A stretch of DNA of 64,000 nt, taken from assembly GCA_958295875.1 (NCBI GenBank), contig OY282379.1:2569046-2633045 (forward strand), written 5' to 3'. The translations under genes were made by a program, and so were the position numbers. The stretch is from an uncultured Pseudomonadales bacterium (GTDB taxonomy: Bacteria; Pseudomonadota; Gammaproteobacteria; Pseudomonadales; Azotimanducaceae). Below are positions 1 through 64,000 of this stretch, piece by piece; the first letter of the stretch is position 1; each line of letters starts with the position of its first letter. A model generated the notes under the pieces. The model was not told the origin of the DNA. It did not search any database and saw nothing but the letters and a program-made list of their open reading frames with translations.

Positions 1-225
1 TGCCATGCGAGCGCGATCAGCGCGGACGACTCGTTCGCGGAGTCCAAGTCGCTGCTTGTGGGGAAGTACATTGTGAGGAAGGGATCGATGACCGCCCGCG
101 AGTTCGCTTGGCGATCGACGCCAAATGGCCACCGGGCGAGCCACCATCCCTATTTTCGGTTAGGTCGCCAACCAATAGCGCCAACGTAACTAGAGTGAGA
201 GCCGAAGTCAACGCCTTGTGCGGGC

Positions 226-263
226 TTGTCAACGCAAAGCAGAGATGTCCCCTTTTTGCCGGC
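226..263 (+). repeat. Solo IS-end-like repeat (TTGTCAACGCAAAGCAGAGATGTCCCCTTTTTGCCGGC)
   Basis: Near-identical 37-38 bp copy at 21776..21812. Both resemble the reverse complement of the ISNCY-type element terminus at 3729..3781. Similarity between the two solo copies continues about 30 nt further, to ATGAAGCGCC / ATGAATGCGCC. Confidence 0.6.
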
Positions 264-1047
264 CGGCGCAGCCGATGAAGCGCCTGCGCGAACTGCTCGT
301 CTGGTCGCGTTCGGAACTGCTCCGGCAACGGGACGCCGCGCCCGAGCGGGAAGTGGAGTCGCAGTACTCGGGGTGACGGTGGCTGTGGGGTACGTATCCT
401 GCGGGTTGTACCGGCGTGGGTAGGGTCCCGTAAACGGTATGAATGCGACCTTCCAGAGCTTGCAGAGCTGCGAGACCAATTCCGAACGTCGTCAACTCGC
501 CAAGCCCGCGAACGGCCTTGGACGCGAGGGCATCGGATGCCGGCCTGTTGGGCAGCCACCTGACGGTTAACGATAGTGACCCGACGAGAGCCAATAGCCT
601 TGCGATTCCGCAAAATGGATGGCCGCGGTACTTTGGCGTCCAAAGTCGGCAGCGATCAACTGGCGGATTGCGCTAGCTGCAAAGTCCTGGCCATTGCCGA
701 ACGCTGGCTGTCGTTCTGGCGACCTTGATGACGCCGCTCAGTCCGTTCGTCCGCAGCCATCGAGCAGCGCGAAGCGGATGGCGTCGTAGAGGTCGGGCCG
801 GTGCCGAAATCCCAAAACAGCAACCAGCAAATGAGATGGTGGTGCCCAAGCCGAAGATCGGGGCGGCAGCGCCTGCCCCAATCGCGCCGAGATGCTGCAC
901 CTCGATGCCGCACTGAGATACTCGACCAATCGACGACGCGGCCCTGCGGCCCGATACGCAGGCGCACAACGACTGCAGCGATGTCGCGGGCCGAATCGGG
1001 CAAATGTCGCTAGCACCGCACACTCGCCGACGACCAAACTGGCCGGC

Positions 1048-2193
1048 ATGCACGAAGACGACATCTGTCGAACTGCATTCGCGGATGCCGACATGACGCG
1101 CGACCTGTTGGAACTGCTGCCAGAGGACGTCACGGCCGGGCTGGACCCTCGCCGACTGCGTCGTCTGCCGACCGAGCATGTCGCTTCAGGCGGGCAGCGC
1201 CGCCGCGCCGACATGGCTTGGGCGGTTGGAACCGTCGGTGGCCGGGCAGGGCGAGGGGACGAATTGCAAGGGAGCCTTCAGCCAAGGGGCGGGACGCGCC
1301 TCCCCTCGCAAGAAGAGGCTGGCGCCGCGGCCGGGTTGAAAGGGGAGGCATTGCTGGCGCTGGAGTTCCAGTCCTCGCCGGACCGCGCCATGGCGCTGCG
1401 CATGGAGATCTATGTGGCGCTGCTGCGCCAAGAGGTGGCCGCCGAGGGCGGACTGCGCGCCGGCGACCTGCTGCCGCGGGTGTTGCCGGTGGTGGTCTAC
1501 ACGGGAGGCCGGCGCTGGCGGCCAGAGACCCTCGACGAACTGACCGCGCCGACGCCAGTGGGTTGGGGCAACTGGCAGGCGCGGTTCGAGTTCCTTTGCC
1601 TTGACGCTGCGAACTTGACGGCGGAGGATGGACGCTCGAATTCAGTCGCCGCGCTGATGCGGCTGCTGGCGAGCCGGCGGGCGGAATCCGTGCCGGCGAT
1701 GGCGAAGGCGCTGTTCGAGGGGCTGCGGCCGGCCGGTTCGGGCACGGAGCGTCAGGCGTTTGCGAATAGACTGGCGCGGGCGCTGATGCAAATGCTGATC
1801 GCCCGCTTCGCCGGCGACGAGGAGAGCGACCGGCACCGACACCACATGCAGCAGGCGCTGCGTTACATGGAGGAACCCACCATGCTCGCCGAGGCAATCA
1901 CCGAATGGCGGCAGAACGCGATTGCGGAGGGTAGAACCGAGGGCAGAACTGAGGGGAGAGCCGAGGGCTTGAGGGAAGGCACGTCCGAGGGCAGGAGGAC
2001 ACTGCTACGGCGCTTGGCCGCCCGGCGCTTTGGCCTTGAGGCGGGGGACGAGTTCAGCTGGCTCCTAGCGGACGAAGAGGATGCCGATCGGCTGGCGCTT
2101 GCCGGCGACCTAGTGATCGACTGCTCAAGCGCGGAAGAATTGCTGCGCCGGGCGCGACGCTTGCTGAGGGGTGGCGACGGCGAAATGCGCTAG
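1048..2193 (+). CDS. Rpn family recombination-promoting nuclease / putative transposase (YhgA-like PD-(D/E)XK) with DUF4351-like C-terminal module, paralog type 1
   Basis: N-terminus MHEDDICRTAFADADMTRDLLELLP and core LLALEFQSSPDRAMALRM are typical of YhgA-like proteins. EGRT-type repeats are followed by LLRRLAARRFG...AEELL. The ATG at 1048 inside ORF 892..2193 was chosen from family N-terminal architecture. Confidence 0.75.
   Translation: MHEDDICRTAFADADMTRDLLELLPEDVTAGLDPRRLRRLPTEHVASGGQRRRADMAWAVGTVGGRAGRGDELQGSLQPRGGTRLPSQEEAGAAAGLKGEALLALEFQSSPDRAMALRMEIYVALLRQEVAAEGGLRAGDLLPRVLPVVVYTGGRRWRPETLDELTAPTPVGWGNWQARFEFLCLDAANLTAEDGRSNSVAALMRLLASRRAESVPAMAKALFEGLRPAGSGTERQAFANRLARALMQMLIARFAGDEESDRHRHHMQQALRYMEEPTMLAEAITEWRQNAIAEGRTEGRTEGRAEGLREGTSEGRRTLLRRLAARRFGLEAGDEFSWLLADEEDADRLALAGDLVIDCSSAEELLRRARRLLRGGDGEMR
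1869..1884 (+). promoter_or_regulatory. Internal in-frame ribosome-binding site plus ATG inside Rpn gene (candidate start of a small C-terminal Rpn protein)
   Basis: GGAGGA at 1869..1874, a 7-nt spacer, then ATG at 1882, in frame with the 1048 start. The same SD-7nt-ATG geometry recurs at 25277/25290 and 37705/37718 in the other Rpn paralogs. Confidence 0.45.
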
Positions 2194-2425
2194 TTCGCTG
2201 CACCGGCATTGCGCTGCCGCCAGCACTACGCTTGGCGCCCATGTCCCACGCAGGGCGACCGAGACGCGGAGGCGGCGGCAGCGATGGCGAAGGGCGGCAG
2301 GCTTTGCCACGAGACTGGCGCGGGCGCTGATGCAACTGCTGATCGCCCGCTTCGCCGGAGACGAGGAGAGCGACCGGCACCGACACCACATGCAGCAGGC
2401 GCTGCGCTACATGGAGGAACCCACC

Positions 2426-2734
2426 ATGCTCGCCGAGGCAATCACCGAATGGCGACAAAACGCAATCGCGGAGGGTAGAACCGAGGGCAGAACTGAGGGG
2501 AGAGCCGAGGGCTTGAGGGAAGGCACGTCCGAGGGCAGGAGGACACTGTTGCGACGCCAAGCCACCCGGCGCTTCGGCCTCGAGGCGGGGGACGAGTTCG
2601 GCCGGCTCTTGGCGGACGAAGAGGATGCCGATCGGCTGGCGCTTGCCGGCGACCTAGTGATCGACTGCTCAAGCGCGGAAGAATTGCTGAGCCGAGCGCG
2701 CCGGCTGCTGAGCGACGGATCGCTTATCGGTTGA
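2426..2734 (+). CDS. Stand-alone Rpn C-terminal (DUF4351-like) module, 102 aa
   Basis: GGAGGA at 2413..2418 with a 7-nt spacer to ATG 2426. It encodes MLAEAITEWRQNAIAEG...RRQATRRFGLEAGDEF...AEELLSRARRLL, a duplicate of the last about 103 aa of 1048..2193. Expression is unproven. Confidence 0.45.
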   Translation: MLAEAITEWRQNAIAEGRTEGRTEGRAEGLREGTSEGRRTLLRRQATRRFGLEAGDEFGRLLADEEDADRLALAGDLVIDCSSAEELLSRARRLLSDGSLIG

Positions 2735-2908
2735 CGATGGGCGTGGTCGGCCCTCTGCGGCCAAATCGGCCCGCAGCCTCAGCCCCACGCCAAGTTCAGC
2801 GCCACGAACTGCGGAGTCGTGCAATGCCGCTTGTAGTCGCGCATTGTGGTTCCGCTGGCACCCATTAGCCCGTTGGCCTACGGGAAGCTCCGCTGGCGAG
2901 TAGGTTCG

Positions 2909-3730
2909 CTAGAACAGGTAGAGCAAGTACAACAGCGGCAATGCAGCCCCATGGGGAACGAGCCGCGCGGCCTGCGCCGCCTTCGCCGCGTCCACCGGGT
3001 CCCGGACATCCTTCCCGCCAGCGACGGCAACCGCCGCCTCGCCTTCCGCCAGCACCCGGAACGCCAGCTTGCGCCCCTTGAGCAGCACCGACGCAGTGCC
3101 GTCGAAGCCCTTGCACACCGTCACCGCAGCGCCGCGGAGCCGGCGGCCCTTGCCTTCCCCGACCAGCTGGAACTCGCGCCGCTCGAACCTGAACGCCAAG
3201 TTCCTCGACAGCTTGCGGACATGGTGCTCGCAGAGGATCAGGTCCAGCTCCTCCGCGCCGTGCAGCACCACCGCGAAGCGGCGGTTGAAGTCCGCCATGA
3301 ACTCCGGCAGGCAGCTGTTCGCCGCCTCGATCCCGTCGATCCCCCGCAGCCGCATCTCCTTGACGAGCCGGTCCTGCAGCGTCAGGTTGGCGCGCTCCAC
3401 CCGCCCCTTCGCCTGAGGGGTGCTCGCGAACATCGGCCCGAAGTCCAAGTACCGCGCGCGAACCAGCGACGTCGCCGCCTGCCGAACCTCCGCGGCCAGC
3501 GCGTTGTTCGGGCGCTTGCCGCGGTGCCCCGACGCCACTCCCGCCGCGCCGCGTTCCCGGAGCCGCTTCGCCAGACGCTTCACCTGCCTCACGCTCAGGC
3601 CCAAGCGCTCCGCAGCCTCGCGCTGGCGCAGCCGCCCATCGACCACCGCCTGCGCCACCAACGCCCTGTCCGCCTCCGCCATCGTCATCGTCCCTTCGAC
3701 CTTCAATTCCCACCCCGGCGAAGTCGTCAA
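2909..3730 (-). pseudogene. ISNCY-family-like transposase, internally deleted
   Basis: The N-terminal HTH region is MTMAEADRALVAQAVVDGRLRQREAAERLGLSVRQVKRLAKRLRERGAAG...RARYLDFGP. It jumps directly to a C-terminal integrase-core tail (KGRVERANLTLQDRLVKEMRL...), so the DDE core is missing. The likely original ATG is at 3688. Confidence 0.65.
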
Positions 3731-3783
3731 AAGGGGACACTTTAGAATTGCAGGAAGGGGACATTACTGCTTTGCGCTAACAC
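2909..3783 (-). mobile_element. Degraded ISNCY-type insertion sequence, one terminus recognisable
   Basis: The terminus at 3729..3781 carries two GGGGACA boxes followed by CTGCTTTGCGCTAAC. No matching inverted copy was seen beyond the 3-prime end of the transposase ORF. Confidence 0.5.
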
Positions 3784-3905
3784 GCCTTGTGCAGGCTCAG
3801 CCGGTGGCGCGCCCAAGGAAGCCCTTGGGCGCGGCCGTTCGGTAGCCTGCGAGTTGGGAAAGGAAGCCTCGTTTGGCGGTGGCTATGGCGGCGTTGCGAA
3901 AGCAC

Positions 3906-4649
3906 CTACAGCTTCATCCGCTTGAGTATCCGTTCGGGAACGGCGCGGACGAGCAGCATGATTAGGCGCCAGACGCGGCGTATGTAAACGACGTCGCGGC
4001 GCCGATGAATCGCTGTGAGCACCGCGGCGGCGACCTCTTCGGGCGTCGCGGTTAGCTGCGCCGGCAGGTTCATCCCATCGGTCATGCGGGTGCGCACGAA
4101 GCCCGGCTTGACCGTCACCACATGGACGCCCGAGGCGGCCAGCCGGCCGCGCAGGCCGGAGAGGAACGCGGTGAACCCGGCCTTGGCGGAGCCGTAGACG
4201 TAGTTCGTGGCTCGGCCCCGTTCGCCGGCCACCGAGCTGACGCCGACGAGGACGCCGCTGCCGCGCCGCTCGAAGCGCTCGGCCAGCGCCCCCATCAGCA
4301 GCGCGGGGCCAACATAGTTGGTGCGCATCACCCGCTCGGCGGCGCCGCCGTCCCGCTGGCTTTCCGCTTGGTTGCCGAGCAGCCCGACAACGCACACTGC
4401 CACGTCGGGCAGGGGGTCGAGCGCGTCGAGCAACGAGACGCCGCCGTCCTCATCGAGCACGTCGCACGGGTGAGCGGTCACGGCGACCGCCGTGCGCACC
4501 CCGAGGTCTCGCGTCTCTCTCTCCAGCCGCCCGGCGTCGCGGGCCGCGAGCTGCAGCGCGCAGCCGTCCTGCGCCAGCGCATGCGCGATGACGCGGCCGA
4601 TGTCCGAGGTGGCGCCGATCACCAACGCTGTTTTTGGCCTGTCGTTCAC
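3906..4649 (-). CDS. SDR family oxidoreductase, DprE2-like (decaprenylphospho-erythro-pentofuranosid-2-ulose 2-reductase-like by context)
   Basis: It has a TALVIGATSDIGRVIA Rossmann motif and an SDR YGSAK catalytic motif (YxxxK). It shares an operon with DprE1-like and UbiA-like genes. Its start abuts the stop of the upstream GT-C gene. Confidence 0.75.
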   Translation of the reverse strand: MNDRPKTALVIGATSDIGRVIAHALAQDGCALQLAARDAGRLERETRDLGVRTAVAVTAHPCDVLDEDGGVSLLDALDPLPDVAVCVVGLLGNQAESQRDGGAAERVMRTNYVGPALLMGALAERFERRGSGVLVGVSSVAGERGRATNYVYGSAKAGFTAFLSGLRGRLAASGVHVVTVKPGFVRTRMTDGMNLPAQLTATPEEVAAAVLTAIHRRRDVVYIRRVWRLIMLLVRAVPERILKRMKL

Positions 4650-7351
4650 TGCGTGGCTTTCCCGTCATCCGCCGGCCCCACAACATTGAAGCGGCCCTCC
4701 CAGATGTGGCGCTCGCCGGCGTACTGGCCGGTGCGGATCTCCACGATGCCATAGTCCGGCAGTTCCCGCGTCGCCACGCAGACTCCTCCCTCGATGAAGC
4801 TGTGGTGCGCCACTGCGAAGTCGAGGTTGTCGAAGCCGTGTTGCCGGCGGTGGACGGGGAGGTCGTTCACCTCAACCGGGTCCAAGTGGAGGAAGAATGT
4901 CGGTTCGGCGTCCTCTCGGCTGCATTGGTCCTTGGCGTAGACGAGGCGGCCTTCGACGAGGTACACATCCCAGCCGGAGCGGATGACCGGCCGGTCGCCA
5001 GCCAGCGGCCCCGACGCCCAATCACCTGCTGGCATTGCCTCGAACCGAACCGGCGTGGCTCTCCCGCCATCCGCCGGCTCGACAACATTGAAACTGCCCC
5101 GCCAGATGCGGTGCTCGCCGGCGTACTGGCCGGTGCGGATCTCGGCGATGGCGTAGTCCGGCAGCTTCCGCGTCGCCATGCAGGCTCCTCCCTCGATGAA
5201 GCCGTGATCCGCGACTGCGAAGTCGAGGTTGTCGAAGCCGTGCTGCCTGCGGTGGCCGGGGAGGTCGTTCACCTCAACCGGGTCCAAGTGGAGGAAGAAT
5301 GTCGGTTCGGCGTCCTCTTGGCTGCATTGGTCCTTGGCGTAGACGAGGCGGTCTTCGACGAGGTACACATCCCAGTCGGAGCGGATGACCGGAGCGCGGT
5401 CTCCGACCAGCCTGGCCAAGTAATCGCCTGCCGGCATCATTTCAACCCCCACCGGCGGGAGCGCGTCGCGGGGCAGTATGTGCGCGGCCACGCACAGCCC
5501 CGTCTGCATTCGCGTCCAGGAATTGACGACCGTTCCATCCGACGGTCCGGGCCAGTGCCATGCGACCAGTTCATTGGGATCGCATTCTTGGCCGATGGCC
5601 TGCACCAGCCGCCCGTCGACGAGGAGCCCGACGCCGTCCGCTTGGTACTCGAAGTGCGGCGCCATCCTGTTCCAGATTCGAGTGGCGGCGTTGTCATCTT
5701 CCGGGGGCTCGATGGGCCATAGATAGAACTCTTGTCCAGATGCGCTGATTAGTGAACCTTCAAGAAGCGCCTTGCCTTTAAAGCCCACTTTCGTCAGGTT
5801 GGCGAAGTGAGTGATCCCGAGTTCTCGATAGAGGGGAATGAACTTTTCGCGCCATATGGCGTATCCGCCTCCATCCGCGTCTGTCGCGTGAAAATAGTCA
5901 TAGGAGCTGACCAGACCATCCAAGTTCACCACAGGAAAGCGTGAGAAGTACCCGATGATGCCGGCGTCCCAAGACCCGACCACGCTGTCCTCGGGGAGCG
6001 TGCGATTCATAAGCTGCGTACCGCCGTAGACGGCTGTACCGTAAGTGTCAGGTCTGGTTGAGCTGCTGCTCGCTTCAACCCCCCGGAACGGGGCGGCGAA
6101 ATCCGCCTTTGCGAACAGGAAGACCGCGCCGGCAACGACGACGCCCAGGCTCAGGGCATTGGCCGCGCGGTGCGACTTCGGCCCGATGAAACGGCGGATG
6201 AAGTGAATGGCGACATGACATCGCGCCGGAATGATCAGCGCCATCATCAGGTACGCCGGGACGAAATACCAAGGGAAGTCCCCTTGGATGGAAGGATGCA
6301 CGGTGAGGACGGTCTGCCCGAACTTGGCCAGATGGCCGGCCGCCAAGCCGGACACGCCCGCCAAGAAGGCCAGCAGAAGCCAGTCCTCCCGGTTGCGGGA
6401 CCGGCGGGCGAACCACCAGACCAGCAGCAGGTAGGCACAGACCTCCAGCGCAACCCACAGTTCAAGGTCGAAGACGTCGCTCTGCAAAACGTCCAGCAAG
6501 TTCTGCGTCAGGCTGTAACCGCCTTCCCGCTCCCATTCGGCCTGCGACCAGGCTGCCTTAGTCGCGCCACTCACCGGCAGGACGCTGCCGAAGACGAGCC
6601 AGTTGTAGGCGAAGTACACCAAAATGCTGGCGCCGGCGGCGAGAAGGGGGATGGTCGCCTTGACGGAGAGCGCTGATCGGGCCCGCTCTCCGATTGGCGC
6701 GCCGGGCGCTCGCTCCCGCCTCGACCACTCGACGAACCACAGCGCCGCTGTTGCCGCCACCGATATGGCGATGTACTCCAACCGCACCCAAGGCAGGGCG
6801 AAAGCGACCGCGGCGAGCGGCCACTTCCAACGCGCCGGGCTGCGCGCGAAGAGGCACGCGGTGAGAATGAACAGGCCCAGCATGAACAGCGCCGCCGCCG
6901 CTTCCATCCCCTGAATCAGCCCTGGCTGCTGGTAGAGCATCGGCAGGGCGGCGAACATCAGATACCACGGCATGCGCGCCAAGCGGGCGGCCGCGGCGAC
7001 GAGGGCCACGCCGCCGGCGACGAGCATCACCTCGAACGCCTTGATGGCGAACAGCGCCGCTTCCTTGTCGAGTGCCCAGTAGAACGGCGTGATGAGAAAC
7101 AGCCAGAGGGGGTGGTATCCGTTGGTGCGCGTGATGCCGCCGTCGAAGGTGGAGAACTTCCCCTCGGCGAGGTTGCTGGCGATCTCGAAGTAGTAGAAGG
7201 CGTCGTCCGCGTTCACGCCGCGGATCAGGTCGATCAAGTCGAAGCGGGCGAGCATGTGCCAAGCTAACCCGGCCCCGTAGGCTAGGACTCCCCCGATGAA
7301 CAGGACGAACAGCGCGTTGCGCAGAGTGGTCAGCTTGTCCATGTCCCTCAC
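4646..7351 (-). CDS. GT-C-like polytopic membrane glycosyltransferase (arabinosyltransferase-like by context) with two C-terminal 131-134 aa tandem repeats
   Basis: There are many predicted TM helices. An ADDAFYYFEIA motif (DD in the first extracytoplasmic loop) follows TM1. The N-terminal part, about 650 aa, is homologous to 10451..12940. The C-terminal tandem repeat is VIRS[D/G]WDVYLVE..LVYAKDQCS.EDAEPTFFLHLDPVEVNDLP. Confidence 0.8.
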   Translation of the reverse strand: MRDMDKLTTLRNALFVLFIGGVLAYGAGLAWHMLARFDLIDLIRGVNADDAFYYFEIASNLAEGKFSTFDGGITRTNGYHPLWLFLITPFYWALDKEAALFAIKAFEVMLVAGGVALVAAAARLARMPWYLMFAALPMLYQQPGLIQGMEAAAALFMLGLFILTACLFARSPARWKWPLAAVAFALPWVRLEYIAISVAATAALWFVEWSRRERAPGAPIGERARSALSVKATIPLLAAGASILVYFAYNWLVFGSVLPVSGATKAAWSQAEWEREGGYSLTQNLLDVLQSDVFDLELWVALEVCAYLLLVWWFARRSRNREDWLLLAFLAGVSGLAAGHLAKFGQTVLTVHPSIQGDFPWYFVPAYLMMALIIPARCHVAIHFIRRFIGPKSHRAANALSLGVVVAGAVFLFAKADFAAPFRGVEASSSSTRPDTYGTAVYGGTQLMNRTLPEDSVVGSWDAGIIGYFSRFPVVNLDGLVSSYDYFHATDADGGGYAIWREKFIPLYRELGITHFANLTKVGFKGKALLEGSLISASGQEFYLWPIEPPEDDNAATRIWNRMAPHFEYQADGVGLLVDGRLVQAIGQECDPNELVAWHWPGPSDGTVVNSWTRMQTGLCVAAHILPRDALPPVGVEMMPAGDYLARLVGDRAPVIRSDWDVYLVEDRLVYAKDQCSQEDAEPTFFLHLDPVEVNDLPGHRRQHGFDNLDFAVADHGFIEGGACMATRKLPDYAIAEIRTGQYAGEHRIWRGSFNVVEPADGGRATPVRFEAMPAGDWASGPLAGDRPVIRSGWDVYLVEGRLVYAKDQCSREDAEPTFFLHLDPVEVNDLPVHRRQHGFDNLDFAVAHHSFIEGGVCVATRELPDYGIVEIRTGQYAGERHIWEGRFNVVGPADDGKATQ
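4649..5443 (-). repeat. Coding tandem repeat (2 x about 400 bp) forming the C-terminal domain pair of the 901-aa GT-C-like protein
   Basis: Unit 2 is 4649..5041 (131 aa) and unit 1 is 5042..5443 (134 aa). They are near-identical at the protein level. Confidence 0.85.
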
Positions 7352-7836
7352 AACGCGAGCCGCCGCGACAGTTCGGAGACGAACCTAGGATGGCCGCCAG
7401 CCGCCTCGGCGCGAACCGCCTCAAAGGCGCCGAGGCGGGGATAGCCTTCGCGCACCCGTTCCGGCGCGCAGTGGGCATCCTTGGCAAGATAGACGCGGCC
7501 GCCGTGGCGGTGGGTGATCTCGTCGAGGCCGTCGAGCAGCGTGGCGGTGCCGCTGCGCACCGGGAAGTCGAGCGCCAGCGTGTAGCCCTCCATGGGGAAC
7601 GACATCAGCCCATCCCCGGCGGGGCCGAATAGCTTGAGCACCGCCAGGAAGGAGCCTTGCCCCGACGCGGCGGCGCACTCAAGCAGGGCGGCCACGCCGG
7701 CCGCGCTCTCGCCTTTGGGCAGCACGCACTGGTACTGGACGAACCCCCGCCGCCCGTAGAGGCGGTTCCACGCCTCGATGCGGTCGAGGGGAAAGAAGAA
7801 GCGGTCGAAATGAACCGGCCGCGCCCCGGTGCGCAC
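7348..7836 (-). pseudogene. Truncated duplicate of DprE1-like FAD oxidoreductase (C-terminal 162 codons only)
   Basis: It differs from the last 162 aa of 12937..14274 at about 6 positions. The N-terminal FAD-binding two-thirds is absent. It keeps the same 4-nt overlap with the downstream GT-C start as the intact copy. Confidence 0.8.
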
Positions 7837-7887
7837 ACGTCTCCGCCCGCGCCGAAGTTCCTCCCGCGACCTGTTCGACCCCCACGT

Positions 7888-7971
7888 TCACAGTGCGGCT
7901 TTCCCATCATCCGCCAAGCCGCCAAGATCGAAGCCGCTCCTCCAAGTGTGATCCTCGCCGGGTGTGCGCCG
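7888..7971 (-). pseudogene. Relic of the 3-prime end of a VIRSDWDVYLVE-type repeat unit
   Basis: The translation RRTPGEDHTWRSGFDLGGLADDGKAAL-stop parallels the end of the 901-aa protein (TGQYAGERHIWEGRFNVVGPADDGKATQ-stop). Confidence 0.4.
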
Positions 7972-8006
7972 GTCAGCGCCGATTGCGCCGATAGAGCGAG
8001 AAGGCA

Positions 8007-10208
8007 TTACGGTTTTTCCGACTGCAGTTGCCGCGCCAGCATGACGTGGTCGAGCATGATGTGTCCCCATCCGCCAGTTTCGTCGTCGAACAGTTCCAAC
8101 TGCAGACGCTGGCCGGCGACCTCGCGTAAGGGGTGGATGACCCGACTGAACCGTTCGGTGTTCTCGCCACGCCAGATCGCCGCTTCGTCGCCGTCGGCCA
8201 ACAGGCGCAACCCGACGCCGCCCCCGCCGCCGCCGGCTATCAGGAATACGAGATGGCCAGACTCTGCGGTGAACATCGGCGAGAGCGCCCGCCCGGTGGT
8301 TTGGTCTCCCTTGTCCGGATGGAAACTTGTCAGGAAGCCCCTGCCCGCATTGCCGCTGATCGGCTGCTGGCCTCTGTAGCGTTCATGTTGACCTTGATTC
8401 GTGATCGCTTCGCCTTCCAGAAGCCAGCCGTCAAGTCCATCTTCGAAGCGTCCGATAAACCGCACATCGTCAAAGGACAACACCCGCAAGTCTCGTCCGG
8501 CAAAACGGTCCAAGACCCACTGCCGATCCGGAGAGTCAAAGGGCATCCACAAGAGCGGGCCGACCTGTAGGGCGTATTCCGCGCGGCCAAGCGCTTGGAG
8601 TTCGCTGGTTGCGGGCGGGTGGATGATGAAGTTGACGCCCCGCTCTTCAAGGTATCCGGGTGGTGGCCAACGGTCGTGGGCAATGGCGCGCTTGTGGTTC
8701 GGTGTGCTGACAGGGTTGCGCGCCACCGTCGCGTCGGTCAAGCCGTGTAGGTCCACGACCTTCAGATCGGGAAGATGGTAGAAGCGGATTCCCAACGCAC
8801 CGCCGGCCATCAGCGCGTCCTCGGGAATCACTCCGTCCTCCTTGTTCTCGTAGGGCTTCCATGTTCGCAATTTCGAGTTGGCGTGCGCGCGGTGTTCCGT
8901 GAAAGGCGAAGCAACGGACTGGCGGGCAAGTTGGCGGCGCAGGTCGTTGGAGATGGCGACGAGCATCGGCATCCCCGGCGCAGCAAGCAGCCATCCCGCA
9001 TTGTCGTCGTCGAGTTCTATGTGGAGCTTCAAAATGTATTCGCTTATCGCGGCCCCCTTGAATAACAGGGTGCTTTGAATTGCGCTGGCGTAGAACAACA
9101 CCGGTACGAAGAGAGCGATTGCGCACGTTCGCACGTGCCGGTAGCGGGGAGGGAGTCGTCGCAACCGCCGGTGGTCGGCAAGCCGCGCGCCGAGGCACAC
9201 GATTCCCATGGACGCGGGAACCGCCAGCAGCGGCCAGTAGAAATCCAGCGGACGGTACTCGAAGTGGTCGCCTCCGATGCGCATCACATAGGCCATGTGG
9301 ACGCCGACGAGGAGCAGCACCAGCGCCCCCATGCCATCCCGGGATGCTCGCCAGCGGTTCCGCATGGCGATTGCGGCCAAGGGGATCAGCAGATACAGCC
9401 CGGTCTCCAGCGCCGCCGCCCACAGGTAGCGAAAACCGGACTCGTACCAAGGCCGTATGTGCTTGGCGTAGTAGGTGTTGGGCAGCCATTCGCCGTAGTA
9501 GGCGTAGCGCCACAGGAAGTGGGCGCCGATCAGGAAAACGAAGGGCGTTGCCAAACAGATCAACCGCCGCCAGTCCGGATTCCTAGCGCCCGTGTCCGCC
9601 ATCCGCTGCACGACGAACCAGCCGAAGCACAGCGCCGCCAACAGCGGCCCTTCGGGCCGCGTCAAGGCGGCGGCGGCTAAGCTCAACGACGCCGCCAGCA
9701 GACCCCCGCGGCTGTCCCTGTAGAGGCTCAGGCACACCACGGCCAGAACGACGAAGAAGGTGAACTGCCGCGTCTCCAGCCCGCCGGCGGACGTCCACAC
9801 CGCGAAGGTGGCGCTGGCGCACACCAGCCCGAGCGCCATCCACCCCACCAGCGCTCGGTGGAGCAGCGACGGCAGGCGCGCGACCCACCACATCATCGCC
9901 GCGATGGTGCCGGCGGTGAAGGCCACCGACAGCCACGGCGCAGCGTGCTCCGGCGCCACTCCCGATAGTCTCCATATCGCCGCGAGCTCCAGCACCCACA
10001 GGAAATTGGAATACCCCTCGACATGCTCGCCGGGGTTGAACACCAGGCCGTGGCCGTCGAGCAGGTTGCGGACGTAGCGGAAGCTGATGAACGCGTCGTC
10101 GCACAGGAACCACGCGACGGAGGAGAACCATGCCAGCAGCACCAGCCACGGCAAATGCAGCAGAATGGCTCGCGCGTTTCTGAGGGCATTCCCCTTCATC
10201 GGGATCAT
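8007..10208 (-). CDS. GT-C-like polytopic membrane glycosyltransferase (second type) with C-terminal beta-sandwich (LamG / GH32-C-like) module
   Basis: A CDDAFISFRYVRNLLDGHGLVFNPGEHVEGYSNFLW motif follows TM1, and there are multiple TM helices. The C-terminal 146 aa are shared with 10451..12940 (FEDGLDGWLLEGEAITN...GGWGHIMLDHVMLAR). Confidence 0.8.
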   Translation of the reverse strand: MIPMKGNALRNARAILLHLPWLVLLAWFSSVAWFLCDDAFISFRYVRNLLDGHGLVFNPGEHVEGYSNFLWVLELAAIWRLSGVAPEHAAPWLSVAFTAGTIAAMMWWVARLPSLLHRALVGWMALGLVCASATFAVWTSAGGLETRQFTFFVVLAVVCLSLYRDSRGGLLAASLSLAAAALTRPEGPLLAALCFGWFVVQRMADTGARNPDWRRLICLATPFVFLIGAHFLWRYAYYGEWLPNTYYAKHIRPWYESGFRYLWAAALETGLYLLIPLAAIAMRNRWRASRDGMGALVLLLVGVHMAYVMRIGGDHFEYRPLDFYWPLLAVPASMGIVCLGARLADHRRLRRLPPRYRHVRTCAIALFVPVLFYASAIQSTLLFKGAAISEYILKLHIELDDDNAGWLLAAPGMPMLVAISNDLRRQLARQSVASPFTEHRAHANSKLRTWKPYENKEDGVIPEDALMAGGALGIRFYHLPDLKVVDLHGLTDATVARNPVSTPNHKRAIAHDRWPPPGYLEERGVNFIIHPPATSELQALGRAEYALQVGPLLWMPFDSPDRQWVLDRFAGRDLRVLSFDDVRFIGRFEDGLDGWLLEGEAITNQGQHERYRGQQPISGNAGRGFLTSFHPDKGDQTTGRALSPMFTAESGHLVFLIAGGGGGGVGLRLLADGDEAAIWRGENTERFSRVIHPLREVAGQRLQLELFDDETGGWGHIMLDHVMLARQLQSEKP

Positions 10209-10352
10209 CTACGCCTTCGCCTCGACGTCGATCTCGTCCCATGTCGCGCCTCGCCGCTTCGGCTCGCGGTCAGCACGATGGTCCTTGGCGTAGACGAGGC
10301 GGTCTTCGACGAGATACACATCCCAGTCGGAGCGGATGATCGCCGAGATAGA
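10209..10352 (-). pseudogene. Relic of the 5-prime part of a VIRSDWDVYLVE-type repeat unit
   Basis: The translation ...SAIIRSDWDVYLVEDRLVYAKD... then diverges. Its stop (10209..10211) directly abuts the ATG of the 733-aa gene. Confidence 0.4.
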
Positions 10353-10450
10353 CGCGCCCGCTGCGACGGGTGGGCATCTCGCCGAAGCCGTCGAGCGGCG
10401 GTGGTGCGGGAGAGCAAGCAGGTTGTTCACAACATGGGTGCCCGATGCCA

Positions 10451-12940
10451 CTACGGCTTCTCTGGCTGCTTGTCGAATAGCAGTCGCCGTGCCAGCATCA
10501 CATGGTCGAGCATGATGTGTCCCCATCCGCCAGTTTCATCGTCGAACAGTTCCAATTGCAGACGCTGGCCGGCGATCTCGTCTAGGGAGTAGACGACCCA
10601 ATTGAACCGTTCGGTGTTCTCGCCACGCCAAGTCGCGGCTTCGTCGCCGTCCGCCAACAGGCGCAACCCGACGCCGCCGCCCGCGCCGCCGGCTATCAGG
10701 AACACGAGATGCTGGCCAGACTCTGCGGTGAACGTGGGCGAGAGTGCTTGCCCCGTGGTTTGGTCTCCCTTGTCCGGATGGAAACTTGTCAGGAAGCCCC
10801 TGCCCGCATTGCCGCTGATCGGCTGCTGCCCTCTGTAGCGTTCATGTTGACCGTGATTCGTGATCGCTTCGCCTTCCAGAAGCCAGCCGTCGAAACCGTC
10901 TTCGAAACGCGCCAACACCTGCTCGCCGAGATAGAGATGGTCACCGTCAATGATGGTAGAGGGCGCGGGCGCCGGTGTGTGGGGAGTGACAATGTCGGCC
11001 GGCACCGTTCGGATCTGAATGGGAGGTCGGGCATGATTGGGCAATTCAAAAGCGTTCACGCAAAAGCCAAGATTGTTCTTGCTCGCGTCCTCCCACGGAT
11101 GCCAAAGGCGCGAAACCGTTTCGTCCTCGTCCAAATGGGAAAACACCAGAGGTTCGCCGTGCATTTCCGCCGTTGCGCAATCTCTGATGAACGCCTGTGC
11201 CATCTGTCCGTCCACAATCAGCCCCATGTCATCCGACTGGTAATCGAAGTGCGGTTCCATCCGCTGCCAGAACCAGTCGGAATGATTGAGCCCGCCTGAT
11301 GACGTCTCTGGTGGTTCGGCGGACCAGAGCTTGAATTGACGCTCGCCCGATTGGTATCGGTATGGCGGACCTTCGAACAGCGTGGCATCTTGGATCGTGT
11401 TGACATCAAGGACATTCGCGAAGTGGCTAATCCCCCACTGTGGATAAAGCGAGACCTCGGTTCTTTCCCGTCGGGCGCGCAAGTAGTCGTATGAGTTGAC
11501 CAAGCCGTCCAAGTTCACCACGGGAAGGCGCGAGAAGTACCCGATGACGCCGGCGCTCCACGACCCGACCACGCTGCCCTCGGGAAGCAGGCGATTCGTG
11601 ACCAGCGTGCCCATGTAAGAGGTCATCTCCCATTCGCGATTGTGCTCGGACAATCCACTCATCCCGTCAACAAACCGGAACGGATTGGCGAAGTCCGCCT
11701 TTGGGAAGAGGACGGCCGCGCCGGCAACGACAACGCCTAGGCTCAGGACATTGGCCGCGCGGCGCGACTTCGGCCCGATGAAACGGCGGATGAAGTGGAT
11801 GGCGACATAGCACCTCACGGGAATGGCAAGCGCCATCATCAGGTACGCCGGGACGAAGTACCAGTTGTTGTCCCCAAAAAAGGGATGCAAGGTCAGGGCG
11901 GTCTGCCCGAACTTGGCCAGATGGCCGACGGCCAAGCCGGACACGCCCGCCAGGAAGGCCAGCAGAAGCCAGTCCTCCCGGTTGCGGGACCGGCGGGCGA
12001 ACCACCAGACCAGCAGCAGATAGGCGCAAACCTCCAGCGCAACCAACAGTTCGAGGTCGAAGACATCGATCTGCAAGGTGTCTGAGAGGTTCTGCGTCAG
12101 GCTGTACCCGCCTTCCGATTCCCATCGCTGTTGCGACCAGAGTTGCTTGGTCGCGCCGCTCACCGGCACGATGCCGCCGAAGACGAGCCGGTTGTAGGCG
12201 AAGTACACGAGGACGCCGGCGCCGGCGGCGAGAAACGGGACGAGCGCCTTGGCGGAGAGCGCTGACCGGGCTCGCTCTCCGATTGGCGCGCCGGGCGCTC
12301 GCTCCTGCCTCCACCACTCGACGAGCCACAGCGCCGCTGTCGTGGCCAGTGATATGGCGATGTACTCCAAACGCACCCAAGGCAGGGCGAAGGCGACCGC
12401 GGCAAGCGGCCACTTCCACCGCGCCGGGCTTCGCGCGAAGAGGCAGGCGGCCAGGATGAACAGGCACAGCATGAACAGCGCCGCCGCCGCTTCCAGTCCA
12501 TGAAACAGCGAGTCCCGCTGGTAGAGCATCGGCAGGGCGGCGAACAGCAGATACCACGGCATGCGCGCCAGCCGGGCGGCCGCGGCGATGAGGGCCACGC
12601 CGCCGGCGACGAGCATCACCTCGAACGCCTTGATGGCGAACAGCGCCGCTTCCTTGTCGAATGCCCAGTAGAACGGCGTGATCAGAAACAGCCAGAGGGG
12701 GTGGTATCCGTTGGTGCGCGTGATGCCGCCATCGAAGGTGGAAAACTTTCCTTCGGCCAAGTTGAAGGCGATCTGAAGATAGTAGAACGAGTCGTCCCCG
12801 TTCACGCCGCGGATCAGGTCGATCAAGTCGAAGGAGCTGAGCATGTACCAAGCGAACCCGGCCCCGTAGGCCAAGATCCCCCCGATGAACAGGACGAACA
12901 GCGCGTTGCGCAGCGTGGTCAGCTTGGCCATGTCCCTCAC
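10451..12940 (-). CDS. GT-C-like polytopic membrane glycosyltransferase, paralog of 4646..7351, with C-terminal LamG/GH32-C-like module
   Basis: The N-terminal about 400 aa are nearly identical to the 901-aa protein (MRDM.KLTTLRNALFVLFIGG...). The C-terminal 151 aa are shared with the 733-aa protein. Confidence 0.8.
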   Translation of the reverse strand: MRDMAKLTTLRNALFVLFIGGILAYGAGFAWYMLSSFDLIDLIRGVNGDDSFYYLQIAFNLAEGKFSTFDGGITRTNGYHPLWLFLITPFYWAFDKEAALFAIKAFEVMLVAGGVALIAAAARLARMPWYLLFAALPMLYQRDSLFHGLEAAAALFMLCLFILAACLFARSPARWKWPLAAVAFALPWVRLEYIAISLATTAALWLVEWWRQERAPGAPIGERARSALSAKALVPFLAAGAGVLVYFAYNRLVFGGIVPVSGATKQLWSQQRWESEGGYSLTQNLSDTLQIDVFDLELLVALEVCAYLLLVWWFARRSRNREDWLLLAFLAGVSGLAVGHLAKFGQTALTLHPFFGDNNWYFVPAYLMMALAIPVRCYVAIHFIRRFIGPKSRRAANVLSLGVVVAGAAVLFPKADFANPFRFVDGMSGLSEHNREWEMTSYMGTLVTNRLLPEGSVVGSWSAGVIGYFSRLPVVNLDGLVNSYDYLRARRERTEVSLYPQWGISHFANVLDVNTIQDATLFEGPPYRYQSGERQFKLWSAEPPETSSGGLNHSDWFWQRMEPHFDYQSDDMGLIVDGQMAQAFIRDCATAEMHGEPLVFSHLDEDETVSRLWHPWEDASKNNLGFCVNAFELPNHARPPIQIRTVPADIVTPHTPAPAPSTIIDGDHLYLGEQVLARFEDGFDGWLLEGEAITNHGQHERYRGQQPISGNAGRGFLTSFHPDKGDQTTGQALSPTFTAESGQHLVFLIAGGAGGGVGLRLLADGDEAATWRGENTERFNWVVYSLDEIAGQRLQLELFDDETGGWGHIMLDHVMLARRLLFDKQPEKP

Positions 12941-14274
12941 AACGCGAGCCGCCGCGACAGTTCGGAGACGAACCTGGGCCGGCTGCCGGCCGCCTCGGCG
13001 CGAACCGCCTCAAAGGCGCTAAGGCGGGGATAGCCTTCGCGCACCCGTTCCGGCGCGCAGTGGGCGTCCTTGGCAAGATAGACGCGGCCGCCGTGGCGGT
13101 GGGTGATCTCGTCGAGGCCGTCGAGCAGCGCGGCGGTGCCGCTGCGCACCGGAAAGTCGAGCGCCAGCGTGTAGCCTTCCATGGGAAACGACATCAGCCC
13201 GTCGCCGGCGGGGCCGAACAGCTTGAGCACCGCTAGGAAGGAGCCTTGCCCCGACGCGGCGGCGCACTCAAGCAGGGCGGCCACCCCGGCCGCGCTCCCG
13301 CCCTTGGGCAGCACGCACTGGTACTGGACGAACCCCCGCCGCCCGTAGAGGCGGTTCCACGCGTCGATGCGGTCGAGGGGAAAGAAGAAGCGGTCGAAAT
13401 GAACCGGCCGCGCCCCGGTGCGCACGCGTCTCCGCCCGCGCCGGTAGTAGAGCTCGTTGAAGAAGCCGATCGAGACCCGGTTGGGCAGGGCGGACGGCGC
13501 ATCAAAGGGAACCCGGAGCTTGCCCCGCGAAGCCGGGACAAGGGGGCTGGACGCAAGGCTCGGCGGCAGCGCCCCGGCGTCCATGAACGCGCCGCGCGTC
13601 AGCAACGAACGGCCCAGCCCTGCGCCCCGCGCCAAGCAGTCGATCCAAGCCACGCTGAAGGGCCAGTCGCGGGACGCCTCGAACAGCGCCATCGCCTCGT
13701 CGAGGTCGCGTGCGGCCAAGGTCTCCGCCATGAGGAAAGTGGTCTCGATCGGCCGCAAGCGAAAGCGCGCCGACAAGATCACCCCGGTCAGCCCCATCCC
13801 GCCGAGGGTGGCGCGGAAGAGATCGGCGTTCTCTGCGCGGCTGCAAGTCCGCATCGCGCCGTCCGCGCCCGCCAGCGTCAGCGATTCCACATGCGCGCCG
13901 AAGGTCCCGTCGGCGTGGTGGTTCTTGCCGTGTACGTCTGCCGCGATCATGCCGCCGACGGTGACGAGCTGGGTCCCAGGCACCACCGGCGGGAACCAGC
14001 CGCGTGGCGCGAAGGTTTCCAAGATGTCCGCGAGCAGCACGCCGGCCTCGCAGTCGAGCAGGCCGGTGCCGGCGTCGAACGCCCGCATTCGGTTCATCGC
14101 CAACGTCGACAGCGTGAGATTTGGGTTGAGCGCGGCGTCGCCGTAGGCCCGCCCGTTGCCGCGGGCGATCAGCGTTGTGCCGCGATGCAGCAGACCGGGG
14201 AGGTCCTCCCATCGGCGCAGGCGTTCCAGCCGGCAATCGAGAGCCGGATGCCGGCCCCAGCCTGAGAGCATCAT
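12937..14274 (-). CDS. FAD-binding oxidoreductase, DprE1-like (decaprenylphospho-beta-D-ribofuranose 2-oxidase-like)
   Basis: Diagnostic strings include GWGRHP, ARGNGRAYGDAALN, PGTQLVTVGGMIAADVHGKNHH and GAHVESLTLAGADG. The C-terminal part is VYLAKDAHCAPE. Confidence 0.85.
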   Translation of the reverse strand: MMLSGWGRHPALDCRLERLRRWEDLPGLLHRGTTLIARGNGRAYGDAALNPNLTLSTLAMNRMRAFDAGTGLLDCEAGVLLADILETFAPRGWFPPVVPGTQLVTVGGMIAADVHGKNHHADGTFGAHVESLTLAGADGAMRTCSRAENADLFRATLGGMGLTGVILSARFRLRPIETTFLMAETLAARDLDEAMALFEASRDWPFSVAWIDCLARGAGLGRSLLTRGAFMDAGALPPSLASSPLVPASRGKLRVPFDAPSALPNRVSIGFFNELYYRRGRRRVRTGARPVHFDRFFFPLDRIDAWNRLYGRRGFVQYQCVLPKGGSAAGVAALLECAAASGQGSFLAVLKLFGPAGDGLMSFPMEGYTLALDFPVRSGTAALLDGLDEITHRHGGRVYLAKDAHCAPERVREGYPRLSAFEAVRAEAAGSRPRFVSELSRRLAL

Positions 14275-14408
14275 GCGGAACTTCGCCGGAACACGCCGCC
14301 AGTTTGAGGATGTTGCGGTCTATTGAGTTGCGGCATTAGCCCCTGTGGTGGGCGTGGCAAAGGCGGCAAAGCACAAGGTTAGAGATGCGGGTGGGCACCA
14401 CGCGCATG

Positions 14409-15869
14409 CTATAGCGCTGCCGCGAACGCGGCTAGGACGCCGAGGCCAGTCAGCCAGCTCGTCCGATCCCGCAGCGCGAAGATCAGCGGGTCATCGTTCA
14501 TCCCGTAGCCGTTGAAGTTCCTCCGGCGACCTGCGAGGAGCGCCAAGCGTCCGAGCCAGTAGAGCAGCAGCGGACAGATCAGCCACAGGAACTCCGGGCT
14601 GGCATAGCGCTCTCCCGTCTCGGGGCTCTGGATGTAGAGAGTCAGAATCACCACGGAAGCGAAGCCGCTCGCAGCGCCCAGCGCCGCCAATGCCGGAAGG
14701 TCTTCGGCGAGATAGCCCCGGCCGCGGGCGGGCCGACCAGACGCCGTCAGTTCGCCTTGGCGCTTGACGATGGCCAAGGCGAGGAACAGGAACAGCGAGA
14801 AGGCGAGCAGCCAAGGCGACAGCGGCACCGACGCCGCCACCCCACCGGCGAGGACACGCACCGCATAGAGCATGGCGAGGACGGTCACGTCGACGAAAAT
14901 CCGACGCTTCAGCGACAGGGAGTAGGCGCAGGTCAGCGCCAGATACGCAAGGACCCAAAGCCCCGCTGCGGTGGATAGCCAGAACGCCAAGGCGAGCCCA
15001 CCCGCCACCAACGCGGCGCCGATGCCGATCATCGGCAGCAGCGGCACCTTTCCCGCCGCCATCGGGCGGTGGCGCTTGGCAGGGTGCCCGCGGTCGTGTG
15101 GGAGATCGAGCAGATCATTCAGAACATAGGTGCCTGATGCCACCGCCGACAGCGCCGCGAACACCCCGGCGGCCACCAGATACGTCCCTGCGTTGGTATC
15201 GTGCGCCGCGATGAGCGGCACGAACACGAGCACGTTCTTCACCCACTGGTGGGGGCGCAACGCCCGGAGCCAGTCGCGCAGCCCGCCGCCGAGCCCGGGC
15301 AGGAACCGAGCCTCGCCGTCCAGCGCTCTCAGCTTGCGCGCGAGGCGCGCTGAAAGACCGACCCCGATGGCGTGCCGGGCCCGCTTCCAGACCGCGAAGT
15401 CGCGCCGTTCGTTGCCGATGTAGTCGAACCCGCGCTCGCCGAAGCGCGCGACCAGCGCGGCGGCCTTGGCCTCGCCGGCTAGGTTGGTGCGCCCGTCCGA
15501 GGCGATGCAGCCCGCCGCCCCAACCGTCTCGGCGAGCGGCGACACGGCGCGCGCATCGGAGGCGGAGGCCAGGTACACCGAGCGTCCGGCAGCCTTTGCG
15601 GCGGCGATCTCCTCCAGCACGGCGGGGTTCAACGCCAGCGTGTCTGGCGGCAACGGAACTGCCTCCGCGATCCTGCGCTTCAGGCCGGCACGTCCCCTCA
15701 CGACGACGGCGGCGAGCCAGAACGGAAGGGCGAACAGGCTGAGCGGCGAAACGGCAAGCAGCCGGGCAATCCCTTCGATCAGTAGATCGCCGCGGATCAA
15801 TGAGCCATCGACGTCAACGACCAACGGCGGCGCCGTCGGTGCCTCGTCAGGCGCCCGCGCTGCTGTCAT
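14409..15869 (-). CDS. HAD-like phosphatase domain fused to UbiA-family prenyltransferase (decaprenyl-phosphate phosphoribosyltransferase-like)
   Basis: The N-terminal domain has HAD motif I (VVDVDGSLIRGD), VYLASASD and YIGNERRDFAVW. The C-terminal domain is polytopic, with LNDLLDLPHDRGHPAKRHRPMAAG (UbiA Asp-rich motif). ATG at 15869 was chosen to avoid overlap with the upstream gene. Confidence 0.8.
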   Translation of the reverse strand: MTAARAPDEAPTAPPLVVDVDGSLIRGDLLIEGIARLLAVSPLSLFALPFWLAAVVVRGRAGLKRRIAEAVPLPPDTLALNPAVLEEIAAAKAAGRSVYLASASDARAVSPLAETVGAAGCIASDGRTNLAGEAKAAALVARFGERGFDYIGNERRDFAVWKRARHAIGVGLSARLARKLRALDGEARFLPGLGGGLRDWLRALRPHQWVKNVLVFVPLIAAHDTNAGTYLVAAGVFAALSAVASGTYVLNDLLDLPHDRGHPAKRHRPMAAGKVPLLPMIGIGAALVAGGLALAFWLSTAAGLWVLAYLALTCAYSLSLKRRIFVDVTVLAMLYAVRVLAGGVAASVPLSPWLLAFSLFLFLALAIVKRQGELTASGRPARGRGYLAEDLPALAALGAASGFASVVILTLYIQSPETGERYASPEFLWLICPLLLYWLGRLALLAGRRRNFNGYGMNDDPLIFALRDRTSWLTGLGVLAAFAAAL

Positions 15870-15918
15870 CGCGCGCCGGCGGAGCGTTGGAGCTGCGGCA
15901 GCGGTGCTCGTCGGCGCA

Positions 15919-16653
15919 TCACGACACGGCCCGTTGCGCAAACGCCTTGAACTCAGCCGGCGTGCCCAGCGGATGAACATGCTCGGCGGGGATGTTTGAG
16001 ATGGCGATCTTGCGGTTGGCACTTATGAGCTGTGCATAGAGCGGCGCCACGTAGCGCTCCCCGCGTTGGTCCGGGGTGTCCGCCAGCGAGTGCTCGTAGG
16101 CTGCGGCGAAATCCGCCGGCCGGGCGAACCAATACAGGCCGATGGAGCAGTGCGCCGAAATGCGGCGCTTCTCCGCCACTTCCACCACCCAGCCGTCGGC
16201 GCCGGGGCGCGCGAAGCTCCAATGGTCTCCGGGCAGCCGGGCGCAGGGAATCCAACCATCTGCGCCGGGGGTGATGTGCGCCGGCGAAAGCCGCGCCGGT
16301 TCCACGTAAGTGTCGATGTTGTAGATGAGCAGGGGCAGTTGCGGGCGCCAGAGGTGCCGGCAGGCGTAGGCAGTGCTCGCTTGGCCTTCCGTCACCTGCG
16401 TGAGTTCTTTCACATGAACATCATCCGTCGGCCAGGCGGAGCGGTGCGCATCGAGCAGGGCTGTGGCGCGGTGCTCGCGCAAGCAGGCGAAGATCAGCCG
16501 TGTCCCGTCGGTGATGAAGTGCTCCAGCGACGCCATCGCCCAATCGAACAACGTGCGGCCGCGGGCTTCAACTTCATACTTCGGACATCGGAAGCCGGCA
16601 TCCCGGAAGCGCTGTCCGCGGCCGGCCATGGTGATTAAGACGTTGCAATCCAC
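15919..16653 (-). CDS. Sugar-phosphate nucleotidyltransferase-like protein
   Basis: The N-terminal motif is VLITMAGRGQRF (nucleotidyltransferase G-rich loop), with a GT-A-like fold pattern. It shares an operon with kinase and HAD phosphatase genes. It uses a GTG start. Confidence 0.65.
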   Translation of the reverse strand: MDCNVLITMAGRGQRFRDAGFRCPKYEVEARGRTLFDWAMASLEHFITDGTRLIFACLREHRATALLDAHRSAWPTDDVHVKELTQVTEGQASTAYACRHLWRPQLPLLIYNIDTYVEPARLSPAHITPGADGWIPCARLPGDHWSFARPGADGWVVEVAEKRRISAHCSIGLYWFARPADFAAAYEHSLADTPDQRGERYVAPLYAQLISANRKIAISNIPAEHVHPLGTPAEFKAFAQRAVS

Positions 16654-16665
16654 TGGCGGTGGCCG

Positions 16666-17076
16666 TCACGGCGCCTTCGGCGTCAGCAGTGCTTGAATCT
16701 CTTGTTCAGATAGACGCACGAACTCGTCTGGGCGGATGGCGCGGTCGTCGATGTAGAAACCCTTGTGCCGCGGCCACGGCTTGCCGAACAAGATCTCGTC
16801 GTAAGGCACGTCCCATTTCTCCAGCCACTGCAGCATGGTTGGCGCGGTGTGCTTGTTGATGGCGCCTAGGTTGCCGCCGTAGGTGCGCATGTTGCGGGAG
16901 GAGAAGAGGAGTATTCGGTAGCCGTTCGCATGGTACTCGCGCAGCTTGGCGATGACGTCTAGCTTCGGAGTGGCGTCCGCGTAGGACTGATCCGCGCCCT
17001 TGACTTCGCAGAGGGTGCCGTCCACGTCCACCACAAGCAGTGCGTCCGCAGTGTCCTCGCCTTCAGCCACGTTCAA
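16666..17076 (-). CDS. Small HAD-superfamily phosphatase
   Basis: It has LLVVDVDGTLC (DxDGT motif I), LFSSR (motif II) and a terminal YIDDRA motif. The start is TTG or GTG, overlapping the kinase stop. Confidence 0.65.
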   Translation of the reverse strand: MNVAEGEDTADALLVVDVDGTLCEVKGADQSYADATPKLDVIAKLREYHANGYRILLFSSRNMRTYGGNLGAINKHTAPTMLQWLEKWDVPYDEILFGKPWPRHKGFYIDDRAIRPDEFVRLSEQEIQALLTPKAP

Positions 17077-18523
17077 CCTCGTCGAGTATCTCCTTGGCGC
17101 GCAGGAGAAATGCCGTCACCTTGCTTGGATAGTCCAAGTGCAGGGGCAGCATGGAGAGGAACAAGGACGCCTCGCCGAGCCGCATTGCGCGGAAGTCATA
17201 CGGCGTCTTGTGCGCGGCTTCCTTGAAGATGCCCTGCAGCGCCGGGTGATGCGGGTAGTTCATCAGCCGCAGGGTGGGCGCGTTGTCTGCGTCCAAGGCC
17301 AAGTCGAACATGCCGCCATTGATGAAGTCGTAGTCGCCGAGCACGCTGTGAGACACCTTGCAGTAGTCATACAAGGGGTTTGTCCACAGCGCTTCGGCGT
17401 CGCATGCACCCTTCGGGTCGATCAGCATCAGCAGCTGATTGTTCTGGTCATAGAGAATGTTGGAAAGGCATGGGTCGCCGTGGCCGATCACCGCGTGGTC
17501 GAGCGTCATCTGCCGTCGGTGTTGGCCATACAGCTTGAGGTAGCGCTCCAATTGGCTGGCCGCGCCCAGCCCGGCGAGCGGCAAGTTGGCCGCTAGCGCG
17601 TTGATGCGCCGGCCGGCGTCGTCCGCTAGGAACTGCTCTATCCGCGCCGTGGGCTTCTCGACAAACAGTTCCTCGGCCATGGCGCTTGCTTGCGCGCCGT
17701 CGCAGGGGCGGCGCGGGCGCTCTGCCAAGAAGAAGAACAAGCGTTCAAGGAACGCGGCGAAGCCATCCGCATCGAACGCGCCATGCGCCCAAGGCAAGGC
17801 GGCATCCGCCATGTAGTAGCGCAGCATCCGATAGGAGGCCCTGGCGCCGTCGTCTTGGAAATCGAACGGCTGCACGAGCCACGGCCGCATCGCCTCCGGC
17901 ACCAAGGCGTAGAACCTGTGTTCCGCCGCGATCTTGTCCCGGTCCGTGGACGATTTCACGCAGTGGTACTGATCCGTCTCCAGGCGGTTGAAGTGACGCG
18001 TGGCGGTGGAGGCGGCAAAGAGCGTGAGGAATTGGTTGAAATCCCCCAAGTCTTGCCCGGTGACGGACTCGAGCCGCGCGTAGCCCCGCCAAGGTTGTTC
18101 CCAAGCGCTGAGCGGCACCTGTTCGAAGCGCTGCCACTGTTCCATCAGGCCATGGGCGTCGTGCAGGAACACGATCAGCGGCCTATACAAGCGGTCTGCA
18201 AAGTTCTCCTTCGCGTAGGGCAGGCGTTCGATGAGTTGCGCCAACGCGCTTTGATTCGGCACCGCGGCGCGGGCGCAAACGATGAGCACCGCGGCGTCGT
18301 CGCTGCCTCGCTCCAGCGTCGAGCGCAGGCTCGCGACGGATTCGGCGTCCGTCAGGCGCAGCAGCTTGCCGGTGGCCCACGCCGGCAAGGTGGCGCGGAA
18401 GTGCTCGAACACCGGCCGGCGCTGGAACACGATGTCTCCATAGCGGCGGTCTCCCACCAACCGGCGCAAGGCATCGCTGACGGGCTCGCGGTCGTCAAGG
18501 ACGATGTGGATGTGGCGGTTCAT
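17063..18523 (-). CDS. Aminoglycoside/choline-kinase-fold phosphotransferase with N-terminal extension
   Basis: It has HGDPCLSNILYD...LMLIDPKG (the HxDxxxxN ... D catalytic signature of the APH/ChoK fold). ATG at 18523 forms an ATGA overlap with the upstream stop. Confidence 0.7.
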   Translation of the reverse strand: MNRHIHIVLDDREPVSDALRRLVGDRRYGDIVFQRRPVFEHFRATLPAWATGKLLRLTDAESVASLRSTLERGSDDAAVLIVCARAAVPNQSALAQLIERLPYAKENFADRLYRPLIVFLHDAHGLMEQWQRFEQVPLSAWEQPWRGYARLESVTGQDLGDFNQFLTLFAASTATRHFNRLETDQYHCVKSSTDRDKIAAEHRFYALVPEAMRPWLVQPFDFQDDGARASYRMLRYYMADAALPWAHGAFDADGFAAFLERLFFFLAERPRRPCDGAQASAMAEELFVEKPTARIEQFLADDAGRRINALAANLPLAGLGAASQLERYLKLYGQHRRQMTLDHAVIGHGDPCLSNILYDQNNQLLMLIDPKGACDAEALWTNPLYDYCKVSHSVLGDYDFINGGMFDLALDADNAPTLRLMNYPHHPALQGIFKEAAHKTPYDFRAMRLGEASLFLSMLPLHLDYPSKVTAFLLRAKEILDEVERG

Positions 18524-19404
18524 GGCGTGGCGGCGCCGCGTCCGCGCATCCACCACAGCGGCAGTGCAGCCAGCGCGGCTAGCGCGATGAGGGTTGCTGA
18601 GCGGTGCGCTTCAAAGCTCGGCGCGAAGCCCTGCCCGTTCATGGAGAAGCCAGCCAGAAAGCCATCGGCAAACATGGCGCCAAGGCTTGTTTCCTGATGG
18701 GTGAAGGTGGCCAGCAATTGCCAGAAGGCTAGCAGTTCCAAAGCCCACACAAACACCGAGAGCAAGAGGAAGGCGACCCAGCGGCCGCGGATGGAGTTGC
18801 GCACTTCCGCTTCCAAGCCGAACAAGAACTCGCCGGCGCGCAGAATGTGCAGGTCTCGCCGTTGCCGGCGGCCGTTCAGCACTAAGTGGTGATTCAGAAA
18901 ATAGAGCAGTTTGGACAGCGCAAAGAGCGAGAACAGCGCCAACGAGATGCCAAGCACCATCACTGCGAGCACACCCTTGGATTGGGCGGCGATGTTGCCT
19001 TCCAACAGGAAGAAGCCGGCGAGCACCGCCGTCAACACCACCAGGTCGCCGAAGCGCTCCACCAGCCACACGGCCAACGCCTTGCGGCGGTAGCCAAAGA
19101 CGTGAAAGAACGCGGCGAGGCGCAGGAACTCGCCAATCTTGAATGGCAGCAGGCTGCAAGGGAAGGCGGTGAGGCCGTGGCACAAGATGAGCGGCGCCAC
19201 CCGTTCGCGCTCATCCAAGGCCAACAGGCCGAGGCGCAACATGCGCAGCGCATGGGCCGTGAGGTACAGCGCCCCGGCCGTGAGGGCCGGCAGGGCAGGG
19301 GCGAGGATGGCGGCTGCGGCCAAGTCCTCAAACCGGGGCGCCGCCCAAGCCACCACGAGGCCGGCCAGCGCCACGAGGTAGATGAGGGGAATGCGCGCCG
19401 TCAC
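18520..19404 (-). CDS. Polytopic membrane protein, flippase-like (lysyl-PG-synthase TM-region-like)
   Basis: It has about 8 hydrophobic helices. It overlaps the GT2 gene stop by 4 nt, a pairing common for polyprenyl-phosphate glycosyltransferases. Confidence 0.55.
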   Translation of the reverse strand: MTARIPLIYLVALAGLVVAWAAPRFEDLAAAAILAPALPALTAGALYLTAHALRMLRLGLLALDERERVAPLILCHGLTAFPCSLLPFKIGEFLRLAAFFHVFGYRRKALAVWLVERFGDLVVLTAVLAGFFLLEGNIAAQSKGVLAVMVLGISLALFSLFALSKLLYFLNHHLVLNGRRQRRDLHILRAGEFLFGLEAEVRNSIRGRWVAFLLLSVFVWALELLAFWQLLATFTHQETSLGAMFADGFLAGFSMNGQGFAPSFEAHRSATLIALAALAALPLWWMRGRGAATP

Positions 19405-20279
19405 GGTGCAGCGGGCGTCGCTTGCGGAGCGGCTTCAAACATCACTTCGCCAGTGTATTCTGCGATTGGCCGTTCGCGCATGTCCGTGGCGAGAAAGGTG
19501 CCGCGCCACACCATGAAGCGCAGCAGCAGGCCGAGCACGCGCGCTGCTTGGCGCACGAGCCGCACATTGGAAACCTGATCTGCCTCGCGCCAAGTGATGG
19601 GGAAGAAGGCCACGCGCTGCCGCAGGTGGCAGCTCGCCAGCAACATCACATAGTTGAAGGTGAGGTCATCTGGGAACTTGATGTAATGGCGGCTCTTGAA
19701 CGCGGCGAGGCGGTAGAGGTTCAGGCCGGACCCCAAGTCCTGCACGTGCCGCCCCACCGCGGCGCTGAAGAGCAGGTTGTAGACGCGGTTGCCGGTGGCG
19801 CGCAAATGCGAGTATCCCTCCAAGGTGCTCTGGGGCATGAAGCGGGCGCCAAGCAAGCAATCGACGCTTGCGTGGGCGCCGCGCCCGAGCGCCGCCACCA
19901 TGTCTTGAATGCAGGCTTGGTCGTCTCCATGCAGCACGATGAGGTAGTCGAAGCCGTGCTCTAGGCCATAGCCGAAGGCGACCTTGTGCGAGCCGCCCAA
20001 GCCGTAGTTTCCGGCGTTGCGCCAAGCGACGAATCGGCAGTGCTTGAGGCGTTGCCGGCCGCGCTCGATGGCGGTTTCCAAGGTGCCATCCGGCGAGCGG
20101 TTATCGACCAGCAGCACCGTGTGTATCCGCCGCTGCGTTGCATCGTCGAACTGGTCGAGCACCCGCTTTACCTGCTGCTCGCACCGATAGGCGGGAATGA
20201 AGACGAGGAGCTTTGCCTTCGGGCCAAGCGCTGCGTCGTTTCCCGCTGCGCTCTGCCGAGCCGCATGCGCTTCGCCCAT
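19401..20279 (-). CDS. Glycosyltransferase family 2 (polyprenyl-phosphate sugar synthase-like)
   Basis: It has LLVFIPAYRCEQQVKRVLDQF, VLLVDNRSPDGT and VLHGDDQ (DxD-type) motifs. Confidence 0.8.
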   Translation of the reverse strand: MGEAHAARQSAAGNDAALGPKAKLLVFIPAYRCEQQVKRVLDQFDDATQRRIHTVLLVDNRSPDGTLETAIERGRQRLKHCRFVAWRNAGNYGLGGSHKVAFGYGLEHGFDYLIVLHGDDQACIQDMVAALGRGAHASVDCLLGARFMPQSTLEGYSHLRATGNRVYNLLFSAAVGRHVQDLGSGLNLYRLAAFKSRHYIKFPDDLTFNYVMLLASCHLRQRVAFFPITWREADQVSNVRLVRQAARVLGLLLRFMVWRGTFLATDMRERPIAEYTGEVMFEAAPQATPAAP

Positions 20280-20372
20280 GCCCGCCGTTCCCCGCTTGCG
20301 GCGACTACCAAGGCTTGCATTATGCCAAGCAACGTCGCCGCCTTGGCGGCTGTGGTGAGGAAGGCCGCGGCG

Positions 20373-21692
20373 CTACAGGTCGTAGCCGCGCTCGTTGTGC
20401 AGCACGAGGTCTAGCCCCTCGGTCTCTTGCTCGTCCGTCACGCGGTTGCCGGTGAGGGCATCAACCACCTTCAAGATGACGAAGGTGGCGATGGCAGTGT
20501 AGGCGAGCGTGGCCAAGGCGCCTACCGCCTGCACGCCGAGCTGGGCGCCGATGTCGATGTCCTCTTGGCCGCTGAACACGCCAAGCGCTTTGCTGGCGAA
20601 GACGCCGGTGAGCACGGTGCCGAGCACGCCGCCGATGCCATGCACCGGGAACACGTCCAAGGAATCGTCGATGCGCAGCGTGCGCTTCATGAAGTTGGTG
20701 GCGCCGAAGCAGACGATGCCGGCCGCAAGGCCAATCACCAGCGCCCCGGCAGGCCCGACGAAACCGGATGCCGGCGTGATGGTGCCGAGGCCGGCGACCA
20801 TGCCCGTCACCGCGCCGAGCGCGCTCGGCTTGCCGAAGCGCAGCCACTCCGCCACCATCCACGCAAAGGCCCCGGCCGCGGCCGAAATGTGCGTCACGGT
20901 GATGGCCATCGCCGCGTCGCCGTTGGCGGCCAGCGCGCTGCCGCCGTTGAAGCCGAACCAGCCCACCCACAACATGCCGGCGCCGGCCACCGTCAGCGTC
21001 ATGTTGTGGGGCGCCATCATCGTTCCCGGGAAGCCGCGTCTGGAGCCGAGGGTGATGGCGGCCACCACCGCCGCGGTGCCGGCGGTGATGTGTACGACGG
21101 TGCCGCCGGCAAAGTCCATCAGGCCGAGTTCCTGCAGCCAGCCGCCGCCCCACACCCAATGGCAGATGGGCGCGTAGACCAAGAGCGACCACAGCGTGGT
21201 GAAGATGAGCACGGAGGAAAACCGCATCCGTTCCGCGAAGCCGCCGACGATCAGGGCAGGCGTGATGATGGCGAACGTCAACTGGAAGGTGGCGAAGGCG
21301 GATTCCGGGATGGTGCCGCTCAACGCATCTTCGCCGACACCAGCGAACAACGCCTTCGAGAAGCCGCCGACGAAGGCGTTGCCAGCATCGAATGCCAAGC
21401 TATAGCCGACGAGGAGCCAAAGGATGGTGACGAGGCAGCAGATGGCGAAGCACTGCATCAGCACGCTCAGCACATTGCGAGTGCGCACGAGGCCAGCGTA
21501 GAAGAGCGAGAGCCCCGGAATGGTCATGAACAAGACGAGGGCGGTGGAACTCAACACCCACGCGGTGTCGCCGCCATCAAGTGTGTCTGCGAGGGCTGCC
21601 GGAGCGGCCCCCAGCGCCAACCCTGCGGCCGCCATCCGCAGGCGGCGCAACCTGCTTGCCCGGCTGCCCGCCCCGTCGCGCTGGTTCTGCAT
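20373..21692 (-). CDS. amt: Ammonium transporter
   Basis: Amt/MEP signatures include DTAWVLSSTALVLFMTIPGLSLFYAG, DFAGGTVVHITAG and GVLGTVLTGVFA. The start is uncertain (ATG 21692 or 21635). Confidence 0.85.
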   Translation of the reverse strand: MQNQRDGAGSRASRLRRLRMAAAGLALGAAPAALADTLDGGDTAWVLSSTALVLFMTIPGLSLFYAGLVRTRNVLSVLMQCFAICCLVTILWLLVGYSLAFDAGNAFVGGFSKALFAGVGEDALSGTIPESAFATFQLTFAIITPALIVGGFAERMRFSSVLIFTTLWSLLVYAPICHWVWGGGWLQELGLMDFAGGTVVHITAGTAAVVAAITLGSRRGFPGTMMAPHNMTLTVAGAGMLWVGWFGFNGGSALAANGDAAMAITVTHISAAAGAFAWMVAEWLRFGKPSALGAVTGMVAGLGTITPASGFVGPAGALVIGLAAGIVCFGATNFMKRTLRIDDSLDVFPVHGIGGVLGTVLTGVFASKALGVFSGQEDIDIGAQLGVQAVGALATLAYTAIATFVILKVVDALTGNRVTDEQETEGLDLVLHNERGYDL

Positions 21693-21775
21693 CGTCCCCT
21701 GCACCTCGTCAAACACGCGAAAGGCGAAACTTAACGGTTTGTCACCCGGCAATCCAGTTGCGCGGGCGGGTGTCG

Positions 21776-21812
21776 TTGTCAACGCAAAGCAGAGATGTCC
21801 CCTTTTGCCGGC
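21776..21812 (+). repeat. Solo IS-end-like repeat, second copy
   Basis: The sequence is TTGTCAACGCAAAGCAGAGATGTCCCCTTTTGCCGGC. It matches 226..263 with a single T indel and lies between the amt 5-prime region and the pyrD 3-prime end. Confidence 0.6.
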
Positions 21813-21851
21813 GAACGCGGCGCATGAATGCGCCGGCGCGGATCGAGCCTT

Positions 21852-22946
21852 CTATCCCGCCGGTTCGGGTGCGCGCCCGCCGGCCCGATGTGCGCCCAAC
21901 TCGTCCTCGCCGCCGCTGGCCCGCCGGTGTGGCTGCCGCGCAGCGACGTCGCGCAACTCGCGCAAAAGCCCCGGGCCCCTGAACACCAAGCTGGTGTAAA
22001 TCTGCAGGAGGTCTGCTCCGGCATCGAACATGGCCTGCGCCGTATGGCCATCATGGATGCCGCCCACGCCGATGATGGGGAACTCGGGCCCCAAAGCGCC
22101 GCGCAACGTGCGCACGGCCTGCATCGCCAGCGGGAACAGTGGGGTGCCGCTCAAGCCACCTGCCTGCGCCGCGAAGCTGGGCTTGAGGGTGGCGGGGCGA
22201 CGGATGCTGGTGTTGGTGGCGATGACGCCATCCAAGCGCGTGTTCCGCAGCACCGCGGCGATCTCTTGCAAGCCGTTCGCGTCCAGGTCTGGCGACACCT
22301 TCGCCACCAAGGGAACGTGGCGCCCGCTTGCGGCGTCGAGCGCATCCCGCTCGCGGACGACCGCGCCGAGCAGGGTGCTGGCGGGTCTGGTCGATTGCAG
22401 CGAGCGCAGGCCGACGGTGTTCGGCGAGGAGAGGTTCAGCGTCACATAGTCTGCGTATGGATGGACGGCGCGCAGGCATGTGAGGTAATCCTGCGTCGCG
22501 CTCGCCAACGGCGTGGCTTGGTTCTTGCCGATGTTCACTCCCAGCTTGGCGGCGAGCGGCCCGCGGCGGCGCAGCCGCGCCAAGCGCGCTCGCATGGCTT
22601 CGACGCCGGCGCTGTTGAACCCCAAGCGGTTGATGAGGGCTGCATCGGCAGCGGAGCGGAACAGGCGCGGGCGAGGGTTGCCAAACTGCGGCCGAGGCGT
22701 CACGGTGCCCACTTCCACAAAGCCGAAGCCGAGGCTGGCGAAGCCGCGCGGCGCCAGCGCGTCCTTGTCGAGCCCCGCTGCGAGGCCGATGCGGTTCGAG
22801 AACGAGATGCCCATGATGTTGATGCCGCGGACGGGCGCTCGGCGTTGCGGCGCCACGCTTCCCCACGCGGCCATCGCGCTCACCGCCAATCGGTGCGCGG
22901 CCTCTGGGGGCAGCGCGAAGAGCAGTTGGCGCAGCAGCGGATACAC
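21852..22946 (-). CDS. pyrD: Dihydroorotate dehydrogenase (quinone)
   Basis: (V)YPLLRQLLFALPPEAAHRL, GLAAGLDKD, GFGFVEVGTVTP, NLSSPNT and GGLSG are class 2 DHODH motifs. GTG at 22946 is in frame within the 673-aa ORF; the upstream part of that ORF is not DHODH-like. Confidence 0.85.
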   Translation of the reverse strand: MYPLLRQLLFALPPEAAHRLAVSAMAAWGSVAPQRRAPVRGINIMGISFSNRIGLAAGLDKDALAPRGFASLGFGFVEVGTVTPRPQFGNPRPRLFRSAADAALINRLGFNSAGVEAMRARLARLRRRGPLAAKLGVNIGKNQATPLASATQDYLTCLRAVHPYADYVTLNLSSPNTVGLRSLQSTRPASTLLGAVVRERDALDAASGRHVPLVAKVSPDLDANGLQEIAAVLRNTRLDGVIATNTSIRRPATLKPSFAAQAGGLSGTPLFPLAMQAVRTLRGALGPEFPIIGVGGIHDGHTAQAMFDAGADLLQIYTSLVFRGPGLLRELRDVAARQPHRRASGGEDELGAHRAGGRAPEPAG

Positions 22947-23087
22947 GGGCGCGGCGGCGGACGCCTCGTTTTCGCAGGATGGCCGGATGATAGCCCTGAA
23001 GCCCGCGGCGGCGTCGCGCAGCGTGTCAAGATGCGTCCCGCGACCATGCGCTGAAGGCAAACGGAACCTTGGCGCGCGCGTTGGCCG

Positions 23088-24245
23088 ATGTGGTGGTTGG
23101 CGTCCCAGGGGAGGCGCGCTGCGGCCGGGCGTGGTGATGGCGGCGGTGAACCCTTGACTGCACGGCGCGTCACGTTGACGGCGAAGGCCGAGAGTTGGCC
23201 GATCGCCGGCACCTTCAACATTGCCCGCGGTGCCAAGACGCAAGCGGACGTGGTGGTGGCGACGGTGAACGACGGCGCGTTCACGGGGCAGGGCGAGTGC
23301 GTGCCTTATCCGCGTTATGGCGAGACCGTGGGCGGCGTCGTCGAGGAGATTGAAGCCTTCGCGGCAGGTTTGGTTGCGGGTGCGGAGGTGACGGATGCGG
23401 CGCGGCTGCGCGGCGCCCTGTTGCAGGCGTTGCCAGCAGGGGCCGCCCGCAACGCGGTGGACTGCGCGTTGTGGGATTTGCAAGCCAAGCAGTCTGGCAG
23501 ACCGGTGTGGGAGCTTGCTGGCGTGCCGGCGCCGCCGCCGGTCGTCACTGCCTACACGCTGAGCTTGGGCAGCCCCGCGGCGATGGGTGAGGCAGCTCGG
23601 CGCCATGCTGGGCGACGCTTGCTCAAAGTGAAGTTGGGCGGTGGCCCGCAGGACGACATCGAACGCTTGCGGGCGGTGCGGCGCGGGGCGCCGGCAGCGC
23701 GTCTCATCGTGGACGCGAACGAGGGCTGGTCCATGCGAGACCTGCGTGTCGTCGCGCCCGCCGCGGCCGAACTTGGCGTGGCGCTCATCGAGCAGCCGCT
23801 GCCCGCCGCTGCCGACGATGCCCTCATCGGCTATCAATCGCCCGTGCCGCTCGGCGCGGATGAGAGTTGCCACGGAGACTTCGGCTTAGCCGCTCGGTCG
23901 GCGGACGCGGCCGGTGGTGCGGCAGACGCGGCCGGCCGCTCGGCCGGATTGGCAACCCTGGCCGCCAAGTACGCCGTGCTCAACGTCAAGCTGGACAAGG
24001 CCGGCGGCCTCACCAGTGCGCTCGCCCTCGCCGCGCAGGCGCGTTCCCACGGCGTCGGCGTGATGATCGGGTGCATGGTCGCCACCTCGCTGGCCATGGC
24101 GCCGGCGCTCCTGTTGGCAGATGGCGCACGCTTTGTGGACCTTGACGGGCCGCTGCTCTTGGCCCAAGACCGCCCAGAAGGGCTCGTCTACGCCGGGCAA
24201 ACCGTGGCCCTGCCGCCCCGTGGGGGCTGGGGCCGGCCTGAGTAG
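23088..24245 (+). CDS. Enolase-superfamily dipeptide epimerase (L-Ala-D/L-Glu epimerase-like)
   Basis: ESWPIAGTFNIARGAKTQADVVVATV..GQGECVPYPRYGET and VNVKLDKAGGLT resemble YcjG-type epimerases. The true start is probably TTG at 23154, judged from the family N-terminus. Confidence 0.75.
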   Translation: MWWLASQGRRAAAGRGDGGGEPLTARRVTLTAKAESWPIAGTFNIARGAKTQADVVVATVNDGAFTGQGECVPYPRYGETVGGVVEEIEAFAAGLVAGAEVTDAARLRGALLQALPAGAARNAVDCALWDLQAKQSGRPVWELAGVPAPPPVVTAYTLSLGSPAAMGEAARRHAGRRLLKVKLGGGPQDDIERLRAVRRGAPAARLIVDANEGWSMRDLRVVAPAAAELGVALIEQPLPAAADDALIGYQSPVPLGADESCHGDFGLAARSADAAGGAADAAGRSAGLATLAAKYAVLNVKLDKAGGLTSALALAAQARSHGVGVMIGCMVATSLAMAPALLLADGARFVDLDGPLLLAQDRPEGLVYAGQTVALPPRGGWGRPE

Positions 24246-24539
24246 GCGTGTGCTCGGGCTCGGCCTCGCCATCTTCGTGTTCCGGGCACTGTTCCCTCGC
24301 GGCAGGACCGGCGCATGTGCGTCGCCTTGGGCACCACACACGTCGGCGAGATCGATGATTGTCCCTACGGTAGCTGGATGCGCACAGCAGCGTTCCAAAG
24401 CGAGGCCGGCCTGCTGCCTTGGCATGGCAGATGTCTTTGATTTGCGTGAGACATCCGCCCGGCGTGGCGTTTGGGCGGGAATTGGCCCGGTGGATGGCGC
24501 ACAGTTGGCACCCCGCAGCCCGACGCCGCCGGAAGACCG

Positions 24540-25607
24540 ATGCAGGCCAGCGACGCGCCGTACAAGGTGCTGTTCCAAGACCGGCGCCTCTTCGAGGAGA
24601 CCGTGCGGCTGGTCGCCCCGCGGCTGGCCGACGGGCTGGACTTCGACGCCGCCGCGTCGCTGGACAAGGAGCACCTGACGGCGCTGGCGCGCACCCGCGT
24701 GCAGGACAAGCTGCGGCGCGTCGAGCGCAAGTCGGGGAAGCTGGCGAACGGCCGCCGCCGCTACGTCCTGGCGCTGCTCGAGTTCCAGTCCGGCCACGAC
24801 GCGGACATGGCTTGGCGGATGCGGGACTACCTGCACCTGGTGGAGTCCGGCCTGCGCCAGTCGGGCACGGCGCAGGCGGAGGGGGAGGTGCCGGGGATGC
24901 TGTCGGTCGTGGTCCACAACGGCGAGCGGCCGTGGCGGGCGTCGGCGGAGTGCGCGGGCCCGCTGACCGGCGACGCTGAGCCGGCGCAGGTGCGGATGTA
25001 TGCTACGGTGGACTTGCAGGTGCTGGCGCGGGGCGCGGACGGCGCGGGCCGGCGGCTGGTTCCGGGCGGCTGCCTGGCGACCTTGGCGGAGTTGGAGTCG
25101 TCGCCGGCGGAGGCTTTGCCGAAGCTGCTGCTGGAGGCGTTCCGGCGCCACGCTGGGGCGGGTTCGTCCGAGTTCCGCCGCGGGCTGCACCTGCGGGTGG
25201 AGTCCGCGCTGGAGCGGCGCGGTGCGGCGGCGGGCCTGCCGCCGCTGGCAGACTTCGAGCGGGCGCTCACGGAGAGAGGAGGAGAGCGGATGACGGCGAT
25301 GTTGGACGCGACGCTGGCGCGATGGGAAGAATCGAAGGTCGCGCAGGGCGTGGAGCGCGGTTTGGCTCAGGGCATTGAGCGTGGCCGGGCACAGGGGGTC
25401 GAGCGTGGCCTAGCCCAAGGGCGCGTGGCCCTGCTTGGGCGGATGGCGGAGCGGCGCTTCGGCGCGGGCGTGGCGGGCCAAGTGACGGCGCTGCTGGCGG
25501 ATGAGACGGACCTGTCGCGCCTGGACGAGGCCGGCGAATGGCTGCTCGAGTGCGACACTGGCGAGGCATTGCTCTCGCGGCTCGCAGGGCGCCCGCCACG
25601 CGGCTGA
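24540..25607 (+). CDS. Rpn family recombination-promoting nuclease / putative transposase (YhgA-like), paralog type 2, copy A
   Basis: MQASDAPYKVLFQDRRLFEETVRLVAP, LALLEFQSGHDADMAWRMRDYL and an 8-aa AQG[VI]ERG[LR] repeat are followed by ALLGRMAERRFG...GEALLSRL (DUF4351-like). Confidence 0.8.
   Translation: MQASDAPYKVLFQDRRLFEETVRLVAPRLADGLDFDAAASLDKEHLTALARTRVQDKLRRVERKSGKLANGRRRYVLALLEFQSGHDADMAWRMRDYLHLVESGLRQSGTAQAEGEVPGMLSVVVHNGERPWRASAECAGPLTGDAEPAQVRMYATVDLQVLARGADGAGRRLVPGGCLATLAELESSPAEALPKLLLEAFRRHAGAGSSEFRRGLHLRVESALERRGAAAGLPPLADFERALTERGGERMTAMLDATLARWEESKVAQGVERGLAQGIERGRAQGVERGLAQGRVALLGRMAERRFGAGVAGQVTALLADETDLSRLDEAGEWLLECDTGEALLSRLAGRPPRG
25277..25292 (+). promoter_or_regulatory. 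Internal in-frame RBS plus ATG inside Rpn gene
   Basis: AGGAGG at 25277..25282, a 7-nt spacer, then ATG at 25290, in frame (codon 251). It would give a 105-aa C-terminal protein, MTAMLDATLARW.... Confidence 0.5.
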
Positions 25608-25707
25608 CGGCAAGCGCGATGGCCTGCGCCTGTGCATGGAGTCCGCGCTGAAGCGTTGGGGCTTGGCAGCGGGACCGCGGGCGCTCGCGGAGAGAGGAGG
25701 AGAGCGG

Positions 25708-26061
25708 ATGACGGCGATGTTGGACGCGACGCTGGCGCGGTGGAAAGAAGCGGAGGTCGCGCAGGGACGGGCGCAGGGCATGGAACGGGGCCTTGCACAG
25801 GGCATTGAGCGTGGCCGGGCGCAAGGCATGGAACAAGGCTTGGCGCGAGGCGTGGAACGGGGCCTAGCCCAAGGGCGGGTGGCCCTGCTTGGCCGGATGG
25901 CGGAGCGGCGCTTCGGCGCGGGCGTGGCGGGCCGTGTGACGGCGCTGTTGGCGGACGAGACGGACCTGCCGCGCCTGGATGAGGCCGGCGAATGGCTGCT
26001 CGAGTGCGACACCGGCGAGGCGCTGCTCGCGCGGCTCGCAGGGCGTCAGCCACACGGCTGA
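25708..26061 (+). CDS. Stand-alone Rpn C-terminal (DUF4351-like) module, 117 aa
   Basis: AGGAGG at 25695..25700, a 7-nt spacer, then ATG at 25708. MTAMLDATLARWKEAEVAQG... duplicates the last about 105 aa of 24540..25607 but has more 8-aa repeats. Confidence 0.5.
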   Translation: MTAMLDATLARWKEAEVAQGRAQGMERGLAQGIERGRAQGMEQGLARGVERGLAQGRVALLGRMAERRFGAGVAGRVTALLADETDLPRLDEAGEWLLECDTGEALLARLAGRQPHG

Positions 26062-26145
26062 CGGCGAGCGCCAAAGTAGAGCTGTTGGCGCTTCAGGTCC
26101 CGCTTCGGGGGATCCGAACACTCTGCATGAGTCTAAACGGGTGCC

Positions 26146-26841
26146 TCAGCACAGTTGGCGAGCCAAGTCTCGGTAATCCTCGGCGCGGATGTCGAAGGCG
26201 TCGGTGGCGCCGCGGCTTCCCGCCTCCTTGAGCTTGGGTTTGACGTACGCCGTCTTCAGCCCCGCCTTGGCAGCGGCTGCGAGATCTGGCGGATGCACGG
26301 CCACCATCATCGTCTCTTCCGGCTCGGCGCCGAGCAACCGGGCGGCGGTCTGGTACGCCGCCGCTTCCGGCTTGTAGACGCCCAAGAACTCGCAAGACAA
26401 ACACGCATCCCAATCGATGCCGGCGTGTTTGGAGCTATCCACGACAATGGACAGCGAAAGCACCGTGAGAATTGCCACGACATAACGTTCACGCAGCCGC
26501 AGCAACGCATCCGGCACATCCTCCCAAACGCCCATGCGATGCCAAGCGCGATTCAGCTGGTCGCGGTCCGCCACAGTGAGCTTCAGCACCGGGAACTGCT
26601 CGGCGAGTTCATCTAGCACAGCCCGGTGAATCTGATCCGCGTTTTGCCAAGGCCGCGCACCGGAGCGCACTTCCGCAAGCTGCTCGAACATGCGCCGCCG
26701 CCAGGTAGACGCGAACGCCGCGTCGTCCACCGCCACATTGCGCGCCTGGGCGAGCTCGCGCACGGCGCCGCGAGTGGCAGTTTGCCAATCAAAAATGCTG
26801 CCGCCGACATCGAACGTCAGCGCCTTGATGCCCTCGATCAT
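26146..26841 (-). CDS. Haloacid dehalogenase type II-like HAD hydrolase
   Basis: An ALTFDVGGSIFDW motif I-like N-terminus and a size of about 230 aa fit the family. The C-terminal part is MMVAVHPPDLAAAAKAGLKTAYV. Confidence 0.7.
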   Translation of the reverse strand: MIEGIKALTFDVGGSIFDWQTATRGAVRELAQARNVAVDDAAFASTWRRRMFEQLAEVRSGARPWQNADQIHRAVLDELAEQFPVLKLTVADRDQLNRAWHRMGVWEDVPDALLRLRERYVVAILTVLSLSIVVDSSKHAGIDWDACLSCEFLGVYKPEAAAYQTAARLLGAEPEETMMVAVHPPDLAAAAKAGLKTAYVKPKLKEAGSRGATDAFDIRAEDYRDLARQLC

Positions 26842-26856
26842 ATGTTGCCACCTCGC

Positions 26857-27129
26857 TCAAGAAACCCCGGACGCTATTTTGGAACTCGCGTAGCGACGGC
26901 GCGGCCAAGTGCGCGCGTGGCGATGAACCACCGCACGGCTGCGTGTGCTCACATCGAACAGCCGGGTCGCCGCCAGCGCCATGGCAACGTCATCGCGCCC
27001 CTCTCGAACATAGTACCAATGCAATAACTGTGCATCGTCGATCTTGCGGTGCGCGTCGGCGTCCCACGCAGACGCTCCACGCTGCTCGTCATCCACAGCG
27101 CCGTAGCCAACGTCGGCGGGCTGATTCAC
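26857..27129 (-). CDS. Hypothetical small protein
   Basis: This 90-codon ORF lies between two same-strand genes and has plausible codon usage. No recognisable motif was found. Confidence 0.25.
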   Translation of the reverse strand: MNQPADVGYGAVDDEQRGASAWDADAHRKIDDAQLLHWYYVREGRDDVAMALAATRLFDVSTRSRAVVHRHARTWPRRRYASSKIASGVS

Positions 27130-27259
27130 CGATCCGTGGTGACGAGTTAGCCCCGACGGCCACCGGCATCATCGTGGCTTAGGCGAAATGATTGGCGGTG
27201 CCGTGGGCTGTGACGCTGGCTGGCGCCACTTGCCGAGCGCAGAGCATCGAAACCGTGCC

Positions 27260-28858
27260 CTACGTCTCACCCATCGGCGCAGCGCGGGGTTTGGCGGTGA
27301 TGCTGTCTGGCGCCGGCATCGAGGAACCCGGCAACGACAACGTGCCGCGCAGGTAGGCGTCCCACTGTTCGCCCAGCCGCTCTACGCTTGCTGCGCCGAA
27401 CACCACCCGGTCTGGCTTTGCGAGCAGCGCCGGTGCGTCGCCGAGCATCCGCTTCAGCCAGCCGGATTCGTCTTGGACGCGGATCTGATCGTGTTGCGCA
27501 TTGTCGAGGCTGGCCACGCTGATGCCGGGAAATCGTGCCCGAAAGGCTTGCACCTCCGCCGCCGCGGCGTCGCCGTTGGCAAGCACGAGCAGTGGCCTGA
27601 AGCCCGCCACGTCATCAACGCGGAGTGCTCCTGCGCCGGCGACCATCGGTTCCGGCATCGGCTTGCCGGCGCTTCGGTCGTCCAACACCCCGCTTTCGAT
27701 GTAGGGCATGGATGGGAACGGCGGAGGACGTCCAGCGGCGAGGTCCGCCAGCATCTTGCGATCGCGCTCGGCGGCTTTGGCCTCGTCCGCCACGCAAACG
27801 ATCTTGCCGAGGGCGATGGCGCCGCGGGTGATGGCGGCGACATGAGGCGCCCGTTCGCCCTGCACCGTGTCAAGGAACGGAAGCGCCACGTCGCCACGCA
27901 ACACGGCGGCGAGTTTCCACGCTAAGTTGTAGGCGTCGCGCACGCCGGAGCAGAGCCCTTGGCCCATGAACGGCGGCATCTGATGCGCGGCGTCGCCGAT
28001 GAGCACGATGCGGCCTGCTCGCCACTGGCGTGCCAGCAGGCCGTGGAACTCGTAAACGGCGCTGCGCTCCAGTTGGATGCTGTCCGTGTCCACCCAAGGG
28101 GCTAGACGCGCCTTCAGCGTCTCCGCGGCGGTGGCTTCGGCGTGGTCTTCATCTGGGCGGAGCATGAACTCCCAGCGGTGGCGGCCGGGGCTGGACGGCA
28201 CCGATGTGGTCGGCTGCGCGGGGTCGCATAGCTGGGTGCTGACCTTCGCTAGCCGGCGCATGCCCCGCGGCAGTTTGACGTCCACCACCACCCACGGTTC
28301 GTCGAAGCCGAGGTCCACCATGTCGATGCCCAAGGCTTGGCGGACGAAGCTCCGCGCACCGTCGCAACCGACGGCGTAGGCGGCGCGCACTCGCTCTGTT
28401 CCACGCTGCGTCTCCACCGCCGCCACAACGCCGTCGTCATCTTGCTCGATGTTCACGGCTTTGGCGCCGAGGTCGACTTTGACGTTCTTAAGCTCCTTGA
28501 GGCGGCCCCGCAACGCGGACTCCAAACTCGGTTGGTGGAACATGTTGGTCCACGGGTATCCGGTTGGCGCGACGCCGGGCGGCGGATAGCGCGACATCAG
28601 CACTTCGCGGTCGCGGTTGACGAACTCGTAGCCCTCCCCGGCGCAGCTGTTCGCCAGCACCGCGTCCGCCACGCCGACGAAGTTCAGCAAGCGCAGCACT
28701 TCGTGATCGATCTGCACGGCGCGCGGCAGTTTGTAGATGGCGGTGTCTTTCTCGACCGCGCGCACACGCAGGCCGAGCGTCGCGCACAACGCCGCCAGCA
28801 CCGCGCCGACGGGGCCTAAGCCGACGACCAGCAGGTCACACTGTTGCGCTGTCGCCAT
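27260..28858 (-). CDS. FAD-dependent aromatic-ring monooxygenase (MhpA / 3-hydroxyphenylpropionate hydroxylase-like)
   Basis: It has DLLVVGLGPVGAVLAA (GxGxxG), CDGARSFVR and RIVLIGDAAHQMPPFMGQGLCSGVRDAYNLAWKL. Confidence 0.85.
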   Translation of the reverse strand: MATAQQCDLLVVGLGPVGAVLAALCATLGLRVRAVEKDTAIYKLPRAVQIDHEVLRLLNFVGVADAVLANSCAGEGYEFVNRDREVLMSRYPPPGVAPTGYPWTNMFHQPSLESALRGRLKELKNVKVDLGAKAVNIEQDDDGVVAAVETQRGTERVRAAYAVGCDGARSFVRQALGIDMVDLGFDEPWVVVDVKLPRGMRRLAKVSTQLCDPAQPTTSVPSSPGRHRWEFMLRPDEDHAEATAAETLKARLAPWVDTDSIQLERSAVYEFHGLLARQWRAGRIVLIGDAAHQMPPFMGQGLCSGVRDAYNLAWKLAAVLRGDVALPFLDTVQGERAPHVAAITRGAIALGKIVCVADEAKAAERDRKMLADLAAGRPPPFPSMPYIESGVLDDRSAGKPMPEPMVAGAGALRVDDVAGFRPLLVLANGDAAAAEVQAFRARFPGISVASLDNAQHDQIRVQDESGWLKRMLGDAPALLAKPDRVVFGAASVERLGEQWDAYLRGTLSLPGSSMPAPDSITAKPRAAPMGET

Positions 28859-28960
28859 GATCTAGGCTCTCGCCACCGCCCGCTCTCTCGATTTGGCCAC
28901 AATCAAATGTAGGCGCAGCGTCCCATGCAGGAACGCCATGCGGAAACGGCACCCGGCGCG

Positions 28961-29608
28961 TTAACGCGAGGGCTTCATGCCGGCGGCGGCCGCGTCCTCG
29001 CGCGCTTTGGCGGCTTGGAAGCTAGCGCGTTGCTGCACACGATCGATGAGTGGCGGGATGTTGGCGTACTGCTGCGTCGGGAAGCCGGCGGAGGCTGCCG
29101 TCGTGAGCAGCCAGCAGAGGTAGACGTCCACAATCGACCATTGCTCGCCGTACCACCACGGGTTGCCGTCCAGCCGGGAGTCGATTTGGGCGCACATGCC
29201 GTGCAAGGTCTCGCGCCCCTTGGCTTGCACGCCGCTCGGGTCGCCGTCCGTGTAGCGGATGGGCATGCGCACCTGGCGAACCGCCGGATGAACGGTGCCG
29301 GAGCACCACATGAGGTCTGAGATTTGTCCGGCCCGTGCCATCGGCGCATCGACCTCTGGCAGCAGCCGCGCCGCCGGGGCGATGTCATGGAGATACAGCA
29401 CGATGGCGGCATTCTCCGTGAGCACCCGGCCGTCCACCGCCAGCGCCGGCACCTTGCCGCCGGGATGGATGGCGAGGTACTCAGGCTGTTTCTGCTCGCC
29501 GGTGACGAGGTTGACCACTTGGTCCTCATAGTCCAAACCGGCCTCTTCGAGCGCGTTCATGGAGACCCGCGAGCAAGCGCCAGGACAGTGATAGAGCTTG
29601 AGTTTCAT
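28961..29608 (-). CDS. Glutathione S-transferase
   Basis: It has MKLKLYHCPGACSRVSMNALEEAGLDYE and GGKVPALAVDGRVLTENAAIVLYL (the GST N-terminal thioredoxin-like motif). Confidence 0.85.
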   Translation of the reverse strand: MKLKLYHCPGACSRVSMNALEEAGLDYEDQVVNLVTGEQKQPEYLAIHPGGKVPALAVDGRVLTENAAIVLYLHDIAPAARLLPEVDAPMARAGQISDLMWCSGTVHPAVRQVRMPIRYTDGDPSGVQAKGRETLHGMCAQIDSRLDGNPWWYGEQWSIVDVYLCWLLTTAASAGFPTQQYANIPPLIDRVQQRASFQAAKAREDAAAAGMKPSR

Positions 29609-29769
29609 TTGCGTTCCTCGGTTGCGATTTGGCTGGCGGTCAGCGCCAGCGCGGCATCATCTCGATGAAGAAATGGGACCATGTGGCCGACTCCGACGAA
29701 CTCGGCGACATGGGGCGAGCACCCGCAGGTGAAGTGCGGACCGAGCCAAGTGTACGGCGTATCGCCTTC
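29605..29769 (-). pseudogene. 5-prime-truncated gene remnant (possible alpha/beta-hydrolase C-terminus)
   Basis: The 54 open codons are ...VAEFVGVGHMVPFLHRDDAALALTASQIATEERK. They end in a TGA that overlaps the GST ATG (ATGA coupling). An in-frame stop lies at 29770..29772, with no start upstream, and the IS481-type element is adjacent. Confidence 0.3.
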
Positions 29770-29859
29770 TCACTTCCTTCCCGTTTACGATACCGTGCGA
29801 CGTCACCCGCCAAAGCCCCTGTTCTGGTTCAGATAGATATGGCACTGCGCCAGCCGATG

Positions 29860-31043
29860 GCGGGGTGAGGTGGCGCTGGCGACGGGAACCCGCCGCCAGC
29901 GCCGGATCGGGTAGCCTCAGTGAATGCGAAGTCACTGGTGGAGACCCGAGCCATGCGAATCGAATCGATGCGGATCAGATCGTACCGCAGTTTCAGGGTG
30001 GACGACGCCGAACTGCCGGCCGAGGCCCGCGGGCGCCTGTCGGCGATCCGCCGGTTCGATGGGCTGCGCGCCGCCGGCTGCGCCGAGCGCGCCGCCTTGA
30101 GGGAGGTCGGCGTCAGCCGCCGCACCCTGTATCGGTGGAAGGCCGCGCTGGCCGCCGGCGGCCAGCGCGGCCTCGCGCCGAAGTCCACCCGACCGCGCCG
30201 CGTCCGCCGCCCGGCGCGCAAGCCGGGCGACGTGAAGGCGGTCATGGCCATGCGCCGCAAGCACCCGTTCATGGGCAAGGCGCCCATCCAGCGCATGCTC
30301 GAACGCCAAGGCCTGCGGCTGAGCGCGTCAACCGTCGGGCGCATCCTCTCGCGCGCCATCGCGGACGGGACCGTGCCCCCCGCCAGCCTCTGCGAAGGAC
30401 GGGCCAAGCCCAAGCGCCCCCGCAAGTTCAACGGCTGGGCGCGGCGCTGGAAATACGGCGACAAGGCCGAGCGCCCGGGCCAGCTCGTCCAGATCGACCA
30501 CATGACCGTCTCCCGCGACGGCAGCTCCATCAAGGAGTTCCGCGCCATCTGCCCCGTCAGCCGGTTCATGGTCGCCCGCGCCTTCTCCCGCGCCACCGCC
30601 GCCACCGCAGCGCGCTTCCTCGCCGTCGTCGCCGAAGCCCTCCCCGTGCCGCTGGAGTCCGTCCAGGTCGACGGCGGCAGCGAGTTCATGGCCGGCTTCG
30701 AGGACGCCTGCAGGAACCTCGGCGTCGCGCTGCGCGTCCTGCCGCCGCGACGGCCGCAGTGGAACGGCTGCGTCGAGCGCGCCAACCGCACCGCCCGCAT
30801 CGAGTTCTGGAACCTCCTCGACTGCGACCTCACCGTCGAGGCCGTCTCCGAGAGGCTCCTCAAGCGCGAGTTCTTCTACAACTACATCCGACCGCACTCC
30901 GCAATCGACTACCGATCCCCCAACGAGTACCTTGTCGCCCACGAGGCTGCCCAGCCTCAGTGCCAGATGTCATGAACCGGTTCAGCCCCTTGACCTCGCG
31001 GGAGCCTTGGCGCTAGGTTGCGGTCGGCCAATTGGACTCACAG
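29860..31043 (+). mobile_element. IS481-family insertion sequence (boundaries tentative)
   Basis: It carries a single transposase ORF. Weak terminal inverted similarity exists (GGTGAGG... at the left, ...ACTCACAG at the right). A possible 5-bp direct repeat CGATG lies at 29855..29859 and 31044..31048. Confidence 0.4.
29920..30975 (+). CDS. IS481-family transposase (DDE integrase core)
   Basis: HTH region: VGVSRRTLYRWKAALAAGGQRGLAPKSTRP. DDE core: LVQIDHMTV, VQVDGGSEFM, RPQWNGCVERANRT. Confidence 0.85.
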   Translation: MNAKSLVETRAMRIESMRIRSYRSFRVDDAELPAEARGRLSAIRRFDGLRAAGCAERAALREVGVSRRTLYRWKAALAAGGQRGLAPKSTRPRRVRRPARKPGDVKAVMAMRRKHPFMGKAPIQRMLERQGLRLSASTVGRILSRAIADGTVPPASLCEGRAKPKRPRKFNGWARRWKYGDKAERPGQLVQIDHMTVSRDGSSIKEFRAICPVSRFMVARAFSRATAATAARFLAVVAEALPVPLESVQVDGGSEFMAGFEDACRNLGVALRVLPPRRPQWNGCVERANRTARIEFWNLLDCDLTVEAVSERLLKREFFYNYIRPHSAIDYRSPNEYLVAHEAAQPQCQMS

Positions 31044-31045
31044 CG

Positions 31046-32392
31046 ATGCCAGATAGCCAGCTAGATTGGCGGAAGCTCCTCTGCTCGACGCGGCGGAAGG
31101 AGATCGCACGAAAACGACACTGCGGTCAAGCCGCATCCGCCGGCACCCACGTCTGCGCCGAAGAGATTGAGCACGATTACGACAGGATCCTTTCCTCGAC
31201 CTCAACGCGTCGGCTGGCTGACAAGACGCAACTCTTCCCTCCTGACACGAATCGCTCTATTAGTACCCGTTTAACGCACTCGCTCGAGGTCAGCAACTTA
31301 GCCCGCAGCATCGGCGTTCGGCTTGCCCATGATCATCGCCACGACGTGTTTGGCGAGCTTGCCGACAAGCTGCAAGCGGAACGAACGGTTCCCGCGTTGC
31401 TAGCTGCCGCGGGCCTTGCACACGACCTCGGCACTCCACCTTTCGGCCATCCAGGCGAAAAGGCCATTCGCCTGTGGTGCAAGACCCGCGGCATCAAACT
31501 CAAGGATTTTGCCGAGTTCGACAGCAATTGCCAGACGTTCCGCCTCCTGACGCGCCTTCAGATCCTTGACGGCAATTTCGGCCTAGACCTGACGTGCGCC
31601 ACGCTCGCCACGTCGCTCAAGTACCCAGCCTTCTCCAACGACCTAAGTGGCTTCAAGAAGTTCGGGATTTTTGAACGCGAGCGCAACATAGCTCACGAAG
31701 TATGGGATCAAACCGGCCTCGCCGAGGGGGTGCGGCACCCTTTGGCCTACATCGTGGAAGCATGCGACGACATTGCTTACTCCGTAATGGACGTCGAAGA
31801 CATCGTAAGAATGGGCTACGCATCCTGCAACAACGTAATGGATTTCCTTGCGCAAAGTTCAGATGCCAAGACTAAAGCCGTGAGGAAAAGAACCCTAAAT
31901 GAGTGTAAGGTGTTTGCAAGTAAGAAGAGCCAGCGGCATTTGGATGAGCAATCTATGCTGGTGTTTAGGACCATTTCCATTTCTGAGATGATAGAATCGA
32001 TTACTAGAACGTTCGTTTCCCATATCGATCAGATACTCAAGGGAGAAGTAGATGGCGAATACAAGCTCGTTCCAAAATCCGACGTTGCGGAACTCTGTTG
32101 CCGGCTTAAGAAGTTTGGTAGACGTAGAGGATTCGAGCATCGAGATATATGTCAGCGGGCGATGAAGGACAAGAAGCAGGTCAGAGAAACGATGGATTAC
32201 CTCTGGTGTGGCATCGCGAATCCGGATCGAGGTAGCGCTTATTCGCGCCTGCCTGAGATTGACCGTCGAGCGTACGAAGTGACCTCTCGTTCTTGGTCCG
32301 ACAAGTTGCACCTGCTATGCGACACCGTTGCGAGCATGACGAATAGCGAACTGATCTCTTTACGCGACGACCTCAAAGGCATTCTGCAGTAG
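31046..32392 (+). CDS. dGTPase-family HD-domain deoxynucleoside triphosphate triphosphohydrolase-like protein
   Basis: LDWRKLLCSTRRKE is a Dgt-type N-terminus. RLTHSLEVSNLARSIG and GLAHDLGTPPFGHPGE are HD motifs, and ACDDIAYSVMDVED is also present. The GC content is visibly lower than the flanks. Confidence 0.8.
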   Translation: MPDSQLDWRKLLCSTRRKEIARKRHCGQAASAGTHVCAEEIEHDYDRILSSTSTRRLADKTQLFPPDTNRSISTRLTHSLEVSNLARSIGVRLAHDHRHDVFGELADKLQAERTVPALLAAAGLAHDLGTPPFGHPGEKAIRLWCKTRGIKLKDFAEFDSNCQTFRLLTRLQILDGNFGLDLTCATLATSLKYPAFSNDLSGFKKFGIFERERNIAHEVWDQTGLAEGVRHPLAYIVEACDDIAYSVMDVEDIVRMGYASCNNVMDFLAQSSDAKTKAVRKRTLNECKVFASKKSQRHLDEQSMLVFRTISISEMIESITRTFVSHIDQILKGEVDGEYKLVPKSDVAELCCRLKKFGRRRGFEHRDICQRAMKDKKQVRETMDYLWCGIANPDRGSAYSRLPEIDRRAYEVTSRSWSDKLHLLCDTVASMTNSELISLRDDLKGILQ

Positions 32393-32419
32393 TAGCACGT
32401 CTTGATCGCAACGAGCGTA

Positions 32420-33343
32420 TCAGGAGATCTCGCCAAGAGAGTTGCCCAAAAGAAACACTAGTACGAGTACCACCGGCAAAATAGTCCATCTCCCCCAAAT
32501 GGCATCGCGCAAAACAAGCATTAGGGCGGAAGTAGAGAGTGCGAGTGATAGAGCAATTGCCCCAATTCGGACCCAAGCGCTTAACTCAGGAATGGACTGT
32601 AGGGCATCACTTTCACGACCGACCAAAACAGCAAACAAGACTCCGAGCAATGTAATGACGAGCGTAGAGAAGTAGACCGCTTGTGACCTAACATCGTCCA
32701 CTGCCTTTGCTACTTGTTTAGCGCGTTGCTCTACTTTCGTAACCCTTTCCCCGTATTGAGACAATGCGGACTCATGTGCGCCATGGGGAGCGACGCTTTC
32801 GATGTCCCGTGGGGGTAATGATTCAAAAGGCTCGCATTGAGAGGCGGTGTAAGGAGTGCTCTTTACGAAGTCGATCAGCGCAAGCTTATCGCCCCTCTTG
32901 AGCTTTACGGATCTTCTAGAGAGATTGTAAATGGGACACGCCAGCTTCCCGATGTATCCGGGGTCAACCTGCGCTGCCCCCACCCACAGCAGCCCCTTGT
33001 ATGCTAGCTTAACCTTGATGTTCCACCTTGCAATCATGAACCTAGGGATGCAGAGATGTTCTAGAGTCTCTATAACGACTACCTCGTAGGGTTCGATTTC
33101 GAAAGTGTCAGCGTCTTGCAGTTCCTCCTTTTGCAAACCGCGGAAGTAACGATCTCCAACCCGCATCTGGTAGCCAGCTGGCTCAAGGCTGTCCCTAGAG
33201 AAGGGATGTATCATGCAATGGCTGTCGACGTAGCATTCTATCCGATTGCTGAGCAGCACGCCGTATTCGGACGGATAGGGGTCATATTCTAAGGTACGGA
33301 GGTCGACCTTAGATACGCTATTCGGGCGGACTGCGGCCATCAT
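32420..33343 (-). CDS. dCTP deaminase / dUTPase-fold protein with C-terminal coiled-coil and three TM helices
   Basis: The Dcd-like core is LLSNRIECYV...IHPF...LEPAGYQMRVG...IEPYEVVVIETLE...VDPGYIGKLACPIYN...LKRGDKLALIDF. The C-terminal TM segments are AVYFSTLVITLLGVLFAVLVG, WVRIGAIALSLALSTSALMLVL and WTILPVVLVLVFLLG. Confidence 0.7.
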   Translation of the reverse strand: MMAAVRPNSVSKVDLRTLEYDPYPSEYGVLLSNRIECYVDSHCMIHPFSRDSLEPAGYQMRVGDRYFRGLQKEELQDADTFEIEPYEVVVIETLEHLCIPRFMIARWNIKVKLAYKGLLWVGAAQVDPGYIGKLACPIYNLSRRSVKLKRGDKLALIDFVKSTPYTASQCEPFESLPPRDIESVAPHGAHESALSQYGERVTKVEQRAKQVAKAVDDVRSQAVYFSTLVITLLGVLFAVLVGRESDALQSIPELSAWVRIGAIALSLALSTSALMLVLRDAIWGRWTILPVVLVLVFLLGNSLGEIS

Positions 33344-34441
33344 TCAGACTCCAGTTAGGCTCGTCGTTTGCAGCAGTGAACGGTCATGTCTGCGTGTGTT
33401 GTTAGCGTCAATGCTCGTGCGCGTATCGAAATCTGAACGTGGCACCAGCTTGGTGGGTGACGTTCCGACCCAATCGAATGTCCTCCCGATGCTCGCTTCA
33501 AACGAGGCGACAGTGACTTCCCACGACGGGGGCAGGGTAGTGGCGGCGGCCGTCTGATCAAAGTAGTCTACATGATTAAGCACTAGGTGGGTCGCGCCGT
33601 TGGCGTCAATAGCCTCCTTAACGATGGCTGGATCGAATCGTGCCACGCGGCGGACGCACTTGGTCACCGATGAAAGCTCGGATAGGTGCGCGCGACCACA
33701 ATTGATGCCGATAGTGCGCCAGTCGGTCTCGAATGGCAGCGGGCCGGAGTTGCCGCTCACTCGGATCGGGAAGGCCCGCGCAACGAGGACAATGCAGTCA
33801 ACCTCAACAGGGCTAAGTCCGGCTTCGGCGACGAACGCGGCGGCAGTGGTATTGCGGCTCGTAACGTAGGGGTAATGGCTCGATAGAAGGTTGGAGAGCC
33901 CGAAGCCTTGTGTGCCCTCGATTAGAACACGCTCTCCGCGATCCAAGGCGGCCCGGATCAGCGGGCGGGTGGGCCGAACGAAACGGGCGATATAGCTATC
34001 GTCGGAAGCCCAATGCACGGCGTTGGAACGTGAGACTCGATCCATTACTGCTGCGCCCGTGCCGCTAGCGGTCGATCCGATCCGAGCCCTAAGCGCTGAG
34101 CTTCTCTCCTTGCTCTTATGCTCGTCGGTGATGACCATCGCACGTGGATCTATCACCAGCCTGTCTCGAGGGAGGTCGATGCGCTCCACGTCTTGCCGCA
34201 GCGCTTCGGCGTCAATGTAGGAGCCGGGGCCGAGCACGCATAGGGTATCTTGAAGGAGCGCGGCTGTTGGGAGGTGGCGGAAAACATGCCGGCGACCATC
34301 GCTGCCGTAGGCCGTATGGCCAGAGTTTGAGCCGCCCACGCGGATAACAATCGTGGCCTGTTGGTGCTGCGCCAAGAACAGCGCGACCTTGCCCTTGCCC
34401 TCAGAGCCAAACTGGGCGCCGGCTACCACGGTTACGGGCAT
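33344..34441 (-). CDS. Adenylosuccinate synthetase (PurA) family protein, divergent, PurZ-like active-site substitutions
   Basis: By-eye alignment to E. coli PurA gives these matches: FGSEGKGK vs PurA GDEGKGK; GGSNSGHT vs GGHNAGHT; IGSTASGTG vs IGTTGRGIG; EGTQGFGL...YPYVTS vs EGAQG...YPYVTS. ATG at 34441 overlaps the upstream stop by 10 nt. Its stop abuts the next ATG. Confidence 0.75.
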   Translation of the reverse strand: MPVTVVAGAQFGSEGKGKVALFLAQHQQATIVIRVGGSNSGHTAYGSDGRRHVFRHLPTAALLQDTLCVLGPGSYIDAEALRQDVERIDLPRDRLVIDPRAMVITDEHKSKERSSALRARIGSTASGTGAAVMDRVSRSNAVHWASDDSYIARFVRPTRPLIRAALDRGERVLIEGTQGFGLSNLLSSHYPYVTSRNTTAAAFVAEAGLSPVEVDCIVLVARAFPIRVSGNSGPLPFETDWRTIGINCGRAHLSELSSVTKCVRRVARFDPAIVKEAIDANGATHLVLNHVDYFDQTAAATTLPPSWEVTVASFEASIGRTFDWVGTSPTKLVPRSDFDTRTSIDANNTRRHDRSLLQTTSLTGV

Positions 34442-36552
34442 TGGCCGTCTCTGCGAAGATGTGTCGTCACGATCTCGTCGCAGACACAAAGAGCGTGATG
34501 TTCTCCCTCGTTAGGGAGGATTTGATCCGCTAGCTGCCGCAGCTTTTCGACCCCCTGCTCAACATCATGGTGGCTTGTGTCGTCGAAGTCGGCATGAGGC
34601 CCGTTTCGCTGAACAAACCGCTGTCGTCGGACATCGGCGGACACATCAAGATGGACATGGGTGAACGCTGGGCCATAGCGCTCTAGCCAGAAAGCGCGGT
34701 CTTCCGGCCATCGCAGGCCATCCACAACGAACATCTGCCTGCTGTCGCCGTAACGGGCAAGCAGCTGGCGGTTGAGCCATCGTTGCCCTAACTCAACGTG
34801 GATACTCTGGCCGACCTCTTGGAGCGTCTGCCTAGTAGTGCCCCTGCCTTGCCTCACTGCCTCGTCTGCCACCACTTGGCTATAGCGACCATAAGTGAGG
34901 CCCCGCTTCTCCAACCCATGTGCGACGGTTGTCTTGCCCGAAGAAATCGGGCCACTGACGCCGACTACGAGCCGGCCGTGCCACTGCGTCTCCCGGCCCT
35001 CGTCGGAAACTCTCGGAATGATCAAGTAGTCTTCATCCTCGTTCCCTAGCGCCTCAAATCGGCCTGACCAGAAGAACAGCCCAACAATGGCGGACGTGAT
35101 GGCATCGAGCTCGTCGTGTTTGGGGTTGGCGTCCGGTGAAACCGAGCGTCCTTCAAGGCCAAAGCGGCGGAGACCCTCCTTCAATTGCACAAGGCTCGCC
35201 CGTTTTCGCGGGATGTCCATGATGTCTTGGGCGGCGCCGGGATAACTCTCTATCACCGGGATGCCCAAAGCCCGGATTTTGGCCGCTAAGCCCATGCCAC
35301 GATCAGTGAGTTTTTGCATGCTGGGGATCAAGCAGGGGTACACGTTGATGCCCCGGCGTTTCAACATACGCTCACACACCCGCATGATGCCAAATTCGGC
35401 GCGACCGGGGTCGTCGTCATCAACACGGATGCGGCCTCGCGGCAGCGAAAGTGGCGAGTCGATCGACACGAGCTGGGGTTTGATGGCGGCTATGGCCTCT
35501 AGCATCTCCGCGTCCGTTCTAACCATGCGCGTTTCGACGCGGCGGCCCTTGAGCTCGCACCATCCGGATGGTCGGTGCTCCGAGCCGGTGAGGTCGATGC
35601 CGATCACAGTAATGGCATCACCACGAATGTAGTCCACTAAGTCCTCGTAGGTCGCCTTGGGGCCAGTTCGGCCTCGGAACTGCGGCACGTCAATGACGTT
35701 GATGCCTTTGGCGCCACGCTTGAAACATACCGACGCCCTAGCAGACGCGAATGGAGCGGGCGGATTAAGTCGCTGATTCTCGCCGAGGCGCCGGATGGTC
35801 TCGTCGAGGATGGCCTTCATGCCTTCCACATCTGAATGGTTGTATTGGACCAAATCGTGGCCAGCGCGTAAGTCGCCATTCCTGTACTCGTACCAGAGCC
35901 GCACGGCATCCGCACCAGTGGCATCGCTGATTTGCTCGGGACGTTCAAAGCGCAACTCGCGCTCGATCTTCTTTTGGCCGCCCTTCAATTGCGCCCGCCG
36001 GGCGAAGTAGCGTAGGTCAACATGTGCGCGAGGCAGGTTTGCGCCGCTTTCTAGCCTCGCCAGAAACTTCAAATCGAAAGCTGTGCCGTTAAACGTAACG
36101 AGACACTTGGCGTCGTTCAACAGATCATGCCAGACGCCTGCGGACGTATCTGGGAACCAACAGGCGTAGCGCTTGCCCCTCGATAGGCCGATCAGCGTGA
36201 TTTCGTCGTAGTAGAGGCTCAGGCCGGTCGTCTCGATGTCCAAGAACACGGTGTCGTCTGGGAAGGTTGTGGCTATTCTGTAGTGCTCTCGAGATGGGAG
36301 CCTAGCGGCGAAGTAGTCCGCGTCCTTGTCGGAGAGCGCATATCGGGAAGCTTCGATGGCAGCCAAGCAGTCGTCGCGAGCGGGAGCGAACAGATCGGCT
36401 GGCGGCCGGCGGGCTTCTTCGAGATCAGACCAAGTTAGGATGCCCTCTCCCCACAAGCGCCTCTCCGTGCGCAGGCCGATCCTAGGGAGGTGGATGAACG
36501 TATGTTCGAGCGGGCAGCGGTTCAACTCCACGTCATCCTCGTCTTGCCCCAA
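34432..36552 (-). CDS. Three-domain fusion: YprB-like RNase H-fold 3-5 exonuclease, DUF429-like RNase H-fold domain, and P-loop nucleotide kinase-like domain
   Basis: Exonuclease domain: VFLDIETTGLSLYYDEITLIG, LVTFNGTAFDLKFL and YNHSDVEGM (DEDD-like). DUF429-like domain: VIGIDLTGSE...HDELDAITSAIVG. Kinase-like domain: VVGVSGPISSGKTTVA...VVDGLRWPED. The start is TTG at 36552. Confidence 0.75.
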   Translation of the reverse strand: MGQDEDDVELNRCPLEHTFIHLPRIGLRTERRLWGEGILTWSDLEEARRPPADLFAPARDDCLAAIEASRYALSDKDADYFAARLPSREHYRIATTFPDDTVFLDIETTGLSLYYDEITLIGLSRGKRYACWFPDTSAGVWHDLLNDAKCLVTFNGTAFDLKFLARLESGANLPRAHVDLRYFARRAQLKGGQKKIERELRFERPEQISDATGADAVRLWYEYRNGDLRAGHDLVQYNHSDVEGMKAILDETIRRLGENQRLNPPAPFASARASVCFKRGAKGINVIDVPQFRGRTGPKATYEDLVDYIRGDAITVIGIDLTGSEHRPSGWCELKGRRVETRMVRTDAEMLEAIAAIKPQLVSIDSPLSLPRGRIRVDDDDPGRAEFGIMRVCERMLKRRGINVYPCLIPSMQKLTDRGMGLAAKIRALGIPVIESYPGAAQDIMDIPRKRASLVQLKEGLRRFGLEGRSVSPDANPKHDELDAITSAIVGLFFWSGRFEALGNEDEDYLIIPRVSDEGRETQWHGRLVVGVSGPISSGKTTVAHGLEKRGLTYGRYSQVVADEAVRQGRGTTRQTLQEVGQSIHVELGQRWLNRQLLARYGDSRQMFVVDGLRWPEDRAFWLERYGPAFTHVHLDVSADVRRQRFVQRNGPHADFDDTSHHDVEQGVEKLRQLADQILPNEGEHHALCVCDEIVTTHLRRDGQCP

Positions 36553-36637
36553 AGGATGCCTCGTTCCGTTGTTGCACCATTTGTATCACGTTGATGCTGA
36601 TGAACGCAGCTCCGCAACGAAGCGGACGACCAGAAGT

Positions 36638-36727
36638 TGGCGGAGAGGCAGGGATTCGAACCCTGGGTGCCCAAAGGACACACCTGATTTCGAGTCAGGC
36701 CCGTTCGACCAACTCCGGCACCTCTCC
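36638..36727 (-). tRNA. tRNA-Ser (anticodon CGA), CCA encoded
   Basis: A 90-nt cloverleaf was folded by hand. Acceptor: GGAGAGG/CCTCTCC. Anticodon arm: CCTGA-CTCGAAA-TCAGG. Long variable arm: GTGTCC-TTT-GGGCAC. T arm: CAGGG-TTCGAAT-CCCTG. Confidence 0.9.
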
Positions 36728-36967
36728 GAGGCGCATTCTGCGCCAAGCTGCCACATGAGCGCAACGAGCCAGCGATGGGGGGCGGGGGCGAAGCGGGGTG
36801 GCGTCCGTGGGCGTGGGTATGGATCACGGAGGCCGGTCCGCTGCCTTGGCATGGCAGATGTCTTTGATTTGCGTGAGACATCCGCCCGGCGTGGCGTTTG
36901 AGCGGGAATTGGCCCGCCGGATGGCGCACAGTTGGCACCCCCGCAACCCCGACGACGCCCGAACCCG

Positions 36968-38119
36968 ATGCAGGCCAGCGACGCGCCGTACAAGGTGCTG
37001 TTCCAAGACCGGCGCCTCTTCGAGGAGACCGTGCGGCTCGTCGCCCCGCGGCTGGCCGACGGGCTGGACTTCGGCGCCGCCGCGTCGCTGGACAAGGAGC
37101 ACCTGACGGCGCTGTCGCGCACCCGCGTGCAGGACAAGCTGCGGCGCGTCGAGCGCAAGTCGGGGAAACTGGCGAACGGCCGCCGCCGCTACGTCCTGGC
37201 GCTGCTCGAGTTCCAGTCCGGCCACGACGCGGACATGGCTTGGCGGATGCGGGACTACCTGCACCTGGTGGAGTCCGGGCTGCGGCAGTCGGGCACGGCG
37301 CGGGCGGAGGGGGAGGTGCCGGGGATGCTGTCGGTCGTGGTCCACAACGGCGAGCGGCCGTGGCGGGCGTCGGCGGAGTGCGCCGGCCCGCTGACCGGCG
37401 ACGCTGAGCCGGCGCAGGTGCGGATGTATGCTACGGTGGACTTGCAGGTGCTGGCGCGGGGCGCGGACGGCGCGGGCCGGCGGCTGGTTCCGGGCGGCTG
37501 CCTGGCGACCTTGGCGGAGTTGGAGTCGTCGCCGGCGGAGGCCTTGCCGAAGCTGCTGCTGGAGGCGTTCCGGCGCCACGCTGGGGCGGGTTCGTCGGAG
37601 TTCCGCCGCGGGCTGCACCTGCGGGTGGAGTCCGCGCTGGAGCGGCGCGGTGTGGCGGCGGGCCTGCCGTCGCTGGCAGATTTCGAGCGGGCGCTCACGG
37701 AGAGAGGAGGAGAGCGGATGACGGCGATGTTGGACGCGACGCTGGCGCGGTGGAAAGAAGCAGAGGTCGCGCAGGGCGTGGAGCGGGGCTTGGCTCAGGG
37801 CATTGAGCGCGGCCGGGCGCAAGGCATGGAACAAGGCTTGGAGCGCGGTTTGGCCCAAGGCGTGGAGCGCGGTTTGGCTCAGGGCATTGAGCGTGGTCGG
37901 GCACAGGGCGTTGAGCGTGGCCTAGCCCAAGGGCGCGTGGCCCTGCTTGGGCGGATGGCCGAGCGGCGCTTCGGCGCGGGCGTGGCGGGCCGTGTGGCGG
38001 CGCTGTTGGCGGACGAGACGGACCTGTCGCGCTTGGACGAGGCCGGCGAATGGCTGCTCGAGTGCGAGACTGGCGAAGCGCTGCTCGTGCGGCTCCGAGG
38101 GCGTCCGCCCCAAGGCTGA
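36968..38119 (+). CDS. Rpn family recombination-promoting nuclease / putative transposase (YhgA-like), paralog type 2, copy B
   Basis: It is near-identical to 24540..25607 over the first 250 codons, then carries a longer AQG[VIM]E[RQ]G[LR] repeat tract before the DUF4351-like end. Confidence 0.8.
   Translation: MQASDAPYKVLFQDRRLFEETVRLVAPRLADGLDFGAAASLDKEHLTALSRTRVQDKLRRVERKSGKLANGRRRYVLALLEFQSGHDADMAWRMRDYLHLVESGLRQSGTARAEGEVPGMLSVVVHNGERPWRASAECAGPLTGDAEPAQVRMYATVDLQVLARGADGAGRRLVPGGCLATLAELESSPAEALPKLLLEAFRRHAGAGSSEFRRGLHLRVESALERRGVAAGLPSLADFERALTERGGERMTAMLDATLARWKEAEVAQGVERGLAQGIERGRAQGMEQGLERGLAQGVERGLAQGIERGRAQGVERGLAQGRVALLGRMAERRFGAGVAGRVAALLADETDLSRLDEAGEWLLECETGEALLVRLRGRPPQG
37705..37720 (+). 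promoter_or_regulatory. Internal in-frame RBS plus ATG inside Rpn gene
   Basis: AGGAGG at 37705..37710, a 7-nt spacer, then ATG at 37718, in frame (codon 251). Confidence 0.5.
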
Positions 38120-38215
38120 CGGCAAGCGCCATGGCCTGCGCCTGGAGTCCGCGCTGAAGCGTGGGGCTTGGCAGCGGGGCTACCGCGGGCGCTCGCGGAG
38201 AGAGGAGAAGAGCGG

Positions 38216-38509
38216 ATGACGGCGATGTTGGACGCGACGCTGGCGCGATGGAAAGAAGCGGAGGTCGCGCGGGGCGTGGAGCGTGGCTTGGCCCAGGGCG
38301 TTGAGCGTGGCCTAGCCCAAGGGCGCGTGGCCCTGCTTGGCCGGATGGCGGAGCGGCGCTTCGGCGCGGGCGTGGCGGGCCGTGTGACGGCGCTGTTGGC
38401 GGACGAGACGGACCTGTCGCGCTTGGACGAGGCCGGCGAGTGGCTGCTTGAGTGCGACACTGGCGAAGCGCTGCTTGCGCGGCTCGGAGGGCCTCCACCG
38501 TGCGGCTGA
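38216..38509 (+). CDS. Stand-alone Rpn C-terminal (DUF4351-like) module, 97 aa
   Basis: AGGAGA at 38203..38208, a 7-nt spacer, then ATG at 38216. It encodes MTAMLDATLARWKEAEVARG...LLGRMAERRFG...GEALLARL. Confidence 0.5.
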   Translation: MTAMLDATLARWKEAEVARGVERGLAQGVERGLAQGRVALLGRMAERRFGAGVAGRVTALLADETDLSRLDEAGEWLLECDTGEALLARLGGPPPCG

Positions 38510-38814
38510 CGGTGAGCGCTGTGGGCTGCGCTTGCGGGTGGAGCCCTTGCGACGAGAACCATGTCCCTGGGCGAGCGTCGGCGCTGGACAGCACCCCCCG
38601 CTTGACAAACCGTCGAACCCTCAAGACCCCTACGTCAAAGCCCACGGCCGCTGCCCGTCACAGCGGCCCCAGCTGACAAAAACGGTCGCACCTTGCCGCT
38701 GCAAAGAACCGCGCCAATCGAGCGCAACCATCCCACCCCGTGGTTTGACTCGCGGTGCCAAACGTCGCCTAATGCCCGCATTGAGCCACGAGCCGCGAGC
38801 TAGGGAGCGGGCGC

Positions 38815-39306
38815 ATGTCTAGGGTGCAATTGGCCATTGATGTGCCGGAGTTGAACGAAGCCATCCACTTCTACCGCCGCCTGTTGCGCACGGAGCCCCA
38901 CAAGGTGCGGCCCGGCTACGCGAACTTTGAAGTGGCAGACCCACCGCTCAAGCTGGTGTTGGTGGAAAACGGGCGTGGCGGCGCACTGAACCATTTGGGC
39001 ATTGAGGTGGGCGAGGCCGCGGAAGTCGCAAGCGAGACGCGGCGGTTGGCGGCGGCCGGCTTGGCGAACGAGGTGGAGAGCCAAGTGGTGTGCTGCCACG
39101 CCGAGCAGGACAAGGTGTGGGTGCGGGATCCCGGCGGCATTCGCTGGGAGGTCTATGCCATCACGGATGACAACCCGGACATGTTGGCGGCACCGGTGCC
39201 CGATGCTGTGCCGACGGATGCCGCCGCGGCGTCATCGGAGCCACGCGAGGCACCCGCAGCGGTGAGTCGCGAAGCGACGCAAGCGGTCTGCTGCGCGTCC
39301 GGCTGA
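38815..39306 (+). CDS. ArsI/CadI-family VOC metalloenzyme
   Basis: MSRVQLAIDVPELNEAIHFYRRLLRTEPHKVRPGYANFEVADPPLKLVLVEN, HLGIEV and the vicinal-Cys motif VVCCHAEQDKVWVRDPGG are typical of CadI/ArsI. Confidence 0.8.
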   Translation: MSRVQLAIDVPELNEAIHFYRRLLRTEPHKVRPGYANFEVADPPLKLVLVENGRGGALNHLGIEVGEAAEVASETRRLAAAGLANEVESQVVCCHAEQDKVWVRDPGGIRWEVYAITDDNPDMLAAPVPDAVPTDAAAASSEPREAPAAVSREATQAVCCASG

Positions 39307-39364
39307 CGCGCCATCGCGCAAGCGCTTGCCCAGACAAGGATTCGCCTAGAGGAGCACGAGAGAC

Positions 39365-40213
39365 ATGGCCGAAGCGGCATTGCAGAGCGAACTCGAAGTC
39401 TTCCCGCTCACGCCGAGCATCGGTGCCGAGATCCACGGCGTCGATTTGCGGCGCACGCCGGATGCGGCGCTCACCAACGCGCTGCGCCGCCTGCTCGTGG
39501 AGCACAAGGTGTTGTTCTTCCGCGATCAACCCCTCACGCGGGAACAGCATCTCGCACTCGGCCGCTGCTTCGGCGAACTGGAACTCTTCCCGTTCAGCAA
39601 GGCCCCGGAGGGTTATCCGGAGATCCTTGTGCTGGAGAACGATGAAAAGCGGCCTCCCTTCATCAACCGCTGGCACTCGGACGTGACGTGGCGGCGCGAG
39701 CCCTCGCTCGGTTCGCTGCTGCTCTGCCACGAGGCGCCGGCGGTGGGTGGCGACACCCTGTTCGCGGACATGGAAGCCGCGTACGACAACTTGGATGACG
39801 ACACCAAGGCTGAAATCGACGGCCGCTTTGCGCTGCACGATCATCATCCGTTCCGCGCGGGCATGAGGCGACACGGCGTGCCGGAGGAAGTGATTGAGGC
39901 AACCCGCGCGAAGTATCCGGTGGCGCGGCATCCGGTCGTGCGCACGCATCCGGAGTCTGGCCGCAAGTCGCTGTATGTGAACACGAACTTCACCACTGCC
40001 ATCGAGGGGATGGCGAAGGCAGCGTCAGACGCGCTGCTTGAGCGGCTCTATCGCCAAGCGGCCATTCCGGAGCACCAGTGTCGCTTCCGCTGGCGGCAGC
40101 ACTCGCTTGCCTTTTGGGATAATCGCGCCACGCAGCACTACGCCGTGGCGGACTACTTCCCCCACCGGCGGCGGATGGAGCGCGTCACCGTGGCGGGAGA
40201 CGCGCCCTTCTAA
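39365..40213 (+). CDS. TauD/TfdA-family Fe(II)/2-oxoglutarate dioxygenase
   Basis: It has GAEIHGVDL, WHSDVTW (HxD facial triad), GGDTLFADM and a C-terminal WDNRATQHYA. Confidence 0.85.
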   Translation: MAEAALQSELEVFPLTPSIGAEIHGVDLRRTPDAALTNALRRLLVEHKVLFFRDQPLTREQHLALGRCFGELELFPFSKAPEGYPEILVLENDEKRPPFINRWHSDVTWRREPSLGSLLLCHEAPAVGGDTLFADMEAAYDNLDDDTKAEIDGRFALHDHHPFRAGMRRHGVPEEVIEATRAKYPVARHPVVRTHPESGRKSLYVNTNFTTAIEGMAKAASDALLERLYRQAAIPEHQCRFRWRQHSLAFWDNRATQHYAVADYFPHRRRMERVTVAGDAPF

Positions 40214-40450
40214 GCCCAGCCCCTAAGCCCGCCCCCCTGCCAACGCCCTAGGCAGCGCCACATGCGTTGGTCTGTTGGCCGATGCCGCCAGATGCCAAAC
40301 AGGGTCTGGTGCCGAAGCCCGCCAACGCTCTGAGCAGCACAACGCCGGCCGAGCCGCGCACCGATCTCCTTGTGCGCCGTTGGCGATGAACGGGCCCAGC
40401 GCCAGACGCAGCGCGACGCCGCCGGCGCCACGCCACGAGCACTGCGGAAA

Positions 40451-41086
40451 CTAAGCCGCCGCGCTTGGTCGCGCAGCAACTTCCCCGTGCCAGCGCTTGA
40501 TGTTGGCGCACTCGTCCGGCACCGCCACCCGGGCGGCGCCGGTGGCGAAGTCCACCGAGCAGAGCGCGGTGATGTCGGCGATGCTGAACGTGTCTCCGGC
40601 CACAAAGCGCGAGTTGGCGAGGTCTGCATCGAGCTTTGCGTAGAAGCGGCTCACGGACGCCTTGCCACGTTCCACCAAGGCGGGAATGGCGTCTATCGGC
40701 CCGGCGTTGCCCGTCAGGCCGCGGTGCTTGAAGCCGGGAAAGGAGTTGCGAAACGCCTCCGCCGCCGCCAACAGCCCGTCGAACTCCATGTGGCGCTGGC
40801 GAGCCTCCACCTGCGCCTTGCTCACCGCATCCGTGCCCAACAGCGGCGGCTCTGGGTGAATCTCTTCAAGGTAGCGGCAGATGGCGACGGATTCATCGAG
40901 CACCGTGCCGTCGTCCAGCACCAGCGTTGGCACGAGCCCGCGCGGATTCACGGCGAGGAACGCCGCGTCGAGGTTCTCGCCCTTGATGATGTCCACCGGA
41001 ACGGTCTCGCAGGTCACGCCCTTTTCGGCCATGAACATGCGCACCCGGCGGGGGTTCGGCGCGAGCTTGCTGTCGTAAAGCTTCAT
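40451..41086 (-). CDS. Glutathione S-transferase
   Basis: It has MKLYDSKLAPNPRRVRMFMAEKGV and GLVPTLVLDDGTVLDESVAICRYLEE. ATG at 41086 lies inside the longer ORF. Confidence 0.85.
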   Translation of the reverse strand: MKLYDSKLAPNPRRVRMFMAEKGVTCETVPVDIIKGENLDAAFLAVNPRGLVPTLVLDDGTVLDESVAICRYLEEIHPEPPLLGTDAVSKAQVEARQRHMEFDGLLAAAEAFRNSFPGFKHRGLTGNAGPIDAIPALVERGKASVSRFYAKLDADLANSRFVAGDTFSIADITALCSVDFATGAARVAVPDECANIKRWHGEVAARPSAAA

Positions 41087-41179
41087 CGTTGCTCCTTTGA
41101 AGTGAGTGATTCCTTTGCGGGATGGCCAAGCAGGCGGGGCAGGGGCTGCAGGCACCGGCCCGCAACCCCTCGGGAGGCA

Positions 41180-42616
41180 TCAGCCGGCGGCGGCGTTGTA
41201 CCCCATGATGGCCTTCACCTCGAGGAACTCATCCAAGCCATAGGCGCCCCACTCGCGGCCATTGCCAGACTGCTTGTAGCCGCCGAATGGCGCCGATGGA
41301 TCCACGGGCGCGCCGTTCAGATGGATGTTGCCGGTGCGGATGCGCAGCGCCAAGGCTTTGGCGCGCTCCGGGTCGCCGGAGGAGATGTAGCCAGACAGGC
41401 CGTAGATGGTGTCGTTGGCGATGCGCACGGCGTCCTCGTCGTTCTCATAGCCAATCAGAGACAGCACCGGGCCGAAGATTTCCTCTTGGGCGATGGTCAT
41501 CTCGTTGGTGACGTGCGAGAACACCGTCGGCTTCACGTAGTAGCCGCGATTCAAGCCGTCTGGCCGCCCGACGCCGCCCGTCTCGAGCTTTGCGCCTTCC
41601 TCGATGCCCTTGTCGATGAGGCCTTGGATCTTGTTGTACTGCACCTCCGAGACGACGGGGCCGATGGTGGTGTCCTGGGCGTTTGGATCGCCCACTTTCA
41701 CCTGTTCCGCGGCGGCCTTGGCGATGGCGGCCGCCTCGTCCATGCGCGACTGCGGCACCAGCATCCGCGTCGGCGCGTTGCAGGATTGGCCGGAATTCAT
41801 GCACATGCCGAACACGTCCCGGGAGATGGCCTTGCCGAAGTCTGCATCGTCCAAGATGATGTTCGCAGACTTGCCGCCGAGCTCCTGCGCCACGCGCTTC
41901 ACCGTGGGCGCGGCGTTCTTGGCCACGTCGATGCCGGCGCGGGTGGAGCCGGTGAAGGACATCATGTCGACGTCTGGATGCGCGGCAAGCGCCGCCCCAA
42001 CCGTCGGCCCGTCGCCGTTGACGAGGTTGAACACCCCCGGCGGCACGCCGGCGGCGTCTAGGATTTCCGCGAAGATGATGGCGTTGAAGGGCGCCACTTC
42101 CGAGGGCTTGAGCACCATGGTGCAGCCGGCGGCGAGGGCTGGGGCCACCTTGCAGCAGATCTGGTTGATGGGCCAGTTCCACGGCGTGATGAAGCCGCAC
42201 ACGCCGGCTGGTTCCTTCACCACCCGCGAGGTGCCGATGTCTTCCTCGAACTCGTAGTTGCGCAGGATGTTCAGCGTCGTCATGAAGTGCCCGAGGCCAG
42301 CCGGCGCTTGGGCGCCGTTGGCCAGCGACATCGGTGCGCCCATCTCTGCGCTGATGGTGCCGGCGAGGTCGCCCAAGCGCGCTTGGAAGCACTGGATGAT
42401 CCTCTCGAGCAGCGCAACGCGCTCCTCGCGGCTGGTCTTGGAGAACGTCTCGAACGCGGCCTTGGCGGCGGCGACGGCAGCGTCCACGTCCGCCGCCGAG
42501 CCGAGGGCGATGGCGTCAATCGGCTCTTCGGTGGCGGGATTGATGACGTTCAACGTGTCGTCGGTGGATGGCGCCACCCACTCCCCGTTGATGTAGAACT
42601 GTTGGCGATTGCTCAC
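41180..42616 (-). CDS. NAD(P)-dependent aldehyde dehydrogenase
   Basis: It has FYINGEWV, FTGSTRAG, ELGGKS and NSGQSCNAPTR (catalytic Cys). GTG at 42616 is preceded by GGGAGG 6 nt upstream. Confidence 0.85.
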   Translation of the reverse strand: MSNRQQFYINGEWVAPSTDDTLNVINPATEEPIDAIALGSAADVDAAVAAAKAAFETFSKTSREERVALLERIIQCFQARLGDLAGTISAEMGAPMSLANGAQAPAGLGHFMTTLNILRNYEFEEDIGTSRVVKEPAGVCGFITPWNWPINQICCKVAPALAAGCTMVLKPSEVAPFNAIIFAEILDAAGVPPGVFNLVNGDGPTVGAALAAHPDVDMMSFTGSTRAGIDVAKNAAPTVKRVAQELGGKSANIILDDADFGKAISRDVFGMCMNSGQSCNAPTRMLVPQSRMDEAAAIAKAAAEQVKVGDPNAQDTTIGPVVSEVQYNKIQGLIDKGIEEGAKLETGGVGRPDGLNRGYYVKPTVFSHVTNEMTIAQEEIFGPVLSLIGYENDEDAVRIANDTIYGLSGYISSGDPERAKALALRIRTGNIHLNGAPVDPSAPFGGYKQSGNGREWGAYGLDEFLEVKAIMGYNAAAG

Positions 42617-42914
42617 GGTTGGCCTCCCTGGTCGGCAATTCCGAAGACGATGGTGATGGCCCGGCGCGTTGCCGCGTCCCCCCAAGCCAAGCTGGGTATT
42701 CTCTACGCAACGACGCTCGGATGCCACCACTCGCGGCAATCGTGGCCCTTGCCGGTGACGCGCTTGCGGGTGCGAAGAACGCCCCACGGTCCAAAGTGCC
42801 CCGGCTGGCCGCAAGATGGCTGCCGGCACGGTCGCCGGCGTCAGCGCAAAGCCGCTCCCCCTCAGCGCAGCGCCGTCAGCCCGCTTCGCTTCGCGTCAGC
42901 CCCATCGCTTGGCG

Positions 42915-44084
42915 TCAGCCAGCCAAGGATGCGTACACCGCCTCGCCCAAGCCGAAGCCGCGTGCGTCGCCGAGAACGCCGTCGCCCATCTTGTTCATCA
43001 CATACGAGAAGCAGACGCGGGCGTCGAAGTCCACGACGATGGACGAGCCGCCGTAGCCGCCCCAATAGCAGATGTTCGGGTTTGGCCCCATCGGCAACTC
43101 GTCGCTGGTGAGGCCGTAGCCGAGGCCGAAGCGCAGCGGCACTTCGATCACCAAGTCCTTGCCGTTGGTCTGCTCCTGCATCACCGCGGTGCATCCTGCG
43201 GAGGACATCAGCGTCTTGCCGAACGCCGTGCCGTGATTGGCCAACAGCGTTTGCGCGCGCACCACGGAGCGGGCGTTGCCGTGGCCATTTGCCGCCGGGA
43301 TCTCGGCTTGGCGCCACGCTGCGGTCTTGGTGTCGCCAACCTCGACCGGCGGGTTGCCAATGGTGCGGGCGGGAATGGAACCGGGCGTCGTGTCGAGGGC
43401 GATGTTGCCCGAGGGCGGCACCAACTCCGCGATGCGGTCGAAGTGTTTGGGATCCACGCCGATGTGGAAGTCCGCGCCGAGGGGCTCGGCGATTTCTTGG
43501 TGGAAGAACGTGCCCAAGGAGACGCCGCTGATGCGTCGAACAACCTCGCCGATGAGATACCCCTGCGTGAATGCGTGGTAGCCGCTGGCCGTGCCGGGCG
43601 CCCACCACGGCGCCTGCGCCGCGAGCAGCGCGGTGGCTTTCTCCCAGTCGCAAATGTCCAGCATGGAAACGGGCTGCTCCCAGCCGGGGAGCCCGGCGCT
43701 GTGGCTCATCAGGTGCCGCACGGCCACGGCTTCTTTGCCGTTTTGCGCGAACTCCGGCCAGTACTTGGCCACCGGCGCGTCGAAGTCCAGCTCGCCGCGG
43801 TCCGCGAGGAGCAGCGCCGCCAAGGCTGTCATCGTCTTGGTGGTGGAATAGACGTTGACGATGGTGTCTTCCTGCCACGGCTCGCTCATTGCGGCGTCTC
43901 GGCAGCCGGCCCAAAGGTCAACCACGAACTCGCCTTCCACGGTCACGGCGAAGCAGGCGCCGATGTCTCCATGTTCGGTGAAGTTGCGCTCGAAGCACTC
44001 CCGCACCGGGCCGAAGCGCTCGTCGCACAGGCCATGAATTTCCAAGATAATCACTCCGTCGGCGTCGTCGCGGCAACATATCAC
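42915..44084 (-). CDS. Serine hydrolase, class C beta-lactamase / esterase family
   Basis: It has an SxxK motif (YSTTKTMTALAALLLADRG) and the SHSAGL region. Confidence 0.8.
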   Translation of the reverse strand: MICCRDDADGVIILEIHGLCDERFGPVRECFERNFTEHGDIGACFAVTVEGEFVVDLWAGCRDAAMSEPWQEDTIVNVYSTTKTMTALAALLLADRGELDFDAPVAKYWPEFAQNGKEAVAVRHLMSHSAGLPGWEQPVSMLDICDWEKATALLAAQAPWWAPGTASGYHAFTQGYLIGEVVRRISGVSLGTFFHQEIAEPLGADFHIGVDPKHFDRIAELVPPSGNIALDTTPGSIPARTIGNPPVEVGDTKTAAWRQAEIPAANGHGNARSVVRAQTLLANHGTAFGKTLMSSAGCTAVMQEQTNGKDLVIEVPLRFGLGYGLTSDELPMGPNPNICYWGGYGGSSIVVDFDARVCFSYVMNKMGDGVLGDARGFGLGEAVYASLAG

Positions 44085-44101
44085 AGGCTTAAGGGGCAGA
44101 C

Positions 44102-45097
44102 ATGGCGAACGTGCATCGCGTCATCGGTTCGGAGGAATCTCCCTATTCGGTGAAGGTGAGGGCGTACTTCCGGTACAAGGGCATCGAGCATGAGTGGTTG
44201 GGCCGCGCGCAGGCGGGCAGCCTCTTCGAGCGCCACGCGCGGTTGCCGTTGGTGCCCTTGGTGGTGACGCCAGACGATCGCGGCATGCAGGATTCCACCC
44301 CCATCATCGAGGCGTTGGAGCCGCTTTTCCCGACGCCTTCCATCCATCCGGACGAGCCGCTGGCGGCCTTCGTGTCGGCGCTTCTCGAAGAGTTTGGCGA
44401 CGAGTGGGGCAACAAGTGGATGTTCCACTTCCGCTGGGCGCGGCCCGTGGATCAAATCGGCTGCGCGAAGCGGTTGGTGGGCGCCAACCGGCCGGATTTG
44501 GCCGGCGAAGCCTTGGAGGAAGCCGCCGCGACGCTGCGCGAGCGCATGGTCAACCGCGTCTGGTTCGTCGGCTCGAATGCCGCCACCGCGCCGCAGATCG
44601 AACAGTCCTACACGGACGCGCTGGCGCGTTTGGACGCCCATTTGGCGCACCGGCCCTACCTCTTTGGCGGCCGCCCGGCGTTCGCGGATTTCGGCCTGTG
44701 GGGGCAGCTTTACAACTGTCGGCGGGACGCAACGCCGCGTGCCTTGATGGAATCCGGCGCCCCGAACGTCGTCGCGTGGGTGGAGCGCATGCTGCAGCCA
44801 ACGAACGAAGGGGCGTTTGAGCCGTGGCCGGCGCTGGCGGAGACGCTGAAGCCCCTGCTCGCGGAGCAGGTGGGTGCGCTGTTCTTGCCGTGGAGCTTGG
44901 CCAACGCTCAGGCCATCGGCGGCGGCGATGAAGAGTTCACCGTCGCCTTGCGTGGCCAAGCGTGGACGCAGAAACCGCAGAAGTACCACGCCCGTTCTCT
45001 CCAGGCGCTGCAGGCTAGATACGCCGCGGCACAAGGCGTTCCCGGGCTGGACGAGCTATTGGCCGAGGTAGGGTGTCTGGAAGGGTTGCGTGGCTGA
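44102..45097 (+). CDS. GST-like protein (thioredoxin-like N-terminal domain)
   Basis: SPYSVKVRAYFRYKGIEHEW and PLVVTPDDRGMQDSTPIIEAL resemble GST N-terminal/glutaredoxin-like folds. Confidence 0.7.
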   Translation: MANVHRVIGSEESPYSVKVRAYFRYKGIEHEWLGRAQAGSLFERHARLPLVPLVVTPDDRGMQDSTPIIEALEPLFPTPSIHPDEPLAAFVSALLEEFGDEWGNKWMFHFRWARPVDQIGCAKRLVGANRPDLAGEALEEAAATLRERMVNRVWFVGSNAATAPQIEQSYTDALARLDAHLAHRPYLFGGRPAFADFGLWGQLYNCRRDATPRALMESGAPNVVAWVERMLQPTNEGAFEPWPALAETLKPLLAEQVGALFLPWSLANAQAIGGGDEEFTVALRGQAWTQKPQKYHARSLQALQARYAAAQGVPGLDELLAEVGCLEGLRG

Positions 45098-45212
45098 GGC
45101 GCAGAGCGCGCGCCAGTTCGAGCGCGGCTTCCCCGGCTGAACCGCCCACGGAGGTCATCGCCGAATTGCGAAGATGCCGCACGCCGGCTTGGGCTCGCCC
45201 GGCCGCTTGGCT

Positions 45213-45860
45213 TTAGCTTGGCGCGTTCACCGCGAGCTTCGCCTTCGCCCGTTCGATGAACTGCGCCATCGTCGCTGAATCCTGCGCTCCCGGCAGCATG
45301 AATCCGCCGCCGAGCAGGAAGCACGGCACGCCGGCCACGCCGCGCGCCAAGGCGCCTTGCATCTGCTCGCGCACGGCCGCCTCGCCACCGTCGCTGCGCA
45401 GCCAAGCGCCGGCAGCGGCAGCGTCCATGCCGGCTTCTTCGGCGGCTTCGCACAGCGTTTCCGTGTCGCCGACGTCTCTTCCGGCGCAAAAGTGGAAGCG
45501 AAACAGCGTCTCTGCCAAGGCGTGTTGGTTGCCTTCGGTTTGCGCGTAGTGGAGCAGGCGATGCGCGGCGAGGGTGTTGGGCATCCGGCGCATGGCGTCG
45601 AAGTTGAAGTGGATGCCGGCGTCCAAGCCCTCGGCGACGATGCGTCGCGGCGCGCGGGCGCGCTCTGCGGCTTCGCCGTACCGGTGCGCCAGATAGTCCT
45701 CGCGGTCCAGCCCCGCCGGCGGCAGGTTGGGATGCAACTGATAGGGCCGCCACACCACCTCGACGCCGTTGCCGGCTGGCGTCTGCAGCGCGGCGTCCAG
45801 CCGCCGCTTGCCGATGAAGCACCACGGGCAGGCGATGTCCGAATAGATTTCAATGCGCAT
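45213..45860 (-). CDS. DsbA-family oxidoreductase (FrnE / HCCA isomerase-like)
   Basis: It has MRIEIYSDIACPWCFIGKRRLD (CPWC motif) and GVAGVPCFLLGG. Confidence 0.85.
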   Translation of the reverse strand: MRIEIYSDIACPWCFIGKRRLDAALQTPAGNGVEVVWRPYQLHPNLPPAGLDREDYLAHRYGEAAERARAPRRIVAEGLDAGIHFNFDAMRRMPNTLAAHRLLHYAQTEGNQHALAETLFRFHFCAGRDVGDTETLCEAAEEAGMDAAAAGAWLRSDGGEAAVREQMQGALARGVAGVPCFLLGGGFMLPGAQDSATMAQFIERAKAKLAVNAPS

Positions 45861-45965
45861 GGTGGAACATCATAGCGCGGTGGGGCGGCTGAAGAGTTGC
45901 CGGCTGAAGAGGCGCGGCCCTGAGAGCGGCCCGAAACAAAACGCATAGAGAGACAAGGAGCCAAC

Positions 45966-46742
45966 ATGACCATCCAACTTCGCCAAATCTGCTTGGTCGC
46001 CCGGCGGCTGCAGCCCGTCATCGACGACTTGTGCGCCGTGTTCGGCATCAAACCCTGCTTCGTGGATCCCGGCGTGGGCGTGTTCGGGCTGGAGAACACG
46101 CTGATGCCGGTGGGGCGCAACTTCTTGGAGGTGGTGGCGCCGGTGCAGGAGCACACCGCCGGCGGCCGCTACCTAGACCGTCGGGGCGGCGATGGCGGCT
46201 ACATGGTGATCTGCCAAGCCAGCAGCAAGGACGCGCAACAAGCCGTGCGCCAGCGCGGGCTGGACGCCGGGGTGCGCGTCGCCCACGAGTCCGACCGCGA
46301 GACGTGGAACATCTGCCAACTCCACCCGCGCGACATGGTCGCTGCGTTCCTCGAAATCGATTGGGACGTGAACAACGACTTCAACGGCAACTGGCATCCT
46401 GCCGGTGGCACGGGCTGGGAAGGCGCCGTGACCCAAGCCGTCACGCAGGATTACCGCGGCGTGGAACTGCAAGGGGAAGACCCGGTGGGCATGGCAGAAC
46501 TCTGGGGCCGCGTCACCGGGCTGCCGGTCGAACGCGATGGCGCGGCGCTCAACATCGCCCTCAACAACGTGACGTTGCGCTTCGTGGAGGCAACCGATGG
46601 ACGCGGCCCGGGTTTGGGCGGCATCGATTTGGCGGTGCGCGATCGCACCCACATCCTTGAAGCGGCGCGGGCGCGGGGTGGCTACGTCTCCGATGATCGC
46701 GTGGACGTCTGCGGCACGCGCTGGTATCTGCAGGACGCCTGA
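45966..46742 (+). CDS. VOC/glyoxalase-like domain protein
   Basis: LRQICLVARRLQPVIDDLCAVFG...NFLEVVAPV fits a glyoxalase-like domain. Codon bias is good. Confidence 0.6.
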   Translation: MTIQLRQICLVARRLQPVIDDLCAVFGIKPCFVDPGVGVFGLENTLMPVGRNFLEVVAPVQEHTAGGRYLDRRGGDGGYMVICQASSKDAQQAVRQRGLDAGVRVAHESDRETWNICQLHPRDMVAAFLEIDWDVNNDFNGNWHPAGGTGWEGAVTQAVTQDYRGVELQGEDPVGMAELWGRVTGLPVERDGAALNIALNNVTLRFVEATDGRGPGLGGIDLAVRDRTHILEAARARGGYVSDDRVDVCGTRWYLQDA

Positions 46743-46828
46743 TCGCGCTGTCGCCCGCGGGCGGTGCGGGCCGGTCGGGCTGCCTTGGGCTAGGCCGAGC
46801 CGGCCTGCTGAGGAGAGTTGCCGCGGCC

Positions 46829-48622
<1,794 letters not shown>

Positions 48623-48739
48623 TTGGAGCTTTACCGGGCGGTCGCTAGGGGCTGCCAGCGTGTAGTGGCGCGAGAATATTGGGGCCATGCTGGCGGCACT
48701 CTAAGCAGCCAGCATCGGCGCGCGGCGGTGAAGGGTGCG

Positions 48740-49162
48740 CTATCCGGTGGGCAGGCGCACTTTGGCGGTGCCGAAGACGCGGGTTTCCTGCGCGGCGTTC
48801 GTGATGGTGATGTCGATCTCCGCGGTGCCGGTGTCTTCGTCCACGTCTGTCACCACGCCCACGACCGAGTGCGGTTGATCGACGAGCACGGGTGCCCGAA
48901 ACACCGTATCGATTTCCACGATCTCTGCCGCCGGCGCCCAGCGGTGGATCATCGCGCCCAAGTAGCCTTGGCTCATCACGCCCGGCACCAAGGCGGCGGG
49001 GAAGCCCTCCTTGCGCGCCGCCTCGTGGTCGGTGAAGCGGGGGCTGTCCCAGCCGACGTGCTTGCCGAAGCGCTTCACGTTGTCGAGGCCGGTGTCTGGC
49101 TGGAACGCCGGCAGCTCGGCGCCGAACTCGACGTCGGCGATGGTCTTCACAAGGTCACTCAC
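48740..49162 (-). CDS. MaoC-like (R)-hydratase hotdog-fold protein
   Basis: It has FTDHEAARKEGFPAALVPGVMSQGYLG. GTG at 49162 is preceded by GGGAG and overlaps the upstream stop by 8 nt. Confidence 0.7.
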   Translation of the reverse strand: MSDLVKTIADVEFGAELPAFQPDTGLDNVKRFGKHVGWDSPRFTDHEAARKEGFPAALVPGVMSQGYLGAMIHRWAPAAEIVEIDTVFRAPVLVDQPHSVVGVVTDVDEDTGTAEIDITITNAAQETRVFGTAKVRLPTG

Positions 49163-49601
49163 TGGGCCGCTCCCGGATGACTGTGCGCGTGTCGGCGTTG
49201 GCGACGTGGGTGCCATGCTCGTCGTAGAGCTCCATGCGGGCGACCAAGAAGATCATCCGCCCCGAGCGCCCCGTCTTGACGTAGATGTCGTGCAGGTGGG
49301 ATTTGCCCGTGAGCGTGGCACCGTCGCGGATCGGCGCCATCCACTGCACGCCCTTGCCGGCATCCATGCCGACGCCGGACAGTTGCGGAAAGCCGTCTGG
49401 CCGCGAGCGCCCGCCGATGAGGGTGGACACATAGGTCGGCGGCGCCTGGAAATCCGGATGCGCCGCATCCGTGAAGCGCGGGTCCTGCTCGCCGCAGGCG
49501 CGGGCATACTCCGAGAAGCGCCCGCCGTCGATGGCGAAGGTGATCTCATCGAACTCGCGGCCCAAGTACTCCTCGCGCAAGGCCAAGATGTCGTCGTCCA
49601 A
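49155..49601 (-). CDS. MaoC N-terminal-like hotdog-fold protein (partner subunit)
   Basis: It has FAIDGGRFSEYARACGEQDPRFTD...GRMIFLVARMELYDEHG. A tentative TTG start at 49601 follows GGGGAG. The rest of the 470-aa ORF is not credible. Confidence 0.55.
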   Translation of the reverse strand: MDDDILALREEYLGREFDEITFAIDGGRFSEYARACGEQDPRFTDAAHPDFQAPPTYVSTLIGGRSRPDGFPQLSGVGMDAGKGVQWMAPIRDGATLTGKSHLHDIYVKTGRSGRMIFLVARMELYDEHGTHVANADTRTVIRERPSE

Positions 49602-49706
49602 GCTGCTCCCCGGTTGAAGGTTGCCGTCGCAAACGGCTATGTTGGCCTTGAACGCCCGCTTGTTCAATACTAAAGGTCTTGCGAAGTCCTCGGAGGAACG
49701 CAGCAC

Positions 49707-50612
49707 ATGGCCGAACTCAGCGTCGAACACACGCCGGCGACGCTCGGCGCCGTCGTCACCGGCGCGCGCCTGCCGGACCTCACGGAGGCGCAATGGCGGC
49801 GCGTGGAGACGGCCTTCAACAACCGCGCCGTGCTCATCTTTCCGGGCCAGTGGCTGAGCGTGGCCGAGCAGATGGATTTCGGGCGGCGCTTCGGCGAGTT
49901 GTCCATCGCCGCGCAGCCCCTCGGCAACGAGCGCGAAGACGGCGCCTTGCGCGAACCGGATGATCCGGTGATGCGGCTGTTGCGCGGCAATGAGGATTGG
50001 CATACGGACAGCTCGTTTCGGCGGCTCTCTGCGAAGGCGTCCATCCTCTCCGCCAGCAAAGTGCCAGAGCGCGGCGGCGAGACGGAGTGGGCGGACATGG
50101 CCGCCGCGTACGATGCGCTCTCGCCGGCGCTGCGCTCCCGCATCGACGGCTTGTGCGCCTATCACTCGCTGCGGCAGTCGCAGGCGCGCGTGGGGCAGGC
50201 CGCCCAAGACGTGATAGACGCCCTCGTCCAGCTCAGGGCCGCGGCGCCAGGTGGCACCGACACAGCCAATGGCGACCCCGGCCCGGACGGCCAAGGCGAC
50301 GGCAAGCCGCCGCTGCGGCCGCTGGTGAAGACGCATCCCGTCACCGGGCGGCGCGCCCTGTTCGTTGGTCGCCACGCCTGTGGCATCCCCGGCCTTGCCG
50401 CGGAAGAGTCCGCCGGGCTGCTGGCCGACCTCATGGACTTCGCGTGCCGCCCGCCGCGGGTCCTCGCGCACCGTTGGCAACCCGGCGACACTGTGATCTG
50501 GGACAACCGCCGGGTGCTGCATCGCAGCCGCCCGTGGCCCCCTGCGGAGCGCCGCGTGATGTGCCACACCCGCGTCGATGGCGACGCGGCCACAGAATTG
50601 GCAGCGGCATGA
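49707..50612 (+). CDS. TauD/TfdA-family Fe(II)/2-oxoglutarate dioxygenase
   Basis: It has GAVVTGARL, WHTDSSF (HxD), ETEWADM and VIWDNRRVLHR. Confidence 0.8.
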   Translation: MAELSVEHTPATLGAVVTGARLPDLTEAQWRRVETAFNNRAVLIFPGQWLSVAEQMDFGRRFGELSIAAQPLGNEREDGALREPDDPVMRLLRGNEDWHTDSSFRRLSAKASILSASKVPERGGETEWADMAAAYDALSPALRSRIDGLCAYHSLRQSQARVGQAAQDVIDALVQLRAAAPGGTDTANGDPGPDGQGDGKPPLRPLVKTHPVTGRRALFVGRHACGIPGLAAEESAGLLADLMDFACRPPRVLAHRWQPGDTVIWDNRRVLHRSRPWPPAERRVMCHTRVDGDAATELAAA

Positions 50613-51772
50613 GCTTCCGCACTGAAACCCGCGCTTGGCTGGAAGCGAACTGCCCGGAAGGCTGCCGCGGCCCCGGCGAGGCGCCCGGTGGCGGCACCAA
50701 GGCGCCGATGACGGCAGATCAGCGCTTATGGCTCGAACGCGCGGCGGAACGCGGCTTCACGGTGCCGGCATGGCCAGCGGAGTACGGCGGCGCTGGCCTC
50801 GAACGCGAGGAGCACCTCATCTTGCTGGAAGAGATGCGCCGCATCCAAGCGCCAGCACCGGTGGCCGGCATGGGCACTGCGATGATTGGGCCGACCCTGT
50901 TGGAGTTCGGCACCGCAGAGCAGAAGGCGCGGCATCTGCCGAAGATCGCGCGTGGCGAGGTGTGGTGGTGCCAAGGCTATTCGGAGCCGAGCGCCGGTTC
51001 CGACCTTGCCAGCCTGCGCACCCGCGCCACCGACAAGGGCGACCATTTCGTCATCGACGGCCAGAAGATCTGGACGACCGGCGCGCAATTCGCGGATTGG
51101 ATCTTCTGTCTGGTGCGCACGGATGCGGAAGCGCCGAAGCATCAAGGCATCAGCTTCGTGCTCTTCTCCATGCACCAAAGCGGCGTCACGGTGAAGCCCA
51201 TCCGCCTCATCTCCGGGGCATCGCCCTTCTGCGAGACGTTCCTGGACGGCGCCGTTGCCCGCAAGGATGACCTGATCGGCGGCTTGAACAAGGGCTGGAC
51301 GGTCGCGAAGCGCCTGCTGCAGCACGAACGTTCCGGCATCGGCGCGCTGATCGCCGGCGGCAACCGCGAGGTGGGGCCAGACCCGACGGAACTGGCGAAG
51401 GCGCATGTGGGCGAACGCGAAGGCCGCATCAGTGACCCGTGGTTGCGCGACGACGTGGCCCGCCAGCGTATGGATACCCATGCCTTCCGGCTGACGCAGC
51501 GCCGCGTCGCGGAGGAATCCGCAGCCGGCACGCCCGGCGCCGCCACCTCGATCTTCAAGTACTACGGCGCCAGCCTCGCCAAGCGGCGCAGCGAACTGCA
51601 GGTGTCGATCTTGGGGACGCGGGGGGTGGCCGGCGAGGACGCATGGGTTGATGCCGGCACCGCGGACATGACCCGCGCGTGGCTCGCCGGCAAGGCGCGC
51701 TCCATCGCCGGTGGCAGCAACGAAGTGCAGCTCAACATCATCGCGAAGCGCGTGCTCGGCTTGCCAGACTGA
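50609..51772 (+). CDS. Acyl-CoA dehydrogenase family protein
   Basis: It has WCQGYSEPSAGSDLASLRT, GQKIWTTGA and a C-terminal IAGGSNEVQLNIIAKRVLGLP. ATG at 50609 forms an ATGA overlap with the upstream stop. Confidence 0.85.
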   Translation: MSFRTETRAWLEANCPEGCRGPGEAPGGGTKAPMTADQRLWLERAAERGFTVPAWPAEYGGAGLEREEHLILLEEMRRIQAPAPVAGMGTAMIGPTLLEFGTAEQKARHLPKIARGEVWWCQGYSEPSAGSDLASLRTRATDKGDHFVIDGQKIWTTGAQFADWIFCLVRTDAEAPKHQGISFVLFSMHQSGVTVKPIRLISGASPFCETFLDGAVARKDDLIGGLNKGWTVAKRLLQHERSGIGALIAGGNREVGPDPTELAKAHVGEREGRISDPWLRDDVARQRMDTHAFRLTQRRVAEESAAGTPGAATSIFKYYGASLAKRRSELQVSILGTRGVAGEDAWVDAGTADMTRAWLAGKARSIAGGSNEVQLNIIAKRVLGLPD

Positions 51773-51904
51773 CGCCGTGACCGGCATGACCCAGCCCCAC
51801 CCGCCGTCGTTCGGCAACGCCGGCGCTCGGCACGGCTTGGCCGCGGCGCGCCGGCGAGTTGGGGCTGTGCCCTTGGGCCGCAGCCCCCGCTAGCGGCGCG
51901 ATCG

Positions 51905-52525
51905 GTGGAGGCCGCAAGCGCCGTCTGGCACGGCTGGCTCGTCGCCGACGAGTGGGTGGGCTTGGCCCTCGGCACGCTCGCGGTGTGGTTCCTCGTGCGC
52001 GAAAACGCCCTCGCTTGGCCGGTGGGCGTGGTGTATGTGCTGGTCTCTATCACCGTGCTGTGGGAGGCGCGCCTCTACGCCAACCTGCTGCTGCATCTCG
52101 TCGGCTTCCTCACCCTCAACCTCTATGGCTGGTACTACTGGCTGTTCGGTGGCGATGCCCGCGACGAGCTGCCGGTGACGCGGGCCAGCCCGCGCACGCT
52201 GGCGGCAGTCATGGCGCTGTGCGCGGTCGGCGCGGCCGGCCTCGGCGCATGGTTCCACACGCAAACGGACGCCGCGTTCCCACTGTGGGACAGCGCGATA
52301 CTGGCCCTCAGCTTGGCGGCCTTCTGGCTGACGGCGCGCAAGAAGATCGAGAACTGGATCATCTGGTTCGTGGTGAACGTGATTTCCGTGGCCGTGTACT
52401 TCGCGCAGGAGTTGGCGCTGTACGCAGTGCTCTACGTCATCTACTTGGGCCTCGCGGTGATGGGATACCGGGAGTGGTCGCGTTCCATGGCGCAGAGCGC
52501 GGTGGCGGCAACCGCCGCGCGTTGA
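51905..52525 (+). CDS. pnuC: Nicotinamide riboside transporter PnuC
   Basis: It has LVRENALAWPVGVV, NLYGWYYW, ARKKIENWIIW and VNVISVAVYF. It uses a GTG start. Confidence 0.8.
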   Translation: MEAASAVWHGWLVADEWVGLALGTLAVWFLVRENALAWPVGVVYVLVSITVLWEARLYANLLLHLVGFLTLNLYGWYYWLFGGDARDELPVTRASPRTLAAVMALCAVGAAGLGAWFHTQTDAAFPLWDSAILALSLAAFWLTARKKIENWIIWFVVNVISVAVYFAQELALYAVLYVIYLGLAVMGYREWSRSMAQSAVAATAAR

Positions 52526-52540
52526 GAAAGGTGCGCCCCT

Positions 52541-53794
52541 CTAGAACTTGACGGTTGCCATCAACCAGAACTTGGTGATGTCGCTGGCGAACTCGTCGGC
52601 GCTGTACTGCGCAGCCTTGAACTGCAAATCCAAATGGTCGTTCGGTGCCCACACCGCAGAAAAGCCGATCTCGTCGCCATAGTCCATGCCGCCTTCATCC
52701 GCGCTGAAGCGGTGCCATGCGGCCAAGACGTTGATGTCGCCCACCTCGCCGCCCAACGTGAAGTAGACGTCCCGAACGCCGTTGGCGGGGGTGCCGAGAA
52801 AGCGGTCTGTCCAGCCTTGGAACTTGTGCAGGGTGGCCAGCGGCATGCGGAAACCCGCCTGTCCGTCGTCGCTGCCGAGCACCTCGTAGCCCACCGTGAA
52901 CGTGGCCGCCGGCAGTTGCCAAGCGCCTTGCGCCATGTAGTAGGTGGCGTCGTAGGAGAGCGGGCTGTCGGCCCAATCGGCTTGTCGCGCCACCGATGCG
53001 CTGAGCGTCAGCGGCCCGAACGCGCCCGTGTAGTCGATGCCGTAGCTGCGGTTGGAATTCGGCGGGCCGTTGTCGTTCGACAGGTCGATGAAGTAGGCGA
53101 AGCCGGCAAGCGTCTGTCCTTCGGCCGGCTGCACCGTGCCGTAGATGGCGTGGGTGTCCCCGTACCAGTCCCCAGGCTGCGCGCCGTCGCCGGGCCCGAA
53201 GATGCGGTTGACGTTGTGGATGTAGCTGTAGTCGATGGCGGCGCGCCCGCGTTCAAACTGCATGCGCAGGGCATCGTAGGTCTGCTCGTTTTGGCGAAAG
53301 GCGACGCCGCCGAGGAAGCGCTGCGAGCCGTGCAGGATGCGCTGCCGCCCGGCGGTGATCGTGGCGCCGCCACGCTGATGTCGCACAAAGGCTTGGTTCA
53401 GGTCGAACCCCTGTGGGTCCGCGACGATGGGAAACTCGGTCTTGCCGTTGTCCGTGGAGTTGAAGTCTTCAATGGCGACCACGAAGGCATAGTCTGCTTC
53501 GATGCCGAAACTGGTGTGGCCGAAGTCTCCGGAAGCCCAAGTGAACCGGGCCCTCGCGGTGGAAGCGGTGGCGCGCTCGTCGAAGCCGTCTTGATTCACC
53601 CGCTCCAAGCGGTAGCGCAGGCTCAAATCCACATCGCCTTGCGCAACGGCTTGGGCGAGTTCCGACGCGCCTGCGGTCGCAGCGCTCAAGGCCGTGGCCA
53701 GCGCCGCGGCGAGGCTGGTCAGGCAGACACGGCCGAGTCCCTGGATTTGCAAGGTTGCGACGTTCAAGACGACCTCCCAAACGCATGGCACCAT
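52541..53794 (-). CDS. Outer-membrane beta-barrel, alginate-export (AlgE-like) family
   Basis: It has a signal-peptide-like N-terminus and alternating beta-strand pattern. It also has YRLERVNQDGFDE and a terminal aromatic (..MATVKF). The start is uncertain. Confidence 0.65.
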   Translation of the reverse strand: MVPCVWEVVLNVATLQIQGLGRVCLTSLAAALATALSAATAGASELAQAVAQGDVDLSLRYRLERVNQDGFDERATASTARARFTWASGDFGHTSFGIEADYAFVVAIEDFNSTDNGKTEFPIVADPQGFDLNQAFVRHQRGGATITAGRQRILHGSQRFLGGVAFRQNEQTYDALRMQFERGRAAIDYSYIHNVNRIFGPGDGAQPGDWYGDTHAIYGTVQPAEGQTLAGFAYFIDLSNDNGPPNSNRSYGIDYTGAFGPLTLSASVARQADWADSPLSYDATYYMAQGAWQLPAATFTVGYEVLGSDDGQAGFRMPLATLHKFQGWTDRFLGTPANGVRDVYFTLGGEVGDINVLAAWHRFSADEGGMDYGDEIGFSAVWAPNDHLDLQFKAAQYSADEFASDITKFWLMATVKF

Positions 53795-53893
53795 TTCGCC
53801 GAAGCATATCTTACTTCGTGCCGCCGCCGTGCGTGCGCGAGCGGATGGCGGATGCCTGACGAGGGTTTGCTTGGCAGGTCGCTGCCGGCAGCG

Positions 53894-54775
53894 TCACACG
53901 CCATCCGAAACGCCGCGCACGAAGAGCGGCGCCATGTCCAGCGCTGCAGCGTCTTCGCGCAACAGCTGCTCATCGGGCACAACGGCCGCCTCGCTCGCCG
54001 CCTCGAGCGTGGGGCGCAACAGGCTGGCGTCGCTGGAGGTGTTCAGAAACGCATGCGGACGCGCCAAGGTGAAGTGGACGGCGCGCCGCAGCGCGCCGGG
54101 CTCGCGGATGGGTCGATACCAGCTATAGCGTGGCTCCGTTTCATCCTGCTTCCAGCGGCGGCTGGCGATGCTCTTGATCGTTTGGAACGCCACGCCGCGT
54201 TCGACGCAGGTAGCGTACAGGCGCTCGAAATCGCGCGCATAGTCGCGTTGCGACAGCATGGCAAAGTTGCAGGGTGCCAGCACCGCGTCGAACGGGAAGC
54301 GCTCGAGGCTCGAAAGGTGCATCAGCGGCGCGAACGTGCCATGCCCGGTCACCCCGATGAAGCGGGCGAGGCCCTCTTCCCGCGCCTGCACCAAGGCTTC
54401 GAGGGCGCCGTTCGGCGCGAAGGCGGTTCTCCAACCCCGCTCTGCCACCAAGTTGTGTAGCTGAATCATGTCCACCTGTTCGACGCCGAGGCGCGTGAGC
54501 GAGCGTTCCAAGCTGGCGCGCGCCTCGGATGCCGTGCGGGCGCCGGTCTTCGTGGCGAGGAAGAAGCGCTTGCGGTGGTCTTGCAGCCACGGCGCGATGC
54601 GCAGTTCCGAATCGCCATACGAGGCTGCGGTGTCGATGTGGTTGACGCCGAACTCCAGCAACGTGTCGAGGAGGGCATCGGCCTTGTCGTGGCGCATCCT
54701 GCCGAGCGCCGCGGCGCCGAACAACGCGCGCGAGCTCAGGTGGCCGGTGCTGCCGAAGGGGATGCGTTCGATCAT
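53894..54775 (-). CDS. Aldo/keto reductase
   Basis: It has GVNHIDTAASYGDSE, FLATKTG and IQLHN. ATG at 54775 lies inside the longer ORF. Confidence 0.8.
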   Translation of the reverse strand: MIERIPFGSTGHLSSRALFGAAALGRMRHDKADALLDTLLEFGVNHIDTAASYGDSELRIAPWLQDHRKRFFLATKTGARTASEARASLERSLTRLGVEQVDMIQLHNLVAERGWRTAFAPNGALEALVQAREEGLARFIGVTGHGTFAPLMHLSSLERFPFDAVLAPCNFAMLSQRDYARDFERLYATCVERGVAFQTIKSIASRRWKQDETEPRYSWYRPIREPGALRRAVHFTLARPHAFLNTSSDASLLRPTLEAASEAAVVPDEQLLREDAAALDMAPLFVRGVSDGV

Positions 54776-54953
54776 GCCGCCGCTGCTTGCCGAAGAACCC
54801 ACGATCATAACGCGGCGCTGGCCGTGGCTGCGCCGTTCCGTGGAATTGGGCGGATTGTGGAGGGTGCGTGGACTCGCCTTGGGGTTTACCGTGGTTTGCG
54901 CATTGCGCATCATGGCCGCCACAAGGGACAGCCGGGAGCGAGGAAAGTCCACG

Positions 54954-55220
54954 ATGTGCCGCAACATCCGCACGCTTTACAACTTCGAGCCGCCGGCCAC
55001 CGAGGTGGAAGTCCACGCCGCCGCGTTGCAGTTCGTCCGCAAGCTGAGCGGCTTCAATCGCCCGTCCAAGGCGAACGCAGCGGCCTTCGATCGTGGTGTG
55101 CAGGAAGTGTCGGCGGCGGCGCAGCGATTGCTCGCCGGCCTCGTCACCGCGGCGCCGGTGAAAGACCGGCAGGCGGAGGCGGCCAAGGCCCGCGCTCGCG
55201 CCGCCAAGCGCTTCGCCTGA
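54954..55220 (+). CDS. DUF2277-like small protein
   Basis: The MCRNIRTLYNFEPPATEVEV N-terminus is characteristic of this family as I recall it. Confidence 0.65.
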   Translation: MCRNIRTLYNFEPPATEVEVHAAALQFVRKLSGFNRPSKANAAAFDRGVQEVSAAAQRLLAGLVTAAPVKDRQAEAAKARARAAKRFA

Positions 55221-55328
55221 GCCGCCGCCCGTCAAACCGCTCTGAACCGCCACACCCGGCTAACCCCTCGCGTCGCCGCCGCCGTGTTACGGTAGCCATT
55301 GTGCAGCAGAGCAGATTAGGAGGCAGCA

Positions 55329-55775
55329 ATGTCTTTTCCGCGTCCCGAAGGCCACCACGTCATCACGCCGGGCGCCAGCGTGCCCAACGCGGCGGCGGTG
55401 CTTGAGTTCGTTGCGCGGGCGTTCGGCGGCGTCGTCACCGAACGCCACGACAATCCGAACGGCTCCATCGCCCACGCGGAGATCCGCATTGGCGATTCGG
55501 TGGTGATGATCGGCGACCCAATGGAGGGCGATAAGCCGATGCCGGCCTCGCTGTCGTTCTATGTGGATGACGCGGCAGCGGTGGACGCGACGTTCCAAGG
55601 AGCGCTCGATGCCGGCGCCGTGTCGCTGGCCGAGCCGGTGGACCAGTTTTACGGTTATCGTTCGGGCACCGTGCGCGATGTCGGCGGCAACCGCTGGACG
55701 ATTTGCGCGGTGGTGGAACAGCTCACGCCAGAAGACATTGACGAGCGCGTCGCCAAGATGGCGGAAGCGGGGTAG
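55329..55775 (+). CDS. VOC-family (glyoxalase/PhnB-like) protein
   Basis: AGGAGG lies upstream of the ATG. It has IAHAEIRIGDSVVMIGD and VDQFYGYRSGTVRDVGGNRW. Confidence 0.75.
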   Translation: MSFPRPEGHHVITPGASVPNAAAVLEFVARAFGGVVTERHDNPNGSIAHAEIRIGDSVVMIGDPMEGDKPMPASLSFYVDDAAAVDATFQGALDAGAVSLAEPVDQFYGYRSGTVRDVGGNRWTICAVVEQLTPEDIDERVAKMAEAG

Positions 55776-55881
55776 GCCGGGCCGCAATCTCGCGGCCAAC
55801 CCGCCCACGGTCTGCTCGAGCGGGTTGGGCAGGCGGCGAAGGGGGCCGTTTTGGGCGCAAGTCGCGTTAACATGCCCGCCC

Positions 55882-56658
55882 ATGCCGCCGCGCCGCGTCA
55901 AACTCGTCCACACCTCGGACGTCCACCTCGATGGCCGCTTCAGCAGTGAAGCGCCGGACGGCTTCCGCAATCCGGCGGAACGGGCGTTCGCGGCCGTGGT
56001 GGACGTGGCCTTGGAAGAGGCCGCAGATCTGCTGCTCATCGCCGGCGACCTGTTCGACAACAATCGGGTGCGCGAGGAGGACTTCGCCTTTGTAGCCGCG
56101 CAGCTCGCCCGCGTTGCCTGCCCCGTCATCGCGCTGCCGGGGAACCACGACGTGCATGACGGTCAATCCGTATGGCGCCGCATCACCGCCTTGGACGCGG
56201 CCAACCATGTGCATCTGCTGCTCGACGTGGCCGGTGCCAGCATCGAGTTTCCCGAACTGGGCGTCACCGCTTGGGGCCGGGCGATGGAGGCGCACACGCC
56301 AGAGAACGAACCGCTTGACGGCACCCCGGTGCGCCGCCAAGGCGTCTGGAACATCGGCTTGGCGCACGGCTTGGTGGTGGAGGAACGCGCCGGCATTGGT
56401 TCCTCGCAGATCACCCGGCGCGAAATCCGCGATTCCGGGTTCGACTATCTGGCCTTGGGCCATGTGCATGTGTGGTCGGACATGAGTGAGGGGCCAACCA
56501 CCGCGTTCTACCCGGGTTCGCCCGTCGCCGGCTACGCGAGCGATCCTGGCGGTCACGTGGCCATCGCCACGCTGTGTCCGCAGCAGGGCGTCGGAGTGTC
56601 GCGGCGGCTGGTGGACGCCAGGGAGGCCGAGGCGCCACGCGCCGTGGGCTTCCTCTAA
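55882..56658 (+). CDS. Calcineurin-like metallophosphoesterase (SbcD-like)
   Basis: It has LVHTSDVHLD, IAGDLFD, LPGNHD and ALGHVH motifs. Confidence 0.75.
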   Translation: MPPRRVKLVHTSDVHLDGRFSSEAPDGFRNPAERAFAAVVDVALEEAADLLLIAGDLFDNNRVREEDFAFVAAQLARVACPVIALPGNHDVHDGQSVWRRITALDAANHVHLLLDVAGASIEFPELGVTAWGRAMEAHTPENEPLDGTPVRRQGVWNIGLAHGLVVEERAGIGSSQITRREIRDSGFDYLALGHVHVWSDMSEGPTTAFYPGSPVAGYASDPGGHVAIATLCPQQGVGVSRRLVDAREAEAPRAVGFL

Positions 56659-58125
56659 TTGGCGCAGCCGCGGCCGCGGCATTGGGAGCGCAATCTCGTC
56701 AATCCCGTGAAGAAGCCAAACATCCTGTTCTTGATGACGGATCAACAGCGCTGGGATGCGTTGGGCTGCGCCGCCGGCTGGGTGCGCACGCCGAACCTGG
56801 ATCGCATCGCCGCCGAAGGCGTGCGGTTCAGCTACTGCGTCACCACCACGCCGATTTGCATTCCGGCCCGGGTGACGCTGGCCACCGGGCGCTATCCGCA
56901 CAACAACGCCGTGTGGAAGAACATCGAGTACACCCTCCCGCCGGACGCGCCGACTTGGATGCGCGCCGTGCGCGACGCCGGCTATCGCACCAGCGTGTTC
57001 GGCAAGACGCACCTGCATCCCCACGAGGGCGACCTGCGCGAGCGTGAGGATCTGCTACACGCTTGGGGCTTGGATGACGTGGACGAGATCGGCGGCCCCC
57101 GCGCCAGCGCCACGGTGATGAGCCACATGACCGCCATGTGGGAGGCGAAGGGGCTGCTGGAGGCGTATCGGGAAGACTACCGGGAGCGCTTCGCCAACAA
57201 GCCGCATGTGGCCAGAGCGTCGACGCTGCCGTTGGCAGACTATGCGGATGTCTACATTGGCCAGCGCGCGAAGCGCTACTTGGCCGAGTACCGGCGCGAC
57301 GAGCCGTGGTGCTGCTGGGTGAGCTTTGGCGGCCCGCACGAGCCGTGGGATGCGCCGGAACCCTACGCGAGCATGTACGACCCGGCGGACATGCCGCCGC
57401 CGGTGCCGCGCCCGCGCGATGACCACCCGCGCCCGCGCGGCTGGCTGGATTACTACATGGAACGCGGCACGCCGCGCTTCGACCCTGGCGACCAAGCCGC
57501 CATGCGCGCCAACTATGCCGGCAACGTCACCCTCATCGACGATCAAATCGGTGAAATCTTGGCCGTGATCGAGGCGCGGGGTGAACTGGACAACACGGTC
57601 ATCGCGTTCACCTCAGACCACGGCGAGATGAACGGCGATTGGGACCTCATCTACAAGATGAACTTCTTGGATGGCGCCTTGCGGGTGCCGCTGATCGTGC
57701 GCACGCCGGAAACCGCAGCCGGCGCCGGCGGTTGGGTGAACGACAGCCCCGCCGAGAACTCCGATGTGGGGCCAACGTTGGCGGAACTCGCCGGCGCGGA
57801 GCTGAACCATCGGCAGTTCGCTAAGTCGTTGGCGCCAGCGCTGGCCCAGCGGGACACGCGCCACCGCGAAGACGCCGTCTCCGAGTTCCGCCAAGAGTTC
57901 GCGCTGACCGATGGCAAGTGGAAGCTCGCCACGAACCGGGAAGGGGAGGCATACCTCCTGTTTGACTTGCGCGAGGATCCGGCTGAGACGCGCAACTTGG
58001 CCGGCTCGGCGGAGCATCGGGACATCGCGGACGCCATGCGTCTGCGTCTGTTTGAGCGCATCGCCGCCACGCAGCTTGAAGCGCCTTCTGAAGACGCCGC
58101 GGAGTGGACGCCAAAGGTCGGCTAG
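56659..58125 (+). CDS. Sulfatase (formylglycine-dependent)
   Basis: It has PNILFLMTDQQRWD, a CIPAR (CxPxR) motif, FGKTH and TSDHGEM. The start codon is uncertain (TTG 56659 or GTG about 56707). Confidence 0.85.
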   Translation: MAQPRPRHWERNLVNPVKKPNILFLMTDQQRWDALGCAAGWVRTPNLDRIAAEGVRFSYCVTTTPICIPARVTLATGRYPHNNAVWKNIEYTLPPDAPTWMRAVRDAGYRTSVFGKTHLHPHEGDLREREDLLHAWGLDDVDEIGGPRASATVMSHMTAMWEAKGLLEAYREDYRERFANKPHVARASTLPLADYADVYIGQRAKRYLAEYRRDEPWCCWVSFGGPHEPWDAPEPYASMYDPADMPPPVPRPRDDHPRPRGWLDYYMERGTPRFDPGDQAAMRANYAGNVTLIDDQIGEILAVIEARGELDNTVIAFTSDHGEMNGDWDLIYKMNFLDGALRVPLIVRTPETAAGAGGWVNDSPAENSDVGPTLAELAGAELNHRQFAKSLAPALAQRDTRHREDAVSEFRQEFALTDGKWKLATNREGEAYLLFDLREDPAETRNLAGSAEHRDIADAMRLRLFERIAATQLEAPSEDAAEWTPKVG

Positions 58126-58280
58126 CCGCTTTTGCCGGTTCGGAAGAGCGAAGCGCGGTGTGTGGCCTAGCCGCTCCCCGCGTTTGGGCGGAGCGCTGTC
58201 GCCTTGACGCTCCGCGCTGCGCTTTTGCCGGCGCGGTTTGCTGGTGTAGAGTCAGCCGCATCACCCATCGGAAGGTGTCC

Positions 58281-61115
58281 ATGCTGCTTTCCCGGTGCAG
58301 AAACGCCATTCGCGGCGACGTGCCGCGGCGAGTGAAGCTCGTGCCTTGGCGGCGCGCGGCAACGTTGCTCGCTGCGCTGGCCATCTGCCCTGCGGCCGCC
58401 GCCGAAGAGCGCCAGCTAGGCAGCGCCGTGCGCCCAGCGGCGCAGGCCGCGGCGCAGCCGGAGCAGCGTCGCCGCACGCGGCTGGACTATGCGGCCGTTC
58501 AGCCTGGGCTTCGCATTGCCCTCGCGGCGCCGGTGCCGGGCCGCCTCGAGGCGCCACGAGCCAGGGGTGGCCCAGTGCGCATCGGGTTGCATCGCGCGCT
58601 GCCGGCGCGCTTCCAGGGCGACTTGGCCCGGCGCTTCGAGTGGACGGCGGTGGCTGGCGGCGGCGTGGTCGCTTCGCTCACCATCGCTTCGCCCGGCGCG
58701 GCAGCCATCCGGGCGGCACTGTTGGCACAGCTGCCCCCGCGGGGCGAGATTCGCTTCTTCCGCCCGGCGGAACCGGAGCGGGCTTTCCGCGTCACCGCCG
58801 CAGGGGATTTCCACATTCGGCCAGATGGAGAGATGGAGCCGCTGTGGTCTCCGGTGATCCAAGGCGATGCCATCGGCATCGAGGTGACCTTGCCCTCCCG
58901 CGCCGCCATCGCCGGCTTCTCGCTGCGCCTTCCCAAGATCTCCCATCGGTACGCTCGCGGCCCCGGGTCTCCGCCCCCGCAGATCGCGCAATGCCCGGGC
59001 CAGCTTGATGTGCAGTGCCGCATCGACAGGATTCCGGACGGGCTGCAAGACGCGGTGGTGAGAGTCGAGTTCGAGGAGGATGGGCAAACCCTCTACTGCT
59101 CGGCCACCTTGTTGAACAACCAATTGGAGGACTTTGCGCCGTACCTGCTCACGGCTAACCACTGCGTCTCGACGCCGGCGGCGGCGCGCTCCATCATCGC
59201 GACCTGGTTCTTTGAGCGCCCGAGCTGCAATTCCACGGCGCCCGCGGAGCGCGGTGCAACGACGATCGGCAGTGCCCAACTCTTGGCCACGTCCGTGGAT
59301 CAGGATGCGACGCTGTTGCGGCTCGGCCACCGTGTGCCCATCCGCGCCACCTATTCGGGCTGGACTTCCACCCCGCTATCGCACCGAACGGCGGTCTTTG
59401 GCATCCACCACCCGCAGGGGGATTACAAGAAGTACTCGGCTGGCGCGACCACAGGCAACATCAATGTGGAGCTTGTCGATGCCACCCCGCCGCAGGTGAC
59501 CCTGAACGCCATTGAAGTTGAGTGGGTGGAGGGCCTGACCGAGACGGGCAGCAGCGGCTCGGGGCTTTTTGAACGCGATCACCTCGTTGGCGTCTTGTCC
59601 GCCGGTGATGAAGGGTGCGGCGGTTCTGACACATACGGCAACTTCGCGGACTTCCATCCTAAGGCGTGTCCGTGGCTTACCCCGGATGATGCCTGCGCCG
59701 GCCGTGCCATCCCCCTCTTCCTGTCCGCCTCGCACTCGCGTCGGCAGGGGTTTGCCCGCATCGTCAATCACTCGGATTGGGATGGCGACGTGCAGATCAC
59801 TGCCATCGACGACGTGGGCGAGCGGTTCGGCCCCGTCACCCTCGCGCTGCGGGCGGGGCGCACCGTCCACTTCAACTCGGATGACTTGGAGCTGGGCAAC
59901 CGCGCCAAGGGCCTGCCGCGCGGGGTGGGGTCGGGCCAAGGCGATTGGCGCTTGGAACTTGCGACGTCCCTCAACATCGAGGCGCTGGCGTATGTGCGCA
60001 CCGCGGATGGCTTCGTCACCACCATGCATGACGTGGTGCCAAGGGTCGCCACCGAATCCGAGCACACCTATCTGGTGCCGTTCTTCAACCCCGGCAGCAA
60101 CGCGCGGCAGGTGAGCAAGCTGCGCCTCGTGAATCTAGGTGACAGTGCAGCCAACGTGCGGATCATGGGTCGGGACGACGCGGGCTTCCAGCCAGCGGCC
60201 GTGCGGCTCTCGCTGCCGCCAGGCACGGCGCGGATGCTCACGGCGCGCCAGTTGGAGCAGGGCGAGGGGTTGAACCGCGGCTTCGGCGACCGCGCCGGCA
60301 AGTGGTCGCTCACGGTGGCTTCAGACCGCGCCATCCAAGTGATGAATCTGCTTGAGGCGCCCACTGGCAACCTCGCCAACCTGTCCTCGCTCGGCGCCGG
60401 TGACGCCGTTGACGGCACCTTGTGGTTCCCGCTGTTTCTGCCGGCGTCCAGCCCCGGTCGGCACGGCTTCGCCAGGGTAAGCAACCGCACCGGCGAACGG
60501 GGCACCGTGACGATCCAGGCCGCGGACGACACCGGGCGCGTGTTCGGCCCGGCCGAGCTCACGCTCGGGCCGTGGCAGACGGCCCACTTCAACTCGATGG
60601 ATCTGGAACGGGGCAATGCGGCGAAGGGCCTCATCGGCGGGCTCGGCGCCGGCGTTGGCGATTGGCAGCTCATCTTGACGACGAATCTGGAATCGGTGCA
60701 GGGGCACGCCTACGTGCGCACCGCGGGCGGATTTGTCACCAGCATGGCCGATTTCGTCCGCTACGCGGACGGGCGACACACCGTGCCGACGTTCAATCCC
60801 GGCAGCAACCGCGACCAGCAAAGCCGCTTGCGTCTCATCAACCCCGGCGCGGGGGCCGTCAGGGTGACCATCGCCGCTGTTGACGACGCCGGGGCGCCGG
60901 GCGGAGAGGTGCGCTTGACGCTGGGCCCGGCGCGTTCCCGCACCCTGACCGCGCAGGAGTTGGAGGTGGGGCACGCCACCCTTGCCGGCCGCCTCGGCGA
61001 CGGCGCCGGCAAGTGGCGCCTGACCGTGACGGCAGACCAGCCGATATTCGTGTTGAGCCTGCTGGACAGCCCCACCGGCAATTTGGCCAATCTTTCCACT
61101 AGGACGGCGCCATGA
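58281..61115 (+). CDS. Secreted trypsin-fold (S1) serine protease with four C-terminal tandem beta-rich domains
   Basis: It has a signal-like AATLLAALAICPAAAAEE. The catalytic residues are His in LLTANHCV, Asp in DATLLRL and Ser in TETGSSGSGLF. Four homologous units of about 110-115 aa follow. Confidence 0.75.
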   Translation: MLLSRCRNAIRGDVPRRVKLVPWRRAATLLAALAICPAAAAEERQLGSAVRPAAQAAAQPEQRRRTRLDYAAVQPGLRIALAAPVPGRLEAPRARGGPVRIGLHRALPARFQGDLARRFEWTAVAGGGVVASLTIASPGAAAIRAALLAQLPPRGEIRFFRPAEPERAFRVTAAGDFHIRPDGEMEPLWSPVIQGDAIGIEVTLPSRAAIAGFSLRLPKISHRYARGPGSPPPQIAQCPGQLDVQCRIDRIPDGLQDAVVRVEFEEDGQTLYCSATLLNNQLEDFAPYLLTANHCVSTPAAARSIIATWFFERPSCNSTAPAERGATTIGSAQLLATSVDQDATLLRLGHRVPIRATYSGWTSTPLSHRTAVFGIHHPQGDYKKYSAGATTGNINVELVDATPPQVTLNAIEVEWVEGLTETGSSGSGLFERDHLVGVLSAGDEGCGGSDTYGNFADFHPKACPWLTPDDACAGRAIPLFLSASHSRRQGFARIVNHSDWDGDVQITAIDDVGERFGPVTLALRAGRTVHFNSDDLELGNRAKGLPRGVGSGQGDWRLELATSLNIEALAYVRTADGFVTTMHDVVPRVATESEHTYLVPFFNPGSNARQVSKLRLVNLGDSAANVRIMGRDDAGFQPAAVRLSLPPGTARMLTARQLEQGEGLNRGFGDRAGKWSLTVASDRAIQVMNLLEAPTGNLANLSSLGAGDAVDGTLWFPLFLPASSPGRHGFARVSNRTGERGTVTIQAADDTGRVFGPAELTLGPWQTAHFNSMDLERGNAAKGLIGGLGAGVGDWQLILTTNLESVQGHAYVRTAGGFVTSMADFVRYADGRHTVPTFNPGSNRDQQSRLRLINPGAGAVRVTIAAVDDAGAPGGEVRLTLGPARSRTLTAQELEVGHATLAGRLGDGAGKWRLTVTADQPIFVLSLLDSPTGNLANLSTRTAP
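59690..61100 (+). repeat. Four tandem coding domain repeats (A1-B1-A2-B2) in the protease C-terminal half
   Basis: A units: PLFL.AS....GFAR..N......V.I.A.DD.G..FGP..L.L......HFNS.DLE.GN.AKGL..G.G.G.GDW.L. B units: VP.FNPGSN..Q.S.LRL.N.G......I...DDAG...LT..QLE.G......G.GAGKW.LTV.....I.V..LL..PTGNLANLS. Confidence 0.8.
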
Positions 61116-61149
61116 GGTTGCCGCGCTGGCCTGCGCTTAAGGAGTTGAA

Positions 61150-62715
61150 ATGAGTGACGCCGCCCTCGCCCCTGCAAGGGATGTCCTCGGCCATCCGCGT
61201 GGCCTTGTCGTGTTGTTCTTCGCCGAGATGTGGGAGCGCTTCAGCTTCTACGGCATGCGCGCGCTGCTCATCTTCTATCTGACGCAGCACTTCCTGTTCG
61301 ACGATGCGATGTCGGCCGGCATCTACGCCACCTACGGCTCGATGGTGTACCTGATGCCCGTCATCGGCGGCATGGTGGCAGACCGCTTTCTGGGCTTCCG
61401 CAAGGCCGTGATCGTGGGCGCGGTGCTGTTGTGCGTCGGGCACTTCGGCATGGCCTTCGAGGGCACGCCAGCGCAGATGGTGGACGGCGCGGCGTTGCGG
61501 GACGATGTCGGGCTGCAGATCTTCTACCTGTCGCTGGCCTTCATCGTCATCGGCGTGGGGTTCTTGAAGTCCAGCATCTCGAACATGGTGGGGGAGCTGT
61601 ACGGGCCGGAGGACAGCCGCCGGGACAGCGGCTTCACGCTCTTCTACATGGGCATCAATGTCGGCGCCGCCGCGGCCGGGCTGCTGTGCGGATACTTGGG
61701 GCAGACGTTTGGCTGGCGCTATGGCTTCGGGTTGGCCGGCATTGGCATGTTGGCGGGGCTCGTCACCTTCCTGCGCGGTCGCCGCCATCTGTTGGGCGCC
61801 GGGGAACCCCCGGCCGGCGGAGAGCTCGACAAGCCTCTCTTCGGCCCGCTGAGCCGGGAACGGGTCATCCAATTGGCCGCCTTGGTCGGCGTCTTGTTCA
61901 CTTGGCAACTCATTCAATACCAGCGCGTGGTCGGCGGCCTCCTCTTGGCCGGCGGCGTCGCCGTGGTGGTGGGCGTGGTGTGGTTCTCGGTTGCCCGCTG
62001 CACCGCGGTGGAGCGCGGCCGCATGCTGGTGCTGCTCACGCTCACCGCGTTCTCGGTGGTGTTCTGGGCGCTGTTCGAGCAGGCCGGCAGTTCCATGAGC
62101 CTGTTTGCGGACCGCAACTTGGATCGGGAAGTGGTGGGCGTCACCGTGCAAGCCTCGCAGTTCCAGTCCTTGAATCCGCTCTTCATCATCTTCTTGGCGC
62201 CGTGCTTTGCCATGCTGTGGCCGTGGTTGGCGCGCCGCGGCGCTGAGCCGAGCGTGCCGGCGAAGTTCGGCCTTGGCATCGTGCAGGTGGGGCTTGGCTT
62301 CGGGGCGCTCGTGTATGGCGCGGCCTTGGCCGGGGAAGATCAGCTCGTGGCCGCGGGTTGGTTGGCCCTCGCTTATCTCCTGCACACCACCGGCGAGCTA
62401 TGCCTCTCCCCAGTGGGGCTGTCGATGGTGACGAAGCTGTCGGTGGCGCGGGTCGCCGGCATGATGATGGGAGTGTGGTTCCTGTCCTCCGCCTTCTCGC
62501 ACTATGTGGCGGGCTGGATCGCCGCCGGCGCGAGCGTGGACACCAGCGAGGGGCTGGACCGTGCCGCCGCGCTGGCCATCTACGCCGACACCTTCCAATA
62601 CCTGATGATCGTGGCGCTGGCGGTGGGTTTCGTCTTGCTTGCGTTAGCGCCTTGGCTGCGCCGGCACATGTACTTGGGGGCTGCCGACGAACCGAGCCCG
62701 CCGCCGCAGCCCTGA
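61150..62715 (+). CDS. POT/PTR2-family peptide:proton symporter
   Basis: It has GHPRGLVVLFFAEMWERFSFYGMRALLIFYL and GGMVADRFLGFRKAV, the canonical POT signatures. Confidence 0.9.
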   Translation: MSDAALAPARDVLGHPRGLVVLFFAEMWERFSFYGMRALLIFYLTQHFLFDDAMSAGIYATYGSMVYLMPVIGGMVADRFLGFRKAVIVGAVLLCVGHFGMAFEGTPAQMVDGAALRDDVGLQIFYLSLAFIVIGVGFLKSSISNMVGELYGPEDSRRDSGFTLFYMGINVGAAAAGLLCGYLGQTFGWRYGFGLAGIGMLAGLVTFLRGRRHLLGAGEPPAGGELDKPLFGPLSRERVIQLAALVGVLFTWQLIQYQRVVGGLLLAGGVAVVVGVVWFSVARCTAVERGRMLVLLTLTAFSVVFWALFEQAGSSMSLFADRNLDREVVGVTVQASQFQSLNPLFIIFLAPCFAMLWPWLARRGAEPSVPAKFGLGIVQVGLGFGALVYGAALAGEDQLVAAGWLALAYLLHTTGELCLSPVGLSMVTKLSVARVAGMMMGVWFLSSAFSHYVAGWIAAGASVDTSEGLDRAAALAIYADTFQYLMIVALAVGFVLLALAPWLRRHMYLGAADEPSPPPQP

Positions 62716-62751
62716 AGGCCACGGCGGGGGCCGGCCGTCATCGGGTGGAGA

Positions 62752-63885
62752 CTACTCCATCAACCCCGTCAGCCGTTCGGCGGAATCCGCGAAGTCTTCC
62801 ATGAAGTCGTAGACCACTTGGCGGGCGGAGATGGTGGCGTTCATCAAGCCGACTCCCTGGCCCACGAAGTAGGTCGCCAATTGCCGGGCGCCGGCGTGGC
62901 CGCCCTCTGCCAGCTTGCTGATGCGGCCCAGCGCCGGCTCGCTCACCAACTGCTGCAACGGCATCGGCAGCGGGTCTGGGCTGTCTGGGTCATGCCAGGC
63001 GTCGGTCCAAGCGGAACGCAGTTGCCGCGTGTACTTGCCCGTGCGGCTGCGCGAACGCACCGTCTGGCGCGAGCTGGCGGCCAGCATCTTCTCCTTCACG
63101 GCCGGCGCCGTTTCAGCTTCCGCGGTGGTGAGCCACACGGAACCGCACCAAGCGCCGGCGGCGCCCATCGCCATCACCGCCGCCATTTGCCGGCCCGTGA
63201 CGATGCCGCCGGCGGCCAGCACGGGGATGTCCCCATACGGCTTGAGGGCATCCAGCACTTCCGGAATCAACACCATCGTCGACACTTCGCCGCAGTGGCC
63301 GCCGGCTTCGGTGCCGGAAACGATGAGCACATCCGTGCCGGCTTCAGCGTGCTTGACGGCGTGTTCCTTGGCGCCGGTGAGCGCGCCGACCGGAACGCCC
63401 GCCGAACGGGCGCGCTGCAGCATGAAGGGCGGCGGCACGCCGAGCGCGTTGACGACGAACTTCACCGGATGGTCGAAGGCGGCATCCAGCACCACCGAGG
63501 CGCCTTTCTCGCGCAGGTGGTCGCCGAAGTTGTCGCTGAGTTGGCGGTCCCACAGCCCCTTGGTGTCGATGCCGTGGCGGGCGAGGATGGATTCCACATG
63601 CGCCTTGTGCTGCGGGGGAATGCGCGCCTCGATCTCCGCGGCGGAGAGGGCTTCCTCCTTGCTGTCGAGGCTGGTGGGCACGAGCAGGTCCACGCCGTAG
63701 GGCTTGCCGTTGACATGGTCGTCTAGCCAGCTCAACTCGATGTCCAAGGATTCGGGTGTGTGGCCCACGGCGCCGAGCACGCCCATGCCGCCGGCGTTGC
63801 TCACCGCGGCGATCACGTCGCGGCAGTGGCTGAACGCGAACAACGGGAACTCGATGCCGAACATGTCGCAGACCGGGCTCTTCAT
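62752..63885 (-). CDS. Nitronate monooxygenase (NMO) family FMN oxidoreductase
   Basis: It has FGIEFPLFAFSHCRDVIAAVSNAGGMGVLG, GTEAGGH and PVLAAGGI. ATG at 63885 is preceded by GGAAGGA. Confidence 0.85.
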   Translation of the reverse strand: MKSPVCDMFGIEFPLFAFSHCRDVIAAVSNAGGMGVLGAVGHTPESLDIELSWLDDHVNGKPYGVDLLVPTSLDSKEEALSAAEIEARIPPQHKAHVESILARHGIDTKGLWDRQLSDNFGDHLREKGASVVLDAAFDHPVKFVVNALGVPPPFMLQRARSAGVPVGALTGAKEHAVKHAEAGTDVLIVSGTEAGGHCGEVSTMVLIPEVLDALKPYGDIPVLAAGGIVTGRQMAAVMAMGAAGAWCGSVWLTTAEAETAPAVKEKMLAASSRQTVRSRSRTGKYTRQLRSAWTDAWHDPDSPDPLPMPLQQLVSEPALGRISKLAEGGHAGARQLATYFVGQGVGLMNATISARQVVYDFMEDFADSAERLTGLME

Positions 63886-64000
63886 GTTTCCTTCCTGTCC
63901 AAATGATTGCGAGAGACTAACAAACTCCGCGCCAAGTCGCGCCATGCGAGGCATCGCCGCGCTTTGACTCCGGCGTGCCAGCAGGCATCATCGCCCGATG

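Follow-up and report, generated by a model that had tools for sequence, protein, structure and literature searches.

A mobile bacterial operon that encodes a Ser-type, PurZ-like adenylosuccinate-synthetase homologue between a nuclease-kinase and a membrane-anchored DCD-fold protein

Enzymes of the PurA, PurZ and PurZ0 types and the position of gene B

Phages are the only source from which PurZ chemistry and natural Z-DNA have been described (PMC13128860). The site of the catalytic Asp13 of E. coli PurA is occupied by serine in 100% of 147 phage PurZ and by aspartate in 99% of PurA (PMC12884076), and PurZ has been defined operationally by Ser14 of the phiVC8 enzyme (bioRxiv 2025.10.22.683976). 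PurZ (phiVC8, 6FM1; S-2L, 7ODX) is ATP/dATP-dependent and belongs to the datZ-mazZ-purZ Z-cluster; in S-2L the gene of the HD-domain protein DatZ adjoins purZ. PurZ0 is the GTP-dependent succino-amino-deoxyadenylate synthase of actinophages, for example Gordonia phage Archimedes (7VF6), and a dUTPase-fold gene, dutZ, is present in all 98 PurZ0 genomes (PMC12884076).

Gene B is located on the minus strand at 33344..34441 of the window (the whole stretch of 64,000 nucleotides that was analysed). This ORF starts with the ATG at 34441 and encodes, as a first, sequence-only reading had proposed, 365 aa, a Ser-type (PurZ-like) short adenylosuccinate-synthetase homologue. Its membership in the family is given by the match to Adenylsucc_synt of Pfam (PF00709; E 1.8e-48, 165.7 bits for a gathering score of 27), and its best solved relatives were P. 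horikoshii PurA (170.8 bits), PurZ0 7VF6 (164.8 bits) and phiVC8 PurZ (119 bits). The AF2 model of gene B (pLDDT 86) had the family fold, with TM-scores of 0.76-0.82 against the solved structures of AdSS, PurZ and PurZ0 (0.82 to 5K7X, 0.81 to 7VF6 and 0.79 to 6FM1). The global fold failed as a discriminator between PurA and PurZ0, the values for archaeal PurA and PurZ0 being 0.82 and 0.81.

The best overall match of gene B is the archaeal-type PurA of P. horikoshii (PH0438; 2D7U, 5K7X), which has the same short architecture and the GTP-type TxxD/NxxD motif but, unlike gene B, keeps Asp13, W11, T129, RVGAG without an insertion and the complete RRRR. PurZ0 and gene B have in common the short archaeal-type fold, Ser at Asp13, QFGS, the replacement of T129 by Ser, a short RVAG-NSG insertion, a hydrophobic residue at R304 and Asp333. 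A gene of the dUTPase superfamily always accompanies PurZ0 (PMC12884076), and such a gene, gene C, is a near-constant partner of gene B, although its profile is nearer to Dcd and it has transmembrane helices. However, the identity of gene B to PurZ0 is only 34-37%, gene B falls in a separate clade, and it has Ser at E. coli His37 and Val/Ala beside T239, where PurZ0 has Pro and Cys, respectively. PurZ0 is phage-borne with DutZ/DmtZ as its partner, whereas gene B is bacterial and chromosomal, with a nuclease-kinase and the membrane-anchored DCD-like gene C as partners and without DpoZ; no NDT/DmtZ homologue was seen with gene B. PurZ resembles gene B in its base pocket (G-S, N, T, Q, V) and likewise has Ser at Asp13, but it has Asn/Gln for adenine at Asp333, where gene B keeps Asp, and the identity between the two is 27-33%.

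Active-site residues and classification of gene B

Alignment with HMMER and MAFFT placed Ser13 of gene B (FGSEGKGK) at E. coli Asp13, in agreement with the sequence-only reading. This position was Ser in 112/120 close homologues and Gly in the other 8/120, and it was Ser in 134 of the 143 representatives of the 50%-identity clusters nearest gene B. The accompanying claim that Ser also replaces the catalytic His41 was wrong. In the literature and the PDB, residues of E. coli PurA are numbered one lower than in the gene translation (the PDB mutant entries for K16, R143 and R303 concern what the translation counts as K17, R144 and R304), so that His41 is the second of the two His in GGHNAGHT; its counterpart in gene B is His42, which was invariant in 120/120 homologues. 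S38 of gene B stands at E. coli His37, a non-conserved site where archaeal PurA has Thr and PurZ/PurZ0 have Pro. The remaining motifs that had been quoted (IGSTASGTG, EGTQG...YPYVTS, RVSGNSG, SSVTKCVRRVARFD and NHVD) were all found in gene B.

The key residues of gene B are S13 (E. coli D13), K16, N39, H42 (H41), S123 (T129), R138 (R143) and Q178 (Q224), followed by R227-V228, the insertion G230-N231-S232-G233, T260, R264-R265 and N289-H290-V291-D292, of which D292 corresponds to D333. The P-loop G12-S-E-G-K16-G, N39, H42, Q178, R138 and R264 were invariant or nearly so across the 120 homologues; in E. coli numbering, the family keeps K16, N38, H41, R143, Q224 and R305 together with the tip of the Asp loop, (T/S)(S/T)VT. 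The TTGRRRR loop, whose Arg303 and Arg304 serve in PurA for contacts to the 2'-OH of IMP and to aspartate, has Cys262 at R303, a variable position in the family, and Val263 at R304, where the family has V/I, and the RRRR motif shrinks to xVRR. Asp292 and His290 were both present in 120/120 members, and since Asp333 is kept, GTP is the predicted phosphate donor. The possibility that gene B is an inactive pseudo-enzyme was rejected because every other catalytic or ligand-binding residue is invariant. As judged from its residues, gene B is predicted to belong to the Ser-type (PurZ-like) lineage of adenylosuccinate-synthetase homologues and to be competent in catalysis.

Comparison with E. coli and P. 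horikoshii PurA showed that gene B is shifted towards PurZ/PurZ0 at W11 (F/Y), T129 (S), G298 (T/S) and R304 (V/I), and that its P-loop context is QFGS instead of the QWGD of PurA. An RVxG-NSG insertion of the PurZ/PurZ0 type adjoins the Val that contacts C2', and the variable R303 position is the one that contacts the 2'-OH (contacts from PMC8342488). One site of the dGMP pocket is PurA-like, with V/A where PurZ and PurZ0 have Cys, and gene B has Ser at the site of A50 in the base pocket of S-2L. The adenine-specific donor pocket of PurZ (Asn/Gln at Asp333; Phe stacking) is absent from gene B, which has Asp292 and His290 (residue roles from PMC8342488).

These derived traits, together with a Ser at Asp13 that is the criterion of the field for PurZ (PMC12884076, bioRxiv 2025.10.22.683976), uphold the proposed PurZ-like signature. 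They do not make gene B a PurZ proper: it scored 239.3 bits with the NCBIfam PurZ model NF038379 (cut-off 300), it keeps Asp333, its clade left out PurZ and PurZ0 (phage Archimedes) in 198/200 NJ bootstrap trees, and the cassette was in none of 80 viral loci. Identity of gene B to phage homologues was at most 41%. It also scored below the cut-offs of all the NCBIfam PurA equivalog models, the best match being that of archaeal PurA (PRK04293, 244.7 bits for a cut-off of 368, compared to 184.4 for 395.6 with TIGR00184 and 157.9 for 402 with PRK01117). The Ser-type sequences formed one clade, without P. horikoshii PurA, in 177/200 NJ bootstraps; these trees are rough, with short internal branches, and a hand-picked core set was strictly monophyletic in only 15/200 bootstraps because an extra representative, P0125, joins it. 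No second purA was found within the 64-kb window. Gene B is a lineage of its own, outside phage PurZ and PurZ0. In line with the sequence-only reading, it is most probably not a housekeeping purA; it stands at the enzymatic centre of an operon of three genes that is horizontally mobile and found in unrelated contexts.

Partner genes and distribution of the cassette

Gene A (34432..36552, minus strand; 706 aa) is situated upstream of gene B, and its 3' end overlaps the start of gene B by 10 nt (ATGCCCGTAA). It is indeed an exonuclease-kinase fusion, as the coupling described in the sequence-only reading implied, and it matched RNase_H_2, DUF429 and AAA_33/18/17 of Pfam. At least 2790 homologues of gene A were found; the 120 listed span 82-99% of the query, RNase_H_2 being present in all of these and DUF429 and kinase-type Pfam matches in some only. 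The first of its three domains (35803..36270, minus strand) is a DEDDy-type 3'-5' exonuclease (YprB/PolB-exo-like; PF13482, 7.5e-27) in which D105, E107, N155, D160, Y237 and D241 each reach a conservation of 90% or more over 38 homologues. In gene A variants of 920-1000 aa, a PolX-like HHH_8 + PHP module substitutes for this exonuclease. The PHP domain of PolX enzymes is an exonuclease and, if that of the variants is one as well, the replacement would be a non-homologous one that preserves the activity.

The second domain (34993..35655, minus strand), which is the most conserved part of gene A, is DUF429 (PF04250), a predicted RuvC-like nuclease of the RNase-H fold. The best Foldseek matches of its AF2 model (pLDDT 83) were RuvC resolvases (7XHJ, E 1.5e-5, TM(target) 0.64). 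Apparent mentions of DUF429 in one paper really concerned DUF4291. The third domain (34483..34977, minus strand) is P-loop NMP-kinase-like, with the conserved motifs GPISSGKTT, DGLR and R642/R645; it matched AAA_33, AAA_18, AAA_17 and CoaE, and its best PDB match was adenylate kinase 1.

Gene C (32420..33343, minus strand; 307 aa) begins with an ATG directly after the stop codon of gene B, and the genes A-B-C are translationally coupled through this junction and the A/B overlap. Its N-terminal DCD/dUTPase-fold domain (~32849-33256) is joined by a linker to three predicted transmembrane helices (~32444-32686), which show as hydrophobic stretches at residues 220, 258 and 280. It matched the DCD family PF22769 (1.2e-14) and, with 60.6 bits, remained under the cut-off of TIGR02274 (92.8); its best PDB matches, 9LN0 and 8Y1W, are short archaeal proteins entered as 'dCTP deaminase'. 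The catalytic residues of E. coli Dcd, S111, R115 and E138, correspond to K, Y and P137 in gene C, and this Pro is kept in at least 90% of the C homologues. The canonical catalytic residues of both DCD and dUTPase are missing, while the pocket (R106, N108, VDPGxxG) is kept. Transmembrane helices were found in essentially every gene C, in 1-helix and 3-helix types alike, and an AAA+ protein of 700-840 aa takes the place of the third gene in L008, L085, L092 and L047. Because gene C is without catalytic residues, always has transmembrane helices and is sometimes replaced by an AAA+ protein, an effector fits better than a pathway enzyme. Gene C was also considered as an orthologue of phage DutZ, and profile comparison gave no support for this (hhalign gave 95.5% for E. 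coli Dcd, 90% for the Archimedes dUTPase gp55 and no match to gp53).

Gene D (31046..32392, plus strand), divergent to the operon, encodes an HD-domain dGTP triphosphohydrolase (TIGR01353, 246.5 bits for a cut-off of 152), its start being set from the 448-aa gene call in the sister contig L002. It was present in L001-L004 and missing from L005-L008 and from all 80 metagenome loci; the dGTPase was rejected as a core member since it is confined to the closest relatives. An analogy to the datZ-mazZ-purZ Z-cluster may be drawn, in which the HD phosphohydrolase, here the dGTPase, corresponds to DatZ and the dNTP-pyrophosphatase-fold protein to MazZ. However, gene D is a full-length Dgt-type dGTPase and, unlike DatZ in the Z-cluster, is not core, and the cassette has no phage context.

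The low GC content that had been pointed out was confirmed, with values of 0.595 for A, 0.607 for B, 0.516 for C and 0.55 for D against ~0.68 in the flanks. The tRNA-Ser(CGA) gene found with ARAGORN (36638..36727, minus strand), 86 nt upstream of gene A, is at one edge of the lower-GC segment, which also adjoins insertion sequence (IS)/Rpn-like elements.

A scan of genome contigs with the single gene B protein returned one locus, L001, in a Pseudomonadales MAG (87% identity), and the metagenome set comprised 80 loci with 40-57% identity to gene B and a GC content of 29 to 66%. Where the upstream flank was adequate (49 metagenome loci), DUF429 was found in 39, the kinase in 38 and the exonuclease in 33; a DCD-like gene was found in 45 of the 57 loci with an adequate downstream flank. 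The tight operon of three genes, A-B-C, thus persists at identities as low as 40% and in hosts whose GC content ranges from 29 to 66%. A kinase domain of the gene A type is joined directly to PurZ-like proteins in other lineages: kinase-B fusions occur in ~10 representative clusters and on one B. thailandensis plasmid, and distant kinase-PurZ-like fusions pair with DUF7002. A B-C fusion was also found (P0121), an accessory deoxynucleoside kinase recurs beside gene B or gene C, and some loci have two DCD-like genes.

The cassette is mobile, patchily distributed and found in varied chromosomal settings; in L177 it sits between infC and rpmI. Its neighbours at some loci are McrBC, DruA, pAgo (4 ORFs), type I/II restriction-modification and MADS genes, and a PIN/Phd toxin-antitoxin pair; the signal from such defence neighbours is modest and stands without a control, and the majority of neighbouring genes are of an ordinary metabolic kind. 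No phage structural, replication or DpoZ genes were found near the cassette in the window or the inspected loci. Neither gene A nor gene C was found in 80 IMG/VR loci (0/80). B-like genes with 51-55% identity were located on three IMG/VR contigs, and no Z-cluster genes were recognisable among their neighbours, which were methyltransferases, an oxidoreductase and unknowns, and are uninformative.

Possible functions of the cassette

The cassette looks like an undescribed nucleotide-based conflict system, probably anti-phage. From the sequences, we lean tentatively, and at somewhat less than even confidence, towards a reading in which A-B-C would be a conflict system, most probably anti-phage, that turns dGMP into N6-succino-2-amino-dAMP. 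The analysis shows the signature in the sequence, the conserved catalytic residues and operon, the fusions, the patchy and mobile distribution and the absence from viral contigs, whereas the substrates, the product, the defence role, the order of the steps and the role of gene C are what we infer. By analogy with PurZ/PurZ0, gene B would phosphorylate a guanine deoxynucleotide (dGMP) at O6 at the expense of GTP. The nucleases of gene A would first free dNMPs from DNA or, alternatively, the dGTPase and a kinase would channel dGTP through dG to dGMP; gene B would then irreversibly divert dGMP to the succino/2-aminoadenine branch, and the kinase domain would phosphorylate the modified nucleotide. 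An infecting phage would be left short of dG nucleotides, or its DNA would be poisoned by Z-pathway nucleotides, while gene C would tether the complex at the membrane. Host PurB can turn dSMP into dZMP; since PurB would cleave dSMP, the depletion/poisoning logic is speculative. Also against this reading are the PurA-like site in the dGMP pocket, the Ser at A50 of S-2L, the global fold that does not tell archaeal PurA from PurZ0, the modest neighbour signal, the want of PADLOC matches for genes B and C, and a gene C that is more like an effector than a pathway enzyme.

Tal and colleagues reportedly described in 2022 single-gene defences by nucleotide depletion, in which an anti-phage dGTPase or dCTP deaminase removes dNTPs by hydrolysis or deamination. 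The logic that they would have in common with the cassette is an attack on the dNTP supply of the phage, and gene D and the kinase-like domain of gene A provide matches in PADLOC. With PADLOC-DB v2.0.0, gene D matched the dGTPase model (1.5e-65), gene A gave partial domain matches only (its third domain to dCTPase, positions 154-320, 1.5e-8, and otherwise PDC-S44), and genes B and C matched no model. Unlike these single-gene defences, the cassette has as its core a ligase-type base-modifying enzyme with nucleases and a membrane protein. Kongming (PMC12967843) would resemble the cassette as a defence that works with nucleotide kinases and a deoxypurine nucleotide modified in its base. Its enzymes and effector are other than those of the cassette; it uses phage-derived enzymes to make dITP and depletes NAD+. 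Kongming is without a PurA-family protein, and its proteins have no sequence relationship to those of the cassette. A literature search, of incomplete coverage and therefore weak as evidence, found no published PurA-like or PurZ-like defence system.

It is possible, if doubtful, that bacteria have co-opted the phage 'Z-DNA' chemistry for immunity. The dGMP freed in infection would be converted to N6-succino-2-amino-dAMP and on to Z nucleotides, which would act as a poison or sink for phage deoxypurines or as a new class of second messenger read by the dUTPase-fold membrane effector.

We consider it rather unlikely that the cassette is a second-messenger system, gene B and the kinase of gene A making a succinylated purine (deoxy)nucleotide only in infection, the non-catalytic DCD/dUTPase fold of gene C sensing it and the helices collapsing the membrane (abortive infection), with the AAA+ protein and DUF7002 as alternative effectors. 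A sensor of this kind would be consistent with a gene C that lacks S111, R115 and E138 of Dcd yet conserves the pocket and has transmembrane helices in essentially every case, with the AAA+ protein that stands in for the third gene, and with DUF7002 as the partner of the distant kinase-PurZ-like fusions. PurA-like genes adjoin a DarT-like ADP-ribosyltransferase family in 60% of the neighbourhoods of that family (PMC12522546), and the dITP of Kongming is a precedent for a base-modified nucleotide signal (PMC12967843). However, the B-C fusion and the kinase-B fusions point to a complex or to consecutive enzymes and not to a diffusible signal, some loci have two DCD-like genes, and the signal would be degraded by PurB. 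To our knowledge, there is no signalling system with a dUTPase-fold sensor.

A role in DNA repair or nucleotide-pool sanitation, in which the nucleases would trim DNA ends while the kinase and gene B would process or recycle the freed, possibly damaged, guanine nucleotides with no part in conflict, is very unlikely. The domain set of gene A (3'-5' exonuclease, RuvC-like nuclease and P-loop kinase) is like that of end-processing and repair enzymes, the PolX-like HHH_8 + PHP variants agree with this, and the neighbours are mostly metabolic genes. Against it are the patchy distribution and the GC content atypical for the host, the insertion into a conserved ribosomal-protein operon and beside tRNA and IS elements, and the pAgo, restriction-modification and McrBC genes that adjoin the cassette at several loci; the membrane-anchored partner would also be left unexplained.

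Highly improbable, too, is genuine Z-genome biosynthesis for a mobile element such as a prophage or satellite, which would swap A for 2-aminoadenine in its own DNA and of which the cassette would be cargo or a remnant, with C corresponding to DutZ/MazZ, D to DatZ and B to PurZ0. The formal parallel to phage Z-clusters, including the constant dutZ of PurZ0 genomes and the datZ next to purZ in S-2L, and the three IMG/VR contigs with B-like genes speak for it. They are opposed by the absence of phage structural, replication and DpoZ genes from the window and the inspected loci, of genes A and C from the 80 viral loci, of recognisable Z-cluster neighbours from the viral B-like genes and of gene D from most cassettes. 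The profile of gene C is nearer to E. coli Dcd than to gp55 and does not match gp53, and natural dZ-DNA has so far been reported from phages only (PMC13128860).

That gene B is an ordinary enzyme of purine biosynthesis, a horizontally acquired archaeal-type PurA converting IMP to adenylosuccinate, is scarcely credible, for although P. horikoshii PurA and the archaeal PurA model are among its best matches and the GTP-type Asp333 is kept, it has Ser at a catalytic site where 99% of the PurA clade carries Asp (PMC12884076), xVRR for RRRR, scores under every PurA equivalog cut-off, an obligate operon with the nuclease-kinase and the DCD-transmembrane protein, and a Ser-type clade from which P. horikoshii PurA is excluded.

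The Asp13 to Ser hallmark, which is used to predict Z-genomes, marks a much larger superclade, as the cluster representatives nearest gene B show, and one large Ser-type branch is a bacterial chromosomal operon absent from the 80 viral contigs sampled. If gene B makes dSMP, bacteria own an entry enzyme of the Z pathway that is tied to nucleases, kinases and a membrane protein, which would be a candidate for a new anti-phage mechanism or nucleotide signal and could supply work on synthetic Z-DNA with GTP-dependent PurZ-like enzymes. If it makes none, the Ser signature is insufficient for PurZ calls, which matters for the annotation of thousands of predicted Z-phages. Should the reading as an immunity system be true, Z-genome prediction based on Ser14 would also catch non-Z systems, and the cassette would be the first case in which the 2-aminoadenine pathway is used outside viruses.

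Catalytic residues and ligand contacts of the PurZ-like protein

The PurZ-like ORF, gene B (33344-34441, minus strand), runs from ATG to TGA and encodes 365 aa. B matched the Pfam family Adenylsucc_synt (1.8e-48), and its two best NCBIfam models were PRK04293 (archaeal-type PurA, 244.7 bits) and NF038379 (PurZ, 239.3 bits), with scores under the cut-offs of both (368 and 300, respectively). The best matches among solved structures were P. horikoshii PurA (170.8 bits), 7VF6 (164.8), which is PurZ0 of the Gordonia phage Archimedes (PDB comparison and PMC12884076), phiVC8 PurZ (119) and S-2L PurZ (96.7). An AF2 model of B (pLDDT 86) superposed equally well on archaeal PurA (TM 0.82), PurZ0 (0.81) and PurZ (0.79), so that the three cannot be told apart by global fold.

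HMMER alignments and two MAFFT alignments agreed in placing the P-loop of B, FGS13EGKGK, opposite WGD13EGKG of PurA and FGSEAKG/FGSTGKG of PurZ0/PurZ. The replacement of Asp13 by Ser is real, and this position was occupied by Ser in 112 of 120 close homologues (Gly in the other 8) and in 134 of 143 representatives of 50%-identity clusters. The sequence-only reading had claimed a second catalytic replacement, that of His41, which proved wrong because His41 had been taken as the first His of GGHNAGHT. The literature and PDB numbering of the E. coli enzyme is that of the gene translation minus one (PDB mutant entries K16Q, R143L and R303L are K17, R144 and R304 in the translated gene), so that Asn38 and His41 are the N and the second H of GGH-N-AG-H-T. 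B reads GGS-N39-SG-H42-T, with N39 and H42 invariant in 120/120 homologues; His42 of B is thus His41, and the same column holds S-2L PurZ His52, a triphosphate contact (PMC8342488). The Ser of GGS stands at E. coli His37, a position taken by Thr in the P. horikoshii enzyme and by Pro in both PurZ and PurZ0, and therefore without diagnostic value. Judged from the alignments, the catalytic acid is kept in B and the sole catalytic change is that of the base.

The ligand contacts of S-2L PurZ (PMC8342488) and the classical E. coli residues were placed on the B family. K16, N38, H41, R143, Q224, T239, R272-V273 and R305 (E. coli numbering) are kept from the whole superfamily, as is the tip of the aspartate-binding loop, (T/S)(S/T)VT, which argues for an active enzyme that would still use aspartate. 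The B family sides with PurZ and PurZ0, against E. coli and archaeal PurA, in the substitutions D13 to S, W11 to F/Y (in S-2L PurZ, the Y21-S23 stretch flanks the 2-amino group of dGMP; PMC8342488), T129 to S (120/120), G298 to T/S (S-2L T273) and R304 to V/I, in the lost conservation of R303, which in PurA contacts the IMP 2'-OH, and in a two-residue insertion, RV(S/A)G-NSG, directly after the Val approaching C2', for which the PurZ0 sequence, RVAGNSG, is identical to the B-family form. Asp333 of the guanine-specificity motif (NHVD; D in 120/120) is shared with PurA and PurZ0 against PurZ, and GTP is consequently the predicted phosphate donor. Val/Ala at the Cys204 position of PurZ and PurZ0 and Ser at the Ala50 position of S-2L PurZ are PurA-like or unique. 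These derived PurZ/PurZ0 residues, together with the mobile cassette in which B lies, support at the level of sequence and context the proposal that B is PurZ-like and not a housekeeping PurA.

Phylogenetic position and relatives of B

Among 1.84 billion cluster representatives searched exhaustively with B, 637 proteins matched at E <= 1e-30, and nearly all of the best 150 of these 637 matches carried the Ser and the NSG insertion. In neighbour-joining trees, the PurA proteins of P. horikoshii and E. coli fell outside a Ser-type clade (Ser at Asp13) in 177/200 bootstraps, and the clade holding B left out PurZ0, PurZ and the distinct kinase-fused group in 198/200. More than 100 bacterial or metagenomic proteins were 52-87% identical to B, while the closest relative in GenBank phage genomes reached no more than 41%. 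On this pattern of trees and identities, B belongs to the PurZ-like superclade as a new lineage, outside PurZ and PurZ0.

In a separate Ser-type lineage, a P-loop kinase is fused N-terminally to the PurA homologue (515-571 aa). On the Burkholderia thailandensis plasmid NZ_CP141811.1 (locus L010), the fusion gene (6431-8774) is followed by a gene for a DUF7002 protein, with transposase, UvrD-helicase and PD-(D/E)XK genes around; further kinase-fused proteins are the cluster representatives P0183, P0192-P0194, P0205, P0216, P0221, P0230, P0249 and P0262. The kinase fusion and DUF7002 probably form a different two-gene conflict system based on the same kinase and PurZ-like pair. On Rhizobium leguminosarum plasmids (matches H42-H49), another short PurA-like gene, with ~35% identity to B, lies directly against folE (GTP cyclohydrolase I) or overlaps it, an arrangement present on many rhizobial plasmids; this neighbour hints at yet another guanine-nucleotide pathway with this enzyme family.

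Neither A nor C, the cassette partners of B, was found beside B relatives on viral contigs in 80 IMG/VR loci. Three viral-classed IMG/VR contigs (loci L095-L097, e.g. UViG_3300028840_002691, 105 kb) carry B-like genes of 51-55% identity near methyltransferase and oxidoreductase genes, with no A, C or recognisable datZ or mazZ among their neighbours. These may be relatives carried by phages, or cellular DNA wrongly classed as viral.

The A-B-C cassette and its genomic setting

B is the second of three tightly packed minus-strand genes: gene A (34432-36552) overlaps it by 10 nt, and gene C (32420-33343) starts directly after its stop codon. A combines a DEDDy 3'-5' exonuclease domain (PF13482; D105, E107, D160, Y237 and D241 conserved), a DUF429 domain, which is its best-conserved portion and whose AF2 model (pLDDT 83) resembles RuvC Holliday-junction resolvases (E 1.5e-5), and an NMP-kinase-like P-loop domain, in which GxxxxGKTT, DGLR and the lid arginines are present. 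In C, predicted transmembrane helices come after a DCD/dUTPase-fold domain. Ser111, Arg115 and Glu138, the catalytic residues of Dcd, align with K, Y and a conserved Pro in C, and VDPGxxG, R106 and N108 are conserved. Adjoining C, the divergent gene D (31046-32392, plus strand) encodes an HD-domain dGTPase.

Our survey of the contexts of database homologues, of 80 metagenome loci and of look-ups starting from C showed the same A-B-C order in all three locus sets, down to 40% B identity and at loci of 29-66% GC. When enough flank was available, DUF429 (39/49), the kinase (38/49) and the exonuclease (33/49) were found upstream of B and a DCD-like gene downstream (45/57). In variants, a PolX-like HHH_8 and PHP module takes the place of the DEDDy exonuclease, a 700-840 aa AAA+ protein replaces or supplements C, and some loci have two DCD-like genes or B-C alone; at least six loci have a deoxynucleoside kinase gene after B or C, and kinase-B and B-C (P0121) gene fusions occur. 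An extended cassette (L175/L176, 6001-12488) consists of a DCD-like gene, a PHP-domain A variant (974 aa), B, a second DCD-like gene and a deoxynucleoside kinase. The dGTPase was confined to the closest relatives of the cassette and is an accessory gene or just a neighbour.

In the window, the GC of the cassette is below that of its flanks, and a tRNA-Ser(CGA) abuts it. The cassette and tRNA-Ser, together with an IS and genes for the dGTPase, a GST and an FAD-monooxygenase, lie between two direct copies of an Rpn-like gene (24402-26086 and 36829-38534; Transposase_31, PF04754, weak or faint in Pfam). The two copies are spaced 12.4 kb from each other and match at 91-99% identity in blocks of 113-300 nt, and within both of them the C-terminal ERGLAQG-repeat region is partly duplicated in tandem. 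The 1,163-bp IS insertion (29821-30983; integrase/transposase-like ORF 29920-30975, 351 aa) has no counterpart in a sister contig of the same sample (L002, ERZ19489113; ~99% identical) and ends 62 nt upstream of the likely dGTPase ATG (31046), so it may alter expression of this gene. Cassette flanks were unrelated from genome to genome. At locus L177 (GCA_040260895.1, JBDQPB010000097.1), the conserved thrS-infC-rpmI-rplT-pheST cluster is interrupted between infC and rpmI by a cassette (3290-7457) in which A has no kinase match and a fragment of a deoxynucleoside kinase gene follows B and C. McrBC with DruA, a DUF499/methylase locus and a PIN/Phd toxin-antitoxin pair were among the neighbours, and 134 flanking ORFs of 27 loci included four pAgo proteins, MADS genes and components of restriction-modification systems of types I and II. 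The majority of neighbours were ordinary metabolic genes, and the defence-island signal, having no background control, is suggestive only.

Proposed function and relation to known systems

By its residues, B would catalyse the reaction of PurZ0, the enzyme nearest to it, converting dGMP, Asp and GTP to N6-succino-2-amino-dAMP (dSMP). Its partners would handle deoxyguanosine compounds or release dNMPs: the dGTPase would yield dG from dGTP, the deoxynucleoside kinase would phosphorylate dN to dNMP, and the exonuclease and RuvC-like nuclease would liberate dNMP from DNA, with the NMP-kinase-like domain as another putative nucleotide-handling part linked to B. These predicted activities lead us to favour, tentatively, a machine that in conflict would funnel dG nucleotides into the succino/2-aminoadenine branch, so that invader replication would be starved or poisoned. 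The main alternative, in which the product of B would act as a signal that C senses through its non-catalytic DCD-fold domain, would fit the conserved transmembrane helices of this membrane protein, its lost catalytic residues and its replaceable, effector-like character, but the gene fusions and the loci with two DCD-like genes speak against it, and we consider it the less probable of the two.

The nearest system-level analogue of the cassette is the phage Z-cluster (HD DatZ, MazZ or DutZ, PurZ), from which it differs in being bacterial, in its other partners and in having no Z-specific polymerase. PADLOC (2023) holds no model for B or C, and full-text literature searches of incomplete coverage found no description of a PurA-family protein linked to a defence system and no paper combining 'adenylosuccinate' and 'CBASS'. 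One survey noted PurA-like genes beside a DarT-like ADP-ribosyltransferase family, with their function unexplained there (PMC12522546). Beside the signature and the intact catalytic set of B, we found a conserved operon, fusions, accessory genes and a mobile distribution. The conserved A-B-C cassette is apparently undescribed, and it is a more interesting result than the residue signature of B.

Follow-up and report, generated by a model that had tools for sequence, protein, structure and literature searches.

A predicted nuclease-kinase fusion protein heads a widespread gene cassette built round a cellular relative of phage PurZ

In a 64,000-nt stretch of DNA from an uncultured Pseudomonadales bacterium (GCA_958295875.1 OY282379.1:2569046-2633045; hereafter the window), we found that an ORF joining two predicted nuclease domains to a nucleotide kinase-like domain stands first in a tightly coupled three- to four-gene cassette, which recurs across bacterial phyla. 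The gene that follows it encodes a PurZ-type homolog of adenylosuccinate synthetase, and the usual third gene encodes a membrane-anchored protein of the Dcd fold that lacks the deaminase glutamate. No description of this cassette was found in the literature; it is widespread but undescribed, and it is built round a cellular relative of phage PurZ, which supplies phages with 2-aminoadenine precursors for DNA. It probably serves in phage defense or in nucleotide remodeling. Tentatively, we favor a reading in which DNA breakdown would be coupled to PurZ-type deoxypurine conversion in nucleotide-pool conflict or defense.

Architecture of the fusion protein

The fusion ORF is uninterrupted over 706 codons counted from a TTG (Table 1). 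Translation probably begins instead at codon 8, a GTG (36531), giving a product of 699 aa, because the closest homologs start there; one of them, at 96% identity, is itself 699 aa long. The ORF aligned from end to end with more than 100 homologs (48 to 96% identity), so the single, unsplit 706-aa frame described in the first-pass annotation contains no frameshift. Every motif quoted in that annotation was found in the ORF, and its three domains all scored above Pfam thresholds in profile searches. The annotation had also called the fusion unusual; the three-domain join is real, but it is common, with 368 representative clusters (50% identity) at E ≤ 1e-30. The family is therefore large, conserved, and uncharacterized rather than rare, and the only database name carried by its members is "DUF429 domain-containing protein." Searches of 50,697 phage records and of IMG/VR found no relative of the fusion.

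Four modules follow one another along the protein: a putative DNA-binding helix-hairpin-helix (HhH), a DEDDy exonuclease, a RuvC-like DUF429 domain, and an NMP-kinase-like domain. The full-length AlphaFold2 model had a pLDDT of 83 and a pTM of 0.78, and the catalytic residues of all three domains were invariant across 19 diverse homologs (48 to 86% identity). Judged by these residues, the fusion is one conserved polypeptide of four predicted modules, with an intact catalytic signature in each catalytic domain.

Table 1. Features of the cassette and its surroundings, in window coordinates
Feature	Residues or length	Coordinates	Strand	Basis or remark
Fusion ORF	706 codons from TTG	34432..36552	-	Uninterrupted reading frame
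Helix-hairpin-helix	about 14-47	36412..36513	-	Alignment consensus and AlphaFold2 model
DEDDy 3'-5' exonuclease domain (RNase_H_2, YprB/MrfB type), predicted	102-250	35803..36249	-	Pfam PF13482
DUF429 domain, RuvC-like RNase H fold	318-507	35032..35601	-	Pfam PF04250 and model
NMP-kinase-like P-loop domain	528-684	34501..34971	-	Pfam, PDB, Foldseek
PurZ-type adenylosuccinate-synthetase homolog	365 aa from ATG 34441	33344..34441	-	Pfam 2.2e-48
Membrane-anchored Dcd/dUTPase-fold protein, three predicted C-terminal TM segments	307 aa	32420..33343	-	Pfam DCD 1.2e-14
tRNA-Ser, anticodon CGA		36638..36727	-	ARAGORN; upstream of fusion ORF, edge of low-GC island
Convergent dGTPase-type HD protein, neighboring defense gene		31046..32392	+	PADLOC dGTPase 1.5e-65
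IS481-family transposase, far edge of island		29920..30975	+	Pfam HTH_32, rve_3, LZ_Tnp_IS481

At the N-terminus, the HhH-like element suggested by the first-pass annotation is borne out by both a consensus motif and a model. The family consensus reads HLPGIGxRTERxLW, with LPRIG in the window in place of LPGIG, and residues 14 to 35 were modeled as helix, hairpin, and helix, with a pLDDT of 83 to 91 over the HhH. A Pfam search over this segment gave no match. The exonuclease domain that follows matched RNase_H_2 (PF13482) with a score of 94.7 bits, far above the cut-off of 22 (E = 7.5e-27). D105, E107, N155, D160, Y237, and D241 were invariant in the 19 homologs, and the acidic residues of Exo I (DxE), Exo II (NxxxFD), and Exo III (YxxxD) were all present, which is the DEDDy pattern. 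The YprB/RNase_H_2 assignment made earlier is thus well founded, and a metal-dependent 3'-5' exonuclease activity is predicted. A PDB sequence search matched MrfB (YprB) of Bacillus subtilis (8un9), a member of the same Pfam family, and Foldseek gave NrnC (7mpl) as a neighbor by fold. The fusion differs from MrfB and other DEDD exonucleases in its YxxxD third motif with an invariant Tyr and in being joined to DUF429 and a kinase, and no gene for an MrfA-type helicase accompanies it.

The second domain passed the DUF429 model (PF04250) marginally, scoring 23.7 bits where the cut-off is 23, and precomputed PF04250 matches exist on many homologs of the fusion and on its variants. Modeled by itself (pLDDT 90), the domain adopts a fold for which the best Foldseek match was RuvC (4ld0; E = 6.6e-5, TM 0.64 on the target), followed by Ydc2, MOC1, and TerL/terminase nucleases. 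Invariant residues were D320, D365, H479, D480, E481, and D483; as in DUF429 proteins, there are conserved acidic residues on strands one and four and on the final helix. With the Pfam threshold passed and a RuvC-like fold in the model, the second RNase H-fold domain of the first-pass annotation is upheld, and DUF429 is a RuvC-like predicted nuclease. A PDB sequence search with the domain returned no relative, and no DUF429 structure or activity was found in the PDB or the literature. The PADLOC candidate PDC-S44 matched this region weakly (2e-8). Majorek et al. (2014, PMC3985635) placed DUF429 in clade D of the RNase H-like superfamily, together with RuvC, terminase, and YqgF, and described mostly single-domain proteins with occasional NUDIX or RelA/SpoT fusions; the Exo-DUF429-kinase architecture is not described there.

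The C-terminal domain matched AAA_33 over residues 532 to 667 (27.5 bits, cut-off 27), as well as AAA_18, AAA_17, and CoaE. Its Walker A motif (GxxxxGKTT) was invariant, with G534, G539-K540-T541-T542, D611-G612, R614, R642, and R645 conserved throughout the alignment. PDB profile matches were 3lw7 (2.7e-8) and 3h0k, both at about 3e-8, and SSO1041 (3lw7) was also the closest structure in Foldseek (TM 0.86 on the target), in keeping with the small-kinase-like P-loop proposed earlier.

The AAA_33 family, which is the best Pfam match, also includes the kinase domain of polynucleotide kinases, and here the domain shares a polypeptide with two nucleases and an HhH. A protein of this make-up could trim DNA ends and re-phosphorylate them, acting as a polynucleotide 5'-kinase of the PNK/AAA_33 type whose link to the PurZ-like enzyme is only regulatory. 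We regard this as very unlikely, since the closest structures are AMP-bound SSO1041, dephospho-CoA kinases, and adenylate or UMP kinases, and the DGxR motif follows the P-loop by about 70 residues, as in NMP kinases. Moreover, at one locus (L061) and on the Rhizobium leguminosarum plasmid pRLN3, the kinase is fused to the PurZ-like mononucleotide enzyme with no nuclease attached.

At four other loci (L049, L058, L060, and L077), the kinase forms a gene of its own. The existence of separate and fused forms suggests a functional tie between the kinase and the PurZ-like enzyme, as the favored reading of coupled DNA breakdown and deoxypurine conversion would have it.

The PurZ-like and Dcd-fold partners

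Nearly all homologs of the PurZ-like enzyme begin at a Met equivalent to ATG 34441 rather than TTG 34489, and with this start the gene shares 10 nt with the 3' end of the fusion (ATGCCCGTAA). The start codon of the Dcd-fold gene directly abuts the PurZ-like stop codon. The operon next to tRNA-Ser that the first-pass annotation described, coupled to a PurA-like gene, holds as to its coupling, and the tRNA lies 85 nt upstream of the fusion ORF, but the partner is of the PurZ type and not PurA.

At the position of PurA Asp13, the cassette enzymes carry Ser (56/60) or Gly (3/60) and never Asp; the window sequence is GSEGKG. Ser in place of this Asp is a published marker of PurZ (PMC12884076; bioRxiv 10.1101/2025.10.22.683976). 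The cassette enzymes also have IGST and TxKxRR (TKCVRR in the window) where PurA has IGTT and TGRRRR, and both motifs are common to PurZ of phages phiVC8 and pB23 and to PurZ0 of Sapo and Goodman. In a tree that partly tracks taxonomy, a branch with 100/99 support separated all 60 cassette enzymes and the four phage PurZ/PurZ0 sequences from a small PurA outgroup of only the E. coli and Pyrococcus enzymes, one of the two partial. The window enzyme scored 239 bits with the NCBIfam PurZ model (cut-off 300) and 244 bits with the archaeal PurA model (cut-off 368); being below both cut-offs, it belongs to a distinct cellular branch outside the curated phage PurZ family. By these signatures, the neighbor of the fusion is a predicted PurZ-type succino-(amino)adenylate synthetase.

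The closest solved relatives of the Dcd-fold protein are 9ln0 and 8y1w, "dCTP deaminase" chains of 155 to 156 aa. All 54 family members have Pro where the deaminase has Glu138, and the phosphate-binding RSS motif is lost, while the fold and the pocket residues VDPGxxG and N141 are kept. The C-terminal arm is replaced by a coiled coil and one to three TM segments, with TM segments present in 51 of the 54. Lacking the Glu, the RSS motif, and the arm, the protein may not supply dGMP as phage DutZ does.

Membrane effectors occur in CBASS and Pycsar, and Kongming signals by a modified deoxynucleotide. By analogy, the PurZ-like enzyme might make a trace aspartate-conjugated or 2-amino purine (deoxy)nucleotide when the fusion senses foreign DNA ends and frees or phosphorylates the substrate; the dead Dcd-fold trimer would then be the receptor, and its TM helices would damage the membrane in abortive infection. 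The retained fold and pocket, the Pro in every member, the lost RSS motif, and the TM segments would suit such a receptor. So would the divergence of the Dcd-fold partner (23 to 40% identity) beside a conserved fusion and PurZ-like enzyme, as is often seen in effector modules, and the resemblance of the fusion kinase to the kinase-like domain of the anti-phage dCTP deaminase. We nevertheless consider signaling unlikely. To our knowledge, no signaling system uses a synthase of the PurA family; two nuclease domains and a frequent deoxynucleoside kinase (dNK) gene suggest bulk nucleotide flux instead of a trace signal; and loss of the canonical motifs does not prove that all catalysis is gone.

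Distribution and genomic setting

Looking in other genomes for the fusion or its split genes, a check raised by the first-pass annotation, revealed a widespread family in which the kinase is elsewhere separate or fused to the PurZ-like enzyme. Across 80 related loci, the PurA-like gene was present in 63 and both partners in 54. It accompanied the kinase-bearing fusion at 51 of 53 loci, the two exceptions being contigs that end within 600 nt; it was thus present at all 51 assessable kinase-bearing loci, and immediately downstream in nearly all of them. These loci are spread patchily over many bacterial phyla, and kinase-less cassettes also occur at two archaeal loci (L059 and L068). A dNK (PF01712) is the fourth gene at 20 loci; the window cassette has neither dNK nor PurB. 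Variants of 900 to 1,000 aa carry a PolX-type HhH and PHP in place of the HhH and DEDDy modules, with HHH_8 where the fusion has its HhH. The PHP domain of PolX enzymes is a 3'-5' exonuclease. The cassette has no corresponding system model in PADLOC-DB v2, where the fusion gave partial matches only and neither the PurZ-like nor the Dcd-fold protein gave any.

In the window, the cassette lies in an island of low GC content (0.45 to 0.62 between roughly 31000 and 36600, vs about 0.70 to 0.75 outside), which also holds Rpn genes. No att-like repeat of the tRNA 3' end was found. The adjoining dGTPase gene is outside the conserved cassette, being present among the 80 loci only in the 96%-identical one (L001). 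ORFs nearest the cassette elsewhere include type I and IIG R-M, SoFic, CapP-like, MADS, RmrA, AIPR, and transposases. At eight alphaproteobacterial loci, rlmJ is conserved beside the cassette; together with the partly taxonomic tree, this neighborhood looks more vertical than that of typical defense genes.

Parts of this setting would suit housekeeping DNA repair or deoxynucleotide salvage, in which the fusion trims damaged or imported DNA and the cassette, without any phage conflict, recycles deoxypurine nucleotides or cleans them up, feeding dIMP or dGMP, for instance, back into the dA pool. Among solved exonucleases, MrfB is nearest in sequence, and it acts in DNA repair. Two-domain Exo-DUF429 relatives in archaea sit amid housekeeping genes, twice beside a PurB-like lyase, and the conserved RlmJ neighbor points the same way, as does the conserved, non-mobile context reported for DUF429 (Majorek et al. 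2014, PMC3985635). We judge housekeeping quite unlikely, however, given the patchiness of the kinase-bearing form, the low-GC island by a tRNA with its defensive dGTPase, IS, and Rpn genes, and the R-M, SoFic, AIPR, and MADS genes at other loci. In addition, Ser for Asp13 is specific to 2-aminopurine-forming PurZ, not salvage PurA (PMC12884076).

Proposed function and comparison with known systems

In the reading we favor, with DNA breakdown feeding PurZ-type conversion, the fusion would be both the substrate-generating and the product-activating subunit of a defense cassette. Its two nuclease domains would engage DNA ends and break the DNA down into deoxynucleoside monophosphates. Among these, dGMP, along with any from salvage where dNK is present, would be condensed with aspartate by the PurZ-like enzyme to N6-succino-2-amino-dAMP. 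The kinase would then phosphorylate this product, or dZMP after the action of host PurB, on the way to the diphosphate and triphosphate. In sum, dG nucleotides would be drained while a non-canonical purine deoxynucleotide is built that would stall DNA replication of the phage (and the cell).

Several observations favor parts of this scheme. The dNK at 20 loci argues for deoxy substrates, substitution of the PolX-type PHP module for the DEDDy module argues for an exonuclease role, and a conflict setting is suggested by the island with its tRNA, dGTPase, Rpn, and IS genes and by the R-M and other genes in other flanks. When expressed in E. coli, the phage Z-cluster is toxic and puts Z into DNA (PMC8342488), which makes a corrupting nucleotide plausible. 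The coupling of nucleic-acid degradation to nucleotide phosphorylation, already suggested in the first-pass annotation, fits the comparative evidence, since the kinase is separate or PurZ-fused elsewhere, dNK is often the fourth gene, and PHP may replace the exonuclease. Pointing against the scheme are the archaeal housekeeping context of the two-domain relatives, the rather vertical look of the rlmJ neighborhood, the missing PADLOC model, the motif loss in the Dcd-fold protein, and a window cassette that has no dNK or PurB.

Phage Z-clusters, the PurZ0 type in particular, are among the closest known systems. They combine either PurZ0 with DutZ, with or without DmtZ (Gordonia, Arthrobacter, and Microbacterium phages), or PurZ with DatZ/MazZ (phiVC8, S-2L) (PMC12884076, PMC8342488). 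The cassette resembles them in its PurA-family enzyme with Ser at Asp13, IGST, and TxKxRR, which groups with PurZ/PurZ0; in a PurZ-like gene adjoining a member of the dUTPase/Dcd superfamily, where phage PurZ0 lies a few genes from DutZ; and in needing further kinases and PurB to reach the triphosphate. It differs in being cellular and not viral, in the double-nuclease-kinase fusion, which phage Z-clusters lack, and in a membrane-anchored Dcd-fold protein without the dUTPase motifs retained in Dut of Sapo and Goodman. The cassette has no Z-specific polymerase, DatZ, MazZ, or DmtZ, and the island in the window contains no polymerase, DatZ, or MazZ. Given the absence of phage context, of DatZ/MazZ/polymerase, and of the Dut motifs, we rejected identification of the cassette as a phage Z-cluster.

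The kinase part of the PADLOC dCTPase model also matched the fusion (1.5e-8, model positions 154 to 320 of 630). Identification as the anti-phage dCTP deaminase (NF041025) was rejected, the NCBIfam score being 15.6 bits against a cut-off of 400 and confined to the kinase part. Unlike that system, the fusion has no cytidine-deaminase domain, and the Dcd partner has the trimeric Dcd/Dut fold with the catalytic Glu gone. The starving or corrupting of the dNTP pool proposed here would be akin to nucleotide-depleting defenses, and a defensive dGTPase, of the kind known from anti-phage dGTPase systems, is the immediate neighbor of the window cassette.

The fusion protein and its domains

The motifs quoted in the first-pass annotation all lie in a single open reading frame, and each of its three domain assignments was upheld by Pfam (see the table of features). 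A homologue search with the fusion returned more than 2,600 matches. Nearly all of the best 120 were about 700 aa long, at 48 to 96% identity, and thus the ORF is neither a frameshift artefact nor a chance fusion; a few of these 120 were 600 to 660 aa long and covered 82 to 88% of the query. As in the closest homologues, translation probably begins at the GTG of codon 8 (36531). The fusion had also been called unusual, a description that we cannot uphold. When 1.84 billion representative proteins were searched exhaustively, its relatives fell into 368 clusters at E ≤ 1e-30, and the only database names for this common architecture are "DUF429 domain-containing protein" or "YprB."

Features in the window and in related loci, with coordinates in nucleotides of the window or locus unless residues are stated
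Feature	Location	Coordinates	Strand	Remarks
Fusion ORF	Window	34432-36552	-	706 codons from TTG, uninterrupted
RNase_H_2 domain	Fusion	Residues 102-250	-	Pfam E 7.5e-27
DUF429 domain	Fusion	Residues 318-507	-	Pfam 23.7 bits, narrowly over the cut-off of 23
Small P-loop kinase domain	Fusion	Residues 528-667	-	AAA_33 27.5 bits, cut-off 27; also AAA_18, AAA_17 and CoaE
IS481-type transposase ORF and dGTPase gene	Window	29920-32392	Convergent with cassette	Transposase ends 70 nt before dGTPase ATG
PHP variant of the fusion	L069	1927-4626		Inside full four-gene cassette
Accessory gene, about 245 aa	L022	8804-9553	-	
Accessory gene, about 245 aa	L025	8843-9601	-	
Accessory gene, about 245 aa	L029	9977-10711	+	
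Exo-DUF429 and PurB-like genes	L047 (ANME-1)	6164-7537		
Exo-DUF429 and PurB-like genes	L048 (Halobacteria)	2160-3925		
RADAR pair, kinase-PurZ-like fusion, DUF7002	L081 (R. leguminosarum pRLN3, NZ_CP025015.1 72362-84811)	1-8282		
Stand-alone DUF429 and DACNG-DACNH-DAC protein	L082 (Dyadobacter chenhuakuii plasmid NZ_CP099631.1)	4459-6621		

Each domain of the fusion is of a known kind, and its catalytic signature is intact. We scored residue invariance on an alignment of 19 homologues (48 to 86% identity). The invariant residues of the exonuclease (D105, E107, N155, D160, Y237, and D241) form Exo I, II, and III of the DEDDy type, and those of DUF429 (D320, D365, H479, D480, E481, and D483) form the acidic set of an RNase H-fold nuclease. 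In the kinase domain they comprise G534, the Walker A residues G539-K540-T541-T542, D611-G612, R614, R642, and R645; the DGxR motif lies about 70 residues past Walker A, a spacing like that of NMP kinases, and the arginines could be lid residues. At the N-terminus, the consensus HLPGIGxRTERxLW adopts a helix-hairpin-helix fold.

The AlphaFold2 model of the whole fusion was confident (pLDDT 83, pTM 0.78). By Foldseek, the kinase domain was nearest to SSO1041 (3lw7), an AMP-bound protein related to adenylate kinases (TM 0.86 on the target), followed by dephospho-CoA, adenylate, and UMP kinases. The exonuclease domain was nearest to NrnC by the same method and matched B. subtilis MrfB/YprB (8un9) by sequence profile. 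Since a sequence-profile search of the PDB found no solved relative of the DUF429 domain, its fold was predicted and compared structurally: modelled alone (pLDDT 90), it was closest by Foldseek to RuvC (4ld0, E 6.6e-5), Ydc2, MOC1, and terminase nuclease domains, the same clade in which Majorek et al. 2014 (PMC3985635) placed DUF429. Among PADLOC models, the kinase part matched the kinase-like region of an anti-phage dCTP deaminase (1.5e-8), and the start of the DUF429 domain matched the candidate PDC-S44.

A conserved cassette with a PurZ-type partner

Scanning prokaryotes with a single genome for each species, we confirmed 435 relatives of the fusion and analyzed the best 80. A PurA-like gene was present at 63 of these 80 loci, both PurA-like and Dcd-fold genes at 54, and the gene order of the window, with overlapping or near-abutting genes, at 44. 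A deoxynucleoside kinase (dNK, PF01712), absent from the window, was the fourth gene at 20 loci, and there were no other broadly conserved neighbours among the analyzed loci. The PurA-like gene accompanied 51 of 53 kinase-bearing relatives, and the contigs of the remaining two end within 600 nt; every assessable locus with a kinase-bearing fusion has this gene, usually followed by a membrane-anchored Dcd-fold protein. Kinase-bearing hosts include Pseudomonadota, Acidobacteriota, Bacteroidota, Bacillota, Thermodesulfobacteriota, Nitrospirota, Latescibacterota, and NC10, with kinase-less cassettes also in Verrucomicrobiota, Actinomycetota, and two archaea (an Archaeoglobaceae and a Thermoplasmatales). 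Full-text searching of the literature yielded no description of the cassette or fusion, and PADLOC has no model for the cassette.

We considered whether the fusion might be part of a prophage Z-cluster and rejected this origin, because no relative was found by tblastn against 50,697 phage records or by a pattern scan of IMG/VR viral contigs. Plasmid matches were partial only: stand-alone DUF429, stand-alone exonucleases on haloarchaeal plasmids, and one fusion of the kinase to a PurZ-like enzyme.

In PurZ chemistry, adenine is replaced by 2-aminoadenine (Z). To our knowledge, it has so far been regarded as a phage invention, a few odd archaeal relatives aside. We aligned the motifs of the cassette enzymes with those of two PurA proteins (E. 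coli and Pyrococcus) and four phage enzymes. At the position of PurA Asp13, Ser occurs in 56 of 60 cassette enzymes and Gly in three, and Asp never does. Ser is the published PurZ marker, and a small number of archaeal sequences bearing Ser or Gly have been noted as basal to phage PurZ (PMC12884076). The motifs GS(E/T)xKG, IGST, and TxKxRR are common to the cassette enzymes and PurZ/PurZ0, their PurA counterparts being GDEGKG, IGTT, and TGRRRR. PurA His41 is kept in the cassette enzymes (GGSNSGHT in the window protein, where the PurA His37 and Ala39 positions are both Ser), and a maximum-likelihood tree set all cassette and phage enzymes opposite the two PurA sequences across a 100/99 branch. 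The gene first annotated as PurA-like does encode a PurA-family homologue, but one with PurZ-type signatures (Ser at Asp13, IGST, TxKxRR), and from its sequence we take it to be of PurZ type and not PurA. Because the window enzyme scored 239 bits and the curated NCBIfam PurZ model has a cut-off of 300, we assign it to a separate cellular PurZ branch, and a large cellular clade of PurZ-type enzymes is now seen.

Translational coupling between this gene and the fusion had been proposed. The two genes do overlap, by 10 nt (ATGCCCGTAA), with the start at ATG 34441 and not at TTG 34489, which opens the longest PurA-like ORF (33344-34489) 16 codons upstream of the conserved Met. The ATG of the Dcd-fold gene directly adjoins the TGA of the PurZ-like gene. 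All three genes lie in a low-GC stretch (0.45-0.62, vs. 0.67-0.75 in the flanks) that starts immediately past tRNA-Ser(CGA). We found no direct repeat of the tRNA-Ser 3' end bounding this island, only short chance-level repeats, and a consensus scan for promoters and terminators gave none above shuffled expectation. Also in this stretch are an IS481-type transposase and a convergent gene for an HD-domain protein, which matches the anti-phage dGTPase of PADLOC (1.5e-65) and lies in the region of lowest GC in the island (0.45-0.51). The dGTPase was rejected as a fourth cassette component, since among the 80 loci it occurs elsewhere only in the near-identical L001 (96%). Rpn-type (Transposase_31) genes are present in the window outside the low-GC stretch.

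Domain shuffling and a proposed pathway

In four loci (L049, L058, L060, and L077), the kinase domain has a gene of its own, placed between those for the nuclease and the PurZ-like enzyme; in L061 and on R. leguminosarum plasmid pRLN3, the domain is joined to the N-terminus of the PurZ-like enzyme. These fusions argue that the kinase acts on what the PurZ-like enzyme consumes or makes, not on DNA ends, and they speak against a lesser rival explanation in which the P-loop domain is a polynucleotide kinase.

The nuclease module is exchanged as well. A subfamily of 900 to 1,000 aa (L069 and proteins P0229, P0233, P0251, and P0253) carries HHH_8 and a PolX-type PHP domain instead of HhH and DEDDy before the same DUF429-kinase core. 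Such replacement of DEDDy by an unrelated 3'-end-processing module supports a putative role of the fusion's nuclease module as a DNA 3'-end exonuclease. The L069 protein aligns with PolX over the HhH and PHP parts only (PHP 1e-33 to 3au2); we rejected the presence of a polymerase, as the intervening gap cannot accommodate a Pol-beta core.

We propose that the HhH-guided exonuclease and the RuvC-like nuclease would degrade DNA to dNMPs, and that the PurZ-like enzyme would convert dGMP to succino-2-amino-dAMP. The kinase domain would take this product, or dZMP after PurB, toward the triphosphate, so that dG nucleotides would be depleted and a non-canonical purine dNTP would accumulate. This logic is like that of the phage Z-cluster and of nucleotide-depleting defences. 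In E. coli, the phage Z-cluster has a toxic effect, and Z is incorporated by cellular polymerases (PMC8342488); by analogy, the cassette product could halt replication. If the cassette does make Z or succino-Z nucleotides, it would offer a cellular source for the phage pathway, a new manipulation of dNTP pools in phage-host conflict, and the first biochemical setting for DUF429.

A broader and speculative reading, possible though on the unlikely side, is that bacteria and some archaea own a PurZ pathway as an immune weapon: upon infection, the fusion would break DNA down to deoxynucleotides and assist in the conversion of dG nucleotides to 2-aminoadenine deoxynucleotides, or to their still-succinylated form, which would act as a poison once built into replicating DNA or as a second messenger read by a membrane-anchored, catalytically dead Dcd trimer. 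If true, Z-base chemistry would for the first time have a cellular use, and nucleotide-based defence would gain a new class.

The chains nearest to the Dcd-fold partner are 155-156-aa "dCTP deaminases" (9ln0 and 8y1w), and its family keeps VDPGxxG and the following Asn. It is neither a canonical deaminase nor a canonical dUTPase, because all 54 members have Pro where the deaminase has Glu138, the RSS phosphate motif is not retained, and the C-terminal arm is swapped for a coiled coil and transmembrane segments (one to three predicted in 51 of 54). In contrast, the Dut proteins of phages Sapo and Goodman keep the arm. In the main rival to the proposed pathway, the product would serve as a signal; the dead Dcd trimer would read it and then damage the membrane.

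Genomic setting and related loci

We surveyed the 110 ORFs nearest the cassette at about 58 loci with PADLOC and Pfam. They include type I and IIG restriction-modification, SoFic/Fic, CapP-like M78 peptidases, MADS, RmrA, a Schlafen-type helicase, and transposases; L023 has an AIPR and a PD-(D/E)XK protein upstream of the cassette, and L021 an ERF recombinase nearby. These flanks, viewed without a control set, point to a location in defence islands. Against this stands the recurrent neighbour rlmJ (PF04378, an rRNA methyltransferase) at eight loci (L026, L032, L036, L046, L079, L007, L022, and L035), at least six of them alphaproteobacterial, together with a PurZ-like tree that partly tracks taxonomy. 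The rlmJ adjacency suggests that, in some Pseudomonadota, the cassette either favours this insertion site or is inherited vertically. A role of the cassette in repair or salvage is a lesser rival to the proposed pathway, ranked below the membrane-damaging signal.

An accessory gene of about 245 aa occurs at 13 loci, mostly alphaproteobacterial and mostly adjoining the cassette. Its motifs include MQNRYxGDxGDxAK, FFDPDNGIE, and HHxNR, and the single member scanned (L022:8804-9553) had no Pfam match.

Kinase-less Exo-DUF429 proteins are found both inside cassettes and alone, and the stand-alone archaeal ones sit among housekeeping genes. In L047 and L048, a PurB-like adenylosuccinate lyase comes after a two-domain Exo-DUF429 protein; in L048, a 127-aa ORF moreover joins a PurA N-terminal P-loop to a dNK-like C-terminus. 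The PurB-like link to the system may be coincidental, because the flanks of both loci (TBP, FlpD, and radical SAM) look like housekeeping genes.

On pRLN3 (L081), a RADAR pair, an RdrA-like ATPase (8hr7, 8e-22) and an RdrB-like adenosine deaminase (8fnw, 2.4e-96), is directly followed by the 533-aa kinase-PurZ-like fusion, which has the Ser signature GSEGKG, and then by a DUF7002 protein, a type found after the cassette in L003 and L004 as well. The pRLN3 locus hints at a link between PurZ-type enzymes and purine-nucleotide-deaminating systems. On the Dyadobacter plasmid (L082), a stand-alone 206-aa DUF429 protein, 52% identical to that of the window, lies directly after a DACNG-DACNH-DAC (diadenylate-cyclase-like) protein, so that the same nuclease may here be paired with nucleotide signalling in a different way.
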